Shown: positions 1-64,000 of the stretch, piece by piece
Layout of the letters: each line of letters starts with the position of its first letter
Position numbering within the stretch: the first letter of the stretch is position 1
Origin: Eledone cirrhosa
Lineage: Eukaryota
NCBI GenBank assembly: GCA_964016885.1
Contig: OZ024741.1
Coordinates: 120,218,001-120,282,000, forward strand
DNA: 64,000 bases
Reading direction: 5' to 3'
Translations under genes and position numbers: made by a program
Notes under the pieces: model-generated
The model's input: the letters and a program-made list of their open reading frames with translations, nothing else
Database searches by the model: none
What the model was told of the DNA's origin: nothing

Positions 1-155
1 CAAAAATTTCTTTGAAAAAAAATGGCTAATTCCCCTCTGCACGAAGCAGCTGAAAGCCTTCCTCACAAAATAACACCTCACACCGACACCACCATTGTAA
101 ATGTTACTACGTTTGCCAACACAAAAAAAATATAAGCAGTAGCAATATTTTAAAT

Positions 156-2015
156 TTGTCTCAGGCAGACATTCATTTCCCGCCATTACCAATGACTGCA
201 GGTGTTAAAGCCTCCACCACCACCACCACCGCGACAACCACCACCCCCACCACCACCGCGACAACAGAAACAAAAGAAGAAAAAAATAAATTAACTCGTG
301 ATGTCGAAATGAAATCAAGCAAAATGGACTCTTCCGCACCAAAGACGACTGACGTCACCACCACCACAACTGAAACTAAAATTAAGATTAACACAAATAA
401 CGATAGCAACAACAACAACAATGACATTATAAAACCGACCCTCAGTTTCGCCATCGTAGCAAAACAATTCGAAGCGTTCACGGTAACTCAAGAAGATTTA
501 GAAAATGCCAAACAAATGGTAAAGAAAGATGGGTACAGGGTCAGCCTCACCCCCCACCTAATAAAATGGAGAATCGGCGCCTGTGCACCGTGTCGTATAG
601 AACAATAAATGTAAAATCGCGCCGAGTGGAACGGGCATCCGAGTCCCAAATCCAAAAAGCTTTGGGACATGTGTGGGCAAGAAAAACCCACATCAGACGT
701 GGGCAAAAGTATGGAACCGTGGATGTGTTCTTTGAAACACCAGAGGAGGCTAGAGAACACTCCATGGCCCCATTAAAAAGTGACGACCTCACACTCGTCC
801 CAAGCTATTGTGGCCAGAGACTCGTAAAGATCAGGGTGACCCACGTTCCACCGGCCATCGAAATTCCCTGGCTAATAGCGGCTGTCCTCGCCGGCATCGA
901 AGCCAACACGAAAATAATAACAGTAGCAAAAGAAAAGCAGGAAAACTGGTCCGGATCTGGGATGGAGCTCCTGATCCAAGCGGACCAAAAAAGCATTGAG
1001 GAGATCCCAGAGGTAATAGACATCACTGACGGCAGCCACCTCACGGTAATTGTCGAGGGCAGAAGACCTAGGTGTGTCGTTTGTGGTGAAGGAACCCACC
1101 TAAGGGCTTTCTGCCCTCAGGCTAAAAGGTTGAGGCCACCTCTCCTACCCACCCCAGTGACACAACCATCAACACCACCAGTAGCAGAGATGGCAGCAAC
1201 AACTGTAGCAGCAACAACAGAAGCAACTATAACAGCAACAACCCCAGCAACAGTAGCAAAACCAACACCACTACCACCACCAGCAAAACCAACACCACCA
1301 CCACCCAACGCTTCAGAACTAGCACCAGCGCCTACACCATCCACCACACCACAACCAAAACTAACGGCTGTGGAGGATTTTCCACTCCCCGGCCTATCAC
1401 AACTGGAGACAGATTGTGACGACGAGGAGTGGGAAACGATATCCGGAAGAAGAAAAAGAAACCAAAAAAGAAAACATTCTCTTCCTTCCCCCTCCAAAAA
1501 CAAAATACAGAGGGAAACAAATAAACTAAGAAACAAAAAAGTTAGGACAGATATGCCACCATCCACACCAGCATCACCAACCCCATCAACCCAAACACCA
1601 ACACCATCACCATCATTAACTCCAACACCACCATCACCTACACCACAAAAGTCACCAAAATGCGAAACAGAAACAAAACCCACAACAAACGCAAACAAAA
1701 CAAAACAACCAAAACGATACACACTACACAGCATTAAATTTGAACAACAAGCAATTATTGCACTACATCCAACACAACACCAGCATCACAGAAAAAGACT
1801 ACACAACAACCCCAAAATTCACACCACCTCCACACATACAAATCACTCGCATCACACAGAAAACGTACATGACACTAAAACAAAAATTCCCCAAAGACAT
1901 CGGAGACTTCCGACAAGCACTCTCCAGGAGGATTTATAAGGACATCCTTCCTGAGGAGGCCACAAGCAGTGAAAAGGATGGAAAAACCGTCCTTCCCCTA
2001 CGAGAAGTAAGGTAA
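156..2015 (+). CDS. Tx1 ORF1 (nucleic-acid-binding protein), split by two apparent frameshifts
   Basis: ORFs 156-608, 566-1939 and 1740-2015 join into one protein homologous to the other copies; zinc knuckle CVVCGEGTHLRAFC; Thr/Pro-rich linkers; first shift lies in the C-run near 550. Confidence 0.8.
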
Positions 2016-2049
2016 GTGGTCTTTCCCATCTTTTCCACTCCTTTTCAAC

Positions 2050-5000
2050 ATGACCTCACTCAGAATAGGCAGCATAAATGCGCGTGGCTTGGGGTCGTCA
2101 TGGAAGCAGGGCCACCTGCTCAACGACCTCAGGTCACTAAACATAGATGTAGTGGCCATCAGCGAGACCAGAATCTCCGAAGCACAGGCTTTCGCACCGA
2201 TTTTCGGCGGCTACGATGTGTACGCATCTCCCAGCCGTCCGGGATCGGGGGGAGGAGTTGCTGTGCTTTTTCGGAGAGGTTTGGATCTTGCCATACGGGC
2301 CATCTTCCTGGACCCAGAAGGTAAGTTGGTGGTGCTGGACGTGACCAGCGGAGACGGGCAAGCTTTCAGGTTAGTGGCCGTCTATGCCCCGACAGGAGCA
2401 GGGCGGCCTGATTTCTTCCGGCGTCTGGAGACCTTTCTTGGAACGTCCCGCTCTTTAGTGTTAGTGGGCGACTGGAACGGGATCTTAGATGCACGCTGGG
2501 ATTGTGTGGGATTAGTGGATAGGGAAGGAGGGTGCAAGTGTCTCACCAACCTGCTCAGACGTTTTGAACTGTCTGACAGGTACCGAATGGATTTCCCGAA
2601 TGTACCAATGTGGACTTGTACAAATCGCATAGGGTCATCCAGATCATATCTAGATAGAGTATTTTGTAGGGAAATAGATAGGTCTAGCATAAGCTGTCCA
2701 CAATTCAAGATAGTCAGCTACACGGACCACAAATTCGTGATCTGTGTGCTTGACTTACATAGGCTTCATAGACGAGGACCCGGCTACTGGAAGTTAAACG
2801 CGTCCTTACCAGCGCGCAAGGCCTACAGAGACTGGATTAGCGAACTAGTTAAGCGGGCGTTGACGGGGGCCATCGTCAACAACAAGTGGTGGTTTGCTCT
2901 GAAAAGAGCAATTAGAATAGAGTCCATTAGGTTTAGTAAGACTTTAGCAATAGAGAAAAATAGAGCAGAGGGAGAACTAGTTAGAAAATTAGATGAGGCG
3001 CTTAGCAAAGGCATCGCGACCGACGTACTTGCGGCGAAATTGGCCCTTGACCAATTCTTCAATGCAAAGCACGAAGGCTGCGTTGTCAGAGCTAGGGTGC
3101 GTGCTCTCAGACACGAGGGGACGAAAGCCGTTCAATGGGCCCGAGTGGCGGAGGCGCGTCGTGGCAACAAAGCCACGATCCGGTCTTTGGTGGACCACGA
3201 CGGGCGCATGCTACTCGATCCCGGGCAAATGTGTGAAGCTTTTCAGCGACACTTCGCTCAACTGTTCGGGGGCAGTGGCGGGCCGGATCGAGGGATGGAC
3301 TTTAGTGTCTACCTCGACGGACTGCCGCGGCTTTCGGCCACTGAGGCGGAGTGTTGCGAAAAGCCGATAACAACCGCTGAAGTACGGGATGCAATGACTA
3401 GTTGCACAAGGGGTAAATCGCCTGGTTTGGATGGTCTGCCCTATGAACTTTACGTACAAATGCCAAACTTGTTCGGAGGCCTCTTGGCGGACGTCTACTG
3501 CAACTGGCAACAGAACGAGAGAATTCCCAGCTCTGTGAGCCGAGGAGCGGTGGCGCTGCTGAGAAAGGATCCGAACAAGGGGGATAACATAGATAATTTT
3601 AGGCCCATAACTCTACTAAACACAGAGTTCAAGATTTTGGCCAAGGTGCTAGCAAAGAGGTTGGCGCTTGTCGTTGGTGGTCTGGTGGGAGAGGCACAGA
3701 CATGCGCCATTCCCGACAGATCCATCCACGACAACCTCCACCTCATGCGATACATCGTAGAGAGGGTAGCTAGGGAACCTGGCACGGGTGGGTCTTTGAT
3801 CAATTTAGATCAGTCGAAAGCCTTCGATAGGGTCGACCATCGTTACCTAGCGGCAGTCCTGAGGGCGGCTGGCTTTGGGCCCGTCTTCAGAGGCTGGATC
3901 GCTGCCATACACAGCGACATCTGCTCTGTAGTGAGAGTGAACGGTCACCTTTCGGAACCGTTCAACATCATGCGCTCGGTCCGCCAAGGATGTCCCCTCT
4001 CGTCCCTATTGTACGTATTGACTCTCGAGCCATTACTGCACAAACTGGAGACGTTGAGGGGGGTCCCGCGCGAACTAGGATGCGGAAGATCCGTGTCAGC
4101 ATATGCGGACGATGTCACCGTAGTGGTGTCGAACGCCAAACACATCGAGGCGATCGGTACTACACTTAGAGAATACGAAGCGGTGACAGGAGCAATGATC
4201 AACCAAGAAAAGTCAGTGGGCCTGCAGCTCGGCACCTGGAGAGGCAGGTCCATGCCGTCCAACAGCGTCGTCGGGCGCTGGACGGACGGACCGGTTAAAT
4301 TGCTAGGGGTCTGGTTCGGTCCAGACCTCCAGACGGACAAAAACTGGGACGAGGTGACGAGCAGGGTGGCTTCTATCACCCAGAAATGGGCCGAGAGGAA
4401 GCTATCCCTGAAAGGTCGAGCGGAGGTGGCGAATGCGTACATCGCATCCGTCATCTACTACCGCCTGACCGTCGTACCTTGTCCTAAGCCCCGCCTGACT
4501 GCGCTGGAGCGTTTGCTCTTTCGCTTCTTGTGGAAGGGACGCGCTCCGATGGTCAGGCGGTCCATCTGCTGTCAACACCCGCTACGTGGAGGGCTGGGAA
4601 TGCCGTGGCTGATGATGCGCAGACACGCGCTCAGGCTACGACATCTCCACCTCTTCCTCGACGGTGATCAGGTGTGGTCGCCGTTTGCTAGACACGTTTT
4701 TCCCCAGCTCGTCTCCTTGACGGAGCTGCAGTCCTGGGTCAAGCGAAGACCGAGAGGGAGCGCTTGGAGACTGGAATGTCTTCAGGCGCTCACAACCCTC
4801 GACCAATCGGGCAATGTGATCGGTGGAAACTCCACCTTGGCGTTCTATAGGGGATTAGTGGAGGGGAAGAGCGACGACGTACTTGGAGAAACTCTGGGCG
4901 TCGACGAAAATCAACTAGCCAATCTCTTCGGAAGGACTTTCGGGCCGGGGCCTATGGACAACTTCCAGAAATCCCTGGCCTGGCAGTGCTACCGAGGAGC

Positions 5001-5469
5001 TTTGCCAGTTCGGGATAAACTCTACAGGCATGGAGGTGCCGTCAGCCGGGCATGTCCGAGATGCGCACAGGGCGACGAAACCGTCCTGCACGCACTCGTC
5101 CAGTGTCCGAGCATTACTGACTTGTGGGTTTATGTCGAACACCTGCTGTCACGTGTAGGACGGATCCAGCTATCAGCTGAGTCCATCGTGAGGATTGCCC
5201 CGCCCCCTTCCTTTAGCCGGGAAGGGCAGGCATTTTTTATCTGTCTGGTGGCCATGGCGAAAGAGATAGTATGGTGGACACGTTTGAAAGGGCTGAAGAC
5301 GAGCACTTACCTCTTCGGTGATGCCCTGATTAACTTTTTCAAATTTCATTTGAAAAGGAAAATCAGGGTAGAGAGGGAAGTGCTCTCTTCCCAGCATTTT
5401 GTTGAAAGATGGGTGAGAGAAGCAAGCATGGCCCGAGTGAATGGGCCTACTCTGAGTATGTGTCTGTAA
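2050..5469 (+). CDS. Tx1 ORF2: AP endonuclease + reverse transcriptase + C-terminal zinc finger, intact 1139 aa
   Basis: APE motifs SINARGL, ISET, GDWN, YLDR, TDH; RT motifs KSPGLDG, FRPITLLN, KAFDRVDH, RQGCPLS, YADD; finger CPRC..ETVLHALVQC. Confidence 0.96.
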   Translation: MTSLRIGSINARGLGSSWKQGHLLNDLRSLNIDVVAISETRISEAQAFAPIFGGYDVYASPSRPGSGGGVAVLFRRGLDLAIRAIFLDPEGKLVVLDVTSGDGQAFRLVAVYAPTGAGRPDFFRRLETFLGTSRSLVLVGDWNGILDARWDCVGLVDREGGCKCLTNLLRRFELSDRYRMDFPNVPMWTCTNRIGSSRSYLDRVFCREIDRSSISCPQFKIVSYTDHKFVICVLDLHRLHRRGPGYWKLNASLPARKAYRDWISELVKRALTGAIVNNKWWFALKRAIRIESIRFSKTLAIEKNRAEGELVRKLDEALSKGIATDVLAAKLALDQFFNAKHEGCVVRARVRALRHEGTKAVQWARVAEARRGNKATIRSLVDHDGRMLLDPGQMCEAFQRHFAQLFGGSGGPDRGMDFSVYLDGLPRLSATEAECCEKPITTAEVRDAMTSCTRGKSPGLDGLPYELYVQMPNLFGGLLADVYCNWQQNERIPSSVSRGAVALLRKDPNKGDNIDNFRPITLLNTEFKILAKVLAKRLALVVGGLVGEAQTCAIPDRSIHDNLHLMRYIVERVAREPGTGGSLINLDQSKAFDRVDHRYLAAVLRAAGFGPVFRGWIAAIHSDICSVVRVNGHLSEPFNIMRSVRQGCPLSSLLYVLTLEPLLHKLETLRGVPRELGCGRSVSAYADDVTVVVSNAKHIEAIGTTLREYEAVTGAMINQEKSVGLQLGTWRGRSMPSNSVVGRWTDGPVKLLGVWFGPDLQTDKNWDEVTSRVASITQKWAERKLSLKGRAEVANAYIASVIYYRLTVVPCPKPRLTALERLLFRFLWKGRAPMVRRSICCQHPLRGGLGMPWLMMRRHALRLRHLHLFLDGDQVWSPFARHVFPQLVSLTELQSWVKRRPRGSAWRLECLQALTTLDQSGNVIGGNSTLAFYRGLVEGKSDDVLGETLGVDENQLANLFGRTFGPGPMDNFQKSLAWQCYRGALPVRDKLYRHGGAVSRACPRCAQGDETVLHALVQCPSITDLWVYVEHLLSRVGRIQLSAESIVRIAPPPSFSREGQAFFICLVAMAKEIVWWTRLKGLKTSTYLFGDALINFFKFHLKRKIRVEREVLSSQHFVERWVREASMARVNGPTLSMCL

Positions 5470-5715
5470 ATTAAAGGTGGAAAACTGGGAGAGGGCACTT
5501 GCCCTGGTGGTCAGGGCCACTGTGGTCTTTTAATGGGCTTTCTCCACAAATGTCCCTCGGAAGTCTCCCCCCTATTGGGGAATTTTTTCTTTGTTATTTT
5601 ATTTCAACCTCCGTTTTTTTTACACGCAGAAATACCCATTTGTACCGTCCTGTATTGTCCTGTACTGTCCTTAATGTCTACTTTATGTAAACCCTTGTGG
5701 TTAATAAAGAAAACA

Positions 5716-5788
5716 TTATTATTATTATTATTATTATTGTTATTAATGTATGTGTGTGTGTATGTATGTGTGTATGTATATATGTATG

Positions 5789-5819
<31 letters not shown>

Positions 5820-5836
5820 TTTTTTCTTTTTTTTTT

Positions 5837-5885
<49 letters not shown>

Positions 5886-5925
5886 TTTTTTATTATTTTT
5901 TTTTTTATTTATTTTTTTTTTTTTA
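5716..5925. repeat. Compound microsatellite (ATT)n/(TG)n/(TA)n/poly-T
   Basis: Read directly from the sequence. Confidence 0.9.
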
Positions 5926-5931
5926 AATTCT

Positions 5932-6040
5932 CGTGAAATGGCCATACTCGATAACAAGGGGGCAGCCATCATGTATGTATGTATGTATGTATGTATGTAT
6001 GTATGTATGTATGTATGTATGTATGTATGTATGTATGTAT
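5932..6040 (+). mobile_element. About 40-bp 3'-terminal remnant of the RTE family with its (ATGT)n tail
   Basis: atggccatactcgataacaagggggcagccatc-atgt matches the RTE 3' end at 43940-43972 (gtggccgtactcgaaaacgagttggcagccacc-atgt). Confidence 0.65.
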
Positions 6041-6506
6041 AACTGTCTTAAGATGACTGACATTTAATAAATGATAAGCACTGACCTGTTATGGTTGACG
6101 TTGATCATGTATAAAAAATAATAAATAAGGTGAATTCGTAATTGTTTGCAATTCTGCGAGTATTTTGGTTTGTAATTTCCTCTCCGCTTTACTTATAATT
6201 TTATATCATCATTAGACAGCTTGGTGTGGTTGTCAGAGCTGGTGTATTAATTTTACCTCCCCCCTCTTAGTATGGTTGTAATTTTCGAATGTTCCGTTAA
6301 CTTTACTTCCCTCCCTCTTAGTATATAGATAGTATATTAGCCAATGAGCAGTAGCATTGCAACATATATTTCCTGCATTCTTTCCTTTTAAGCACACATT
6401 TCCATTTCCCTCCCTCTCTTTATAGGCACACACAAGCTTCAAGTCTTCCTTTAGCAAACGCACACGAACACACACAAATATACAAGCACACAGACATACA
6501 CTTACG

Positions 6507-6552
<46 letters not shown>

Positions 6553-6672
6553 CATGGAATGCAAACATGAGATACACCAGAATATACATTAGATAAGGTC
6601 AAAACCGTGCCCACTACACAACATAAAAATAAGAAACAAAAACCCTAAAAGCACATAAATGAAAATACATTC

Positions 6673-6704
<32 letters not shown>

Positions 6705-6980
6705 TTTCATTTATTGGCCACAAGGGCCGACATATAGGGGACAATACCAAAGACTGGGACAGTGGGGGTTTTACAGAAAAATCGAGTAAACAATATAAAT
6801 AACAATAACAAAGTAACAATAACAAAGTAACAATAAAGTAACAATAAAATTACAAGAAAAAATTCCCCAATAGGGGGGATGACCACCTAGGGTTCACTCA
6901 GGTACCCCACCAGTCGTGAACGACCCGACGCTTCGAGAGCACCCTGGAAGGGCACCCCTCTCCTCCTCAAATGTACCTAC

Positions 6981-9900
6981 CTACAGCCGCATGACCAGAG
7001 TAGGACCACTCATACGGGCCATTCTCGCCACATTCACCCACCTTTCAGCAAATGTACTGGGGGGCAGCACTTCTCTCTCCACCCTCACCTGCCTTTCCAA
7101 GTGAAACTTGAAAATGTTGATGAGGGATTGGCCGAAGAGAAAAGTGTCTGTCTTCAGTCCTTTCAACCTCGTCCACCATACAACCTCTTTCGCTACTGAA
7201 GGCGGCGGGTCGATCTTCACTATGGACTCGGCCGATAGCCGGATCCGTTCTACACGCGACAACAGCTGTTCAACATAACTCCACAAGTCAGTAATGCACG
7301 GACACTGGACGAGTGCGTGCAGAACGGTTTCGTCGCTCTGCGCGCATCTCGGGCAGATCCGTCTGACAGCACTTCCGTGCCTGTAGAGTTTATCTCGAAC
7401 CGGCAGTGCCCCCCGGTAACACTGCCAAGCGAGGGATTTTTGGAAATTATCCATCGTCCCCGGCTCGAAAGTCCTCCGGAACAGACTGGTTAGTTCGACT
7501 TCGTTGACTCCCAGAGCCTCTCCGAATGCGTCGTCGTACTTGCCCACCACTAATCATCTATAGAACACGAGAGTGGAAGTTCCACTGACCACATTGCCCG
7601 CCTGGTAGAGGGCAGTAAGTGCCTGGAAACATTCCAGATGCCAGTCACCCAGTCTCGGTCTCTTCTTAGCCCAGGACTGCAGCTCAGTCAAAGAAACAAG
7701 CTGCGGAAAGGCCCGTCTGACAAACGGCGACCACACCTGTTCACCATTTAGGCAGAATATCTGGAGATGCCGCAACCTCAGCGCCTGCCTGCGCATCATT
7801 AGCCACGGCATGCCCAGCCCTCCACGTAGAGGGTGCTGGCAGCAGATGGACCGCCTCACCAGCGGAACCTGACCCCTCCACAAGAATTTGAAGAGGAGCC
7901 GCTCCAAGATGGCGAGGCGCGCACGGGGGCAAGGGACGACGGTCAGACGGTAGTAGATGACGGACGCGATGTACGCGTTCGCCACCTCCACCCGACCTTT
8001 CAGTGATAGCTTCATCCCAGCCCATTTCTGGGTGAGACTGGCTATCCTGCCCGTCACCTCGTCCCAATTCTTTTCCACCTGGAGGTGTGGCCCGAACCAA
8101 ACCCCTATCAAATTTACCGGTCCGTCCGTCCAGCGCCTAACGACGCTGTTGGGCGGTATGCACTTGCCTCTCCAGGTGCCAAGTTGCAAGCCCACCGACT
8201 TTTCCGGGTTAAGTTTTGCTCCCGTCAACCTTTCATATTCCTCCAATAAGTTGCCGACCACCTCGATTTTGGAGGTGTCCGACACCATCACGGTGATGTC
8301 GTCCGCATAAGCCGACACAGCCTTTCCGCGTCCCGGTTCGAGCGGGATGCCCTGCAACAGCTCCAGCTTCCGCAGTAAAGGCTCGAGAGTCAATACGTAC
8401 AGAAGGGAGGAGAGAGGGCACCCTTGACGAACCGATCGGGAGACCTGATACGGTTCCGAGAGGTGGCCATTAATTTTGACCATCGAGCAGGTGCCGCTGT
8501 GTATTGCGGCGATCCAGCTTCTGAAGACGAGGCCGAAGCCAGCCACCTTGAGGACAGTCTCCAGGTACCGATGGTCGACCCTATCGAATGCTTTCGATTG
8601 ATCTAAATTGATCAGAGCCCCACCGAAGCCAGGTTTACACCCTACCCTCTCTATGATGTATCGCATTATGTGGAGGTTGTCGTGTATGGACCTGGTTGGT
8701 ATTGCGCAAGTTTGCGCCTCCCCAACCAAATCCCCGACGACAAGCGCCAACCTCTTCGCTAACACCCTGGCCAAAATCTTAAACTCTGTGTTGAGCAGAG
8801 TTATGGGCCTGAAATTGTCTAATGCGTCCCTCTTGTTCTCGTCTTTCCTTATCAGCGTCACTACGCCCCGGCTCACAGAACTGGGAATACTCCCGTTTTG
8901 CTGCCAGTTGCAGTAGAGGGCTTCGAGGAGATTGGAGAACAAGTCTGGCATATTTACGTAAAGCTCGTAGGGCAGACCATCAAAACCGGGTGACTTGCGC
9001 CTCATGCAGCCGACAAGGGCATCCTGAATCTCGGCTGAAGTAATTGGCCTTTCGCAGCGCCCAGCGTCAGCCGTTGAGAGTTGCGGCAAGCCATCGAGGT
9101 AGGGACTGAAGTCCGCCACCATCTCTGACCCGCCACTTCCCCGAACAACCGAGCAAAATGTTGGCGAAAGGCCTCACACATCCTCTTGGAATCGCTCAGC
9201 TCGTGCCCGTCTCGGTCCGTCAAAGACCGAATCGTGGTTTTATTACCACGCTGCCCCTCTGCTACGCGGGCCCATCGAACAGCTTTGGTTCCCTTGTTTC
9301 TCAGAGCACGCGCCTTAGCTCTGACAATGCAACCTTCGTGTTTCGCATTGAAGAAATGGTCTAATGTCATTCTCGCCGCTAGCACGTCAGTTGCAATGCC
9401 ACTACCAATAGCCTCGTCTAACTTATCTACCAACTCCCCCTCCTTTCTATTTTTCTCTAACGCGACTTCTTTACTAAACCTTATCGACATTACTCTAATC
9501 TCTCTTTTGAGAGCCCCCCACCATCTATTGTTGACGACGCCCCCTGTCAACTTTTTCTTCACTAAATTGTTGACCTGGTCCCTGTAAGCCTTACATGCCG
9601 GAAATGACATGTTTAGCTTCCAGTAACCAGGTCCTAACCTACGCGTCTTATCTAGGTCGACCATACAGATCACAAACTTGTGATCTGAATAGGCGACCGT
9701 TTCAAAACGTGGACAGCTTACACTATTTCTGTCTATTTTCCTAATGAATATCCTGTCTATATACGATCTAGATGACCCTATGCGGTTAGCCCAGGTCCAC
9801 ACTGGCGCATTAGGGAAATCTAGTCGGTACCTGTCAGACAGTTGGAACTGGCTGATCAGGTCCTTGAGGCTTTTGCACGCCCCTCTCCTATCGGATACTC

Positions 9901-10360
9901 CCACACAGTCCCAGCGTGCGTCTAAGATCCCGTTCCAGTCCCCCGCTAACAGTAAAGGGCGAGACGTACCCAGAAAGGCTTCCAGGCGTCTAAAGAAGTC
10001 CGGCCGTCCTGCCCCAGTAGGAGCATAGACGGCCACCAGTCTAAAGGCACCACCTTTGTTATTGTTCACGTCCAGGACCACCAACTTCCCGTCCGGGTCC
10101 CGGAAGATCGACCTTACCTCGAGATCCAGGCCTTTCTTAAACAACACTGCAACCCCGCCTCCCATTCCCGGCCGGCTAACAGATGCAAAGATCTGATAGT
10201 CGTCGAAAATGGGGGCTAGTGCGTGCGTGTCGGAAATCCTGGTCTCGCTGACGACGATTACATCCATTTCTATAGACCTGGGGTCGTTGAGCAGGTGACC
10301 CTGCTTCCAGGACGATCTCAGGCCTCGAACATTTAAACATCCTACTCTTAATACGGCCAT
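6981..10360 (-). pseudogene. Tx1 ORF2 (APE-RT) with a frameshift near 9130 and a stop at 7554
   Basis: ORFs 9002-10360, 7554-9122 and 6981-7550 are collinear with the intact ORF2; YADD present. Confidence 0.9.
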
Positions 10361-10395
10361 GTTGGCAGGTTAAAAAGAGAGAGAGGAAGGTTTAC

Positions 10396-12370
10396 TTACC
10401 TTCCGGGCTCTTGTGAAGGTCGGGTTGGTCGACCTCCATAGTTGGTGGGGTTTCTTTTGGGAACCCCTTTAAAAGTCTTAAAGTGGGTTTTACGTTCGGG
10501 GTTCCCACGTCCCGAGGAAAGCTGTCTCATATTTCTTTGAATATATCGAGCGACATTCGCACCAGAACCAAATCTTCCGGCACGCGAAATGTGCTCGATT
10601 TAAAAATGTCCCCCTCTTTTTGTATATTTTCACTTCGTGCTACGAGGGCCATCAGTTCCTTGTTGGCCCTCCTGACGAGCACGAAGTTTTGTATGTTTTG
10701 TTGGTGTGATTTTATTTGTTTGCGTGGCTGTGGTGGTGATGGTTTTGGTGGTGTGTTTCGGTTGTATCTGTGTTTGTTGTGAGTGCGGTGTCTGTGGTTT
10801 CAGATGTTTGTGTGTATATTTGTTCTTGCGTCTGTTTGGGTTGTTTGCGTTTGGGGGATTCTGGTGATGGTGATGGTGGTGTTGATGTTGGTGTTATTGG
10901 AGAGATGTTTGCGTGGGTGGCGTCTGCATTTTTTATTGTGGGTGATTTTGTCCTTTGTTGAGTTTTATTTTTTTCTTATTGTGTTTCCTTTTTTGTATTT
11001 TGGGGGATTTTGGTTTTCCCTCATCTTCACTACTGGTAGATGAGGGGTCTGTGTCTGTAAGTGTGTCTGTATGTATGTTTATGGTTTTATTGGTGTGTGT
11101 ATTTATGGGGGGAGGGGGAATTTGACAGCTTTCCTCGTTTCCTCCCTGGGTGGTCAATGTTGGTGGTGGTCTTTCTATTGGTGTTGTTGTTGGTGGTTTT
11201 GCCGGTGCTGGTGTTGGTTGTGGTCCTCGCCCCGGCTTCGGCAGCAGTGGAGCCTTTCGACCCCTTGCCTCTTTCAGCAGTTGAGTGCAGAAGGCTCGCA
11301 AATGGGTTTTTCCCCACAAACAAAACACTGCGGCCTTTTGCCTTCGGTCATAATGTGAATGACCGTCCCATTCTGAAGGCGGATGTGGTCCGGGATTGTC
11401 TTCACATTCTCGGGCCTGATCTGGAGAACGATCTCCAGGTCAACCCCGGACCAGTCCTCTCTGGCCGTTCTGGTCACTTCTATAGGGACGGTATCCGTCC
11501 CCTCCACAATCACACATCCCAGAAGCCACCACATGTCAAGTCCTGGTAGGATTCTGGGAATGCGGAGACGGGCCGTTCTTTTTCCCATGTGGGAGGGGTA
11601 CATTATGACCTTGCTGGTTTTGCAAGGAGTCATAGCGTGTTTCATAGCGAGGGCTTCTGACTTTAACAACACCGAAATGGTGCCGTACTGTCTGCCCCTC
11701 TCTATGTACTGGGTGTCTTCTCTGATGCACCTCAGCGCGACTTCGACATCTTCTTGTGGGATTAAAGCTGCCCTTTTGGTTTGTGCTGAGATGCATGTAT
11801 AATGCACCGTTCTGCGCTCCACTGCCTCAATAGCTTCTACCGGGACAGTTAAGTTGGCCCAGGTTTGCTCTTTCTTGATGAGCTTCCATGCCTGGGCCAA
11901 CTTTTCATCTTTGTTTGAGAGGTCCATGTTGAAGCATGGCCTCTTTTTTGCTGCTGCCGCAGCGAAATTGTTCTTCTTGTTGTCGTTAGGGGTGTTGTTG
12001 TTGTTGTCGTTGTTCTTGTTGGTGTTGTTATCACTGTCGCTGTTATCATTGTTGTCTTTGGTGCCGCCGTTGTTCTCGGTGCAGTTGGTATTGTTGCTGT
12101 TGGTGTTGTCGCTATTTGTTTTCATGTTAGTGGTGTTGATATTGTTGTTGCATTTGTCATTTTTTTTGTTATCTGTATTTTCGTTGTCGCTGTTACTGTC
12201 ATTTTTTTCAAAATTAGAGTTCTCATTGGTATCATTGGTGTCTTTGTTTACCTTGTTTGTGGTGGTGTTTGTTGTATCAATTTCTGTTAATTTCGCCGTA
12301 GCGCTCCTCTCAACTTTTACGTCGTTGTCGCACGACAGCAGACATATCGCTGGGGGCGTGGCTCAGCCAT
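10396..12370 (-). pseudogene. Tx1 ORF1 of copy 2, frameshifted
   Basis: ATG at 12370 matches the copy-4 start (MAEP..); RGRQYGTISV; knuckle CFVCGxKTHLRAFC spans a frameshift. Confidence 0.8.
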
Positions 12371-12583
12371 GTTTTTTTGTTTGTGTTTTTTTCGATAATT
12401 TTTTTAAAATGTAACAGAGTTCAAATATTTGGGCCCAAAGGCCCAAATATTATTCTTTCCCCTTCACAGGGCAACGTCCAAGGGCTTGTATGCCTTACAC
12501 AACAACAAAAAATTCAATAAATAAGTTTTGACAGGTAAATAAATAAACTACGGAAGCGAGCAAAAAGACGTCCGTTCAGACTC

Positions 12584-12788
12584 AATAATAATAATAATAA
12601 TAATAATAATTGTTTCTACTTTTGGCACAAGGCCAGCAATTACCCAATGGATTACTGGTACTTTATTCTATCGACCCCGGAAGGATGAAAGGCAAAGTTA
12701 ACCTCGGCGGGATTTGAACTCAGATCATACAGGGAGGTAACTCTGTGCTTCAAAGCATGGCATCCGATCCTCTACCGATACTGCCAAT
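12584..12788 (-). mobile_element. tRNA-derived SINE with (ATT)n tail
   Basis: A box tggcagtatcgg, B box gagttcaaatccc, central ctttcatccttccggggtcgata, 3' end ggccttgtgccaaaagtagaaaca. Confidence 0.88.
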
Positions 12789-14205
12789 AATAATGATTTC
12801 ATTTATTGGCCACAAGGGCCGACATTTAGGGGACAATACAAAGACAGGGGCAGTAGGGTTTACAATATGGTCGAGTAAAATTGCTCAATGGCAAGACTAA
12901 TTTAACAATGAAGATATAAAAAATATAAAATAAACTATGCATAAATATAACAAAATAAATTCCCCTATAGGGGGTGGACGGCCCAGGGGTGAATCAGGTA
13001 CCCCACCAATCCTGAACCACCCTGCGCTTCTAGGGCACCCAGGGAGAGCACCCCTCTCCTCAAGTTAGCTAGCCTATAGGCGCATGATCAGAGTAGGCCC
13101 ATTCACACGGGCCATTCTCGCCACATTCATCCACCTTTTAGCAAATGTACTGGGGGGCAGCACTTCTCTCTCCACCCTCACCTTCCTTTCCAGGTGAAAC
13201 TTGAAGAAGTTGATGAGGGATTGGCCGAAGAGAAAAGTGTCTGTCTTCAGTCCTTTCAATCTGGTCCACCATATAACCTCTTTCGCAACGGCCACCATAC
13301 AGGAAAATTGACTGCTCTTCCTAACCTAAGGAAGGCGGCGGGTCGATCTTCATTATGGAATCGGCCGATAGCCGGATCCGTTCCACACGCGACAGTAGCT
13401 GTTCGACATAACTCCACAAGTCAGTAATGCACGGACATTGGACAAGTGCGTGCAGAACGGTTTCGTCGCTCTGTGCGCGTCTTGGGCAAGTCCGTCTGAC
13501 AGCACTACCGTGCCGGTAGAGTTTATCCCGAACCGGCAGTGCCCCCCCCCCCCCCCCCCCCCGGTAGCACTGCCAAGCGAGAGATTTCTGGAAATTGTCC
13601 ATCGTCCCCGGCTCGGAAGTCCTCCGGTACAGACTGGTCAGTTCGACTTCGTTGAGGCCCAAAGCTTCTCCGCGTGCGTCATCGCACTTGCCCACCACTA
13701 ATCCTCTATAGAAATCGAGAGTGGAAGTTCCACTGATCGCATTTCCCGCTTGGTATAGGGCAGTGAGTGCCTGGCAACATTCCAGGTGCCAGTCACCCAG
13801 TCTTGGTCTCTTGACCTAGGACTGCAGCTCAGTCAAAGAAACGAGCTGCGGAAAGGCCCGTCTGATAAACGGCTACCTCACCTGTTCACCGTTTAGGCAG
13901 AATATCTGGAGATGTCGCAACCTCACCGCATGTCTGCGCATCATTAGCCACGGCATTCCCAGCCCTCCGCGTAGAGGGTGAGGATGGCAGCAGATGGACC
14001 GCCTCACCAACGGAACTTGTCCATTCCACACCTCCGCGCGACCTTTCAGTGATAGCTTCCTCCCAGTCCATTTTTGGGTGAGACTGGCTGCCCTGCTCGT
14101 TACCTCGTCCAAATTTTTTACCGCCTGGAGGTCTGGTCAGAACCAAACCCCGAGAAACTTTACCGGTCCATCCGTCCAGCGCCCCACGAAGCTGTTGGAC
14201 GGAAT
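12789..14205 (-). mobile_element. Tx1 copy 3, 5'-truncated with an internal deletion
   Basis: ORF2 C-terminal fragments 13074-13298, 13321-13698 and 13873-14112; 3' UTR like copy 2. Confidence 0.88.
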
Positions 14206-14830
14206 ATGATGATGATGATGATAATGATGATGATGAGTCTTTATTGGCCACTAGAACCGAAAACAAGAGACAATACAAATGTGTAAGGAGAGTGAGGATT
14301 TACATGTAATTAATCGTTTAAAGAAAGAAAATTGGTAACAAAATAGCAATGAATTAAAACAACAAAAGTAGCCAATAGTGGGGAGAACCACTCAGCGGTC
14401 ATGTCGGAACCCCACAGATCCAAAGCAACCTTCAACACCAAGAGACCTTCTCATCTCTCTCTGCTTTTTTCAACCTTTTAACAAATATACTGAGGGGCAG
14501 CACTTCCCTCTCTACCCTCACCTTGAAAAAACGATTAGGGTTTGGCCGAAGAGTAATGTCTCCATTTTCAGTCCTTTCAGTCGCATCCACCAGACAGCCT
14601 CTTTTGCGACAGCTACCAAACAGAGGAAAACTGCCTGCCCTTCCCGACCAAAATAAGGTGTAGGAGTAATTTTCCTGATGAAGTCGGCCGATTGCCGGAT
14701 CCGTCCTACACGCGTGACAACTGTTGTTCGATACATGTCAGCAGTATATGGACGAGTAGGTGCAGAACGGCTTTATCTTTCAGTGCGCATTACAGAAAGG
14801 TCCGTCTGACAGCACTGCCGTGCCTGTTGA
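14206..14830 (-). mobile_element. Older degraded Tx1 3' fragment with (TCA)n tail
   Basis: GREGQAVFLCLVAVAKEAVWW homology; ends gtggccAATAAAgactcatcatc. Confidence 0.75.
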
Positions 14831-15430
14831 TCAGACATGGACAACCTTTTTCGAGCAGTGGGCTGTATATGATGTGGCTCTTCATAAAGCGGGCCGCACT
14901 ATTAAAAGACTCAAAGGAATTTTGAAATTAGCACAAATACAGTCACAGATATGTAACCAAACCGCTGCACATACCTAAGGCACATAGAGCTATGCTCAAT
15001 AGTAGAGTGACAACATGCAATGAAAAATAACACTAATAATTATAATGATACTGATAGAAGAAATAATATTGACAATAAATATATTAATAAATTACAAAGG
15101 ACAATAAGAAAAAAGCTTATGCCTTACGGTATTAGCAAAAACATTAAGAAATATTAATAACTCTAACAACAACAACACCTACAGTCTTTTGACCGTCTAC
15201 CATTTACAGACTCAGATACATGTCGAATCAAATGTAATTAGCTTTATGTTGTGTTGGCGGCGGTGGGGCGGTGAGGTAGACAAGGAAAAGAAAGAGGAAA
15301 GGGGAGAGGTCGGATGCTGCAATATAGATAATGGCCGTCATGACATTAAAAATAGAGTGATGTGTGATCATGTTGCTTAAATATATATCCATTAATGCCA
15401 ATAGCTGATATATATGTGGAGGTGGGGGCT

Positions 15431-15481
<51 letters not shown>

Positions 15482-16139
15482 ATACTTTGGGAGGGTCATG
15501 TTGCCAATAAGAAACACACGCACCAGTTGTTTCACTTCAATTTATTATAATAAATTTATAAATTTAGGAATTTATGAATTTTCGGTTGGTTGGTTGGTTC
15601 CACAACCAGATGATTGTTTATATATTGTCAAAGTTCTTTCGTCACACATTATGTGACCTCTTCAGTGACTGAGGATTCTTTTCTTTGTTTTTGTGCCTCT
15701 CCTTTGTTCTGTCCTACGCCATCTTGTTTTTGTGTGTCCCAAAGTATAACAATATCGGTTTCAACACACGTTTTCAGATAAAGAATCTTGCTAAACAAAT
15801 TCAGAAACGAAATATATATATATATATTTATATATATATGTATATTTATATATTATATAAATATATATAAAGAAATAGTAGAAAGGAGATATTTTAGTGA
15901 AATTTCAAAGCATTAATATATTTACAATACCGGTTTCAGCATTAAATACATTGTCAATTGCGGATATGCAGAATATTGTTAAGTTGCATGTTTGTACAAA
16001 TAGTGAAAATCATGATAATAACAAAAAACAAATTATAGAGAGGGGAAGAAAAGTTAATTTTCACATACGTTATCCTTCAGAGAAGTAAATTTGTCTGTCC
16101 ATCCTTCTCTGCTAATGGCGTATATATATATATATATAT

Positions 16140-17260
16140 TTAAGTTAACAGTGTATCGTTTAAGGCAATCCAAGTAGAGGTTATGAGTACTCTGTGTTGA
16201 GGATAGTTCTAACGTTCGGCGTTGTTTGACCCAACAAGAAGTTTACTTAGTTGTGGTGCTCGGGTGGCCAATTCCATATAGTTCCTAGGTAAGCTGTTCC
16301 TGGAGTATTAACAATAAAGGAGTGAAGAATAACACGGATCAGTAGGGTTTATTCAAAGTATTAACAAATGTTTCGTTAGTCCGGTGTGTCTAAAAACCGC
16401 TGTCCATCATATACCGTGGCACTCGATTTTAATTAGTTTACACCTAACCAAATACTCATAATACTGATTTGGTGATACAGTGCGTTAGTATCTATAGTTA
16501 CATGAAAAATAACAAGAATAATAATAAGAATGAGAATATAGTGAGGAGGCGGATACTAGGATAATGGCATGAAAAAATAGTAATAATAATAACATCAACG
16601 TGAAAAAAATGTGGTATGAAAAGACAATAAGATAAATATGGAAATAAAAATAAAAGTAATAACAAAAAAGATACCGTTAGAGTTGGAAGTAAAGATAGGA
16701 AGTGTTCAGTTAGTACATAAGTAACTAGACATTGTAATAAAGTGGGATGAGATGAAACGAAAGGATAATTGTAACTGTGTAATAAAGTGGGATAAGATGA
16801 AATACAGAGATAAAACAGAAAAATATAAAACAAAAAGATAATGATAACAGGTGGGTAATTAGGATTGGGGATATTTTGAAAAGAACATGCTTAATGGGTA
16901 GAGGTGTAGATTGATGTCGATATTGGCTATAAAGCGTTATTGATGCTACACGTGATGGAAGGGATTTGAAGAGGTGTGTCTTTAAAGAAGGAATACTTAA
17001 TCACTGAGAGATTGACAGTTAATCTTGGATCTGATTGGTCAGGAATTTATTATTTTGCATTCTATTGGCTGGTAATGTAGCCTTTGAAGCGCTATAGAAA
17101 GTTGCGCTCGTACGGTGATTAATGGTTAACGGTGATAAAGAGACGCTAAAGTGGTTCGGTGGCGCCAATTTTGGAGACGCTATAAATCCGGGAGTTGTGT
17201 TGTTTATATGGATAGTGAGGTAGCTGGATCGAATCTTGTTTATCACGGTTTGTAATTTGA
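16140..17260 (-). mobile_element. Non-coding PLE-associated repeat next to (TA)n, related to 20095-20450
   Basis: 16160-16430 aligns with 20110-20450; degenerate hammerhead 3' half GAAAcatttgtTA. Confidence 0.45.
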
Positions 17261-17611
17261 AAATTTACTAGCGGCTTTGTACCTACAGAAAATTGTCCGT
17301 TCGATTTTGCTATTCAGTAGCGTCTTATTATACTACAGAATATGGAGTAATTCCACATTACATAGTCCACAGTGAGACTGTGTAAATTATCCTTGCTTCT
17401 GCTGGAACTCGCTAGGTAGCACTATGCCATCACCTTTTAAAATTCATAGCATCCAAATGTTTATTCGTAAACATATCGTATATTATCGATAACTAAAGTA
17501 CCAATCAAGTACTGCGGTCGATTCTTCCTCTGTATATCATCCTCACTTTCTCACTCTCTCTGTCTCTTTCGTACCCCGTCATCTCTCCCCCTCTTTCTCT
17601 CCTCTCTTCAA

Positions 17612-18150
17612 CACAACCCAATCTTTCAGGAATAGCTGCCTCTCAATTCATGTTTGAATGAGAGTGGCCAACCTGCTCGTAACCTCCTCTTAGTTTCTAT
17701 CCACATGAAGACCTTCATCGAATGATATTCCAAACATCTTAACCGGGCCGTCGGTCCAGCTTTTACTGTTGACCTGTGTGGAACTACCTTTCTAGTTGCC
17801 ATGTTGCCAGTCCACCAACTTTTCCTGGTTAAACTGTACTTATGCCGACTACATAATGAAGTAATGATGTTCGTGTATACCAACATGGTTCTCCTGTGTC
17901 CAAATTCGAGAGTGTTGCCTCCTAAAACATCCAATTTTTGCGGTAGGGAGTCAGGATCCAAAACATAGTTGAGTGAGGAGAGAGGAGACCATTGCCGATC
18001 GTGTGATTCGAAACGCCATTGATATGTGGTGATTTAGTACATGAAAACGACCGAACCTCTGACAAAGCTATCGTAACAGGGAGAGCATAATCAACCGCTA
18101 GTACACGGCTGAGTTCCCTAATTTCAAACATTTTAACCAGGCTTCTGGAA
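17612..18150 (-). pseudogene. Ancient degraded Tx1 RT fragment
   Basis: A frame absent from the ORF track reads FNQEKLV..WTDGPVKMFGISF..EEVTSRLATL, matching ORF2 INQEKSV..WTDGPVKLLGVWF..DEVTSRVASI. Confidence 0.75.
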
Positions 18151-18267
18151 AGACGTTATCATGATCTTGCGACATGTCGAATGTTTAATTCTACAAAATG
18201 TATATAAAATTATGTTTCTGTTTCTTCTATTCCAGCTATGACTCACGTCCTTATAAATCTGTGGACA

Positions 18268-18460
18268 AATAATAATTGTTTCTAATTTTGGTACAAGGCC
18301 AGCAATTATCCCAGTGTATTACTGGTACTTTATTTTATCGACCCCGTAAGGATGAAAGGCAAAGTTAACCTCGGCGGGATTTGAACTCAGATCATAAAGG
18401 GCTGTAACTCTATGCTAAAAAACATGGTGTCCGACTCTCTACCAATACTACCAATCCACC
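18268..18460 (-). mobile_element. SINE
   Basis: Same family consensus as 12584-12788. Confidence 0.85.
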
Positions 18461-18630
18461 CGTTTCAGACCTCGTATTGAAGAAGCCATCGATGCCGACG
18501 GTAGATTCATTGAGTAGAAGAGTCTCAAGATTATTCATGCCAATTTATTTTTCTCAAATAGAACTCTTCTTTCATGACTTTGCGGCATATGTTTATTTTG
18601 TTTGACTAGCTGTGATTCACAGCCTTGTAA
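18461..18630 (+). mobile_element. Tc1/mariner-like transposase C-terminal remnant
   Basis: Translates RFRPRIEEAIDADGRFIE*, resembling Tc1/mariner C-termini; short, no catalytic triad visible. Confidence 0.4.
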
Positions 18631-18641
18631 ATCGATTGACA

Positions 18642-18832
18642 AATAATTGTTTCTACTTTTGGCACAAGGCCAACAATTACCCAGTACATTACTGGTGCTT
18701 TATTTTATCGACCCCGTAAGGATGAAAGACAAAGTTAATCTCGGCGGGATTTGAACTCAGACCGTAAAGGGACGTAACTATACTGGAAAGCATGGCGTCC
18801 GACTCTCTACTGATACTGCCAATCCACCGCCC
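18642..18832 (-). mobile_element. SINE, full length
   Basis: Family consensus; ttgacaaataat on both flanks (TSD-like). Confidence 0.88.
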
Positions 18833-18929
18833 TTCTATTGACAAATAATGATGCATTATACTGTTACAGAGGGACCTCATAAAGCCAGTTCAATCGATCT
18901 CGGTGTAGTGAGATTCATTTTATTAATTA

Positions 18930-19315
18930 CCCTAACCCTAACCCCAAAACAATCATAAAGGAATATCTGTGTCACCGAAAAATCGGTTTTTCACCTAATA
19001 CGGTCCCTGGGGCAAAAAAATGAGAAAATCGTTTTTGCTCAAAACATTTTAAACGACATAAGTAATGCAAATTTTGAAGAAATCGCCTGGATTATTGTTC
19101 CATTATACCTCAAAAAAGCCTTTAAAGCCTAAAATATGCGGTTTTTCGCCTAATGCGGTCCCTAGGGCATTGAAAATTTGAAATTTGTTTTGCCCAAAAA
19201 TCTCACACAACCATAAGCATTACAGGTGTAAAGTTTGAAAAAATTGGTTGGGTGGTTCTCCAGTTTTAGGGAGTCAAACAGACAGACAGACATTCTCTGT
19301 TTTAGATATATAGAT
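18930..19315 (+). mobile_element. Possible non-autonomous Helitron/Helentron (DINE-like) fragment
   Basis: Internal duplicated unit (cctaat.cggtccct.gggca at ~18993 and ~19149), (ACAG)n and terminal tttagatatatagat; recognised by pattern only. Confidence 0.4.
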
Positions 19316-19942
19316 AAATACACGTTTTCAAAGAACTGAGAAGCCCTGGATAGATTAAGTTACCAATCTGCTGACACCAGGTATTTCTCTCTTTGATTTT
19401 GTCTGTATGAACACTCTGAGAGAAAATCATCACTGGTCACCTTTATTGACTAATATAGAAACAAAATTATTTCATTACGTTTTCTAGAAATAACTCAGTT
19501 CATATGCAATATGTAGCGTCAGCAACCTGATTCTTTTCCACTTAAAAAGATATATCATACAGGATATGGTTTGGGAGAATACAAATAACGTTTAGGTCGG
19601 CATGACATTGGGAAAAGAATTTATTTAGCATCAAAACACTGTATATGAGATTAAAAAAACCTGGCTTTCCTAATAGCTTTATCACGCTGAAGATAAGTGT
19701 ACACCTAAATGCACACGCATGCCCCCAACACCACACATACTCACAGACAGACACATGCACACATATACACACATATTAACATTGGTATCGGTTTTATATA
19801 CACAAACACTTTTATTTATAAACACCCGAAGGCGTTAGACGCATTTATGTCTATGAAATCACTGGTAATGCATAAATAAACCAAACTGTTAATATAAATA
19901 CTCTCAATTTCCACATTATGTGTTGATATTTCTTTTCTTTCG

Positions 19943-19998
<56 letters not shown>

Positions 19999-20094
19999 TA
20001 AAATAACAAATTAAAGTTTAAGCAAAGAATCGCTGCTTTGGATTTTAGTCTTCAAATTTATTATCATTACTATATATATATATATATAAAGGAT

Positions 20095-20450
20095 AACAAA
20101 ATATCGTTATAGGTAATCCAGTTAGAGGTTGTGAATACTTCTTATTATGGATAGTTTTAGCGTACGGCGTTGTTTGACTCAACAAGAGATTTATGTAGAT
20201 GACGAGTTTATAATTTCACTTGTAAGTTTATCTTGGAGTAATAAAATTGAAAAAGTGGAGAATAACATGGTCAACAGTACAAAAAAGTTTCCGAAGATCT
20301 GATCGAGCTAACATCGTATTTAAAATTGAGTGGCACTGCTTCTAGTGTTCAGCAATTTTTAGACGACTTTATCAGTGAAACAATTGTTAGACTGTAAATA
20401 AATCCCCCTTTTTTGTACTGTTGACCATGTTATTCTCCACGTTTTCAATT
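20095..20450. mobile_element. PLE-associated fragment with internal inversion, in (TA)n
   Basis: 20245-20287 is the inverted repeat of 20408-20450. Confidence 0.5.
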
Positions 20451-20518
20451 ATATATATATATATATATAAATGAAATAACAGGAGCCTGGACTGGTGTAA
20501 ATCCTTGAAAGGTTTATT

Positions 20519-20576
20519 ATACTATGATCATTTCAATGACCGGGTTCCATATGAATCCGGTGATATCATCAGGTAT
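20519..20576 (-). ncRNA. Minimal type I hammerhead ribozyme
   Basis: Minus strand: atac CTGATGA tat caccggattc-atat-ggaacccggtc att GAAA tgatca TA gtat; palindromic stem III. Confidence 0.8.
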
Positions 20577-22360
20577 TGGAATATAACAAAGGAATATGTA
20601 AAAAGCCATGGGTCCGAAAAATCAGAAACAGAGGGACGGCTGGCCGACTAGCTTCTCAGCCAGCCGCCGTCAAAGTGTTGGCAACCGAAAAACTACCAAT
20701 GAATATCTGGTGAGGGGGCGAAGGCTTACAATGCGCTACCACCACTCCGTCAAAGAAGAAGGGGAAGAAAGAAAGAAAGGGAGAAAGAGGTGTAGTGTAA
20801 GGGTCAAACTACATTCATGTTAGAAAATGCCGCGAAAAAATGCTACCCAAAGAATCTATAATGTGTGTCTGTATGGTCTAATGTGCGAACCGAAGATTGG
20901 AACGTTAAATTTATGTTGCGAGTTATAGGATGAAATTAAATTAAATTAAAAATATTAGATTGCAAAATGGTAAATTGAAAAATAGAGGTAGCGAGATTTA
21001 TTTATTTAATGAAATTACGGAGAGTCTTATATGAAAAAAAGATTTTTAGATATTAGGATGGGATATAGAGTAAAGATTTCGATTGGGAGTCCCAGCCAGC
21101 ACACCCACCACCATGAGTCAGCCAGTCTCGAGTGGTATCGTCCAGCGAAAGAAATGGAAATTAATTTTTCCGAGTACTCTAGGAACGTAGCTAACTTTGG
21201 CCCCGGGATCGCTAACGGAAACTCCACAATTTCGACAGGCCATCGTCTATACCACGAATACTATTAAATAACACATTAGGGGTTTATTTACGTGTCAGTG
21301 GAGGCATTACACAGCTAATAGTCATGCCCAAACCTGGAGTTTGTACAAGTATAATGTGGCGGCCAAAACAGGCGGCGCGGTGGGACCGGGGCAAAGCAAG
21401 TCGCTCCGAGTAATTTCATTTACCGAAAGAGGAGAAATTTATTTTTCCGAGCACTCAAGGAAGGCTGAACTTACCGAGTGCCCAGCGCGCAGCCGGGAAA
21501 AGTCACCACACAAGTCGAAGGTAACAACCCAGTGAAAAGTGCAAATAGGCCAAAATTATTTTAAAGTCCCAGTTAGTCCGAGTTATAGGTAGTGTGGATC
21601 TTAGGTGGGTAGGGGGCTATGAAAGATGCATAATGACCTGAGTAAGGAATAGTTACAAAACAAATATTAAAACATATGAAAAAATAATATAAAGATAGAA
21701 TACATTGATGAAAATACATTAATAAAATAATAAAAAATAATAAAATATACATTAATGAGATAGAAAAAAATTAATAAAGGTAAATAAGAATCAATATAGA
21801 TCAAGTTGTAGTAAGATAATACAAGTTGTACATATAGAAATAGATAGAGAGGATGGAGGAGATGGAATGGTAACAGGTTGTACCTAGTGTAAAGTTCAGT
21901 GCGAGTCACAAAAAGTCCCTAGGTATAGAGTAGAGAATTCAGTCCATAAAATACATGTTTTAGTATAATACGTAGAGTTTTGTCGTAATCGGAATCATCC
22001 CGACAAGGAAAGTAGTATCAGGTGGCGGTAGATAAGGCGCAGAGCAGCCAAAATGCGAATGGTAAGTAGATCAGTTAATCCCATGCTGGTAATAGCTGTA
22101 CACTGAAGTCAGTGCCGCTGTTCAATATTACATTTTGAAGTGCTCAACATTATAGGAGCATTATTTCTTTAGGTTTGTTGGTTCACCACTGGATAGAACT
22201 GGTCATTCCGTATGGTCAATCCTGGTGTAATATTGTGAGGAGTACTCAACGCACTGCAGTTCATCCATCTTCGTTTGTGTAGTTGGTGGTGCGAATACGG
22301 AGTTAATTATAAATGAAATAACAGGAGGCTGGACTGGTGTAAATCCTTGAAAGGTTTATT

Positions 22361-22415
22361 ATACTATGATCATTTCAATGACCGGGTTCCATATGAATCC
22401 GGTGATATCAGGTAT
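22361..22415 (-). ncRNA. Hammerhead copy with a 3-nt deletion in the CUGAUGA core (probably inactive)
   Basis: Same as 20519-20576, but ctgatgatat is reduced to ctgatat. Confidence 0.65.
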
Positions 22416-22917
22416 TGGAATATAACAAAGGAATATGTAAAAAGCCATGGGTCCGAAAAATCAGAAACAGAGGGGACGGCTGGTCGACTAGCTTCTCAGC
22501 CAGCCGCCGTCAAAGTGTTGGCAACCGAAAAACTACCAATGAATATCTGGTGAGGGGGCGAAGGCTTACAATGCGCTACCACCACTCCGTCAAAGAAGAA
22601 GGGGAAGAAAGAAAGAAAGGGAGAAAGAGGTGTAGTGTAAGGGTCAAACTACATTCATGTTAGAAAATGCCGCGAAAAAATGCTACCCAAAGAATCTATA
22701 ATGTGTGTCTGTATGGTCTAATGTGTGAACCGAAGATTGGAACGTTAAATTTATGTTGCGAGTTATAGGATGAAATTAAATTAAATTAAAAATATTAAAT
22801 TGCAAAATGGTAAATTGAAAAATAGAGGTAGCGAGATTTATTTATTTAATGAAATTACGGAGAGAGTCTTATATGAAAAAAAAAAAAAAAAAAAAGAGAA
22901 GCTAGTCGGCCAGCCGT

Positions 22918-22965
<48 letters not shown>

Positions 22966-23006
22966 GATATTAAATAAATGGAAACTATATTTATAAAACC
23001 ATATTT

Positions 23007-23070
23007 ATTTCATTATATATATTTCAGGGATATCATATTAAAAATATGTTCTGCCTTCTTCAGACAAAAT
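23007..23070 (-). ncRNA. Minimal hammerhead ribozyme (CUGAAGA variant)
   Basis: attttgt CTGAAGA agg..catatt/aatatg..cct GAAA tatata TA atgaaat. Confidence 0.75.
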
Positions 23071-25250
23071 ACAATATAAACAGTCTTATAAATAGATAGA
23101 TTCGACATACCTTTCAACTTCGACTTCTATTTGAAAAGTTGATTTGGTAGTGAAAAAATATTAGGGACAGTTATAAAAAGAAAGAAAGAAAAACGAAGAA
23201 AAAGAAGAAATGCATGCAACTAAATAGAGAGAGATAGATATAGAGAGATAGATAGAGAGAAGAAATTCATGTAAAGAAACAGAGAGAGATATATAGAGAG
23301 TGGAAAAAACACAGAGGGAGATAGATAGAGAGAGAGAGAGAGAGAAGAGAGGAGAGAGAGAGAGAGAGAGAAAATATAGAGAGATAGATATAGATAGAGA
23401 TAGAGAGAAAGAAAATAGGTAGTTGGGCACCAGTTGAATGACGTATCAATGATATATTTATTTATTTATTTATTTATTTAGCTCTAGTATTAATGTAGAG
23501 AGAGATATATGTGGTTAAGAGAGAAAACAGCCGTTACATAGAGAGAAAAGAAAAATATCCAGACATAAACGAGGCAGATTTAAAACACTATGTTTCATCA
23601 ATGTAAAAAAAATATCAATTCGTATAAAACAGGCAATATAATGTAAATATCAGTATTCATGAATGAGACACGTATCAATAATGTGTGAAAAATAATGATC
23701 ATATGTCTAGTTTAAAATTCCTAGGTTTATATTAGAGTTGAGATAAAATAGAAGGTTATCCCAGATTTTATACTATATACATCCATGTGAATTTACGTGA
23801 TCAGCTCTGCAAATTCCTATTTCACACGAAAACATTCTCATTGTGCTATAAAAAATTCTAGTATACATATATGTGTACATACACACAAATATATATAGAG
23901 TCTACATTAATTTTAACAATACTATTCATGTCTTTACTCTACATGATTATCGTTCAAGCATAAATAGAGAACAGATATGAATATATCAATAAAAAATATC
24001 AGAAACAAAAACAAAAAATAAAAAATAAATAAAATAAATAAAAAACAAAAAAATCAAAAAAATCAAAAAAATATTAAAAATAAAAATATTAAAAATATTA
24101 AAAATATTAAAATAAAAATAAAACATAGTATGCCCCGCAAATCAACCACAGAGATCAACCCTTCAAAGTTAATTGACAATATATTGCCAAGTTCGTTATA
24201 AGCATCAGAATCAAAAGCAAACAAAACCAAAAATTATTTACCAAATCCTGTCTAGCAGAAAACATTCCAAAAGTTTAGGATACCCATTTGATCTACAGAT
24301 GGTCTTATATTTAATATAGAAGTTTATCTAGTGTAAAATTTATTCGATATATTTATCGGCGAGTTTCATAAATAATTATAAATCAAATTAAATATACTAC
24401 ATTTTAAATTTATATTTATATTTAAAAGTTGAGTTCAATCTATGTCTGCAGCAACTGAATAAATTTGTCCGTAAATTAAGGGAATTTTTAGATTTTAGTA
24501 TAAAGAATATCTCCTCCGCGCAGAGGTCACATGTCTCAGAGGATGAATTAAAAGGAATCCCTCTTGAGACTATATTCCAAGCCGTTGAATATCCAACGTT
24601 ATCATGCCTAAGTTGCCAGAGTAAGCCTGAAAGTGATGTTGAGGATTTTTTGCTTGGATCTGTGAAAGAATTCTTGTGGTTATTATAGCGAAGTTTAAAT
24701 TCTGTCGAGGTGGAACCAACATAGTTAAAAGAATTTAAGTCCGTTTTAACATTACAGTTGTATATTATATTTTTAACTAAGCAATTGTTATTTAACGGAC
24801 ATTTAGATCTATCTCTACAGTTACATTTGTTAACTTGGATATTATTTATGCTATTATCGGTATTTTGGCTAGGTTTTAAATTCCTATTATTTATTCTATT
24901 AATATTTTGTGCTAAATTTTTAACCTACTCATCCACCAAAAATTTAGCACAAAATATTAATAGTGGTTAGGAGAGAAAACAGCCGTTACATAGAGAGAAA
25001 GAAAAATATCCAGAGATAAACGAGGCAGATTTAAAACATTATGTTTCATCAATGTAAAAATATCAATACTATTTCTTTATCTCTATGTAACGGCTGTTTT
25101 CTCTCCTAACCACATATATCTCTCTCTACCTTAATACTAGAACTAAATAAATAAATAAATAAATAAATCATTGATACGTCATTCAACTGGTGCCCAACTA
25201 CCTATTTTCTTTCTCTCTATCTCTATCTATATCTATCTCTCTCTATTTGT

Positions 25251-25282
<32 letters not shown>

Positions 25283-25541
25283 CTATCTATCTCCCTCTGT
25301 GTTTTTTCTCTCTATATCTATCTCTCTCTGTTTCTTTACATGAATTTCTTCTCTCTATCTATTTCTCTATATCTATCTCTCTCTGTTTAGTTGCATGCAT
25401 TTCTTCTTTTTCTTCGCTTTTTTTCTTTCTTTCTTTTTATAACTGTCCCTAACATTTTTCACTACCAAATCAACTTTTTAAATGGAAGTTGAAGTTGTAA
25501 GGTATGTCAAATCTATCTATTTATAAGACTGTTTATATTGT

Positions 25542-25605
25542 ATTTTGTCTGAAGAAGGCATACCATATTTTTAATATGATATCCCTGAAATATATATAAT
25601 GAAAT
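25542..25605 (+). ncRNA. Minimal hammerhead ribozyme, inverted pLTR copy
   Basis: attttgt CTGAAGA agg..cct GAAA tatata TA atgaaat. Confidence 0.75.
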
Positions 25606-25732
25606 AAATATGGTTTTATAAATATAGTTTCCATTTATTTAATATCGTAAATATACTCCAAATACTTGTTGAGTGCTTTTATATCAGTTATAAATATTTA
25701 CTCGTTGTAACCCAACAATTTAAATAAAACTT

Positions 25733-25784
<52 letters not shown>

Positions 25785-25786
<2 letters not shown>

Positions 25787-28700
25787 CAATGATATTAAAT
25801 AAATGGAAACTATATTTATAAAACCATATTTATTCTATTATATATATATTTCAAGGGTACCAAAACTTTGGTACGCTATCATCAGATAAAATACGAAGTG
25901 TGTTTTATAAATTTTGACATAACGAAGGAAAATATACCTTAACGGTTCAAGTTTTCCTTGGATAGTGGAGGGATAAGAGAAGAAAAGTCAGATATTTCAA
26001 ATTATTAAGATGAGTATGCAAATGAGGTTTATGTAAATGGGCTAAATAAAACGTTATTTTAGACGCTATGGAGAATTTAAATAATTATGATAAGTTTTTG
26101 TATGCGTAGGAAAGAAGTTTTACGTTAATTTGGGGGAAAAAGGTGGAATATGATTCTAGAGTTTAAATTTAAATTTATTTACCTACATTATGAGTTATAA
26201 TATTGTATATATAATCAATTAGATTATATGAAGAATTATGGTTGTAAGTACTTTTATCTTATTATATTACGATAGGTTATATGTATATAAATATCTATAT
26301 AGATTAATAATTGCGTATGTATTAGTATTATAGAGATAGAAATAATTTACAATTATTAGTTGTTTATATATCTAATATGAGTTACGAAGGATTTTGATTT
26401 TGTAATTTACTTTAAAAAAATAGGTGGTTCAAGTTGTGAAAGTAGAACAATTTATGGATTCGAAAATTTTGTTCAACATTGAAAATGTTTTCAGAATATT
26501 GTTAATTTAGCGAAGTTATATAGATTATCAAACATAATATGTTTATGTTTGCACGATTGAGAAAGGAAAGATAACTCCAATTTTGTTTGTTAACCGTTAA
26601 ATTTGATGAGTGAAAATATATAGAAAAAATGATATACTATTTTGTGTGAGATCAATTATTTTAGTCGAAAGATGTGTGAATGTTTGAATAACAAAAACAG
26701 AGGAAAAACGTAATGTGCTTTTCGAAGAACTATCGTAAAGAGGATAAATTTTCAGAATGTCATTTAAAGATTATCAATCTACATCTAAAAAAATATATTT
26801 AGAGGGGTGTCATTAGAAAAATAATGTCAGAATTAAAAATAATGTCAGAATTTAAATAATGTCGGAATTAAAAATATTAAATATATATATTGAAAATATT
26901 AGAAATATTAGAGATATTAAAAATGTTTAAAAATATTAAAAATATTAAAAATATTAAAAATATTAAAAATATTAAAAATATTAAAAAATTTACATTTAAA
27001 TTTTTAAAAAAAGATAGGATCATTTTGAAGGTGTATAGGAATATTATAAATTAAAAATAGTTCTGAACGTGGAATTTTGGCGATGTCTGCAAGAAGAAAA
27101 TAATTCTGTTCTAAGATTAATAGAGTTTTGACAGTTAATTATATAAAAAAATTTCTTCGATACACAATTTACAGAATCTTGATAAAGCCATATTTCGGTA
27201 TGCAGATGCTTTCGAAATCGTTCTCCAAGATATTGAATAGTCTATATTGTTGTCTTTTAAGTTCCAAATTAGATGTGAAAGTGAAGTAGAAGATTTTTTA
27301 TCAGATCTTCTAAATGTATGATTATGGTTATTCCAGCGTTCTTTAAATTTTGTTGAAGTGGCACCAACATAGTTAAACATTTTGTCTCTAGTTTTAACTG
27401 TGCATTTATAAACTACGTTTTTGTCTAAACAATTATTTTGTAAAGGGCAGTTTGATTTGATTCTACAGTTACATTTACTGGAGTTATTGTTGTTCAGAAC
27501 GGTACCATTATTCTAAATATTGTTGTTAGAAATATTATTGCTATTTTGGTTAGTTTGGTTAGGGTTTAAATTTAAGTTTCTATTATTAATTCTATTTATA
27601 TTTTGTGCTGTGTTCATAGTAGTAGAGTAGGATAGTTTTATAGTGTGTCTGTTAAAAATAGAGTGGTATCTGAGGGCTTTAGGAAAACATTTATCTAGTG
27701 CTTTAAAGAATAGCTTTGCTAAAGGTGTTTTAACGCTTAATGAGAATGGGGGAGAGTACCAAATAATATTTCTAGTTCTATTTTTTTTTTTGTTTGGTTT
27801 AGTGTTTAAGTTAAATTGTTTATTATTATTATAATTAATACTAGGATGATTTGTCATGTTATTGTTATCTATGTGTTTAATTCTATTCGAGTATTCTGCT
27901 CTATGTAAAGCTTCATTATAATATTCAGCAGCCTTATCATCAAAAATATCTTTATTAGCGGAGATGCGTGAAATCCGTTGTTGGACGCTATTGACAATAG
28001 TGTTTTTAATACTTCTAGGATGATTAGAATTGAAACTTACATAATTTAGATTTTCGTTAATTTTATGGAAAGGATAGTAAAGACCTGTGCTAAGGTTTAA
28101 GGTTACATCTAAGAAGTTAACGATTTTGTAGTTATTCTCTCTATTTCTAACTTAAGGTTGTAGTTGTTGAAAAATTGTATTATGGATTTTCTTTTCCTAT
28201 TAATTTCACTATTGCTATGGTTTCCAATTAAAAGCAACATATCGTCATGATATAAACCTCCGGTCATCTCTGGCATTTTCCTATGCAGTACATTATTAAT
28301 AAATAACCCAACGAGGTCCGTTAGTTGCGCCGAGTCAGATGATCCCATAGTGATATCAAAATTGTTTTTTTCTGTCGGCTCTTTCAGTGTTTTACGTGCT
28401 GTTAGAATTATATTCATTTCATCACTAGATACGTCTGTATGTTTAGACGCCTTATTAAGTAAACTAGGGATAATAGAGGAGTAGTAATTTGCAATATCCA
28501 TTTGAATAAATCTTTTGTTATGTTTTAATTTTATGTTATTGAACCAATCTATAACTTCATTAGTACCTTTCCATAGTTTAAGGTGTGATTTTTCTTTAAG
28601 TAATGGTATAATTCTATCTAATATATGTTTGCTAATTATGCCTAAGTCCGATTTAGATGGTGCGATGAGTCTGACTGGTAGTTCAATTTCAAAATTTCTT

Positions 28701-29180
28701 TTGTGGTCCTTCAGGTTAATTTTCGGTTTTCTTGGTATAAAGGGTTCAGTCCTATTTTGGATGCCTAATTTATAAATAATTTCAGAAGCTTCTCTATTGA
28801 TGTTATTTTGTAGTTTTTTCCGAGTTCTTTCAATATAAGGTTATTATATTCGTCCTTTTCCATACCATATAAATTATTAGTTTTATCAGATTTTACGAGG
28901 ATCCTCTTAGTTTTTTCTAGATTGTCTATTTTATTCTTGAGGCCTTTAAAGTACTCCTGGCCTATAAATTTTTTTTTTTTTAATTTAATGTTTTGTATAA
29001 TAGATATTACTTCATTTTCAAATTCGGCTAGTAGTTTGTTGCTTGTTGGATTCTTCTTAGATTTGAAGATAAGATCAAAGTTGTAACTGGAATTATTTAT
29101 TTATTTTGTCATCCGATTCTCCTGAATCAGTTATAAAGTTTATATTTGTTGAATTACCAACAAATTGAATATCCCTTCTG

Positions 29181-29182
<2 letters not shown>
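25785..29182 (-). mobile_element. Penelope-like element (RT + GIY-YIG), degraded and 5'-truncated at (TA)n; possibly Naiad-type
   Basis: RT motifs DIANYYSSI, ITMGSSDSAQL, YHDD; linker RNIIWYSPPFS; YVGATSTKFKERWNNH; hammerhead at the 3' end. Confidence 0.85.
25831..25893 (-). ncRNA. Minimal hammerhead ribozyme
   Basis: tattttat CTGATGA tagc gtaccaaag-ttttggtac cctt GAAA tatatata TA atagaata; 8-bp stem I. Confidence 0.82.
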
Positions 29183-29386
<204 letters not shown>

Positions 29387-29506
29387 GGAGCTGAGTTTTA
29401 TTGTAGTACAATAAAGCAATGCAGATATCGGATAAGAAGCACTCTATGTTGATTTAAAACTGCACTATCCACAAGTGTTTTTTAACCTTCATATCATGTC
29501 TTCCTG

Positions 29507-29573
29507 TTTTATCTGATGAAAACACAAATATTATTGCATGATGATATTTGTTTTTGAAATGCGCATAATAAAA
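29507..29573 (+). ncRNA. Minimal hammerhead ribozyme in a solo pLTR fragment (29383-29607)
   Basis: ttttat CTGATGA aaacacaaatat..atatttgttttt GAAA tgcgca TA ataaaa. Confidence 0.82.
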
Positions 29574-29603
29574 TACATGGAACTCTTTTAACCATCTTTT
29601 GTT

Positions 29604-29647
<44 letters not shown>

Positions 29648-29705
29648 TAAGTTATACAAAAGTGAGTTACAAACGAAACGAAATTTAATTTCGTTTCGTT
29701 ATTTG

Positions 29706-29741
<36 letters not shown>

Positions 29742-29744
<3 letters not shown>

Positions 29745-30021
29745 GTACACATTTAAATAAGTTTAAAATATTTTGAAGCCCTACAATTAAAAGTGCCAAG
29801 GTAATAGGAGTTTTAGAGAATAAAAGACTGAGAAAAGAATGAGGACAATAAATATGTTACCTTAGCAATTTTATTGATTTCAAATATGGTTTGTTATATA
29901 ACATTTCTCCCGAATGAAACAGTTCTAGTCCTGTAGAAGCCATTTCTATATCAAATATTTATACTCTGCTATGTATTGAGTACCTTACTTGCTGTGGTTA
30001 CCCCCAATTGAAACTGGGATA

Positions 30022-30092
<71 letters not shown>

Positions 30093-30125
30093 TCTAAAAC
30101 TCCTATTGCCTTGGCACTTTTAATT
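29742..30125. mobile_element. PLE pLTR-like fragment with a flanking inverted repeat
   Basis: 29785-29818 inverted at 30092-30125; 29912-30022 homologous to 58503-58645; hammerhead 3' half GAAAcag..ctgTA. Confidence 0.5.
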
Positions 30126-30343
30126 ATATTGGGTCTCTCTTGAGTGCTACTGGTAACATGTAACCCAGTACAACTTGTCGCATGGTCGGGTTGTCGGCGA
30201 TTAAACTGGCAACTCCGCCAAGTTTACTTGGGGAGGAGGGTGATTTGGGACACCCTACAGGACAAGAAACAAAACCTGACAAAGGGCGGAATAATTTATA
30301 AGAAGCAACGACCATCCAAAAATGTGTAAATATGTATATATAT

Positions 30344-30939
30344 ATTCCTGGGCCCAGAAGGTAAGTCGGTGGTGCTGGACATAACCGGCAGAGAAAGCAA
30401 TGCTTTCAGGCTAGTAGCCGTCTACGCCCCAACTGGGGCAGGACGGCCAGATTTCTTCAGACGTCTAGAGACCTTTCTTGGAACGTCCCGCTCTTTAGTG
30501 TTAATGGGCGACTGGAACGGTATCTTGGATGCACGCTGGGATTGTGTGGGGCTAGTGGATAGGGGAGGAGGGTGCAAGAGCCTCACCAACCTGCTCAGAC
30601 GTTTTGAACTGTCTGACAGGTATCGACTGGATCACCCGAATGTGCCAATGTGGACATGGACAAACCGCATCGGGTCATCCAGATCGTACCTCGATACGGT
30701 ATTCTACAGAGAACTAGATAAGGCTAGTATAAATTGTCCACAATTTAAAATAGTCGACTACACAGACCACAAATTTGTGATCTGTGAGATCGACATAGAC
30801 AGACTTCATAGACAAGGGCCCGGTACTGGAAGCTGAACGCGTCTTTCCCGGCGCGCAAAGCCTACAGAGACCGGATTAGTGTATTAGTTAAGCAGGCTTT
30901 GACGGGAACGGTCGTCAACAACAGGTGGTGGTTCGCCCT
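30344..30939 (+). mobile_element. Tx1 endonuclease fragment fused tail-to-tail with copy 4
   Basis: ORF 30369-30836 matches the ORF2 APE region; junction microhomology gccct. Confidence 0.85.
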
Positions 30940-33900
30940 CTCTGTGATGTATCGCATGAGATGGAGGTTGTCGTGGATGGATCTGTCCGGAATAGCGCAT
31001 GTCTACGCCTCTCCCACCAGATCACCGACGACAAACGCCAATCTCTTTGCTAACACCTTGGCCAAAATTATGGGCCTGAAGTTGTCTATAACGTTCCCCT
31101 TGTTCGGGTATTTTCTCAGCAGCGCCACCGCTCCCCGGCTCACAAAACTGGGAATGCTCCCGTTCTGCTGCCAGTTACAGTAGTCATCTGCCAAGAGGTC
31201 GCCGAACAAGTCTGGCATATACGCATAAATCTCGTAGGGCAGACCATCCAAACCTGGCGATTTACCCCTCGTACAGTCAAACATCGCTTCCCGTATTTCG
31301 CCTACTGTTATCGGCTTTTCGCAGCACTGCGCTACGGTCGTCGAGAGCCGCGGCAGTCCGTCGAGATATGCACCGAAGTCCATACTCCGATCCAGCCCGC
31401 CGCCGCTCCCGAATGATTGAACAAAGTGCTGTTGAAAAGCCGCACACATCTGCTCGGGTTCGAGCAATATGCACCCATTTTGATCAGGCAAAGACCGAAT
31501 TGTGGACTTGTTGCACGTCATGCCTCCACCACCCGGCCCCATTGAACGGCTTTCGTCCCCTCGTGTCTTAGAACACGCGCTCTAAGCATGTTGAGCAGGT
31601 TGTTGAGGCTTTTACACCCTTCTGCCCTGTCTACTAGCCCCACATAATCCCAGCATGCATCTAAGATACCGTTTCAGTCGCCCACTAACACTAAAGACCG
31701 GGGCGTTCCAAGAAAGGTCTCTAGACGTGTGAAGAAATCTAGCCGTCCTGCCCCTGTTGGGGCGTAGACGTCTACTATCGTATCAGCCGAAGATCGGTGC
31801 GAAGGCTCGTGCTTCGGAGATTCTGGTATCTCTGATGGCCATCACATCTATGTTTAGTGACCTGAGGTCGTTGAGCAGGTGACCCTGCTTCCAAGATGAC
31901 CCCAGGCCACGTACATTTATACTGCCGATTCTAAGTACGGCCATGTTGGATGAGAAACGGGGTAAGTGAGAAAGGATCACTTACCTTGATCGTGTGGTGA
32001 AGCGACAGTAGAACCGTCCCTTTGGTTGATCATGGGTGTTTCCAAGAGGATGTCGGTGTATATCCTCTTGGTAACCGACCCTCTGAAGTCTCCAACTGCG
32101 TTGGGGAATTTTTCTTTTGAATGTTCTATTTTGATTTCAATGATGCTTATGTTTTTCGGGAGAGTTCTTGGTGTTGGTGGGGTGTAGTACTTTTTTCTGT
32201 GATGTCTGTGTGCTGCTTTATATGTTGTAGGAGTTCTTTTTTTGCCATGTTTATGCCTGTGTACTTTTGGTGGGGAGGGGCAATTGTGTTGCTGTTTTCT
32301 TGTTGTTGCTGTTGGGTGTGTGTGTTTTGTTGTGTTTGCGATGTTGGTGTTTTTGGTGATGCTGGTGGTGGTGTGGTTGTTATTGGTGGTGATGCTTGTG
32401 GTGGTGATGGTGATGGTGGTGTTGCTGCAAGTCTCCTTGCAGCCTTTACTCATCTTTGTCTGCCTTCACTTATGGAGGGTGGAGCTAAGGGTTTTTTTCT
32501 TTTTTCTTTTTTCTTTTTTCTTTTTTCTTTTTTCTTTTTTCTTTTTTCTTTTTTGTGACAGACCGTTTGCCCCCCCCCCCCCCCCCCCCCCCCCGCCTCA
32601 CACTCCATGTCGGACCCCGCGGCATCTAGGAGGGGCATGAACTCCACTGCTGTTAGTGGTGGTTATGGAGCCCGCTCCGGCGATTTTGCCGCCGGTGTAG
32701 CTACTGCGACTGTTGGTGTTGCCGCCACTGATGCCACTGTTTTAGTTGTCCGTAGCCTTGGTATTGTGCCACGGACGATACCCTCCTATTCACCATGGAA
32801 GGGTCTTCTGCCTCTGTTGCCTGCCCTGCTCTTGGTAGCAGCGGATCCAGCGTCGGAAGGAGGGGGGGGCTCTTCTTGGCTGTGTTCTGCGGGCAGAAGG
32901 CCCTGCCGTGACCCTTCTGTCCACAGAGATAGCACTTTGGGCGCCTTCCCTCCACGCTTATAGGGAGCTGGAGTCCTTCTTCGAGGTCTATATCTGGGAT
33001 GGCCTCGATGCACTCTTGGTCTTCTGTATTAGCATTTGCATGCCTATTCCTGACCAGTCCTCTCTTCCCATTCTCTGTATTTGCAGTATGGTGGTCTTCT
33101 GCTCGATTCCAGCAAGTACAGACGCGGCTAGCCAAGGTATGGGCACGTCGGGTGGGGCATGGGTCACTTTGACCCTCACAATTTTCTGTCCACAGTAGGA
33201 GGGCACCAAGACTCTTTAGGGTTTCCAAAGAGTGAGACTTCGCCTCTTGGAGGGTGGTGAAAAGTACGTCTACTGTGGCGTACTTTTTGCCTCGGTGATG
33301 TGGGTTTTGCGCGCCCAGACGCACCCCAAGGCCTTTTGGATTTGAGCCTCCCTGGCTCTCTCTACTCCATGCGACATTTTGCTTACGATGCGGTAGGTCA
33401 CCGTGTGTAGCTGCTGATCTTTGAAGAAATCGGGTGGAGGTTTCAGGGAAACTCTATTTTCATTCCTTGTTACCATGGCTCTTGCGACTGCCATCTCCTC
33501 CGTGACTAGCACTGTCTCTATATTTCGGACCACACCTGCGAAAGAAGTGTCCCCTTTTTCAGCGGCATCATTATTGCTGCCGCTACTGCTGCTACTGGTC
33601 TTGTTGTTGGTGCTGTTGCTGTTGCTACTGCTACAAACGGTGTTGTTAGTGTTGTTGCTGTTATAACTGTTGTAGTTGGTTGTGTTTTTAGTGCCACCGC
33701 TGTTGTTGTTTTCGGTGCAATTTGTATTGTTGCTGTTGGTGTTGTCTTTGTGTATTTTCTTGTTAGTGGTGTTAATATCGTTGTTGCATTTGTTGTCATT
33801 TTTTCTGTGGTCTGTAATTTGGTTGACGCTGTTATTGTTGTAGTTGGTGTGGTAATTTTTTTTAATTTAGTGTTCTCAGTGTTGTTGTCTTTGTTCAGGT

Positions 33901-34222
33901 TGTTTGTGGTGGTGTTTGTTGTATGAATTTCACTAACCCTCCTCTCAACTTTTACGCCGTTGTCACACGACAGCAGACATATTGCTGGGAGGCCTGGCTC
34001 AGCCATGTTTTTTGTTGTTTATTTAAACTTTGAAAAGTAAAATGTTCAAATATTGTTCAAATATTTGGACCAAAGGGCCCAAATATTATACTTTCAGCTT
34101 CATAGGGCAAAGTTCAAGGGCTGATATCACTTACACCACAAAAAGAATTTAACAACAAATAATTATAACAGGTAAATAAAGCGACTTACTGGGAGCGAGC
34201 AAAAAAGACGTCCGAACAGACC
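30935..34222 (-). mobile_element. Tx1 copy 4: intact 5' end, frameshifted ORF1 (31977-34006), ORF2 with multiple internal deletions and no 3' end
   Basis: 5' end ggtctgttcggacgtc; knuckle CYLCGQKGHGRAFC; ORF2 start at 31944; jumps at ~31780 and ~31587. Confidence 0.88.
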
Positions 34223-34307
34223 AATAATAATAATAATAATAATTGTTTCTACTCATGGCACAAGGCCAGCAATTACCCAGTACATTACTGGTACTTTATG
34301 TTATCGA
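34223..34307 (-). mobile_element. 3' half of a SINE split by Tx1 copy 5
   Basis: Ends at ttatcga, where the 38990-39115 half resumes. Confidence 0.8.
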
Positions 34308-34312
34308 ATATA

Positions 34313-34347
<35 letters not shown>

Positions 34348-37300
34348 TTGCTTTATTAACCACAAGGGTTTACATAAAGTAGACATTAAGGACAGTGCAG
34401 GACAATGCAGGACGGTACAAATGGGCATTTCTGCGTGTAAAAAACAAAAACAGAGGATGTAACAAAAATAACAATGAAAATAACAATGAAATATTCCCCA
34501 ATAGGGGGGAGACTTCGGAGGGACATTTGTGGAGAAAGTCCAGTAAAAAGCCACAATGACCCTGACCACCAAGGCAAGTGCCCTCTCCCAGTTTTCCACC
34601 TTTAATTTACAGATATATACTCAGAGTAGGCCCATTCACTCGGGCCATTCTTGCTTCTCTCACCCATCTTTCAACAAAATGCTGGGAAGAGAGCACTTCC
34701 CTCTCTACTCTGATTTTCCTTTTCAAATGAAATTTGAAAAAGTCAATCAGAGCATCACCGAAGAGATAAGTGCTCGTTTTCAGCCCTTTCAAACGTGTCC
34801 ACCATACTATCTCTTTCGCCATGGCCACCAGACAGATAAAAACTGCCTGCCCTTCCCGGCTAAAGTAGGAGGGCGGGGCAATCCTCACGATGGACTCAGA
34901 AGATAGCCGGATCCGTCCTAAACGCGACAGCAGGTGTTCGACATAAACCCACAAGTCAGCAATTTTCGGACACTGGACGAGTGCGTGCAGGACGGTTTCG
35001 TCGCCCTGTGCACATCTCGGACATGCCCGGCTGACGGCACCTCCATGCCTGTAGAGTTTATCCCGAACTGGCAAGGCTCCTCGGTAGCACTGCCAGGCCA
35101 GAGATTTCTGGAAGTTGTCCATAGGCCCTGGCCCGAAAGTTCTTCCGAAGAGATTGGCTAGTTGATTTTCGTCGACGCCTAGAGTTTCCCAAGTACATCG
35201 TCGCTCTTCCCCTCCACTAATCCTCTATAGAACGCCGAGGTGGAGTTTCCACCGATCACATTGCCCGATTGGTCGAGGGCTGTGAGCGCCTGAAGACATT
35301 CCAGTCTCCAGGCGCTCCCTCTCGGTCTTCGCTTGACCCAGGACTGTAGCTCCGTCAAGGAAACGAGCTGGGGAAATACGTGTCTAGCAAACGGCGACCA
35401 CACCTGATCACCGTCGAGGAAGAGGTGGAGATGTCGTAGCCTGAGCGCGTGCCTGCGCATCATCAGCCACGGCATGCCCAGCCCTCCACGTAGCGGGTGT
35501 TGACAACAGATGGACCGCCTAACCATCGGAGCGCGTCCCTTCCACAAAAAGCGAAAGAGCAAACGCTCCAGCGCAGTCAGGCGAGGCTTAGGACAAGGTA
35601 CGACGGTCAGGCGGTAGCAGATGACAGACGCGATGTACGCGTTAGCCACCTCCGCTCGACCTTTCAGGGATAGCTTCCTCTCCGCCCATTTCTGGGTGAG
35701 AGAAGCCACCCTGCTCGTCACCTCGTCACAGTTTTTGTCCGTCTGGAGGTCCGGACCGAACCAGACCCCTAGCAATTTAACCGGTCCGTCCGTCCAACGC
35801 CCGACGACGCTGTTGGACGGCATGGACCTGCCTCTCCAGGTGCCGAGCTGCAGGCCCACTGACTTTTCCTGGTTGATCATTGCTCCTGTCACCGCTTCGT
35901 ATTCTCTTAGTGTAGTGCCGATCGCCTCGATGTGTTTGGCGTTCGACACCACTACGGTGACATCGTCCGCATATGCTGACACGGATCTTCCGCATCCTAG
36001 TTCGCGCGGGACGCCCCTCAACGTCTCCAGTTTGTGCAGTAATGGCTCGAGAGTCAATACGTACAAGAGGGACGAGAGGGGACATCCTTGGCGGACCGAG
36101 CGAATGATGTTGAACGGTTCCGACAGGTGACCGTTCACTCTCACCACAGAGCAGATGTCGCTGTGCATAGCAGCGATCCAGCCTCTGAAGACGGGCCCAA
36201 AGCCAGCCGCCCTCAGGACTGCCGCTAGGTAACGATGGTCAACCCTATCGAAAGCTTTCGATGATCTAAATTGATCAAGGACCCACCCGTGCCAGGTTCC
36301 CTAGCTACCCTCTCTACGATGTATCGCATGAGGTGGAGGTTGTCGTGGATGGATCTGTCGGGAATGGCGCATGTCTGCGCCTCTCCCACCAGACCACCAA
36401 CGACAAGTGCCAAAGTCTTTGCTAGCACCTTGGCCAAAATCTTGAACTCTGTGTTTAGCAGAGTTATGGGCCGGAAATTACCTATGTTATCCCCCTTGTT
36501 CGGATCCTTTCTCAGCAGTGCCACCGCTCCTCGGCTCACAGAACTGGGAATTCTCCCGTTCTGTTGCCAGTTGTAGTAGACGTCCGCCAAGAGGCCTCCG
36601 AACAAGTCTGGCATCTGTACGTAAAGTTCATAGGGCAGACCATCCAAACCAGGCGATTTACCCCTTGTGCAGCCAGTCATTGCCTCCCTTACTTCAGCGG
36701 CTGTTATCGGCTTTTCGCAACACTTCGCCTCAGTGGCCGAGAGCCGCGGCAGTCCGTCGAGGTAGACACTAAAGTCCATCCCTCGACCCGGCCCACCGCT
36801 GCCCCCGAACGGCTGAGCGAAGTGTCGCTGAAAAGCTTCACACATTTGCCCGGGATCGAGTAGCATGCGCCCGTCGTGGTCCAACAAAGACCGGATCGTG
36901 GCTTAATTGCCACGACGCGCCTCCTCTACTCGGGCCCATTGAACGGCTTTCGTCCCCTCGTGTCTGAGAGCACGCACCCTAGCTCTGACAACGCAGCCTT
37001 CGTGCTTTGCATTGAAAAATTGGTCAAGGGCCAATTTCGCCGCAAGTACGTCGGTCGTGATGCCTTTGCTAAGCGCCTCATCTAATTTTCTAACTAATTC
37101 TCCCTCTGCTCTAATTTTTTCTATTGCTAAAGCCTTACTAAACCTAATGGACTCTATTCTAATTGCTCTTTTCAGAGCAAACCACCACTTGTTGTTGACG
37201 ATGGCCCCCGTCAACGCCCGCTTAACTAGTTCGCTAATCTGGTCACTGTAGGCCTTGCGCGCTGGTAAGGACGCGTTTAGCTTCCAGTAGCCGGGTCCTC

Positions 37301-38990
37301 GTCTATGAAGCCTATCTACGTCAAGCACACAGATCACGAATTTGTGGTCTGTGTAGCTGGCTATCTTGAATTGTGGACAGCCTATGCTAGACCTATCTAT
37401 TTCCCTACAAAATTCTATATCTAGATATGATCTGGATGACCCTATGCGATTTGTCCAAGTCCACATTGGCACATTCGGGAAATCCAATCAGTACCTGTCA
37501 GACAGTTCAAAACGCCTGAGCAGGTTGGTGAGGCTCTTGCACCCTCCACCCCTATCCACTAATCCCACACAGTCCCAGCGTGCATCTAAGATCCCGTTCC
37601 AGTCGCCCACTAACACTAAAGAGCGGGACGTTCCAAGAAAGGTCTCCAGACGCCGGAAGAAATCAGGCCGCCCTGCTCCTGTCGGGGCATAGACGGCCAC
37701 TAGCCTGAAATCTTGCCCGTCTCCGCTGGCCACGTCCAGCACCACCAACTTACCCTCTGGGTCCAGGAAGATTGCCCGTATGGCGAGATCCAAACCTCTC
37801 CGTAAAAGCACAGCAACTCCTTCCCCCGATTCTGGACGGCTGGGAGATGCGTACACATCGTAGCCGCCGAAGATCGGTGCGAAGGCCCGTGCTTCGGAGA
37901 TTCTGGTCTCGCTGATGGCCACTACATCTATGTTTAGTGACCTGAGGTCGTTGAGCAGGTGACCCTGCTTCCATGACGACCCCAAGCCACGCGCATTTAT
38001 GCTGCCTATTCTGAGTGAGGTCATGTTTAAAATAGAGTGGAAAAGATGGGAAAGACCACTTACCGTACTTTTGGTAGAGGAGGGATGGTTTTTACATCCC
38101 TTTTCACTTGATCGTCTGGTGAAGGGACCGTTGAATCGTCCCTTCGGCTGGTCATCGGCTCTTCTATGAGTATGTCCGAATATACTCTTCGGTTGATAGT
38201 TCCTCCTAGGTCTCTGAAATCACCAACTGCTTTGGGGAATTTCGTTTTAATGTTTGTGTATTGTTTCTGTGCTATTTTTAGCAGTCTTATGTTAGTTGGC
38301 GTTTTGATTGGTGCTGGTATTATGTAGTCGTGTTGTGAAATGTCTGTGTTCAATTATGTAAGTCATTAGTTTCTTGTTGTGTGTATTTATTGCCGTGCAT
38401 TTGTTTTTCTGGGGGTGGGGTGTGGTTCTGCTATTTTCTTGTCGTTGTTGCTGGCTGTGTGTGTTTTGTTGTTGTGTTTGCGATGTTGGTGCTTGTGGTG
38501 GTGGTGTTGAAGGTGTTGTTGGCGGTGGGGTTGTCGCCGGTGGTGATGGTGGTGCTAGTGTGGGTGGTGATGGTGTTGGTGGTGTTGCTGCTGTGAGTCT
38601 CTTTGCAGTAGACTCTACCCTTTTTTCATTTCTTTCCTCCCTTTTCAAAGGCGACGATGCGCTGCTTCTGCGTTTGTGCCTTCTTACGACCTTTTGCCTT
38701 CCCTCTCCCACCTCACACTCCATGTCTGATTCTGTGAGGTCGGGGAGGGCTACCAGCTCCACTCGTTCACTTGTTGTTGTTGGTGATGTTTGCACTGGAG
38801 TCTCTGTTGCAGCTGCATTTGGTATTGCTGTTGTTGTTGTTAATACTTCCACTGTTGCTGCTGTTTTTGATTTCCGTGGCGTGGGTTTGGGTGCCACGGA
38901 CCTATCGTTCCTGGTTGCCGGTTTCGGAAGGAGGGGGGTTTTCTTCTTTCTCGGGGTCTTCTCGTTGCAGAAGGCCCTGAGGTGAGTCTT
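34308..38990 (-). mobile_element. Tx1 copy 5, 5'-truncated within ORF1; ORF2 (34607-38024) close to copy 1 but with stops and frameshifts
   Basis: ORFs 37488-38024, 36903-37487, 36225-36887, 35179-36168 and 34607-35122 are collinear with ORF2; (ATT)n tail. Confidence 0.92.
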
Positions 38991-39115
38991 CGATCCGTAA
39001 GGATGAAAGGCAAAGTTAACCTTGGCGGGATTTGAACTCGGAATGGCAAGGGCCGTAACTCTATACGTCAAAGCATGGCGTCCGACCCTCTACCAATACT
39101 GCCAATCCACCGCCC
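38990..39115 (-). mobile_element. 5' half of the split SINE
   Basis: Complete tRNA-like head with A and B boxes; breaks off at ggatcga. Confidence 0.82.
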
Positions 39116-39496
39116 TTATATAATAAAAATAATAATGCTTAGCCATGTGTAAACCCTAGGAGGTCTGTTTTTGTTTGCATGTATTATGTAATAAAACCGT
39201 TAGCACTATCAATTTCTTCCTCAGCAGTCCAAGAAAGAATTTATCAATTTACCAAAGTATTTGCCATTTTAAACAGTCGCCCGCTTCATTCTAGTAGTGA
39301 GTTATATATTATTATCATAACAAATGCGAAAGTAAAACGTGTTTTAGGCTTGTTTACTTTGTCTTATTGGTGTTGATAAGAAGGGTGTCATTAACATTCC
39401 ATCCGGCAGACTGAAGCCATGATTCTGCCATTTTGAATTACAAATATAATGCATAAATTATTTCAATTACAATCTATATATTCTTTCTTATATTCT

Positions 39497-39600
39497 ATTA
39501 CTAGTATTAATCAGTTAATTGCGGCCATGTTTTGATTGCTATTTGTTTTATCAAATAGCAATCAAAACATGGCCGCAATTAACTGATTAATACTAGTAAT
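39497..39600. repeat. Perfect 49-bp inverted repeat with a 6-nt loop
   Basis: 39497-39545 is the exact reverse complement of 39552-39600. Confidence 0.92.
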
Positions 39601-40302
39601 TTACAAATTTACTCATCATAAACACACTGTAAACACACACACACACATATGCATACGCAAATACACACACACGCACTTACACACTTAAACACACGCAAAC
39701 ACACACACATATATATTTATATAAGTGCATATAAAACGAGCTTCCGTATAGTTCCCCTCTTCCAAATTCCAGTCACAAGGCTATAATAGAAGTTATTTGA
39801 TACCTAGAAAACACACTGTGCGACTCTTCCTTCTATCTTTCTACAAACAAGTCATCATTAAATATGTAGTAATTGAATTTTAGATGAAAGTATTTGTGGA
39901 GCTGAAAGTCAAAAGATGACATGGTCATATATATTGCTAATTAAAAATGAAAGTATGTCCTAAGCCAGTGGTTCCCAAACTTTTTTCTCTGGATCGCATT
40001 TTCGGAATTAAAATTTGCTCGCGCCTCACCTTATTTTATGGGATAAAAAATACATTTAAAAATAAAAAAAACAACGACTAATACTGAGTTAAATATAATA
40101 TATAACATAAATAACTTATAATAGGATTAAAGTACATAAATTTAGTGAAAGGTACGAGTTTGCTTTTGACGAGTAATCTCCTTTATATTAATTTGAGATA
40201 AACAAACTCTCATCTCATCAACACAAAGCAGCCTTTCCCTTTTTGGGGTTTTGATATTTGTCAGAACTGAAAATCCTGGTTATTATATTCTTAGTACTTA
40301 GT

Positions 40303-40503
40303 CCGGTGGATTGGCAGTATCGGTAGAGGGTAAGACGCCATGCTTTGCAGCATAGAGTTACGGCCCTTTATCGCACCGAGGTTAACTTTGCCTTTCATTC
40401 TTACGAGGTCGATAAAATAAAGCACCAGTAACGTACTGGGATCGATTTAATCGACTTTTCCCTCCACCCAAATTACTGGCCTTCTGCCTATACTAGAAAT
40501 CAT
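40303..40503 (+). mobile_element. SINE (longer 3' variant) nested in the hAT element
   Basis: Family consensus; 18-bp TSD attatattcttagtactt. Confidence 0.85.
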
Positions 40504-40522
40504 TATATTCTTAGTACTTGAT

Positions 40523-40708
40523 ATAATTGTTTCTACTTTTGGCACAAGGCCAGAAATTACCCAGTACATTACTGGTACTTTATTTTATCGACCCTGTAAG
40601 GATGAAAGGCAAAGTGAACCTCGACGGGATTTGAATTCAGACCCTAATGGGACGTAACTATGCTAGAAAGCATGGCATCCAACCCTCTACCAATACTGCC
40701 AATTCACC
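40523..40708 (-). mobile_element. SINE nested in the hAT element
   Basis: Family consensus. Confidence 0.85.
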
Positions 40709-41135
40709 CTCATTGATAAAATCTGTCAAAGATTATTTTTTACTATTTATACTGGGACTCATAAATGCAATTACAAGTAATCCACAATAATATTTTAAAT
40801 TTTAAAATCATATATATTTTTGGTATATGATTTTTTTGAAACTGTTTCTAAACCTTTGATTGTCTTTCAATCATTCCGCCTCACCTGGTATTCTCTTCCA
40901 CCTTGGAGGCACGCCTCACCGTTTCGGAATCACTGTCCTAATCTCTTAGGCTCCTAATGTCGCATCTTATACTGGTTTCATTGATATTAAACAACAAAGA
41001 GTAAAATACTACCCCTGGATGAGATGCTAGACAATTGTAATGTTAATCTCCACGGCTGTTAATGGTACGTATTTCTTTTCAGATAAGTAGACATAACACT
41101 GACATTTACAGATATTGTACTTTTCAAGCCTAGCG

Positions 41136-41398
41136 ACCTACCTACCTTCCTACCTTCCTACCTACCTACCTACCTACCTACTTACCTACCTATCTTCCTA
41201 CCTACCTACTTACCTACCTACTTACTTACCTACATACATATATACCTACTACCTACCTACCGACCTAATAACATACCTACTTGCCTACTTGCCTACGTAC
41301 ATACATACATACATACATACATACATACATACATACATACATACATACATACATACATACATACATACATACATACATACATACATACATACATACAT
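41136..41398. repeat. (ACCT)n grading into (ACAT)n
   Basis: Read directly from the sequence. Confidence 0.92.
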
Positions 41399-43864
41399 AA
41401 GAAAACACCAGGAAGAGACATGATTGTCGGCTACTGGTACAAAAAACTGATTTTCTTTCGGAGGTATCTTACTGACCTCTACCAAAAAGTTCTTAAGGGA
41501 GATACACTTATACCAGAATGGTTGACATTAGCACAAACATTACTGGTCCCCAAGAATAAAGACACCCATTTGGCAAAAAACTACCGACCCATTGCATGCC
41601 AGAACCTGATGTATAAATGTATACAGCCTGCCTGAACCTATTCCTCCAAGATCACTGTGAAAATAATAACATCATCACAGATGAACGAGCAGCTGGAAAG
41701 AAAGGGGTCTGGGGATGTGCTGAACAACTCCTAATCAACAAAACTGCGATTAATATAACTACAGTCTGGCTGGACTACAGGAAAGCTTTCGATTCTGTTC
41801 CTCACTCTTGGCTGATAGAGGCCCTCCAACTTGCTAAAGTCCCAGACATTATTGTCAGAGCCATAGAGAAGCTGTCTTCTTCTTGGGCTACTATCCTAAG
41901 GTTAAAGACAGAGAGGGAGGACTCTATTTTCACTGATAAAATAAAATATTGCAGGGATATCTTTCAGGGGGACAGTCTCTCTGTGATATTATTCATCTTG
42001 TCATTAAACCCCTTGTCCTTTCTGCTCAAGAAATGTGAGGGATACATCATTGGCTCACAGGAGGACAGAAATACGAACCTAACCCATAATTTCTTTGTGG
42101 ACGATCTGAAACTCTATGCCAAGAACATGGATGGGATGAAGAAAAAGCTTGACCTGGTTACAACGTTCTCAAAGGATATAGGAATGGAGTTTGGCCAAGA
42201 TAAATGCTCATACATGACTATAAAGCGGGGAAAAACAACAACCCAATCTAGCAACATTGTCATCAATGGCCTAACTGTTTCACCGATATCTGATGAGGAC
42301 TGCTACAGATACCTGGGGATAGATGAGAACATATCCTATAATGGTATCTGTAATAAAGAACGCGTAACCAGGGAATGCTACACCCGATTAAGAAAGATCT
42401 GGTCATCAGAACTCTCTGCGCAAAACAAAACAGTGGCTCACAATGTGTTTGCTGTGCCTGTCCTAACACCAACGTTTGGAATATTCAATTGGACGATAGA
42501 CGAAATCTGAGCAGTTGATGTTGGAACTCGAAAAATACACCACATCAACAGTGACATAGACCGCCTTTACTTGAAAGTAAGCAGGGAGGCAGAGGCCTAA
42601 CATAAGTCCAGACAACATTTGAATGTCGCATCATATCTCTCCGACAACATCTACGAACCTCGAAGCGTAGAAGCCCGCTTCTCGAGCAAGTCTATCTGCA
42701 TGAAACAGATAAGATCATGAGAGTTGGGAAGGAACTCCTTGAGAGATATTCCCTGTGTGATAATCAAAAACTCACACCAGGGATGTCGCTCAGCAGTATC
42801 GCAGTGAATCCATGGATGAAAAACTGCATGCCTATCAGCAAAAATCATGCATGGATATGTTGCCAGGAAGCTCCAGAGTGAGAGTAATATAAATAAGGAA
42901 AGTAGTCTATCTTGGACCAAGAACCGCTATATTGGCTCCCACTTTGAAAGATACGCTTTTGCAATCCAGGAACAGGAGATTAGCACGAAATACCTGATTC
43001 ACAAAAGAGATAGGGATGCAGGCAAAACACCTAGATGTGATAACAAGTGCAGACTCTGCAGAACTAACATCGAGGATATCACCCATGTCATCAGCAGCTG
43101 TCCAAAGATGTTATCGCGGTACTATCTACCTATGGGGCATGATGTAGTGGTCAAAACACTGTACAATGCAGTTCGTAAAAAAGAAAGCCCCGATAATAAA
43201 TACATTAAAAGCTACAACAATGTGGAAGTCATCTATGTACATAATATGAAAGAGTACTGGTGGAATGTTCGAGTAAAAACCCCAATAAAATGCAGGCATA
43301 ACAGACCAGATATTATGATATGGGAGAGGGAGAAGAAAACATGCACAGTAGTGGAAATTAGCTGTCCAGCAGATGCCAATATAATATCAAAGATTAGTGA
43401 AAAGGAGAATATGTATGCAGAACTGATGAGAAATCTGCAGATACTCCACCCTGATTACACCTTCAGATTTATGCCTGTGATTATTGGGGAACTGGGATAT
43501 GTTAGTAACTGCCTCAATACAAATCTTGAGAAGCTAGGCTTCACAGGAACAGAAAGAACACAACTAGTTAGGAAATTACAAGTACAATCCATTAATGGAA
43601 CAGTAAAAATATGTAAAATATTCTAAAAATGTTGCATCTAATAACTGCATATACACATGTACAGATACCAAGCATATACACATGCACACATACAACTCAA
43701 AACATACACATACACACATACAATAACATCCATATCTACATATGCATGCATACATATCTACCTAGTAGATTTGTGTAAATTCCAATGAGAGAGTCTTGTG
43801 TCTATGTTAGAAACCGACTCTCTCTCTATTGGTAAAACTTTGTGAAATTATAAAACCAGAAGAA
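41399..43864 (+). mobile_element. R4/Dong-clade RLE LINE, 5'-truncated and disrupted
   Basis: RT KAFDSVPH, FQGDSLS, FFVDDLKLY; CRLC..EDITHVISSC; RPDIMIW..VEISCP; (ACAT)n on both sides. Confidence 0.9.
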
Positions 43865-46545
43865 CATATATACATACATACATACATACATACATACATA
43901 CATACATACATACATACATACATACATACATACATACATGGTGGCTGCCAACTCGTTTTCGAGTACGGCCACTACTTTATATCCATGTAGGAGAACCCCT
44001 ACCGATGCGCTGAACGAGTGTGGCTTTTTAGTCCAGCCAGCGACTTGAAAACTCTGGTACAAACACTACACTTGTGACAATTATTGACACCTAGTGCTGG
44101 GCCCATGGCACCATGTGACCCAAGGTGTCGTGTGAGATCACTACTCGACCTGCATACCCTTCCACAAACATCACATGTCGTCGTCTGATGAACACTTATA
44201 GCTCCACAGGTGCCTGCTTCCCTGTGCTTGTGCACTCTCAGGTGACTCTTTAGACCTGCCATGCTCAGACAAACCCTATTACAGGTCTCACATGTCAGGT
44301 CAGGCCGTCTGTCAGTGCCTTCGGGAAGGCCAACATGGATTCCTTTCTGGACATCTCTTTTTAGTGTCGCGTACCTTCTTCTTGTTTCCTTAAATATACT
44401 CTTGCCACTAGCCACTGCTTTCCTCCAATGCGATCGCTCGCTAGCGCATGCTTCCCAGTGGTCACAAGGGATGTTACTTTTCTTGACCGTCCCCTTGATG
44501 CAGTCCTTAAAACGCATCTTGGGTTTGCTCGCGTTCCTTTTTCCCATTTGGAGCTCGCCATAAAGCAGCTGCTTCGGCATTCGCTTGTCATTCATCCTTA
44601 CAAGATGACCTGTCCAGCGCAGCTGATGTTTCAAAATCAAGGACTCGACACTATCACAGCCACAAACATTTGCCAAGTTATGTCGAGAATCCGACGTAAG
44701 CAGTACTGGTGGAACCTCTCAAGTCGCTTCATCTGTCTACAGTAGACCACCCACGTCTCACAAGCATAAAGAAGTGCCGCGAGCACACACGCATGATACA
44801 CTTTGAGCTTTGTCTTTACCGAAATTCCGTGTTGAGACCAGAGACGCTTGTTCGGTTTTCCAAAAGCATCACTGGCTTTCTGTATCCTGTTTGATATTTC
44901 CCCATCAAGATCGCAGGACATACTCAGAGTGCTTCCAAGATATACAAAACTGCCAACGACCCTTAGCCGTTCACCATAAACCAAGATGTTGGGCTCACAA
45001 CATGGCTTCCCAGGGGCTGGTTGGTACATGGCTACTGTCTTTTTCAGACTTGTGGTAAGTCCCAATGCAGTACACGCATTAGAAAACGCATTCATGAGAT
45101 GCTGCATATCAATCCGTGTGCGCTACCAGGTCACAGTCATCTGCATAAAGCAAATCCCTGATTAGTGACAAGTGAACCTTTGACTTAGCATTGAACCTCC
45201 TGATATTAAACAGCTTTCCAGTTGATCGATAGCGAACATATATACCATGATTGCAGTTGTAGAAGGCCTGTTCGAAGACAATGGAGAAGTACAAAGCAAA
45301 GAGCATTGGAGCTGGAATGTCACCCTGTTTGACTCCATTCTCGACCGTCACCGGCTCAGAGAGCTTTCCACCAACATTTACTCATGCCTTCATGTCATCA
45401 TGGAACAAACGCAAAATGGAAACAAACTTCTCAGGGCACCCCAGATTCCTCAAGATATCCATAAAGCCTTTCTGTTGGCCGTGTCAAACACCTTTGTCAG
45501 ATCAACAAACACCTGGTAGAGATCCACATTCTGCTCAACACACTTTTCCTGCAGTTGTCTGGCTGTAAAGATCATGTCCACAGTGCCACGCCCAGCCCGA
45601 AAGCCCGATTGCGACTCTGGTAGAGCTTCATCAGCAATGGGGAGCAATAGACGGTCCAACAGAATTCTACAGAGAACTTTGCCGACAACAGACAACAGTG
45701 ATATCCCACGATAGTTTCCGCAGTCATCCCTGTCTCCCTTTCCCTTGTACAAAACAACCATCACAGCATCCTTCCAGTCATCGGGAACATGATTGTTGTT
45801 CCAGGCATCCAGAACCAAAGAATGAAGTTGGTGCACGAGATTCTCTCCACCGTGCTTCAAGATTTCAGCAGACAGCCCATCCAATCCAGGCGACTTCCCA
45901 CCAATGAGTTTCCTGACAGCACTTTTAACCTCCTCGATCGTTGGAGGCTCAGCAAGGATTTCCTTTACTGGCTTATCAGGTATGGACCTGATAAACTCTT
46001 CGTCAACCTCTGAATCCCTATTGAGAAGCTCGTCAAAGTGTTCCCACCATCTCAACAGGATATCATTGGGATCTCTAAGGAGCTGGTTGCCAACCTTTGT
46101 CCTAAGAGGCGCAACTGGTGATATAGGTGGTCCATACACTTCACGAAGAAGATTATACATTGCCTTAACGTCCTTCACATCCGACGCAAGTTGTATTTTA
46201 TCGGCTTTGTCATTCCACCACTTATTCTTCATTTCACGCAATTTTCGTTGCACATCAGCTTTTACGAGCTTCAGCTTATCAGCGATTGCCTTCTGCCGAT
46301 CGGTGCCAAGCAATGCGGAGTGGAGCATATGTTTCTCCTCCAAAAGCTTGTCTATAAGCTTGTCATTTTGGTCAAACCAATCCTGATGCTTCTTATCTGT
46401 GAATCCAACAACATCAGCACATGCCCCATAAACTGCCTCCTTAAAGGAAGTCCAGTCATTTCCGCACTCTAACGCATCCATCTTTTTAACCAGATTTTCT
46501 CTGACTTCAGGATCCTTCAGACGGGCAACGTTCAGCCGTTTCAGA
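43865..46545 (-). mobile_element. RTE-clade LINE, 5'-truncated and frameshifted, with three C-terminal C2H2 fingers and an (ATGT)n tail
   Basis: KHQDWFDQND, RQLQEKCVEQN, LLYADD, QLRWTGHLVRM..PKQLLYGEL..RFKD. Confidence 0.92.
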
Positions 46546-47885
46546 AGTGGCTCACATTGTGTTTGCTGTGCCTGTCCTAACACCAACGTTTGGAATACTC
46601 GATTGGAGGATAGACGAAATTGATGTTAAAACTCGAAAAATCCTAAAATAAACACCGAAAACTGTCACATCAACAGTTACATAGACCGCCTTTACTCGAA
46701 ACGTAAGCAGGGAGGCAGAGGCCTAACATCAGTTCAGACAGTACTTGAGTGTCGCATCATATCCCTCCGACAACATTTACGAACCTCCAAGCGTAGGAGC
46801 CCATCTATTGAGCAATTCTGTCTGCATGAGACAGATAAGATCATGAGAGTTGAGAAGGAACTCCTTGAAAGATACTCCCTGCATGATAATCAAAAACTCA
46901 CACCCAGCGAAATTGCCCAGCAATACCGAAGCGAGTCCATGGATGAAACACTGCATGCCTATCAGCAAAAAATCATGCATGAATATATTGCCAGGATGCT
47001 CCAGAGTGAGAGTAATATAGATAAGCAAAGTAGTCTATCTTGGATCAACAACCGCTATATTGGCTCTCACTTTGAAGGATATTTTTTTTTGCAATCCAAG
47101 AACAGGAGATCAACAAAAAGTACTTGATTCACAAAAGAGATAGGGATGTAGGCAAAATACCTAGATGGGACAACAAATGTAGACACAGTAGAATTAACAT
47201 CGAAGATGTCACCCATGTGATAAGCAGCTGTCCAAAGATGTCATCATGGTACTACCTACCTATGAAGCATGATGTAATGGCCTAAACACTATGATGCATT
47301 CCGTAGAAAAGATAACCCCGATAATAAAAGCATTAAATGTTACAGCAATGTGGAAGACATACCATACATTATATGAAAGAGTACTGGTGGAATGTTCCAG
47401 TCAAAATCCCAATAAAATGCAAGCATAACAAACCCGATATAATGATATGGGACAGGGAAAAGAAGACATGCACAGTATTGGAAGTCAGCTGCCCAGCATA
47501 TGTCAATATAATATTAAAGATTAGCGAAAAGGAGAATTGCTATGCAGAAGCTGGGTTTCACAGAAACAGAAAGAATACAACTAGTTAGGAAATTACAAAT
47601 ACAATCCATTAATAGAACAGTCAAAATATGTAAAACATTAAAATAATTCTGCATCTAATAACTGCATGTACAGATACAAAGCATATGTACATGCACACAT
47701 ATAACTCAAAACATCCACATCCACACATGTAATAACATCCATACGTGCACTCACATGCATGCAGACAAGCATACCTATCTACCTAGTTGATGTTGTTTAA
47801 ATTCCAATGAGAGAGTCTTGTGTCTATGTTAGAAACCGACTCTCTTTTTATTGGTAAAAATTTATAAAATTATAAAACCAGAAGA
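46546..47885 (+). mobile_element. R4/Dong-clade fragment (degraded 3' half)
   Basis: Collinear with 42432-43864; same 3' end aaaaccagaagaa-cata. Confidence 0.88.
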
Positions 47886-48215
47886 ACATACATACATGAT
47901 GGCTGTAACTCGATTTCGAGTAGTGCCATCGCTTGATACTTAATCATGAGCGTCACGGACTTGTCTTTTTAGTCCTGCTAGGGCCTTGTCTATGGCCAAC
48001 AATACTATGCATCGCAAAAAATGTCACATATCAAGTGATGCCTGTGCTTGAAGCTTTTTTAAGTGAGATAAGACTTTGCACGGGACCAATTACACTCTTT
48101 GAACATCGAATGCATTACCCAAAAAGTAGAACTGGTCTACATCATTGGATGCAAACGCAGGTTTTATATCAGAGTGGTCTTCTAGAGAGATGTCTTAATG
48201 AAGACTAGAAATCTC
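47886..48215 (-). mobile_element. Degraded RTE 3' remnant
   Basis: KALAGLKRQVRDAHD* matches KSLAGLKSHTRSAHR*; terminal hairpin actcgaaatcgagt..agccatc-atgt. Confidence 0.7.
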
Positions 48216-48333
48216 TCGTTCCACAAAAAAAGAAAAAAAAATACCAACAAGCATTCATTCATACATACGTACACTTACAGCTACCTAACTACTTGCATAC
48301 ATACATACATCCATACAATTATACATACATACA

Positions 48334-48365
<32 letters not shown>

Positions 48366-48382
48366 AATACACACATACATAA

Positions 48383-48947
48383 ATAATTGTTTCTACTTTG
48401 GCACAAGGCCAGCTATTTGAACGAGGGGGGGGTCGATAAAATCGACCCCCATAAGGATGAAAAGCTAACCTTTGCGTGATTTGAAGTCAGATACCGCAAA
48501 ACGTTGTCCGACTCTCTACTGATACGGCTAATTTATTAGCATCATACTTACTTAAATAATTGTTGCTACTTTTGGCACAAGGCCAGCAATTATCCCAGTG
48601 TATTACTGGTGTCTTATTTTATCGACCCCGTAAGGATGAAAGGCAAAGTTAACCTCGGTGAGATTTCAACTAGAACGTAAAGGTCCATAAATCTATGCTG
48701 CAAAGCTAGATGTCCGACTCTCTACCGATACTGCTAATCCACCGCTTAAATACATACTTAAATAATTGTTTCTACTTTTGGCACAAGGCCAGCAATTACC
48801 CAGTGTATTACTGGTACTTTATTTTATCGACGCCATAAGGATGAAAGGCAAAGTTAACCTCGGCGGGATTTGAACTCAGAATGGCAAGAGCCGTAACTCT
48901 ATGCGTCAAAGCATGGCGTCCGACCTTCTACCGATACTGCCAATCCA
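48383..48947 (-). mobile_element. Three tandem SINE copies (48383-48530 degraded, 48555-48745, 48762-48947)
   Basis: Each has the 3' end ggccttgtgccaaa(a)gtag.aacaatt and the tRNA-like head. Confidence 0.85.
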
Positions 48948-48959
48948 AAATAATAAAGC

Positions 48960-49510
48960 CAGAACATGCTTTACTAAATGTATTTTTACTCTTACCAAAC
49001 TGGTCAGTACAGCACTCAGCATAAAACGGACATTACAGGCATCCCGAGTGTCACGTTTGCGAACAATTAAATAATCAATAAAATGCCACTCTCTGGAACC
49101 TGGGTATATCATGAGCATTTCGTCCCTGCAAGAAAAATGTAAAGACGCCACATGTGCAGAAGTCCATTTTCAGAAAGGTTAGATTCTAACATTAACAATG
49201 CAGTTCTCTAGAGACTAATATCGTTTTACGTTTTGAAGAGAATCCATTACGATTATCAACCACAGCAACCTATGGTGATTTGAACTTTTCTATTATTATT
49301 GTTTTCCAGTCATTTCGAGCACTTAAACAGACATTCAACAGCCGTGCAACGTTCCTTTTCCCCTTCTTATCAGTCACAAATATCTCCACCACGGGAAGAA
49401 CAGGAGCAGGGTTTCGATTATCAGTGGCTATATGGGACGCAACCAGTTTGGGGTATTTTAGTAGAGAGTAGATTCTAAATTCTACTCCAACCCCGGCAAT
49501 GACAACCATA
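48960..49510 (-). mobile_element. Degraded RTE 5'/endonuclease fragments
   Basis: PGSREWHFIDYLIVRKRD and RKTILVSREL resemble RTE APE motifs. Confidence 0.55.
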
Positions 49511-49517
49511 TATTGAC

Positions 49518-49830
49518 ACATACGTACATACATACATACATACAAACATACATACATACATACATACATACATACATACATACATACATACATACATGCA
49601 TACATACATACATACATTCATACATACATACATACATACACGCATACATACATACATGCATACATACATACATGATGACTGCAAATTCGGCTAAAAGTAT
49701 TGCAATCACTTGTCAGATTATAGAGTTTGGTGCACTTTTAGGCTATGGCCAGCCACACGAACCTTTAACGCATCCTGAACAAGCAATGCCTGTTCTTTGA
49801 AGGTTTTTTAAGTGGGGAAAGGCCTTGCTC
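49518..49830 (-). mobile_element. Degraded RTE 3' remnant with a long (ATGT)n tail
   Basis: Similar to 47900-48080; ends gcagtcatc-atgt. Confidence 0.55.
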
Positions 49831-49854
49831 ATACATACATACACACATACATAC

Positions 49855-50362
49855 AAAAGAAAGCATGCGCAGTAGTGGAAGTTAGCTGCCAATATAATAT
49901 CAAAGATTAGCGAAAAGGAGAATATTTATGCAGAACTGATGAGAAATCTACAGATTACACCTTCAGATATATGCCTGTGATTATTGGGGCACTGGGGTAT
50001 GTTAGTAACTGCCTCAATACAAATCTTGAGAAGCTAGGCTTCATGGGAACAGAAAGAACACAACTAGTTAGGAAATTACAAGTATAATCCATTAATGGAA
50101 CAGTAAAAATATGTAAAACATTCCAAACATTTTGCATCTAATAACTGCATATACACATGTACAGATACCAAGCATATACACATGCACACATACAACTCAA
50201 AACATACACATCCACACATACAATAACATCCATCTCTACACATGCATGCATACATAATCTAGCTAGTTAATGTGTAAATTCCAATGAGAGAGTCTTGTGT
50301 CTATGTTAAAAACCGACTCTCTCTCTATTGGTAAAAATTTGTGAAATTATAAAACTAGAAGA
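49855..50362 (+). mobile_element. R4/Dong-clade 3' fragment
   Basis: Matches 43335-43864; ACAT repeats on both flanks. Confidence 0.85.
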
Positions 50363-50518
50363 ACATACATACATACATACATACATACATACATACATAC
50401 ATACATACATACATACATACATACATACATACATACATACATACATACATACATACATACATACATACATACATACATACATACATACATACATACATAC
50501 ATACATACATACATACAT

Positions 50519-53500
50519 AATTTATATGAACGATACATACACTTATGATATATGAACGATACATACACTTTAACATATAAATGTAACGTTGTTATATTAC
50601 ATTTATAAAGAAATATACAAGTAACGTTTTCGATTCAGAAACAAAAATGTAAGTGTTTGAACTGTGAATATGTTGTGAATAGGTTGTTGAACACCTATTT
50701 ATATGAATGATACATAAACTTTAACATATAAATACAGCGTTGTTATATTATATTACATTCATAAAGGAATATACTAAGTAACGGTTCTTTTTGTTCTCGA
50801 TTCAAACGATTCAAGAACAACGTTTAAAACACAGTTGTAGAATTAAAAACTAACTGAAAAGAAATATTACCCAAGCTGTGAATAACTTTAAATTTGATTC
50901 TGACAAAACTTTGTCGTAACTTTGAAAGAAGATCATCGACTATTTTGAAAAATAAATACGAAATATTAGTGAAAAGACGAACTCATCATGGCAAAAAGTA
51001 CAAGTCTCCTTCGACCAAATCGCAACTACAACCGTTGTCTACAGTGGAGCTACGAGCTTAACAAAGTATTATATGAAGCATACAAACAATCTGAACCCCA
51101 AAAGTTCGGTTTTATGCAAAGGCTAAAAACTTTATGGAACTCCAAACACCCAGAATTAGACTTTTCTCCAAAGCATTTAAATGAACAGGCAAAACGTATC
51201 ATTAGATGTAAATTGATACATTTAACGGAATTGAGTGATACTACAAATACAGCCCTGTAGACAACCACCCCACCTCCACTGACAGACAAAGAGAATGGCC
51301 AGCTAAATCTAACAGTGAACAGCTCACCAACAATTTTGCTGAAATCCATCCCTCTTCCACTGAAGAACAGCGAGAAAGGTCAGCTGACGCTAGTAGTAAT
51401 TGTCACCACATCAACAACGAGGCTGAAATTCACGACTCTACTGAACAAACAGAGCACCAAAAACTTGTGGGCACCCTACAAGTGATATGGAACGATATGT
51501 TTCAAGAGATACACAGCCTTAATGTGAGTGACAGACCATACAACACTAGAGTCAGTAAAGAACCCACAAAATTGGAATTGGAAGCGGTGAACGAAATAGC
51601 TGGCAATTATCTGAAGGCTATACGATCTAAAGGTGTAGAAACGACATTTGAAACGCTTAATGTGTTGTTATATGTTTCAGCTGTCACATTGCTATCATAT
51701 AACACACATCTAAAACCACGCAATCAAGATACAAACAGAAAGCCTGAACCAGCGTGGATGCGAAATTTAAAAACCAAAATTTTGTCACTGAGACGAAGTA
51801 TCTCACACATCGCAGTCGTTATGAAATGCAACATAGAGAGCAACTTCACACGACACCAGGAAGACCTAAAGAAAAAGTTAGAGACGATTTGGAGATACAA
51901 AATTTAAAACTTTGAACTCCAAATTACACCAGTTGAAACAACAACTCACAGCTACAACAGAAAGACTAAAATATAAGTCAACAGCACATAAACGATAAGT
52001 GCTAAATAGATTGTTTGCCAGAGATCCTAAATCAGTTTATCGCAGCTTAGGTGGCAAAAGCTCAATCCCTGTAAACGACACCCCTTCAAAAGAACAGGGT
52101 GAGAGCTACTGGAGATCTGTATGGGAAACGGATGACGGATTCAACAGACAAGCTAATTGGCTAAAAGAACTGGAACAGGACTACTGCCAACATGTCCAGA
52201 CAAAACAATATGACATAGATGGGTCAATACTGGAAACAGCTCTACAGAAAATGTCGAATAGGAAATCGCCAGGCCCAGACCTCATTACAGGATACTGGTT
52301 GAATATTTCACTTTCTATCGGCAAGATCTCATACGGCTGTTTACAGAAACCATTAAGGGCACACAAGACCTGCCCAGATGGTTATCAACTGCCACTACTC
52401 TCCTCATTCCCAAAAATAGCCAAACCACCCTTGCTAAAAAATTACCGCCCAATTGCCTGCCAAAACATCATGTATAAATTATATACTGGGTGCCTTAACC
52501 TGTTCTTACAGGATCACTGTGCTACCAACAACATCATAACACCTGAGCAAGCTGGTGGAAAGAGGGAGGTGTGGGGTTGCATAGATCACCTACTAACTAA
52601 AAAAATGATTCAGGAAAAAACAACAAAGAATCGCAGAAACATGACTGTCGTGTGGCTGGACTATCAAAAAGCATTTGATAGTGTACCTCATGGGTGGATT
52701 ATTAAGGCTTTACAGTTAGCTAAAGTCCCACAACCATTGGTAGCTGCTGTTGAACGCCTGACCAAGAACTGGTACACCAATTTGATCCTTAGAGGTGAGA
52801 AGGAGCAGGTTAAGACTGATAAGATACATTACCAGAAGGGCATCTTTCAGGGTGATAGCTTTTCAGTGCTACTCTTCGTTCTCTCACTGAATCCACTATC
52901 TTACCTACTCAGGAAACAAGGTGGACAAAGAAGTGGGCCCAGAAGTATCTCCCATCTTTTCTTTGTTGATGACCTGAAGTTGTATGGGCCAAATATCAAT
53001 GACATCAAGAAACAATTGGACCTCATTACACAATTTTCAACCGACATCAAAATGAAATTTGGTGAGTCCAAGTGTGCATATTTGGCAGTAAAACGTGGAA
53101 GAGCTGTGCCCTCCTCTAGAAATCTAGAGATGAACGGCCTGACAATACAACCTCTGCAGTCAGGTGACAACTACAGATATCTTGGACAGGATGAGAATGT
53201 CAGATATGATGGACCCATAAATAAGGAGAGAACCAGAACTGAATACCTCAGAAGAGTAAAAAAAATATGGTCATCAGAACTGTCAGCATACAACAAATAC
53301 ATTGCCCACAATACCTATGCTGTGCCAATTCTAACGCCAACATTTGGCCTACTGAACTGGTCATTGCAAGAACTAAGTGAGATGGATGTTAGAACTCGAA
53401 AACTTCTCAGTGTTACTGGGAACTTTAACATCAATGGTGATGTGGATAGGCTATACTTCTCACGCAAGGAAGGTGGCCGGGGTCTAAAATCAATATTAAC

Positions 53501-54575
53501 AACATATGAGACCCGGATAGTAACACTGAAGCAACACCTTCAACAGAGGAAAAAGGTTGGCGACCATCTTGCTCAGGTTTATGAGCATGAAAAAAGAAAT
53601 ATCATTAGAATAGCGACTGATCTGGAGGAGAGATATGGAATAAAGCCTGATATAAATCTCTCACCCAGAGAAATCGGAAGATCCTATTCAATGTTCAAAC
53701 AAGAAAAAAAAATTGACCAATTTACAGAGAAAGTTGTGCATGGATACTTGAGGCGTAAAACACAGACCATAGAGGGGATAAACCACTCAAAAAGCCTGGC
53801 ATGGAGTTCCGACAAGTTTATGACATCACACCTTGAGGGATATCTCTATGCAATACAGGAACAAGAACTCCCTACCAAATATCTGCTGCACAAAAGAGGA
53901 GGGCCAGCAGCTGACAATAAATGTAGGCTATGTAAAACAAAGATCGAGGATTTAAGCCACATTGTTGCCAGCTGCGAAAGAATGTCATCTCGCTACTACC
54001 TCCCCATGAGACACGATGGGATAGCTAGAACTATCTGGAACGCACTTCGGAAAACAAAATTAACAACAAACGAGGAAGAATATATTGAGACAGATGGCAC
54101 TAAGGAATACTGGTGGAACCTGAAAATAAAAACTGCCACCAAATTAAAGCACAACCGGCCTGATATTGTAGTTTGGGACCACACATTGAAAACGTGTTCT
54201 GTTGTGGAGATCAGCTGCCCACTTGATGTAAACGTTGTCAGAAAAATACAGGAGAAGGAGGACATCTACGGACCATTGATGAGGAGCTTACAAATCCAGT
54301 ATCCAAGATACACCTTTAGCTTCATACCCATCATTATTGGTGCTACGGGTTATATACCAACCCGCTTGGACCAAAGTATGACCGAACTTGGATTTGCGGA
54401 CAAAAAGCGCAGCTCCCTAATTCATAGTCTACAAATGGCTGCGATAGCTGGCACCTTCAAAATATGCAAAACATTCTTGCGATTCAAGGGATGACAATTT
54501 CTTTTCTTTTACAACCTTGCCACCAGGAAGGTGGCCGGTCAAAAAAATATACTCGAAATTAAGAGAAAGAGAAAA
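50519..54575 (+). mobile_element. Near full-length R4/Dong-clade LINE (second subfamily); single ORF 50988-54494, disrupted
   Basis: N-terminal Myb-like WSYELNKVLYEAY..RLKTLW; RT FFVDDLKLY; RLYFSRKEGGRGL; CRLC..HIVASC..RHD; RPDIVV..EISCP; compensating frameshifts ~52300-52435; flanked by (ACAT)n. Confidence 0.9.
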
Positions 54576-54992
54576 CATACATACATACGTATATATTGTG
54601 CTTATATGTGTGTCCATTTTTACTATGATATTATGTGTTACTAAATATGTCTTCTTTTACAGATACATCTACTATCTTTAAATACGTCATCAAAGAGACA
54701 CAATACTGACATTCAATATTTAATATCGATATCATCCAATTCCATTCTTCCATGTAAGACATTCCGTATGACAGCCATTACGTGAAGACTAAAATACAAA
54801 AATCTTCAATTTTACTCTACGATACTGGCCATATGTGGAAACACGTTAATCAATATAATAATTACTGTATTGCAGGCAAACGTTTCTTCAAAAGTACAAA
54901 TTAGAGAGTTTTTAAATCACGGAAATAAAATAAAATATTAAATTAGACACAACAATATTCGTGAATATTAATTGAATTTAAAGTATTTTAAA

Positions 54993-56977
54993 ATGGAAAA
55001 TTTCCTTCAATTCTTTATGGTTCCATTTTTACTGCTTTCAGACCTTGTATTACAAACATCAACCTACAATGTCCTAGATTCTAATGTATGTCCACCAATT
55101 TTATGTTCTGAAAGTCCTGAAACAAATCAGTGTTCGTGCCACCAAGATTGTTACCTCTACAATGACTGTTGTGTTGACATGATTAATAACACAAGTTCTA
55201 ACAACAAACAGCCATATCCATCAATGTATTATAGTTGTAGTAGAGTTAATGACGATTACTATTATCAATTTGACCACTGTCCACCTAACCATGACATTAC
55301 AGAGCATGTAATCAACTGTGAAAGTCCTAACCCGGATGACCAACTACACAACATACCTGCTTTTGGTAAAACAAGTAAAAAACTCTTCAGGAATTTATAC
55401 TGTGCTCTGTGTCACGGAGAGGAATTCATTCCATGGAGTGTTTCTTACAGATGTACTTTTTCGCTGGCAGTTCAAAATGTCACGGTTGAGAATGCTCTTG
55501 AAATAATTAATAACAGGACATGTGATGCAGTCATGGATGTCCCATCAGATGAATTAAAGCAATATATGTTAAAATGCACTCCTTCAAATTGTGCGCAAGA
55601 TATTGACAATAAAACGCTAGAATATCTATGTGTGACTGAACCTACAATGGGTGTATATGTGTATGGAAAATTATTTAGAAACATTTACTGCGCAAAGTGC
55701 AACGGCTTTGAAAACGGGATGGTTCAATGTTACAGGGGTTCCTTCAAATCAGAATATAGATTACAATACCTAGATTCTGTAATCATATATTTCGATTGGC
55801 GTTCTATCAAAATAGGAAATAATGGAGGGGAAGTTCTGCAGTTGCCTTCGTGTCCAAAACACACTGTCTACGATATAAATACCAGGCAATGTAGACAGGT
55901 TATCTTTCATACACAGTTAAACTGTACTACAACAATATTAAATGAAACTGAATATCATATCACTAGTGATGGCCTCCTTTAAATAAGACACAACGTCTGT
56001 TGAACCAATCAGAATTCAGTCAAGATTCTCAAGGTGTAAATATCTGTGTAAAAAATGGTACCAATGTAATATCAAAATATTCCACTGTTGAGGGTTATAT
56101 CACACTTATAGGACTAATAATCTCTATTCCAGCTCTAGCCATCACTATTATAGTCTATCTATGTATACCTAAACTCCTTACCTTACCAGGTAAATTACTC
56201 ATTAGTCTTTTATCAGCACTATTTCTAGCTGAGCTTCTGTTTCTGATCACACCATATGTTACTACATCTACAGCTGTGTGTACATCTTTAGCTGTTGTGA
56301 TTCATTATACCTTTCTTTCTGCTTTCTTCTGGACGAATGTCATGTCATTTGATGTCTGGTACACTTTCTCAGGACTTACACAACTTCGCAGTAGAGGAAA
56401 GAGTAGCAAGAGATTTATATTGTATTCTGTATATGCTTGGATTTCTCCATTTGTAATAGTAGCAGTGTCACTTATATTTGAATACTTACCAGGAAATCAT
56501 GGAATATCTCCAGAATATGGCAAGGGTATTTGTTGGATTACAAATGGAAAAGGTCTTTTGTACCTCTTTGCAATTCCAGTAATGATTATATTATGTCTTA
56601 ATATAACTGCATTTATCTTCACCGCAAGAGGGCTATATTTGGCTAGCAAACATTCTTCAAAATATTTATCTAAACATAATAAAAATGAATTCTTCATATA
56701 CATAAAACTAAGCTTTGTCATGGGATTAACATGGATATTTGCATTCCTATATACCTTTACAAAAATTGAAGAATTTTCTCTGCTGTTTTGTATTTTAAAC
56801 TCCTTTATTGGTTTGATTATTTGTTTATCGTTTCTTCTAACAAAGATTGTCTACCGTAGTGTACTGAAGAAGTTAGATGTGATTTCCCAATGGTCTACCA
56901 CTAAATCTACTAAAGTATCTTCAACTTCCGGTAAAACAGTTACATCTCAAATATCAACAAACATTTCGGTTCAATAA
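54993..56977 (+). CDS. Single-exon Methuselah/adhesion-like (class B-type) GPCR with a Cys-rich ectodomain; one frameshift at ~55980 (pseudogene or sequencing error)
   Basis: Signal peptide; somatomedin-B-like CSCHQDCYLYNDCCVD; two FRNxYCAxC repeats; 7 hydrophobic helices with LPGK, HYTFLSAFFW, YAW..P, PEYG..CWI, MGLTW; acceptor tcttcttttacag at 54650-54662; AATAAA ~57127. Confidence 0.88.
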
Positions 56978-57318
56978 TACTACAAATGTTATTCAGTAGA
57001 AATCAATTTCTATTATTTTTAAAAAGATTAAATCCTAATAACAATAATTATATTCTTGATGATGTGACGATACACAGGGTGTATATTTATAAATGTTAAC
57101 TATTTTATCATATAAACATATGTATAAATAAACTCTCTATGTATATTTATTACTGGAAAGTGTTTGTCTTTTGTTACATTTCTGCAGAAATTCCAGTTAT
57201 TCTATTCTTTGCTTCTTTCTCAATACGAAACAATTATACGATCGAATACAGTAATAAATTTTGTAATCCGTAATCTTGTAGCATAACAAAATGAAACATT
57301 CCATTATCGTACGGTATA

Positions 57319-57503
57319 TGGCGGTGGATTGGCAGTATCAGTAGAAGGTCGGAAGCCATGCTTTGCAGCATAGCGTTACGGCCCTTTACGTTCTGAGTTC
57401 AAATCACGCCGAGGTGATTTCATCCTTACGAGGTCGATAAAATAAAGTACCAGTAATAAACTGGGATAATTTCTGGCCTTGTGTCAAGAGTAGAAACAAT
57501 TAT
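57319..57503 (+). mobile_element. SINE, full length
   Basis: Runs ggcggtggattggcagtatc..gagttcaaatc..ggccttgtgtcaagagtagaaacaattatt. Confidence 0.87.
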
Positions 57504-58199
57504 TATACGATATTTACTTCCTTCTCTTCAGTTATTTTTATTTTGTCAGGTACTACCTTGTCAACTGTTTTTCTGCGATTGCTAAGTACATAGATGCAAG
57601 ATTGTTGCATCAATTCGATTCCCTGATTAACATACACTTACATAAAAATACAAGTATAAAAGAAAACACACTGGATTGACTGCACTACGATAATAGACAC
57701 CGATATCAATATTGTAATGAATGCAAAGAAATATATATTATTTTAATACCTTCTGGAATAAAGCACAAGATATTACAACGTCGATGGGATCCCTTGTCCA
57801 ACAACATGAACAGTCCCAACATGAGTAACTCAGAAGGACAACCACAAATTTAAAGCATCTTATTTAAAAATAATTGATTGGTAGATATACACGTATTCCT
57901 ATGAGAGTCCAATAAAATCCGAAGATGTTTATCATTTTCTTCCATTTCCAGGGAAATTCATATTTTCTGGGATGTTTCTATGCCCACATATTAGATATAT
58001 GTATATATTTATACACGTTGGTGCAGTCTCGGTTACACACTATGTTTTTATATAGATATATCTTCATATATATAAGGGCATTAACTCTAATATAGCATTT
58101 GTATACGAAATACGTGAATTTGTATATCTGGCGATATGCGGTATGTTTATAAATAAACATTTTGAAAGCCTTCAGCTATGAATTTGAAAACTCATGGCG

Positions 58200-58259
58200 T
58201 AGCGCCACCTAGTGTGTTCCAACAGAAGGACGGGTAGCTAGCGATGATGACGTCATCAT
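58200..58259. promoter_or_regulatory. Candidate CTCF site plus a palindromic CRE
   Basis: tagcgccacctagtg fits the CTCF core; atgaTGACGTCAtcat is a 16-bp palindrome; motif match only. Confidence 0.4.
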
Positions 58260-58364
58260 TTCAATATAATCAAGCTAGCGCTCCCTAACCCCTTCGCTGT
58301 CGGAACTTAATATAAGCTAAAACATAGTTTAGAAGCGTATGTAGATGGGTTGATCAGCCACATT

Positions 58365-58645
<281 letters not shown>

Positions 58646-58662
58646 TATATATATATATATAT

Positions 58663-61379
<2,717 letters not shown>

Positions 61380-61459
61380 AACTTGGGTGGGAGAACTTTC
61401 TCGCATTCGCCTCTCTGTGGTGATTGTCAAACTGAGATCAGGTTGTGTTGAAATGTGTG

Positions 61460-63950
61460 ACTATATATAAGAGAGAGATTTGGATGTGTCTGGGTGTGGC
61501 GTGTGTATGTGTGTATGTGTGTGTGTATGTGTGTGTGTGTATGTATGTATACTTTCATTCCTCAGGAGCTTCATCATCATCAACACTCATTAACACCACA
61601 CGCCACACCCCAGACGCATCCAAATCTCTCTCTTATATTTTATCTGATGATGACGTACTGAAGAAGAAAAAAACACAGTACCTTTGAAATATATATAATA
61701 AAGCATATATTTTGATTATGTAAATATCTTTCATTTGTTAATATTTTGAATTATATTAAAAACTCCAGGAAAACTTTTCTCGCTTCTGTGTCTTTTATAT
61801 CGGTAATCTAACTTACTCGGTCCTCAATGTTGCCATTGACTGACCGACGGTCAAAAATAATACAGATACAATATAGTATTTTTGTGAAACACTTTTCCAG
61901 CTCCGTTTTGCACTCCATAGGGTTAATCTTTTTGTAGATGGCAAATTTTGGTGGTAGCCGCAGGATTTGTTGTTCTTGTTCACTGATTAAAGTGTTCCCA
62001 TAAATATTTACTGTGTGGTCATTGGTAAATTCTTCCGGTAGTTTTACATCAGTCATACGGATATTGTCGATGTTATCTGGGTATTTTTGAGAATATTCTG
62101 TTTTCCTTTCTTGTAGTTTTTTCTTATTCTTCCATTCTAATTTCTTATTGAAATGCCTATTGCATTCGTTTCGGGCGTATTTCGTTTCACGTCGGATGAC
62201 GCTCATGAAGTTATCCCTCTCGTTTGGTGTGGTGAGATTTCGGACTTCCTTACCGTTAATGCGTTTCTGTCTGTAAAGTTCGTTGACTGTTGTGTATGTT
62301 CTTTTCATATTAACTGTTATTGTGTGTTTTAGTTGTTCAGCTTGTGTTTTGTTCAATAATAAATTATTTACTTGTTTTGATATGTTTGTTGTGTATGTTT
62401 TGGAGGAAAAACAGTGTTTTAAGAAGCGGATTTGTTCTGTTGTTATTGTAGTGACCTTAAACGTTTCTGCCCTAGTAGACCTATAAGAGGTAGACCCCCC
62501 ACCATAACCTCAATGGCAAAAAAGACTCCCATGGGAAGGTGGATTGGGTGGACCAAAGCTATACGGACCCCCCAAAACAATGATCAGGTAAGAAAAATGG
62601 TCGCACATGCAATAGGGGCTAGTATCAAAACTACCCTAAAGGGCCACATATTTAAGTTCAATGAGAAAATCTACACCTAAAATGAGGGAGCAGCCATCGG
62701 CGTCAGCATAGCTGGTGATGTTGCCAACCTTTTCATGGTATGGTGGGAAAGGAGACTTAAAGATCTCCTTAATGAGAGCTCCATAGACCTCATCATGTAC
62801 TCTCGTTATGTAGACGATATCAATATAGTTATAAGAACACCCCCACTAGAGAGCACTAACAAGTTCGATTTAGAACGTAGCACGATGGAAAGCATCCAGC
62901 AGATAGCTAATCCCATACACCAGAGTATAACTGTAACTATCGACTTCCCTTCCAAACACCCTAACTACCTGTATTAGACACAGAACTCTGGATTAACACT
63001 ATAGACGAGAGATCCCAAATTCTCCACTCACACTATGCTAAACCCATGGCCTCCAAATACTTGATACTCAAAACTCAGCAATGTTCAGTAGTGCTAAGTT
63101 TAATATTCTGATCGCAGATTTGGTACGAGTGATGAAGAATGTGTCCAGCATGTGCGACCCAACAGAAATGGAGAGACACATCCAACACTTCATCAACCGC
63201 ATGCAGTTCTCTGGCTACAACCAAAGAGACAGAGTCAGAGTATACGAAGGAGCCATGGAGAAGTATAAGACCCTCATAGAATTGGACATGAAAGGAATTT
63301 GCCCATTATACAGGAGCAAATCATGGAATAGCTTAGATAGGGCTAGACATAAGATAGGGAAAGCCACCTCATGGTACGACAACCAGAGATACCAGAGTGT
63401 CATGTTTGTGGACGCTACCCTACCCCTGGAGGGAAATTAGCTAACCAGTGTAGAAAGGCCCTGAGAAAGACCCACTTAAAAATAAAGGTGGTAGAAAAGC
63501 CAGGAACCACCATAAAATCCCTGATCAGCAAAACCTACCCTTTTAAGAAAACCCACTGTACCAATAGGAAATGTACCATATGTAAGGTGAACCCCCGGAT
63601 AAACTGTAAAATTAGAAACGCAGTCTATAGCATAAGATGTACAGAGGGTACTTGCAGAAACATGACAACAACATACATAGGTGAAACAGCTCGTAGCATA
63701 GGTGAAAGGATAGACCAACACTGGGGGGAACTAAAAGGACGAAAAAACGGGTCAGTACTAAACGAACATGCTAGACAACAACATGACGGTAACATAGACA
63801 ACATAGAAATTAGAATAATATCTAAACATAGAAATGACCCAGCAGATAGGCAAATCAGAGAGGCCAGTGAAATGGAAATTAGAAGACCAAGACTAAACAG
63901 AATGAATGGAATAACAACAACACCCAAACAAACAACACTGACCTAAGAGA
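61460..63950 (+). mobile_element. Second-clade Penelope-like element: pLTR, inverted N-terminal ORF piece (61876-62445, minus), RT + GIY-YIG (62450-63946, plus, disrupted)
   Basis: GAAIGVSIAG, YSRYVDD, CKIRNAVYSIRC..YIGETARSIGERIDQH; minus piece EQQILRLPPKFAI typical of a PLE N-terminus. Confidence 0.85.
61639..61702 (+). ncRNA. Minimal hammerhead ribozyme in a pLTR
   Basis: tttat CTGATGA tgac gtactg..cagtac cttt GAAA tatata TA ataaa. Confidence 0.75.
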
Positions 63951-64000
63951 AGTATAAATAAGTAAATAAAATAAAATAAATAAATAAATAAATAAATAAA

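What the first reader, a model, noticed from the sequence alone, without database searches (positions are those of the whole stretch)
2005..5629. Splice donor conserved on the ORF1 stop codon of four divergent Tx1 copies: ORF2 may be a spliceable intron
Seen: every copy that keeps the ORF1/ORF2 boundary has a consensus GTAAGT overlapping or abutting the ORF1 stop. These are AG|GTAAGT 2012-2017, AG|GTAAGT 10394-10399(-), AG|GTAAGT 31979-31984(-) and CG|GTAAGT 38058-38063(-). This holds across three different spacer sequences and poorly alignable ORF1 tails. Copies 1 and 5 also have a strong acceptor in the 3' UTR (ttttttacacgCAG at 5629; 34431 on -). Inference: splicing 2012-5629 would remove the stop and all of ORF2. 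The product is an ORF1-only mRNA ending ..VRNTHLYRPVLSCTVLNVYFM*, which could set the ORF1p:ORF2p ratio or restrict transposition. Alternatively the motif is a U1 snRNP site guarding against premature polyadenylation. The acceptor is weaker in the second subfamily (actgtcccAG in copy 2, absent in copy 3). I do not know of this arrangement in Tx1 elements but cannot check novelty.
Basis: partly seen in the sequence, partly recalled or inferred. Interest (0 to 1): 0.8.

Follow-up and report, generated by a model that had tools for sequence, protein, structure and literature searches.

The report
Conserved U1 site inside a LINE
A very abundant jumping-gene family keeps a near-perfect splice-start signal between its two genes in every branch examined, yet has no shared splice-end signal, so the signal likely serves as a docking site for the cell's U1 particle rather than marking the second gene as an intron.

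Summary
The donor is real and under nucleotide-level constraint. G|GTA(A/G)GT (once GTAATT) lies 27-52 nt before the ORF2 start in 41 of 42 junctions. It is the best host-U1-pairing GT of the whole element in 12 of 16 subfamily representatives (top three in 15). It persists in three ORF1 phases, so it is not a stop-codon effect and is not always on the stop. None of 42 distant Tx1/L1-like junctions has a comparable site.

The proposed partner is weak. The 5629 acceptor is in 3 of 14 representatives; 11 of 14 instead have YTAG at the ORF2 stop. No GT-AG-deleted retrocopy was found against 4,062 A-type and 579 H-type copies. No RNA data were available.

Best reading (0.42): a splicing-independent U1 docking site that helps the full-length RNA survive, as in Arabidopsis EVD. 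Main rival (0.25): a copia-like splice giving an ORF1-only mRNA, with acceptor turnover. Side finding: subfamily H lacks the ORF2 ATG, and its ORF1 stop overlaps an ATA.

The parts
1..5714 (+). Copy 1 of the LINE (subfamily A); its 5' end lies about 190 nt before the window; inserted in an (ATT)n tract
22..2015 (+). ORF1, frameshifted in this copy, start uncertain; one CCHC knuckle, low-complexity tail; stop TAA at 2013-2015
2009..2017 (+). 5' splice-site/U1-pairing motif AAG|GTAAGT (GT at 2012-2013), phase 2 of the last ORF1 codon; rank 1 of 287 sense GT sites for pairing with host U1
2018..2049 (+). Pyrimidine-rich inter-ORF spacer (0.81 pyrimidine, no AG) ending in AAC before the ORF2 ATG
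2050..5469 (+). Intact ORF2, 1139 aa: AP-endonuclease, reverse transcriptase, zf-RVT; stop is TAA here but TAG in 11 of 14 representatives
2125..2135 (+). Candidate internal acceptor CTCAG|G (AG 2131-2132), invariant in 13 of 13; coding constraint may explain it
2445..2464 (+). Candidate internal acceptor, YAG in 13 of 13, highest pyrimidine content of 85 conserved AG columns; inside the LV/AGDWN codons
5569..5580 (+). Short 3' UTR hairpin kept, with variation, across subfamilies; a 2012-5629 splice would remove it
5610..5629 (+).
5703..5740 (+). AATAAA and (ATT)n tail/target
10394..10402 (-). Donor of copy 2 (subfamily E, phase 1); ORF2 starts at 10360
31979..31987 (-). Donor of copy 3 (subfamily D, phase 1); ORF2 rearranged, 3' end lost
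38058..38066 (-). Donor of copy 5 (subfamily A2, phase 2, ACG|GT); ORF2 starts at 38024
34431..34450 (-). 3' UTR acceptor of copy 5

Best explanation
The motif is a conserved U1-complementary 5' splice-site sequence at the ORF1/ORF2 boundary of a microsatellite-targeting Tx1-like LINE family, and it likely works as a docking site for U1 snRNP that is mostly left unspliced and would keep the nascent bicistronic RNA from ending early before ORF2 is transcribed. Shown: conservation, independence of reading phase, best complementarity to host U1, no shared acceptor, no spliced retrocopy found. Inferred: that U1 binds; that the U/C-rich spacer behind it helps binding; that the benefit is more full-length RNA; that the site sits here because this is the only internal stretch almost free of coding constraint; that ORF2 is made from the unspliced RNA by termination-reinitiation. 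Occasional splicing to lineage-specific acceptors (5629 in A, the ORF2-stop TAG elsewhere) would be a by-product.
For: Motif in 41 of 42 junctions and in 24 of 26 further junctions of the A, D and E types, across lineages whose four-fold sites are only about 50-55% identical. Three phases, at least three phase changes on the tree. Best host-U1 duplex of the element in 12 of 16, top three in 15 of 16. The common variant (+4 A to G, 8 of 42) keeps a wobble pair. Host 18S rRNA offers at most 6 Watson-Crick nt to the 8-nt core, U1 offers 8. No acceptor shared by all lineages at or after the ORF2 stop; predicted new tails run from 1 to 101 aa. AG is scarce in the U-rich 3' UTR: 18 seen, 43 expected, GA 37, in related sequences. 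No GT-AG deletion in the searches. Precedent: the U1 site of Arabidopsis EVD represses premature termination (PMC5580714, passages).
Against: No RNA evidence of any kind. ORF2 holds only 0-2 canonical poly(A) hexamers and is not depleted or enriched against codon shuffles, so there is no obvious signal to suppress. ORF1 has hexamers, the nearest 132-586 nt upstream in 12 of 13, but none close to the U-rich spacer. The position at the end of ORF1 is exactly what an ORF1-only splice would need. 11 of 14 representatives have a YTAG at the ORF2 stop, and the two A lineages that lost it carry the 5629 acceptor. An unused strong donor can cause nuclear retention (recalled), which would cost a LINE.
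Confidence: 0.42

Rival explanations
1. Copia-like regulated splicing: the donor splices out ORF2 to give an ORF1-only mRNA, and the acceptor has turned over (ORF2-stop TAG|G in most lineages, the 3' UTR CAG in the A lineage).
For: The donor sits within 12 codons of the ORF1 end in all phases. TAG stop in 11 of 14 representatives, with pyrimidine fraction 0.65-0.76 upstream in E3, F, G, C, B3 and H; A and A2 lack it but have CACGCAG. Precedent: the Drosophila copia intron covers all of POL (PMC5580714, passages).
Against: No single conserved acceptor; tails of 1-101 aa, the longest as long as or longer than the 3' UTR. No spliced retrocopy against 4,062 A-type and 579 H-type copies, whereas human spliced L1 copies are about 2% of full-length ones (PMC5860796, author summary). 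Those keep ORF2, so cis preference weakens the comparison; a 5629 splice would also remove the 3' hairpin. LINEs already get ORF1p excess from poor reinitiation, and ORF1p acts mainly in cis (recalled).
Confidence: 0.25
2. A translation-coupling or protein-binding signal for ORF2 reinitiation that only resembles a donor.
For: The motif stays 27-52 nt from the ORF2 start while its phase in ORF1 changes. Subfamily H has no ORF2 ATG and a stop overlapping ATA. SART1 and L1 use termination-reinitiation (PMC5972666, passage).
Against: The conserved block matches the U1 5' end position by position and has sharp edges; 18S complementarity is at most 6 nt; distant relatives with similar spacers (9 of 42 pyrimidine-rich) lack it.
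Confidence: 0.15
3. Shared ancestry plus stop-codon constraint; no function of its own.
For: All carriers are one family in one genome, with only about three deep lineages. ORF2 has invariant 9-12-nt runs elsewhere. In phase-2 lineages TA(A/G) is the stop.
Against: Kept through phase changes; 0 of 46 flanking positions are as conserved. With the near-invariance rate of four-fold sites (100 of 386), four unconstrained positions give roughly 0.005 and six roughly 0.0003 (rough, chosen after the fact), before counting the match to U1.
Confidence: 0.13
4. A short intron joins ORF1 in frame to ORF2 (acceptor at Leu4-Arg5, about 2062, or at 2132), giving a fusion protein.
For: In phase-2 lineages both joins would be in frame; the AG of Arg5 is present in all 100 listed matches; CTCAG|G at 2132 is invariant in 13 of 13.
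Against: Out of frame in D, E and H; the 2062 site is AAG or GAG in most lineages and gives an intron of only about 40-65 nt; 2132 would delete the first endonuclease motif; such RNAs could keep RT in cis, yet no copy was found in A.
Confidence: 0.05

Closest known systems
Tx1-clade microsatellite-targeting LINEs (Kibi, Koshi; PMC4494074, passages)
   Same: Two ORFs, ORF1 CCHC knuckle, ORF2 APE-RT-zinc finger, insertion into microsatellites.
   Different: Targets here are (ATT)n and (TATC)n, not (TC)n or (TTC)n. No inter-ORF donor came up in the searches made. RT placement among named Tx1 references was not tested.
Arabidopsis Ty1/Copia EVD U1 site (PMC5580714, passages)
   Same: Conserved U1-binding donor at the boundary between the structural protein and the enzymes; proposed repression of premature termination of the full-length RNA.
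   Different: EVD is an LTR element with one ORF, a shown intron of about 300 nt, a conserved acceptor and an internal poly(A) site. Here no conserved acceptor, no internal poly(A) site and no transcript are shown.
Drosophila copia spliced GAG RNA (as cited in PMC5580714)
   Same: A donor at the end of the structural gene and a possible intron of about 3.5 kb over the enzyme ORF, ending near the natural 3' end.
   Different: Splicing is shown for copia and only hypothetical here; a LINE already has a stop between its ORFs.
Human L1 splice sites and SpIREs (PMC5860796, abstract and author summary)
   Same: A LINE RNA that carries splice signals.
   Different: SpIRE donors lie in the 5' UTR, splicing inhibits L1, and spliced copies are about 2% of full-length L1s. 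Here the donor is at the ORF boundary, is conserved across lineages and has left no spliced copy that I could find.
SART1 and L1 termination-reinitiation (PMC5972666, passage)
   Same: Short spacer or overlapping stop/start between ORF1 and ORF2.
   Different: Subfamily H overlaps its stop with ATA rather than ATG; no donor-like motif is mentioned in the passage read.

Membership tests
Tx1 clade (L1 group) | ORF2 with AP-endonuclease, RT and C-terminal zinc finger | tested here: met
   Pfam PF03372, PF00078, PF13966; CCHC motif matched in L104, L105, L111
Tx1 clade (L1 group) | ORF1 with CCHC zinc knuckle (with or without RRM) | tested here: met
   CX2CX4HX4C in 4 of 4 ORF1s scanned; no Pfam RRM or knuckle hit in the two window ORF1 pieces scanned
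Tx1 clade (L1 group) | Target-sequence preference, often microsatellites (>20% of flanks, PMC4494074) | tested here: met
   17 of 20 A copies had the 5' end located; all 17 are preceded by (ATT)n. B, C, F, G and H copies end in TATC-type repeats
Tx1 clade (L1 group) | RT phylogeny inside Tx1 rather than another L1-group clade | not testable with these tools
   No named Tx1 reference among 50 homologues, cluster members or atlas hits
Functional U2-type 5' splice site | Complementarity to the U1 5' end | tested here: met
   7-9 Watson-Crick pairs of 11 with host U1; rank 1 in 12 of 16
Functional U2-type 5' splice site | Used in transcripts (junction reads or U1 occupancy) | not testable with these tools
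   No RNA holder listed; only contigs could be laid
Copia/EVD-type subgenomic splicing | Conserved donor at the end of the structural gene | tested here: met
Copia/EVD-type subgenomic splicing | Conserved acceptor | tested here: not met
   5629 in 3 of 14; ORF2-stop TAG in 11 of 14; internal AGs explainable by coding
Copia/EVD-type subgenomic splicing | Internal poly(A) site coupled to the splice (EVD) | tested here: not met
   0-2 hexamers in ORF2; one place near +1145 shared by 5 of 13, none in A; non-canonical sites not tested
Copia/EVD-type subgenomic splicing | Spliced RNA demonstrated | not testable with these tools
   No RNA; retrocopy proxy negative

The most novel reading that the evidence does not exclude
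A LINE that treats its whole ORF2 as an alternative intron, from a donor at the ORF1 end to an acceptor on the ORF2 stop codon (or in the 3' UTR in one lineage), making an ORF1-only mRNA: the copia strategy reinvented in a non-LTR element.
Probability: 0.25. Interest if true: 0.8.

Novelty: new variant of a known kind. Interest (0 to 1): 0.55.

Why it matters
LINEs depend on unspliced full-length RNA, and in human L1 splicing is inhibitory, so a family of about 10,000 copies that keeps its strongest donor through reading-frame changes is unexpected. Either outcome would be new for non-LTR elements as far as ten literature searches show: use of U1 to protect the genomic RNA, or a subgenomic ORF1 mRNA. 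The three-phase series and the ATG-less subfamily H give natural variants for testing how a bicistronic LINE RNA is processed and translated. Thousands of strong donors may also act as exon traps in host genes (inference).

Tried and rejected
RNA: no RNA holder listed. The one run guessed to be RNA covered 14 of 30 bins and not the junction. None of the 15 joints displayed in each began at 2011; 1,152 and 56 further joints were not shown, and all runs were contigs, so this is no evidence either way.

Retrocopy candidates inspected and rejected: 8 (unspliced), 3 (13/15, point changes), 12 (30/33: 10 local changes; L136 and L141 are deletions from the donor position that end in CG and GG with microhomology), 1 (31/33), 7 (62/65: 5 local changes, 1 inversion, and L319, a patch of about 22 nt inside another repeat), 7 (63/65: 6 local changes, L324 a deletion starting 3 nt after the donor), 3 (60: 1-nt deletions by the listing, 1 inspected), 3 (61/64, unspliced). 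None.

A generic endonuclease pattern gave 126 matches; none of the 30 fetched was a relative. Searches with two proteins of 40%-identical families returned matches of about 50% identity or less; those whose junction I examined were the same family, so no close sister family was obtained. The first metagenome scan found nothing. No synonymous-constraint hotspot in ORF2 (best window 7 of 10; 944 of 2,000 permutations reach 7). 5' UTR donors are weaker and not shared; 5' ends were mislocated or missing for many loci in that script. Rfam gave only a microsatellite match below its cut-off. The earlier-findings index returned nothing. Alisch 2006 was not held, so it is cited only through PMC5972666.

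Full report
Setting. The window lies in a 3.0-Gb animal assembly. The 2.87-kb 18S rRNA and dense microsatellites suggest a coleoid cephalopod; that is recalled and untested. Copy 1 is a near full-length LINE with an intact 1139-aa ORF2 (APE, RT, zf-RVT) and a frameshifted ORF1. A pattern for the ORF2 N-terminus has 10,280 matches in the genome and 0 in the reversed control. Of 20 A copies, 17 had a locatable 5' end, all next to (ATT)n; other subfamilies end in TATC-type repeats. Structure and targeting fit Tx1 (PMC4494074 and PMC5203782, passages), but tree placement against named references was not possible.

Observation. All four motifs and both acceptors are at the stated coordinates. L045 has a 634-aa ORF1 ending on the TAA within the motif. 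Copies 2 and 3 differ: the homologous frame puts the donor in phase 1.

Conservation. I took 40 copies from the first 100 listed matches, chosen by ORF2 sequence type and not by donor, plus L031 and L045. A donor is present in 41 of 42: AG|GTAAGT 30, AG|GTAGGT 8, and one each of GG|GTAAGT, CG|GTAAGT and AG|GTAATT. It lies 27-52 nt before the ORF2 start. Four-fold sites between the deep lineages are about 50-55% identical. The phase is 2 in A, I, B, C, F and G, 1 in D and E, and 0 in H, where a 613-codon frame runs through the motif to a TAG 36 nt on. Phase was judged from the longest open frame and protein similarity; many copies are broken. On the tree this needs at least three changes (B3 is a long, unsure branch and I is a single copy). 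Positions -2 to +6, apart from +4, are at 15 or 16 of 16, while 0 of 46 flanking positions are. Against the host's own U1, the site ranks first among 159-333 sense GT sites in 12 of 16 representatives and in the top three in 15; I ranks sixth. Host 18S rRNA pairs with at most 6 nt of the core.

Outgroups. Of 80 metagenome loci with related RT, 45 showed the endonuclease start and 42 had enough upstream DNA (39 distinct). None has a site at -10 kcal/mol or better within 100 nt; the best is -8.3, against -10.3 to -12.3 in 15 of 16 family members. One (L265) has GTAAGT. These relatives are distant (31-46% RT identity), so the motif is not general to Tx1/L1-like elements, but its age is unknown.

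Acceptors. CACGCAG occurs in 3 of 14 representatives (A, A2, I). In 11 of 14 the ORF2 stop is TAG, mostly followed by G; A and A2 have TAA and the B2 copy has GAG. AG is scarce in the U-rich part of the 3' UTR (18 seen, 43 expected, 37 GA; related sequences, so suggestive only). Two internal AGs (2132, 2464) are invariant in 13 of 13, but there are 85 conserved AG columns and no synonymous hotspot.

Retrocopies. Exact patterns for the ORF1 end followed by something other than the donor and spacer were run for A, B/C/G (31, 63), H (32), F (59), E (60) and D (61), and once from the acceptor side (11; this covered a minor UTR variant with 147 unspliced matches). No GT-AG deletion was found. Denominators: 4,062 for A and 579 for H; none was measured for the others. 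For A the patterns cover all four candidate acceptors; arbitrary acceptors are caught only in part. Cis preference and loss of the 3' hairpin would make an ORF2-less RNA a poor template, so this is moderate evidence against an abundant spliced RNA and stronger evidence against a replicating short-intron fusion.

RNA. None usable, so use of the site is untested.

Mechanism. Constraint on the nucleotides and the match to U1 are shown. A donor with no fixed partner and no spliced progeny is most simply a U1 docking site. In EVD, U1 at such a donor both starts a splice and represses premature termination, and Drosophila copia splices out all of POL (PMC5580714, passages). Against docking, ORF2 has only 0-2 canonical poly(A) hexamers and no depletion. 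I give docking 0.42, ORF1-only splicing 0.25, a translation signal 0.15, ancestry plus stop constraint 0.13 and in-frame fusion 0.05. The first two are not exclusive.

Subfamily H. All 8 distinct H loci held have ATA at the ORF2 start position, overlapping the ORF1 TAG. In L105 both frames are open (613 and 1145 codons) and the first Met comes 34 codons in, after the first endonuclease motif. ORF2p there would need a non-AUG restart or a -1 frameshift. This fits translation from the unspliced RNA (reinitiation precedents in PMC5972666, passage).

Literature. Ten full-text searches listed no paper on a donor at a Tx1 or LINE ORF1/ORF2 boundary. I judged most from listings. I read passages of PMC5580714, PMC5972666, PMC4494074, PMC5203782 and PMC12129022 (one passage, nothing relevant) and the abstract and author summary of PMC5860796; no supplements. 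Subscription journals and Repbase reports were not searchable, so novelty is provisional.

Verdict. A real, selected, lineage-specific U1-complementary site; the specific 2012-5629 intron is not supported as a family feature. New variant of a known kind, interest 0.55.

Noticed in passing
L105, L106, L107, L115, L116, L124 (subfamily H; 579 copies): ORF2 has no ATG at its start; the ORF1 TAG overlaps an ATA; both ORFs are open in L105. Suggests non-AUG reinitiation or a -1 frameshift.
   Followed up: partly
G000:C1:26.57-26.59 Mb and 29.95-29.97 Mb; window 6690-14830 and 30300-38700: Copies of different subfamilies form head-to-tail arrays about 5.8-6 kb apart, apparently by inserting into each other's microsatellite tails.
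   Followed up: no
L092-L131 3' ends: Target switch inside one family: (ATT)n in A, D, E and I, TATC-type repeats in B, C, F, G and H, matching the deepest split of the tree.
   Followed up: partly
L117: E-type junction followed by an A-type ORF2 end and 3' UTR: a mosaic or nested copy.
   Followed up: no
L319 / L329:4270-4295: About 22 nt of the ORF1 end, stopping at the donor, replace a short stretch inside an unrelated repeat of RTE-like look; a templated patch with microhomology.
   Followed up: yes
L092, L097, L120, L125, about 30-50 nt from the 5' end: A second donor-like site (TCG|GTAAGT, -9.3 kcal/mol) in the 5' UTR of B and C, and a weaker one in H; not shared by all subfamilies.
   Followed up: partly
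window 5569-5580 and homologues: Short hairpin followed by a U-rich tract kept across subfamilies; candidate 3' recognition signal for ORF2p.
   Followed up: no
window 54993-56977 (+): Two long ORFs (329 and 211 aa); the second matches Pfam 7tm_2, the first is cysteine-rich without a Pfam hit; probably one adhesion/secretin-type GPCR gene.
   Followed up: no
window 41617-43626 (+), 52251-54494 (+), 44000-46480 (-), 63371-63946 (+): Other retroelement remains: RT-bearing ORFs; by recalled motifs the first two look like restriction-endonuclease LINEs, the third RTE-like and the last a Penelope-like GIY-YIG end.
   Followed up: no
G000:C1128 and C2:180.97-181.00 Mb: U1 snRNA genes in tandem arrays with a 2.67-kb period; 18S rRNA matches span about 2,870 nt.
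   Followed up: no

Follow-up and report, generated by a model that had tools for sequence, protein, structure and literature searches.

The window analysed here, meaning the whole 64-kb stretch of DNA taken from an assembly of 3.0 Gb, contains an insertion of a high-copy, non-coding family of elements that carry a hammerhead motif. This family is likely mobilised in trans by a PLE RT/endonuclease, with target-primed insertion into (TA)n. We infer that its RNA runs on the hammerhead strand, so that element sense is the minus strand, and unit coordinates (q1 to q1845) are numbered on the plus strand. The features that make up the window copy are as follows.

20450 to 20469, no strand: (TA)n target microsatellite of the left flank, read from the sequence, adjoining the 3' end that the element has in the minus-strand (hammerhead) reading
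20466 to 22310, minus strand: full non-coding unit of 1845 nt, from the repeat finder, genome search and locus mapping
20519 to 20576, minus strand: downstream minimal hammerhead motif with its core intact, from sequence, alignment and descriptor
20638 to 20665, minus strand: conserved 7-bp hairpin GGCTGGC / GCCAGCC, from sequence and an alignment of 40 copies
21080 to 21540, minus strand: GC-richer body ('cargo'), 45 to 52% GC, non-coding by the tests run
22162 to 22310, minus strand: 'tail' segment of 149 nt (q1697 to q1845), delimited by the ends of other copies
22308 to 22882, minus strand: upstream partial unit (q1 to q575) forming the pseudo-LTR, 98.3% identical to 20466 to 21040
22361 to 22415, minus strand: upstream copy of the hammerhead, in which 3 nt of CUGAUGA are missing, from sequence and alignment (row L001_3540)
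22876 to 22895, plus strand: run of 20 A, read from the sequence
22896 to 22921, plus strand: inverted fragment of 26 nt (q192 to q167), the reverse complement of 20632 to 20657
22921 to 22964, no strand: (TA)n target microsatellite of the right flank, read from the sequence

Between 20466 and 22921 the window holds 1.31 head-to-tail units. An earlier sequence-only reading had described direct repeats with an 1842-nt period, each with a minus-strand hammerhead and palindromic helix III, inserted within (TA)n, and all of this was borne out. The repeat finder places the repeats at 20466-21040 and 22308-22882, with a period of 1842 nt that becomes 1839 or 1840 nt past small indels, and the two differ by 4 mismatches and 3 gaps over 575 nt. 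The tail is internal in this copy, placed where the upstream partial unit gives way to the full one; other insertions have it as an optional 3' extension, and their outer ends fall at q1697 or q1. The conserved hairpin lies ~60 nt upstream of the hammerhead in the RNA sense, and the GC-richer body contains a short internal repeat (21157-21185 and 21434-21462). The run of 20 A is an expanded form of the A7 that the unit itself carries (21034-21040), and not a poly(A) tail that terminates copies of the family; the variable ends of other copies fall on this side of the element. Directly after it comes the inverted fragment, which covers the hairpin loop and its 3' arm and is atypical in that it stops short of any 3' terminus. 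A 25-bp inverted piece capping the 5' end had been described at this position: the piece is there, its size is 26 nt, and it is 5' only when read on the hammerhead strand.

The hammerhead can be read directly from the window as a type I motif on the minus strand (20576-20519). Helix I is AUAC/GUAU, the core CUGAUGA lies at 20572-20566 and the GAAA at 20534-20531. Helix II spans 9 positions, of which 7 are paired and the others are a U.U and a C.C mismatch, with a loop of 13 nt, and helix III consists of 2 bp inside the palindrome AUGAUCAU at 20531-20524. With A17 at 20523, the cut is predicted between 20523 and 20522, which is 57 nt before the element 3' end at 20466. The conserved core (C3-A9, G12-A14, A15.1-U16.1 and H17) is present together with helices I to III in type I order. 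In the minimal hammerheads of metazoan PLEs, according to the available parts of PMC4209133, helix I is short, helix II is long and leaves its first base unpaired, and helix III is tiny, with a loop that is palindromic; the window motif shares this architecture, its helix I having 4 bp and its helix III 2 bp.

Conservation of the motif can be followed across copies. The core and helix III are kept in 30 of 40 family copies, and an identical 58-mer is found in 19 of the 40. Between the window family and a related family (family 2), the 58-mer is 97.8% identical; in the same comparison, identity is 74% over the 60 nt upstream of it, 90% from it down to the first 3' end and 84% in the tail. As judged from these alignments, the hammerhead is under constraint in the family. 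A hammerhead descriptor, composed post hoc once the motif had been seen, gave 0 matches in 300 first-order Markov sequences of 64 kb. Searching with Rfam gave no hammerhead match at the gathering score, nor at E<=10 over 2.8 kb, nor over 151 nt. Rfam is a weak judge of the minimal class, however, since a cleaner minimal hammerhead used as a control (60043-60105 of the window) also falls below its cut-off, scoring 18.5 bits against 52.

Whether the motif could act alone is a separate matter. Folding predictions give the monomeric hammerhead +0.1 kcal/mol and a rod-like alternative a minimum free energy of -13.9, and any activity of the putative ribozyme, if real, probably needs a dimer or a protein. 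In keeping with the accessible portions of PMC4209133 and PMC11167929, PLE minimal hammerheads alone cleave poorly or require protein. The upstream copy in the window does lack 3 nt of its CUGAUGA core (22415-22361), as had been noticed from the letters, and is predicted to be inactive through this deletion. In the derived dimer geometry each core would cut the site of the other copy, so at most one window site would be cut. The earlier proposal that two cuts would free a monomer of ~1.84 kb is therefore not supported at this locus, where release is unexpected because one ribozyme core is broken.

The family was characterized by searching the genome with different parts of the element. The unit gave 3432 first-look candidates, 40 of which were scored and yielded 104 matches with 83-100% identity on many contigs. 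A search with the body only gave 1530 first-look candidates and one with the 3' module of the related family gave 1595; all of these counts are lower bounds, with 40 candidates scored per search. The unit was then mapped onto the 30 best loci, which are top-scoring long copies, so that proportions among them are biased. On the hammerhead strand, 5' ends lie anywhere from q1283 to beyond one full unit. In contrast, the 3' ends are fixed at q1 (window 20466) or q1697 (window 22162), 149 nt apart, and lie 57 and 206 nt beyond the predicted ribozyme cut. Every copy longer than 57 nt spans the predicted cut site, which implies that the templates are uncut or religated RNA. Tracts of (TA)5 or more occur at 44 of the 56 flanks of 28 other insertions; the background is 4.8% of random 46-nt windows from the 64-kb stretch.

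Partial tandems and inverted arms are both found in the family. Tandem redundancy of 76-575 nt is seen at L001, L004, L006, L008, L013 and L030, with lengths of 76, 101, 120, 220, 255 and 575 nt (76-255 nt outside the window). The longest array seen, L087, is a 2.2-mer in which two full units of 1903 nt are 100% identical to each other and about 86% like the window, followed by a third partial unit. Most copies at the 30 biased loci are dispersed singles, truncated or two-armed, and two whole direct hammerhead regions are found at L001, L006, L008 and L013 among these loci as well as at L087. Two mirror-image arms with their 3' ends outward make up 14 of the 28 other insertions. At 12 of these 14 loci, one arm terminates at q1697 and its partner is tailless; in the case of L009 the tailed arm extends to q1558, and at L014 both arms are without the tail. 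A tail is thus present on exactly one arm in 13 of the 14. Family 2 follows the same pattern, with 12 of 12 adjacent inverted arms lacking the tail that the other arm has, a count that leaves out one tailed inverted copy 750 nt away in L086. An apparent 76-nt extension past the tail in family 2 proved to be only flanking (TA)n. Of 9 loci whose two arms were compared with each other, 7 show 97-99% identity, with lower values at L014 (94%) and L015 (83%). For instance, the arms of L029 are 99.0% alike over 1247 nt, yet 85-89% like the window; being far closer to each other than to the window, they point to an origin in one event.

These features can be set beside what is described for PLEs. Their insertions show 5' truncation, partial tandems that form pseudo-LTRs of variable length, an adjoining inverted 5'-truncated copy, a tail that is often at one end only, and a bias to microsatellites, according to the sections of PMC8557442 available to us. 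Purified PLE protein in vitro cuts and extends both DNA strands at AT-rich sites, uses two internal RT start sites shortly downstream of the hammerhead that define the tail, and takes uncut RNA as its main template (PMC11167929). Since the family shows PLE hallmarks and fits the behaviour of the purified protein, it is read here as a non-autonomous PLE copied in trans. The protein-free character suspected from the window was upheld, in an element whose variable 5' ends, fixed 3' ends, arms and tandems form a PLE insertion anatomy.

A mechanism can be proposed on this basis, in which nicks made by the PLE enzyme on the two strands of a (TA)n tract would be followed by cDNA synthesis from either of two internal RNA sites. 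Copying would proceed toward the RNA 5' end, sometimes overrunning into a second unit, and such an overrun could produce the 1.3-copy tandem (pseudo-LTR) of the window. The window copy itself, which has no terminal tail, may have begun at the upstream site and run for 1.31 units before ending by a slip at the A-run and a 26-nt template switch. A monomer able to circularise had been suggested; the tandem can do without an RNA circle, as variable partial tandems are the ordinary PLE pseudo-LTR (PMC8557442). Several points count against the PLE reading: the tail, at 149 nt, is four to five times the 30-40 bp described (PMC8557442, as far as its available text goes), the 26-nt inverted piece of the window is unlike a normal second arm, Rfam fails to recognise the hammerhead, whose monomer fold is predicted to be unstable, and the PLE loci sampled for a partner yielded no autonomous element with the same 3' module.

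The genome is rich in PLE enzymes. The GIY-YIG model gave 10597 first-look candidates in it, and the 150 that were scored all exceed the Pfam cut-off, the longest open frames among them reaching 1096 aa. One sampled autonomous type, L044, encodes 938 aa with a C-terminal GIY-YIG and also ends in (TA)n. The 3' module was joined to an ORF in 0 of 46 sampled PLE-bearing loci (26 + 20, out of more than 10000 GIY-YIG candidates). Comparison of the unit with these loci by blastn brought up nothing beyond low-complexity AT-rich matches and, at L048 and L101, unrelated insertions of the module that are truncated, and tblastn of 21 sampled PLE ORFs against the unit gave matches only at E 0.07-10, none of them significant. 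Two candidate links were rejected. A match of the tail to the last residues of the GIY-YIG domain was, at the DNA level, no better than shuffles. Likewise, a 12-mer that occurs both at the q1 end and in the untranslated regions of several PLEs lacks a common context and is not a PLE 3' end.

Coding potential can be assessed copy by copy, which is how ORFs were sought. Stop-to-stop ORFs reach at most 87 aa in the window unit, and no more than 155 aa among 34 copies. No Pfam match was found below E 0.1 for 12 of the 27 listed window ORFs, nor below E 0.05 for the 5 copy ORFs scanned, and a tRNA scan found no tRNA in the unit. The earlier view that the element has no RT or GIY-YIG ORF agrees with these results, and the possibility it had raised against itself, that the family consensus would encode an RT, finds no counterpart in frames of this length. 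Open frames up to 155 aa do recur within the GC-richer body in some copies, with variability by codon position of 0.026, 0.034 and 0.041, a weak trend. This recurrent frame has no relative among proteins of 85-272 aa, and many frameshifting indels separate the copies within it. A coding role for the GC-rich body was rejected on these grounds: no Pfam match, no protein relative and frameshifting indels.

The alternative that survives best is that the family is a true retrozyme, in which two hammerheads would cut a monomer of 1.85-1.9 kb out of a tandem transcript, to be ligated into a circle and copied by rolling-circle reverse transcription. This reading overlaps the preferred one, as the RT would still be PLE-type and the circle is the addition; we consider it unlikely, although several observations fit it. 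Animal retrozymes have been proposed as PLE derivatives (preprint 10.64898/2026.07.22.740005, in its available portion). The cut site is spanned by all copies, as expected of religated templates, and unit-length copies with 5' and 3' ends a few nt apart occur at L012 and L016. The two perfectly identical units of L087, about 86% like the window and followed by a partial third, would also fit a circle, but their identity could equally result from recent DNA duplication or from assembly. Other evidence points away from the retrozyme. Instead of arrays, most copies are single, truncated or two-armed; few loci have the two whole direct hammerhead regions needed, even with L087 added to the four of the 30 biased loci; and one of the two window cores is broken. 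The motif is of the weakly active minimal type (PMC4209133, in the parts seen), with a monomer fold predicted to be unstable. Furthermore, at L003, L005 and L007 a start at q1 goes together with an end near q1700, which a circle copied for one lap does not predict. Three sequence runs considered as a source of RNA evidence proved to be short contigs of a single sample with the behaviour of genomic DNA, and were set aside for questions of expression, strand and copy number.

A specific version of this idea would have as template a hammerhead RNA circle of 1.85-1.9 kb, with the two halves of a PLE dimer each priming one strand from start sites 149 nt apart. We hold this to be distinctly unlikely. 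If true, it would account for the one-tail rule as well as for the tandem of 2.2 perfectly matching units, and in size the circle would exceed every described animal retrozyme several-fold.

The window copy, taken alone, might suggest a non-autonomous LTR element, either TRIM/LARD-like or of the kind of the plant LTR retrozymes, in which LTRs of 575 bp enclose an interior of 1.27 kb. The two 575-bp direct repeats, 98.3% identical around an ORF-free interior, are what such an element would leave, but repeat length is unfixed in the family (76, 101, 120, 220, 255 and 575 nt) and most copies are without any repeat. Arms in mirror image, flanks of (TA)n and 5' truncation of variable extent do not belong to LTR elements, and constant LTR boundaries with short target duplications are absent from the 28 insertions, which makes this reading very improbable. 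Just as improbable is a SINE-like element on the plus strand, copied by a LINE and tailed with poly(A) at 22876-22895. The 20 A at the 3' side of the plus strand suggest it at first sight; however, the run expands an internal A7 (21034-21040), and the 28 other insertions end on that side at varied unit positions, 0 of them at the A-run. On the plus strand, moreover, the family would show fixed 5' and variable 3' ends, the reverse of LINE-type copying. Finally, the repeat might be unique DNA that was duplicated locally and resembles a hammerhead by chance. This single-copy outcome, which had been named as fatal to the first interpretation and which only the tandem itself recommends, has next to no probability and was refuted by the genome search and the mapping of other loci, given 3432 first-look candidates on many contigs and a motif conserved across two families.

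The non-autonomous PLE reading can also be judged against known systems. The closest likeness is to the canonical EN+ PLEs (Penelope/Poseidon, Neptune), which share partial tandems, an inverted 5'-truncated arm and an optional one-sided 3' tail (PMC4209133; PMC8557442; PMC11167929, as covered by the text available from them). In the same partial sources, AT-rich or microsatellite targets and a minimal type I hammerhead shortly upstream of the 3' ends are further points in common, and templates that include the uncut ribozyme site are another (PMC11167929). Unlike these elements, the window family has no RT/EN ORF, a tail of 149 nt where 30-40 bp is described, and no sequence link to any sampled autonomous element.

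Metazoan non-LTR retrozymes are similar in being non-coding and hammerhead-bearing, with a proposed dependence on PLEs and with tandem copies, as at L087 and in the window. They are described, in the portions of PMC7229834 and preprint 10.64898/2026.07.22.740005 that could be consulted, as units of about 170-400 bp that mostly form arrays, carry efficient canonical hammerheads and have been shown to give circular RNAs; consensus lengths are given as 51-972 bp in the preprint and about 300 bp in PMC7229834. The window family differs in its unit of 1845-1903 nt, its mostly dispersed single or two-armed copies and its minimal hammerhead. Short tandem arrays with one hammerhead per unit, a retrozyme trait, are not its usual form. 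Against the same published lengths, the 1.85-kb unit is indeed unusually large, as first supposed.

Two more distant parallels can be drawn. Non-autonomous Chlamys PLEs, for example MRC1 of Chlamydomonas, are ORF-less and show pseudo-LTRs and head-to-tail multicopy insertions. Unlike the window family, they have the 3' ends of known autonomous families and no canonical hammerhead (PMC8557442, in the passage available), and both their PLE clade and their host kingdom are different ones. Plant LTR retrozymes are likewise non-autonomous, with a hammerhead in each flanking repeat, a non-coding interior and a comparable overall size. They differ from the window family in having type III hammerheads, true LTRs, PBS/PPT and 4-bp duplications, in being GC-rich and in being mobilised by Ty3-type elements (PMC4918200, from the part to hand).

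Non-autonomous PLE derivatives and PLE-linked hammerheads are already described, and the element is no surprise in a PLE-rich genome. In octopus, the repeat annotation lists many recently active Penelope families, and the accessible part of that report was not found to mention non-autonomous elements (PMC13282606). The value of the family lies in the natural record it provides of a poorly understood insertion reaction. The 149-nt spacing makes the two 3' ends easy to distinguish, two-armed insertions nearly always use one of each, and the arms are datable pairs; together these properties allow the two-start-site model to be tested on genomic events in the thousands. A question that arises from them, beyond the in vitro work, is why the two DNA strands get different start sites.

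Some minor regularities of the family can be added. A preferred 5' end lies near q1700, with 6 of about 20 long copies ending within 15 nt of it. The 5' ends of short arms cluster at q138-159, just 3' of the conserved hairpin. A ~100-nt part of the GC-richer body is common to family 2. An internal inverted fragment comparable to that of the window copy is present at L030, where it covers q585-753.

The 3' end of the window's 1.85-kb hammerhead unit is also found in a second non-coding family of the same genome (loci L057-L086; 1595 first-look candidates), and because the two families share little beyond the hammerhead and the tail, this 3' module looks like a common mobilisation cassette. Common to both are only the last ~300 nt, comprising the hammerhead and tail at ~84% identity, the first ~50 nt and a ~100-nt body motif. 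The body of the second family is built of internal repeats of ~500 nt, and no ORF longer than 116 aa was found in six of the seven copies checked; a 172-aa frame lies in the upstream 1.8 kb of one member, L082, and may be inside or outside the element.

Head-to-tail arrangement of the unit is seen at L087 (G000:C2:56952500-56962400, 2648-6678), where 2.2 units are flanked by (TA)n. Its two 1903-nt units are 100% identical to each other and carry two hammerhead cores, both intact and 1903 nt apart. Another locus of this genome, L044 (C1:145867800-145877600), terminates in (TA)n, and the CUGAUGA-type core is absent from its 1.5-kb 3' untranslated region.

Short arms, that is, mirror-image copies within one insertion, often end at unit positions q138-159 (L017, L023, L009, L026 and L048). 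A 7-bp hairpin (window 20638-20665) that is conserved among the copies lies 14-35 nt to the 5' side of these stops, and the window's own 26-nt inverted fragment spans its loop and 3' arm. The RT may pause at these stops, or the RNA may be processed there. Further features of the window are listed below.

20241-20454: fold-back, arms of 47 nt, 96% complementary, 120 nt apart
25885, minus strand: relaxed hammerhead descriptor match, 'helix III' plain (AT)n
29385-29607, plus strand: ~220-nt fragment with a hammerhead motif, embedded in a long (TA)n tract
60043-60105, plus strand: clean minimal hammerhead, helix I of 7 bp, palindromic helix III ACTAGT
61644, plus strand: relaxed hammerhead descriptor match, 'helix III' plain (AT)n

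The fragment at 29385-29607 probably stems from a different PLE-type family, as an insertion that lacks its 5' part. Its motif, with CUGAUGA at 29513, combines an 8-bp helix I, a long helix II and a palindromic helix III ATGCGCAT, and recurs at L048:533. The minimal hammerhead at 60043-60105 scores 18.5 bits against Rfam HH9 (E 0.029), and an identical motif occurs three times at L053 (8268, 8779 and 9262), at a spacing of ~500 nt that resembles an array of small retrozymes of the classical kind. The two relaxed matches may be microsatellite artefacts or truncated motifs. Immediately upstream of the element at 20466-22921, and adjoining the same (TA)n, the fold-back appears MITE-like.
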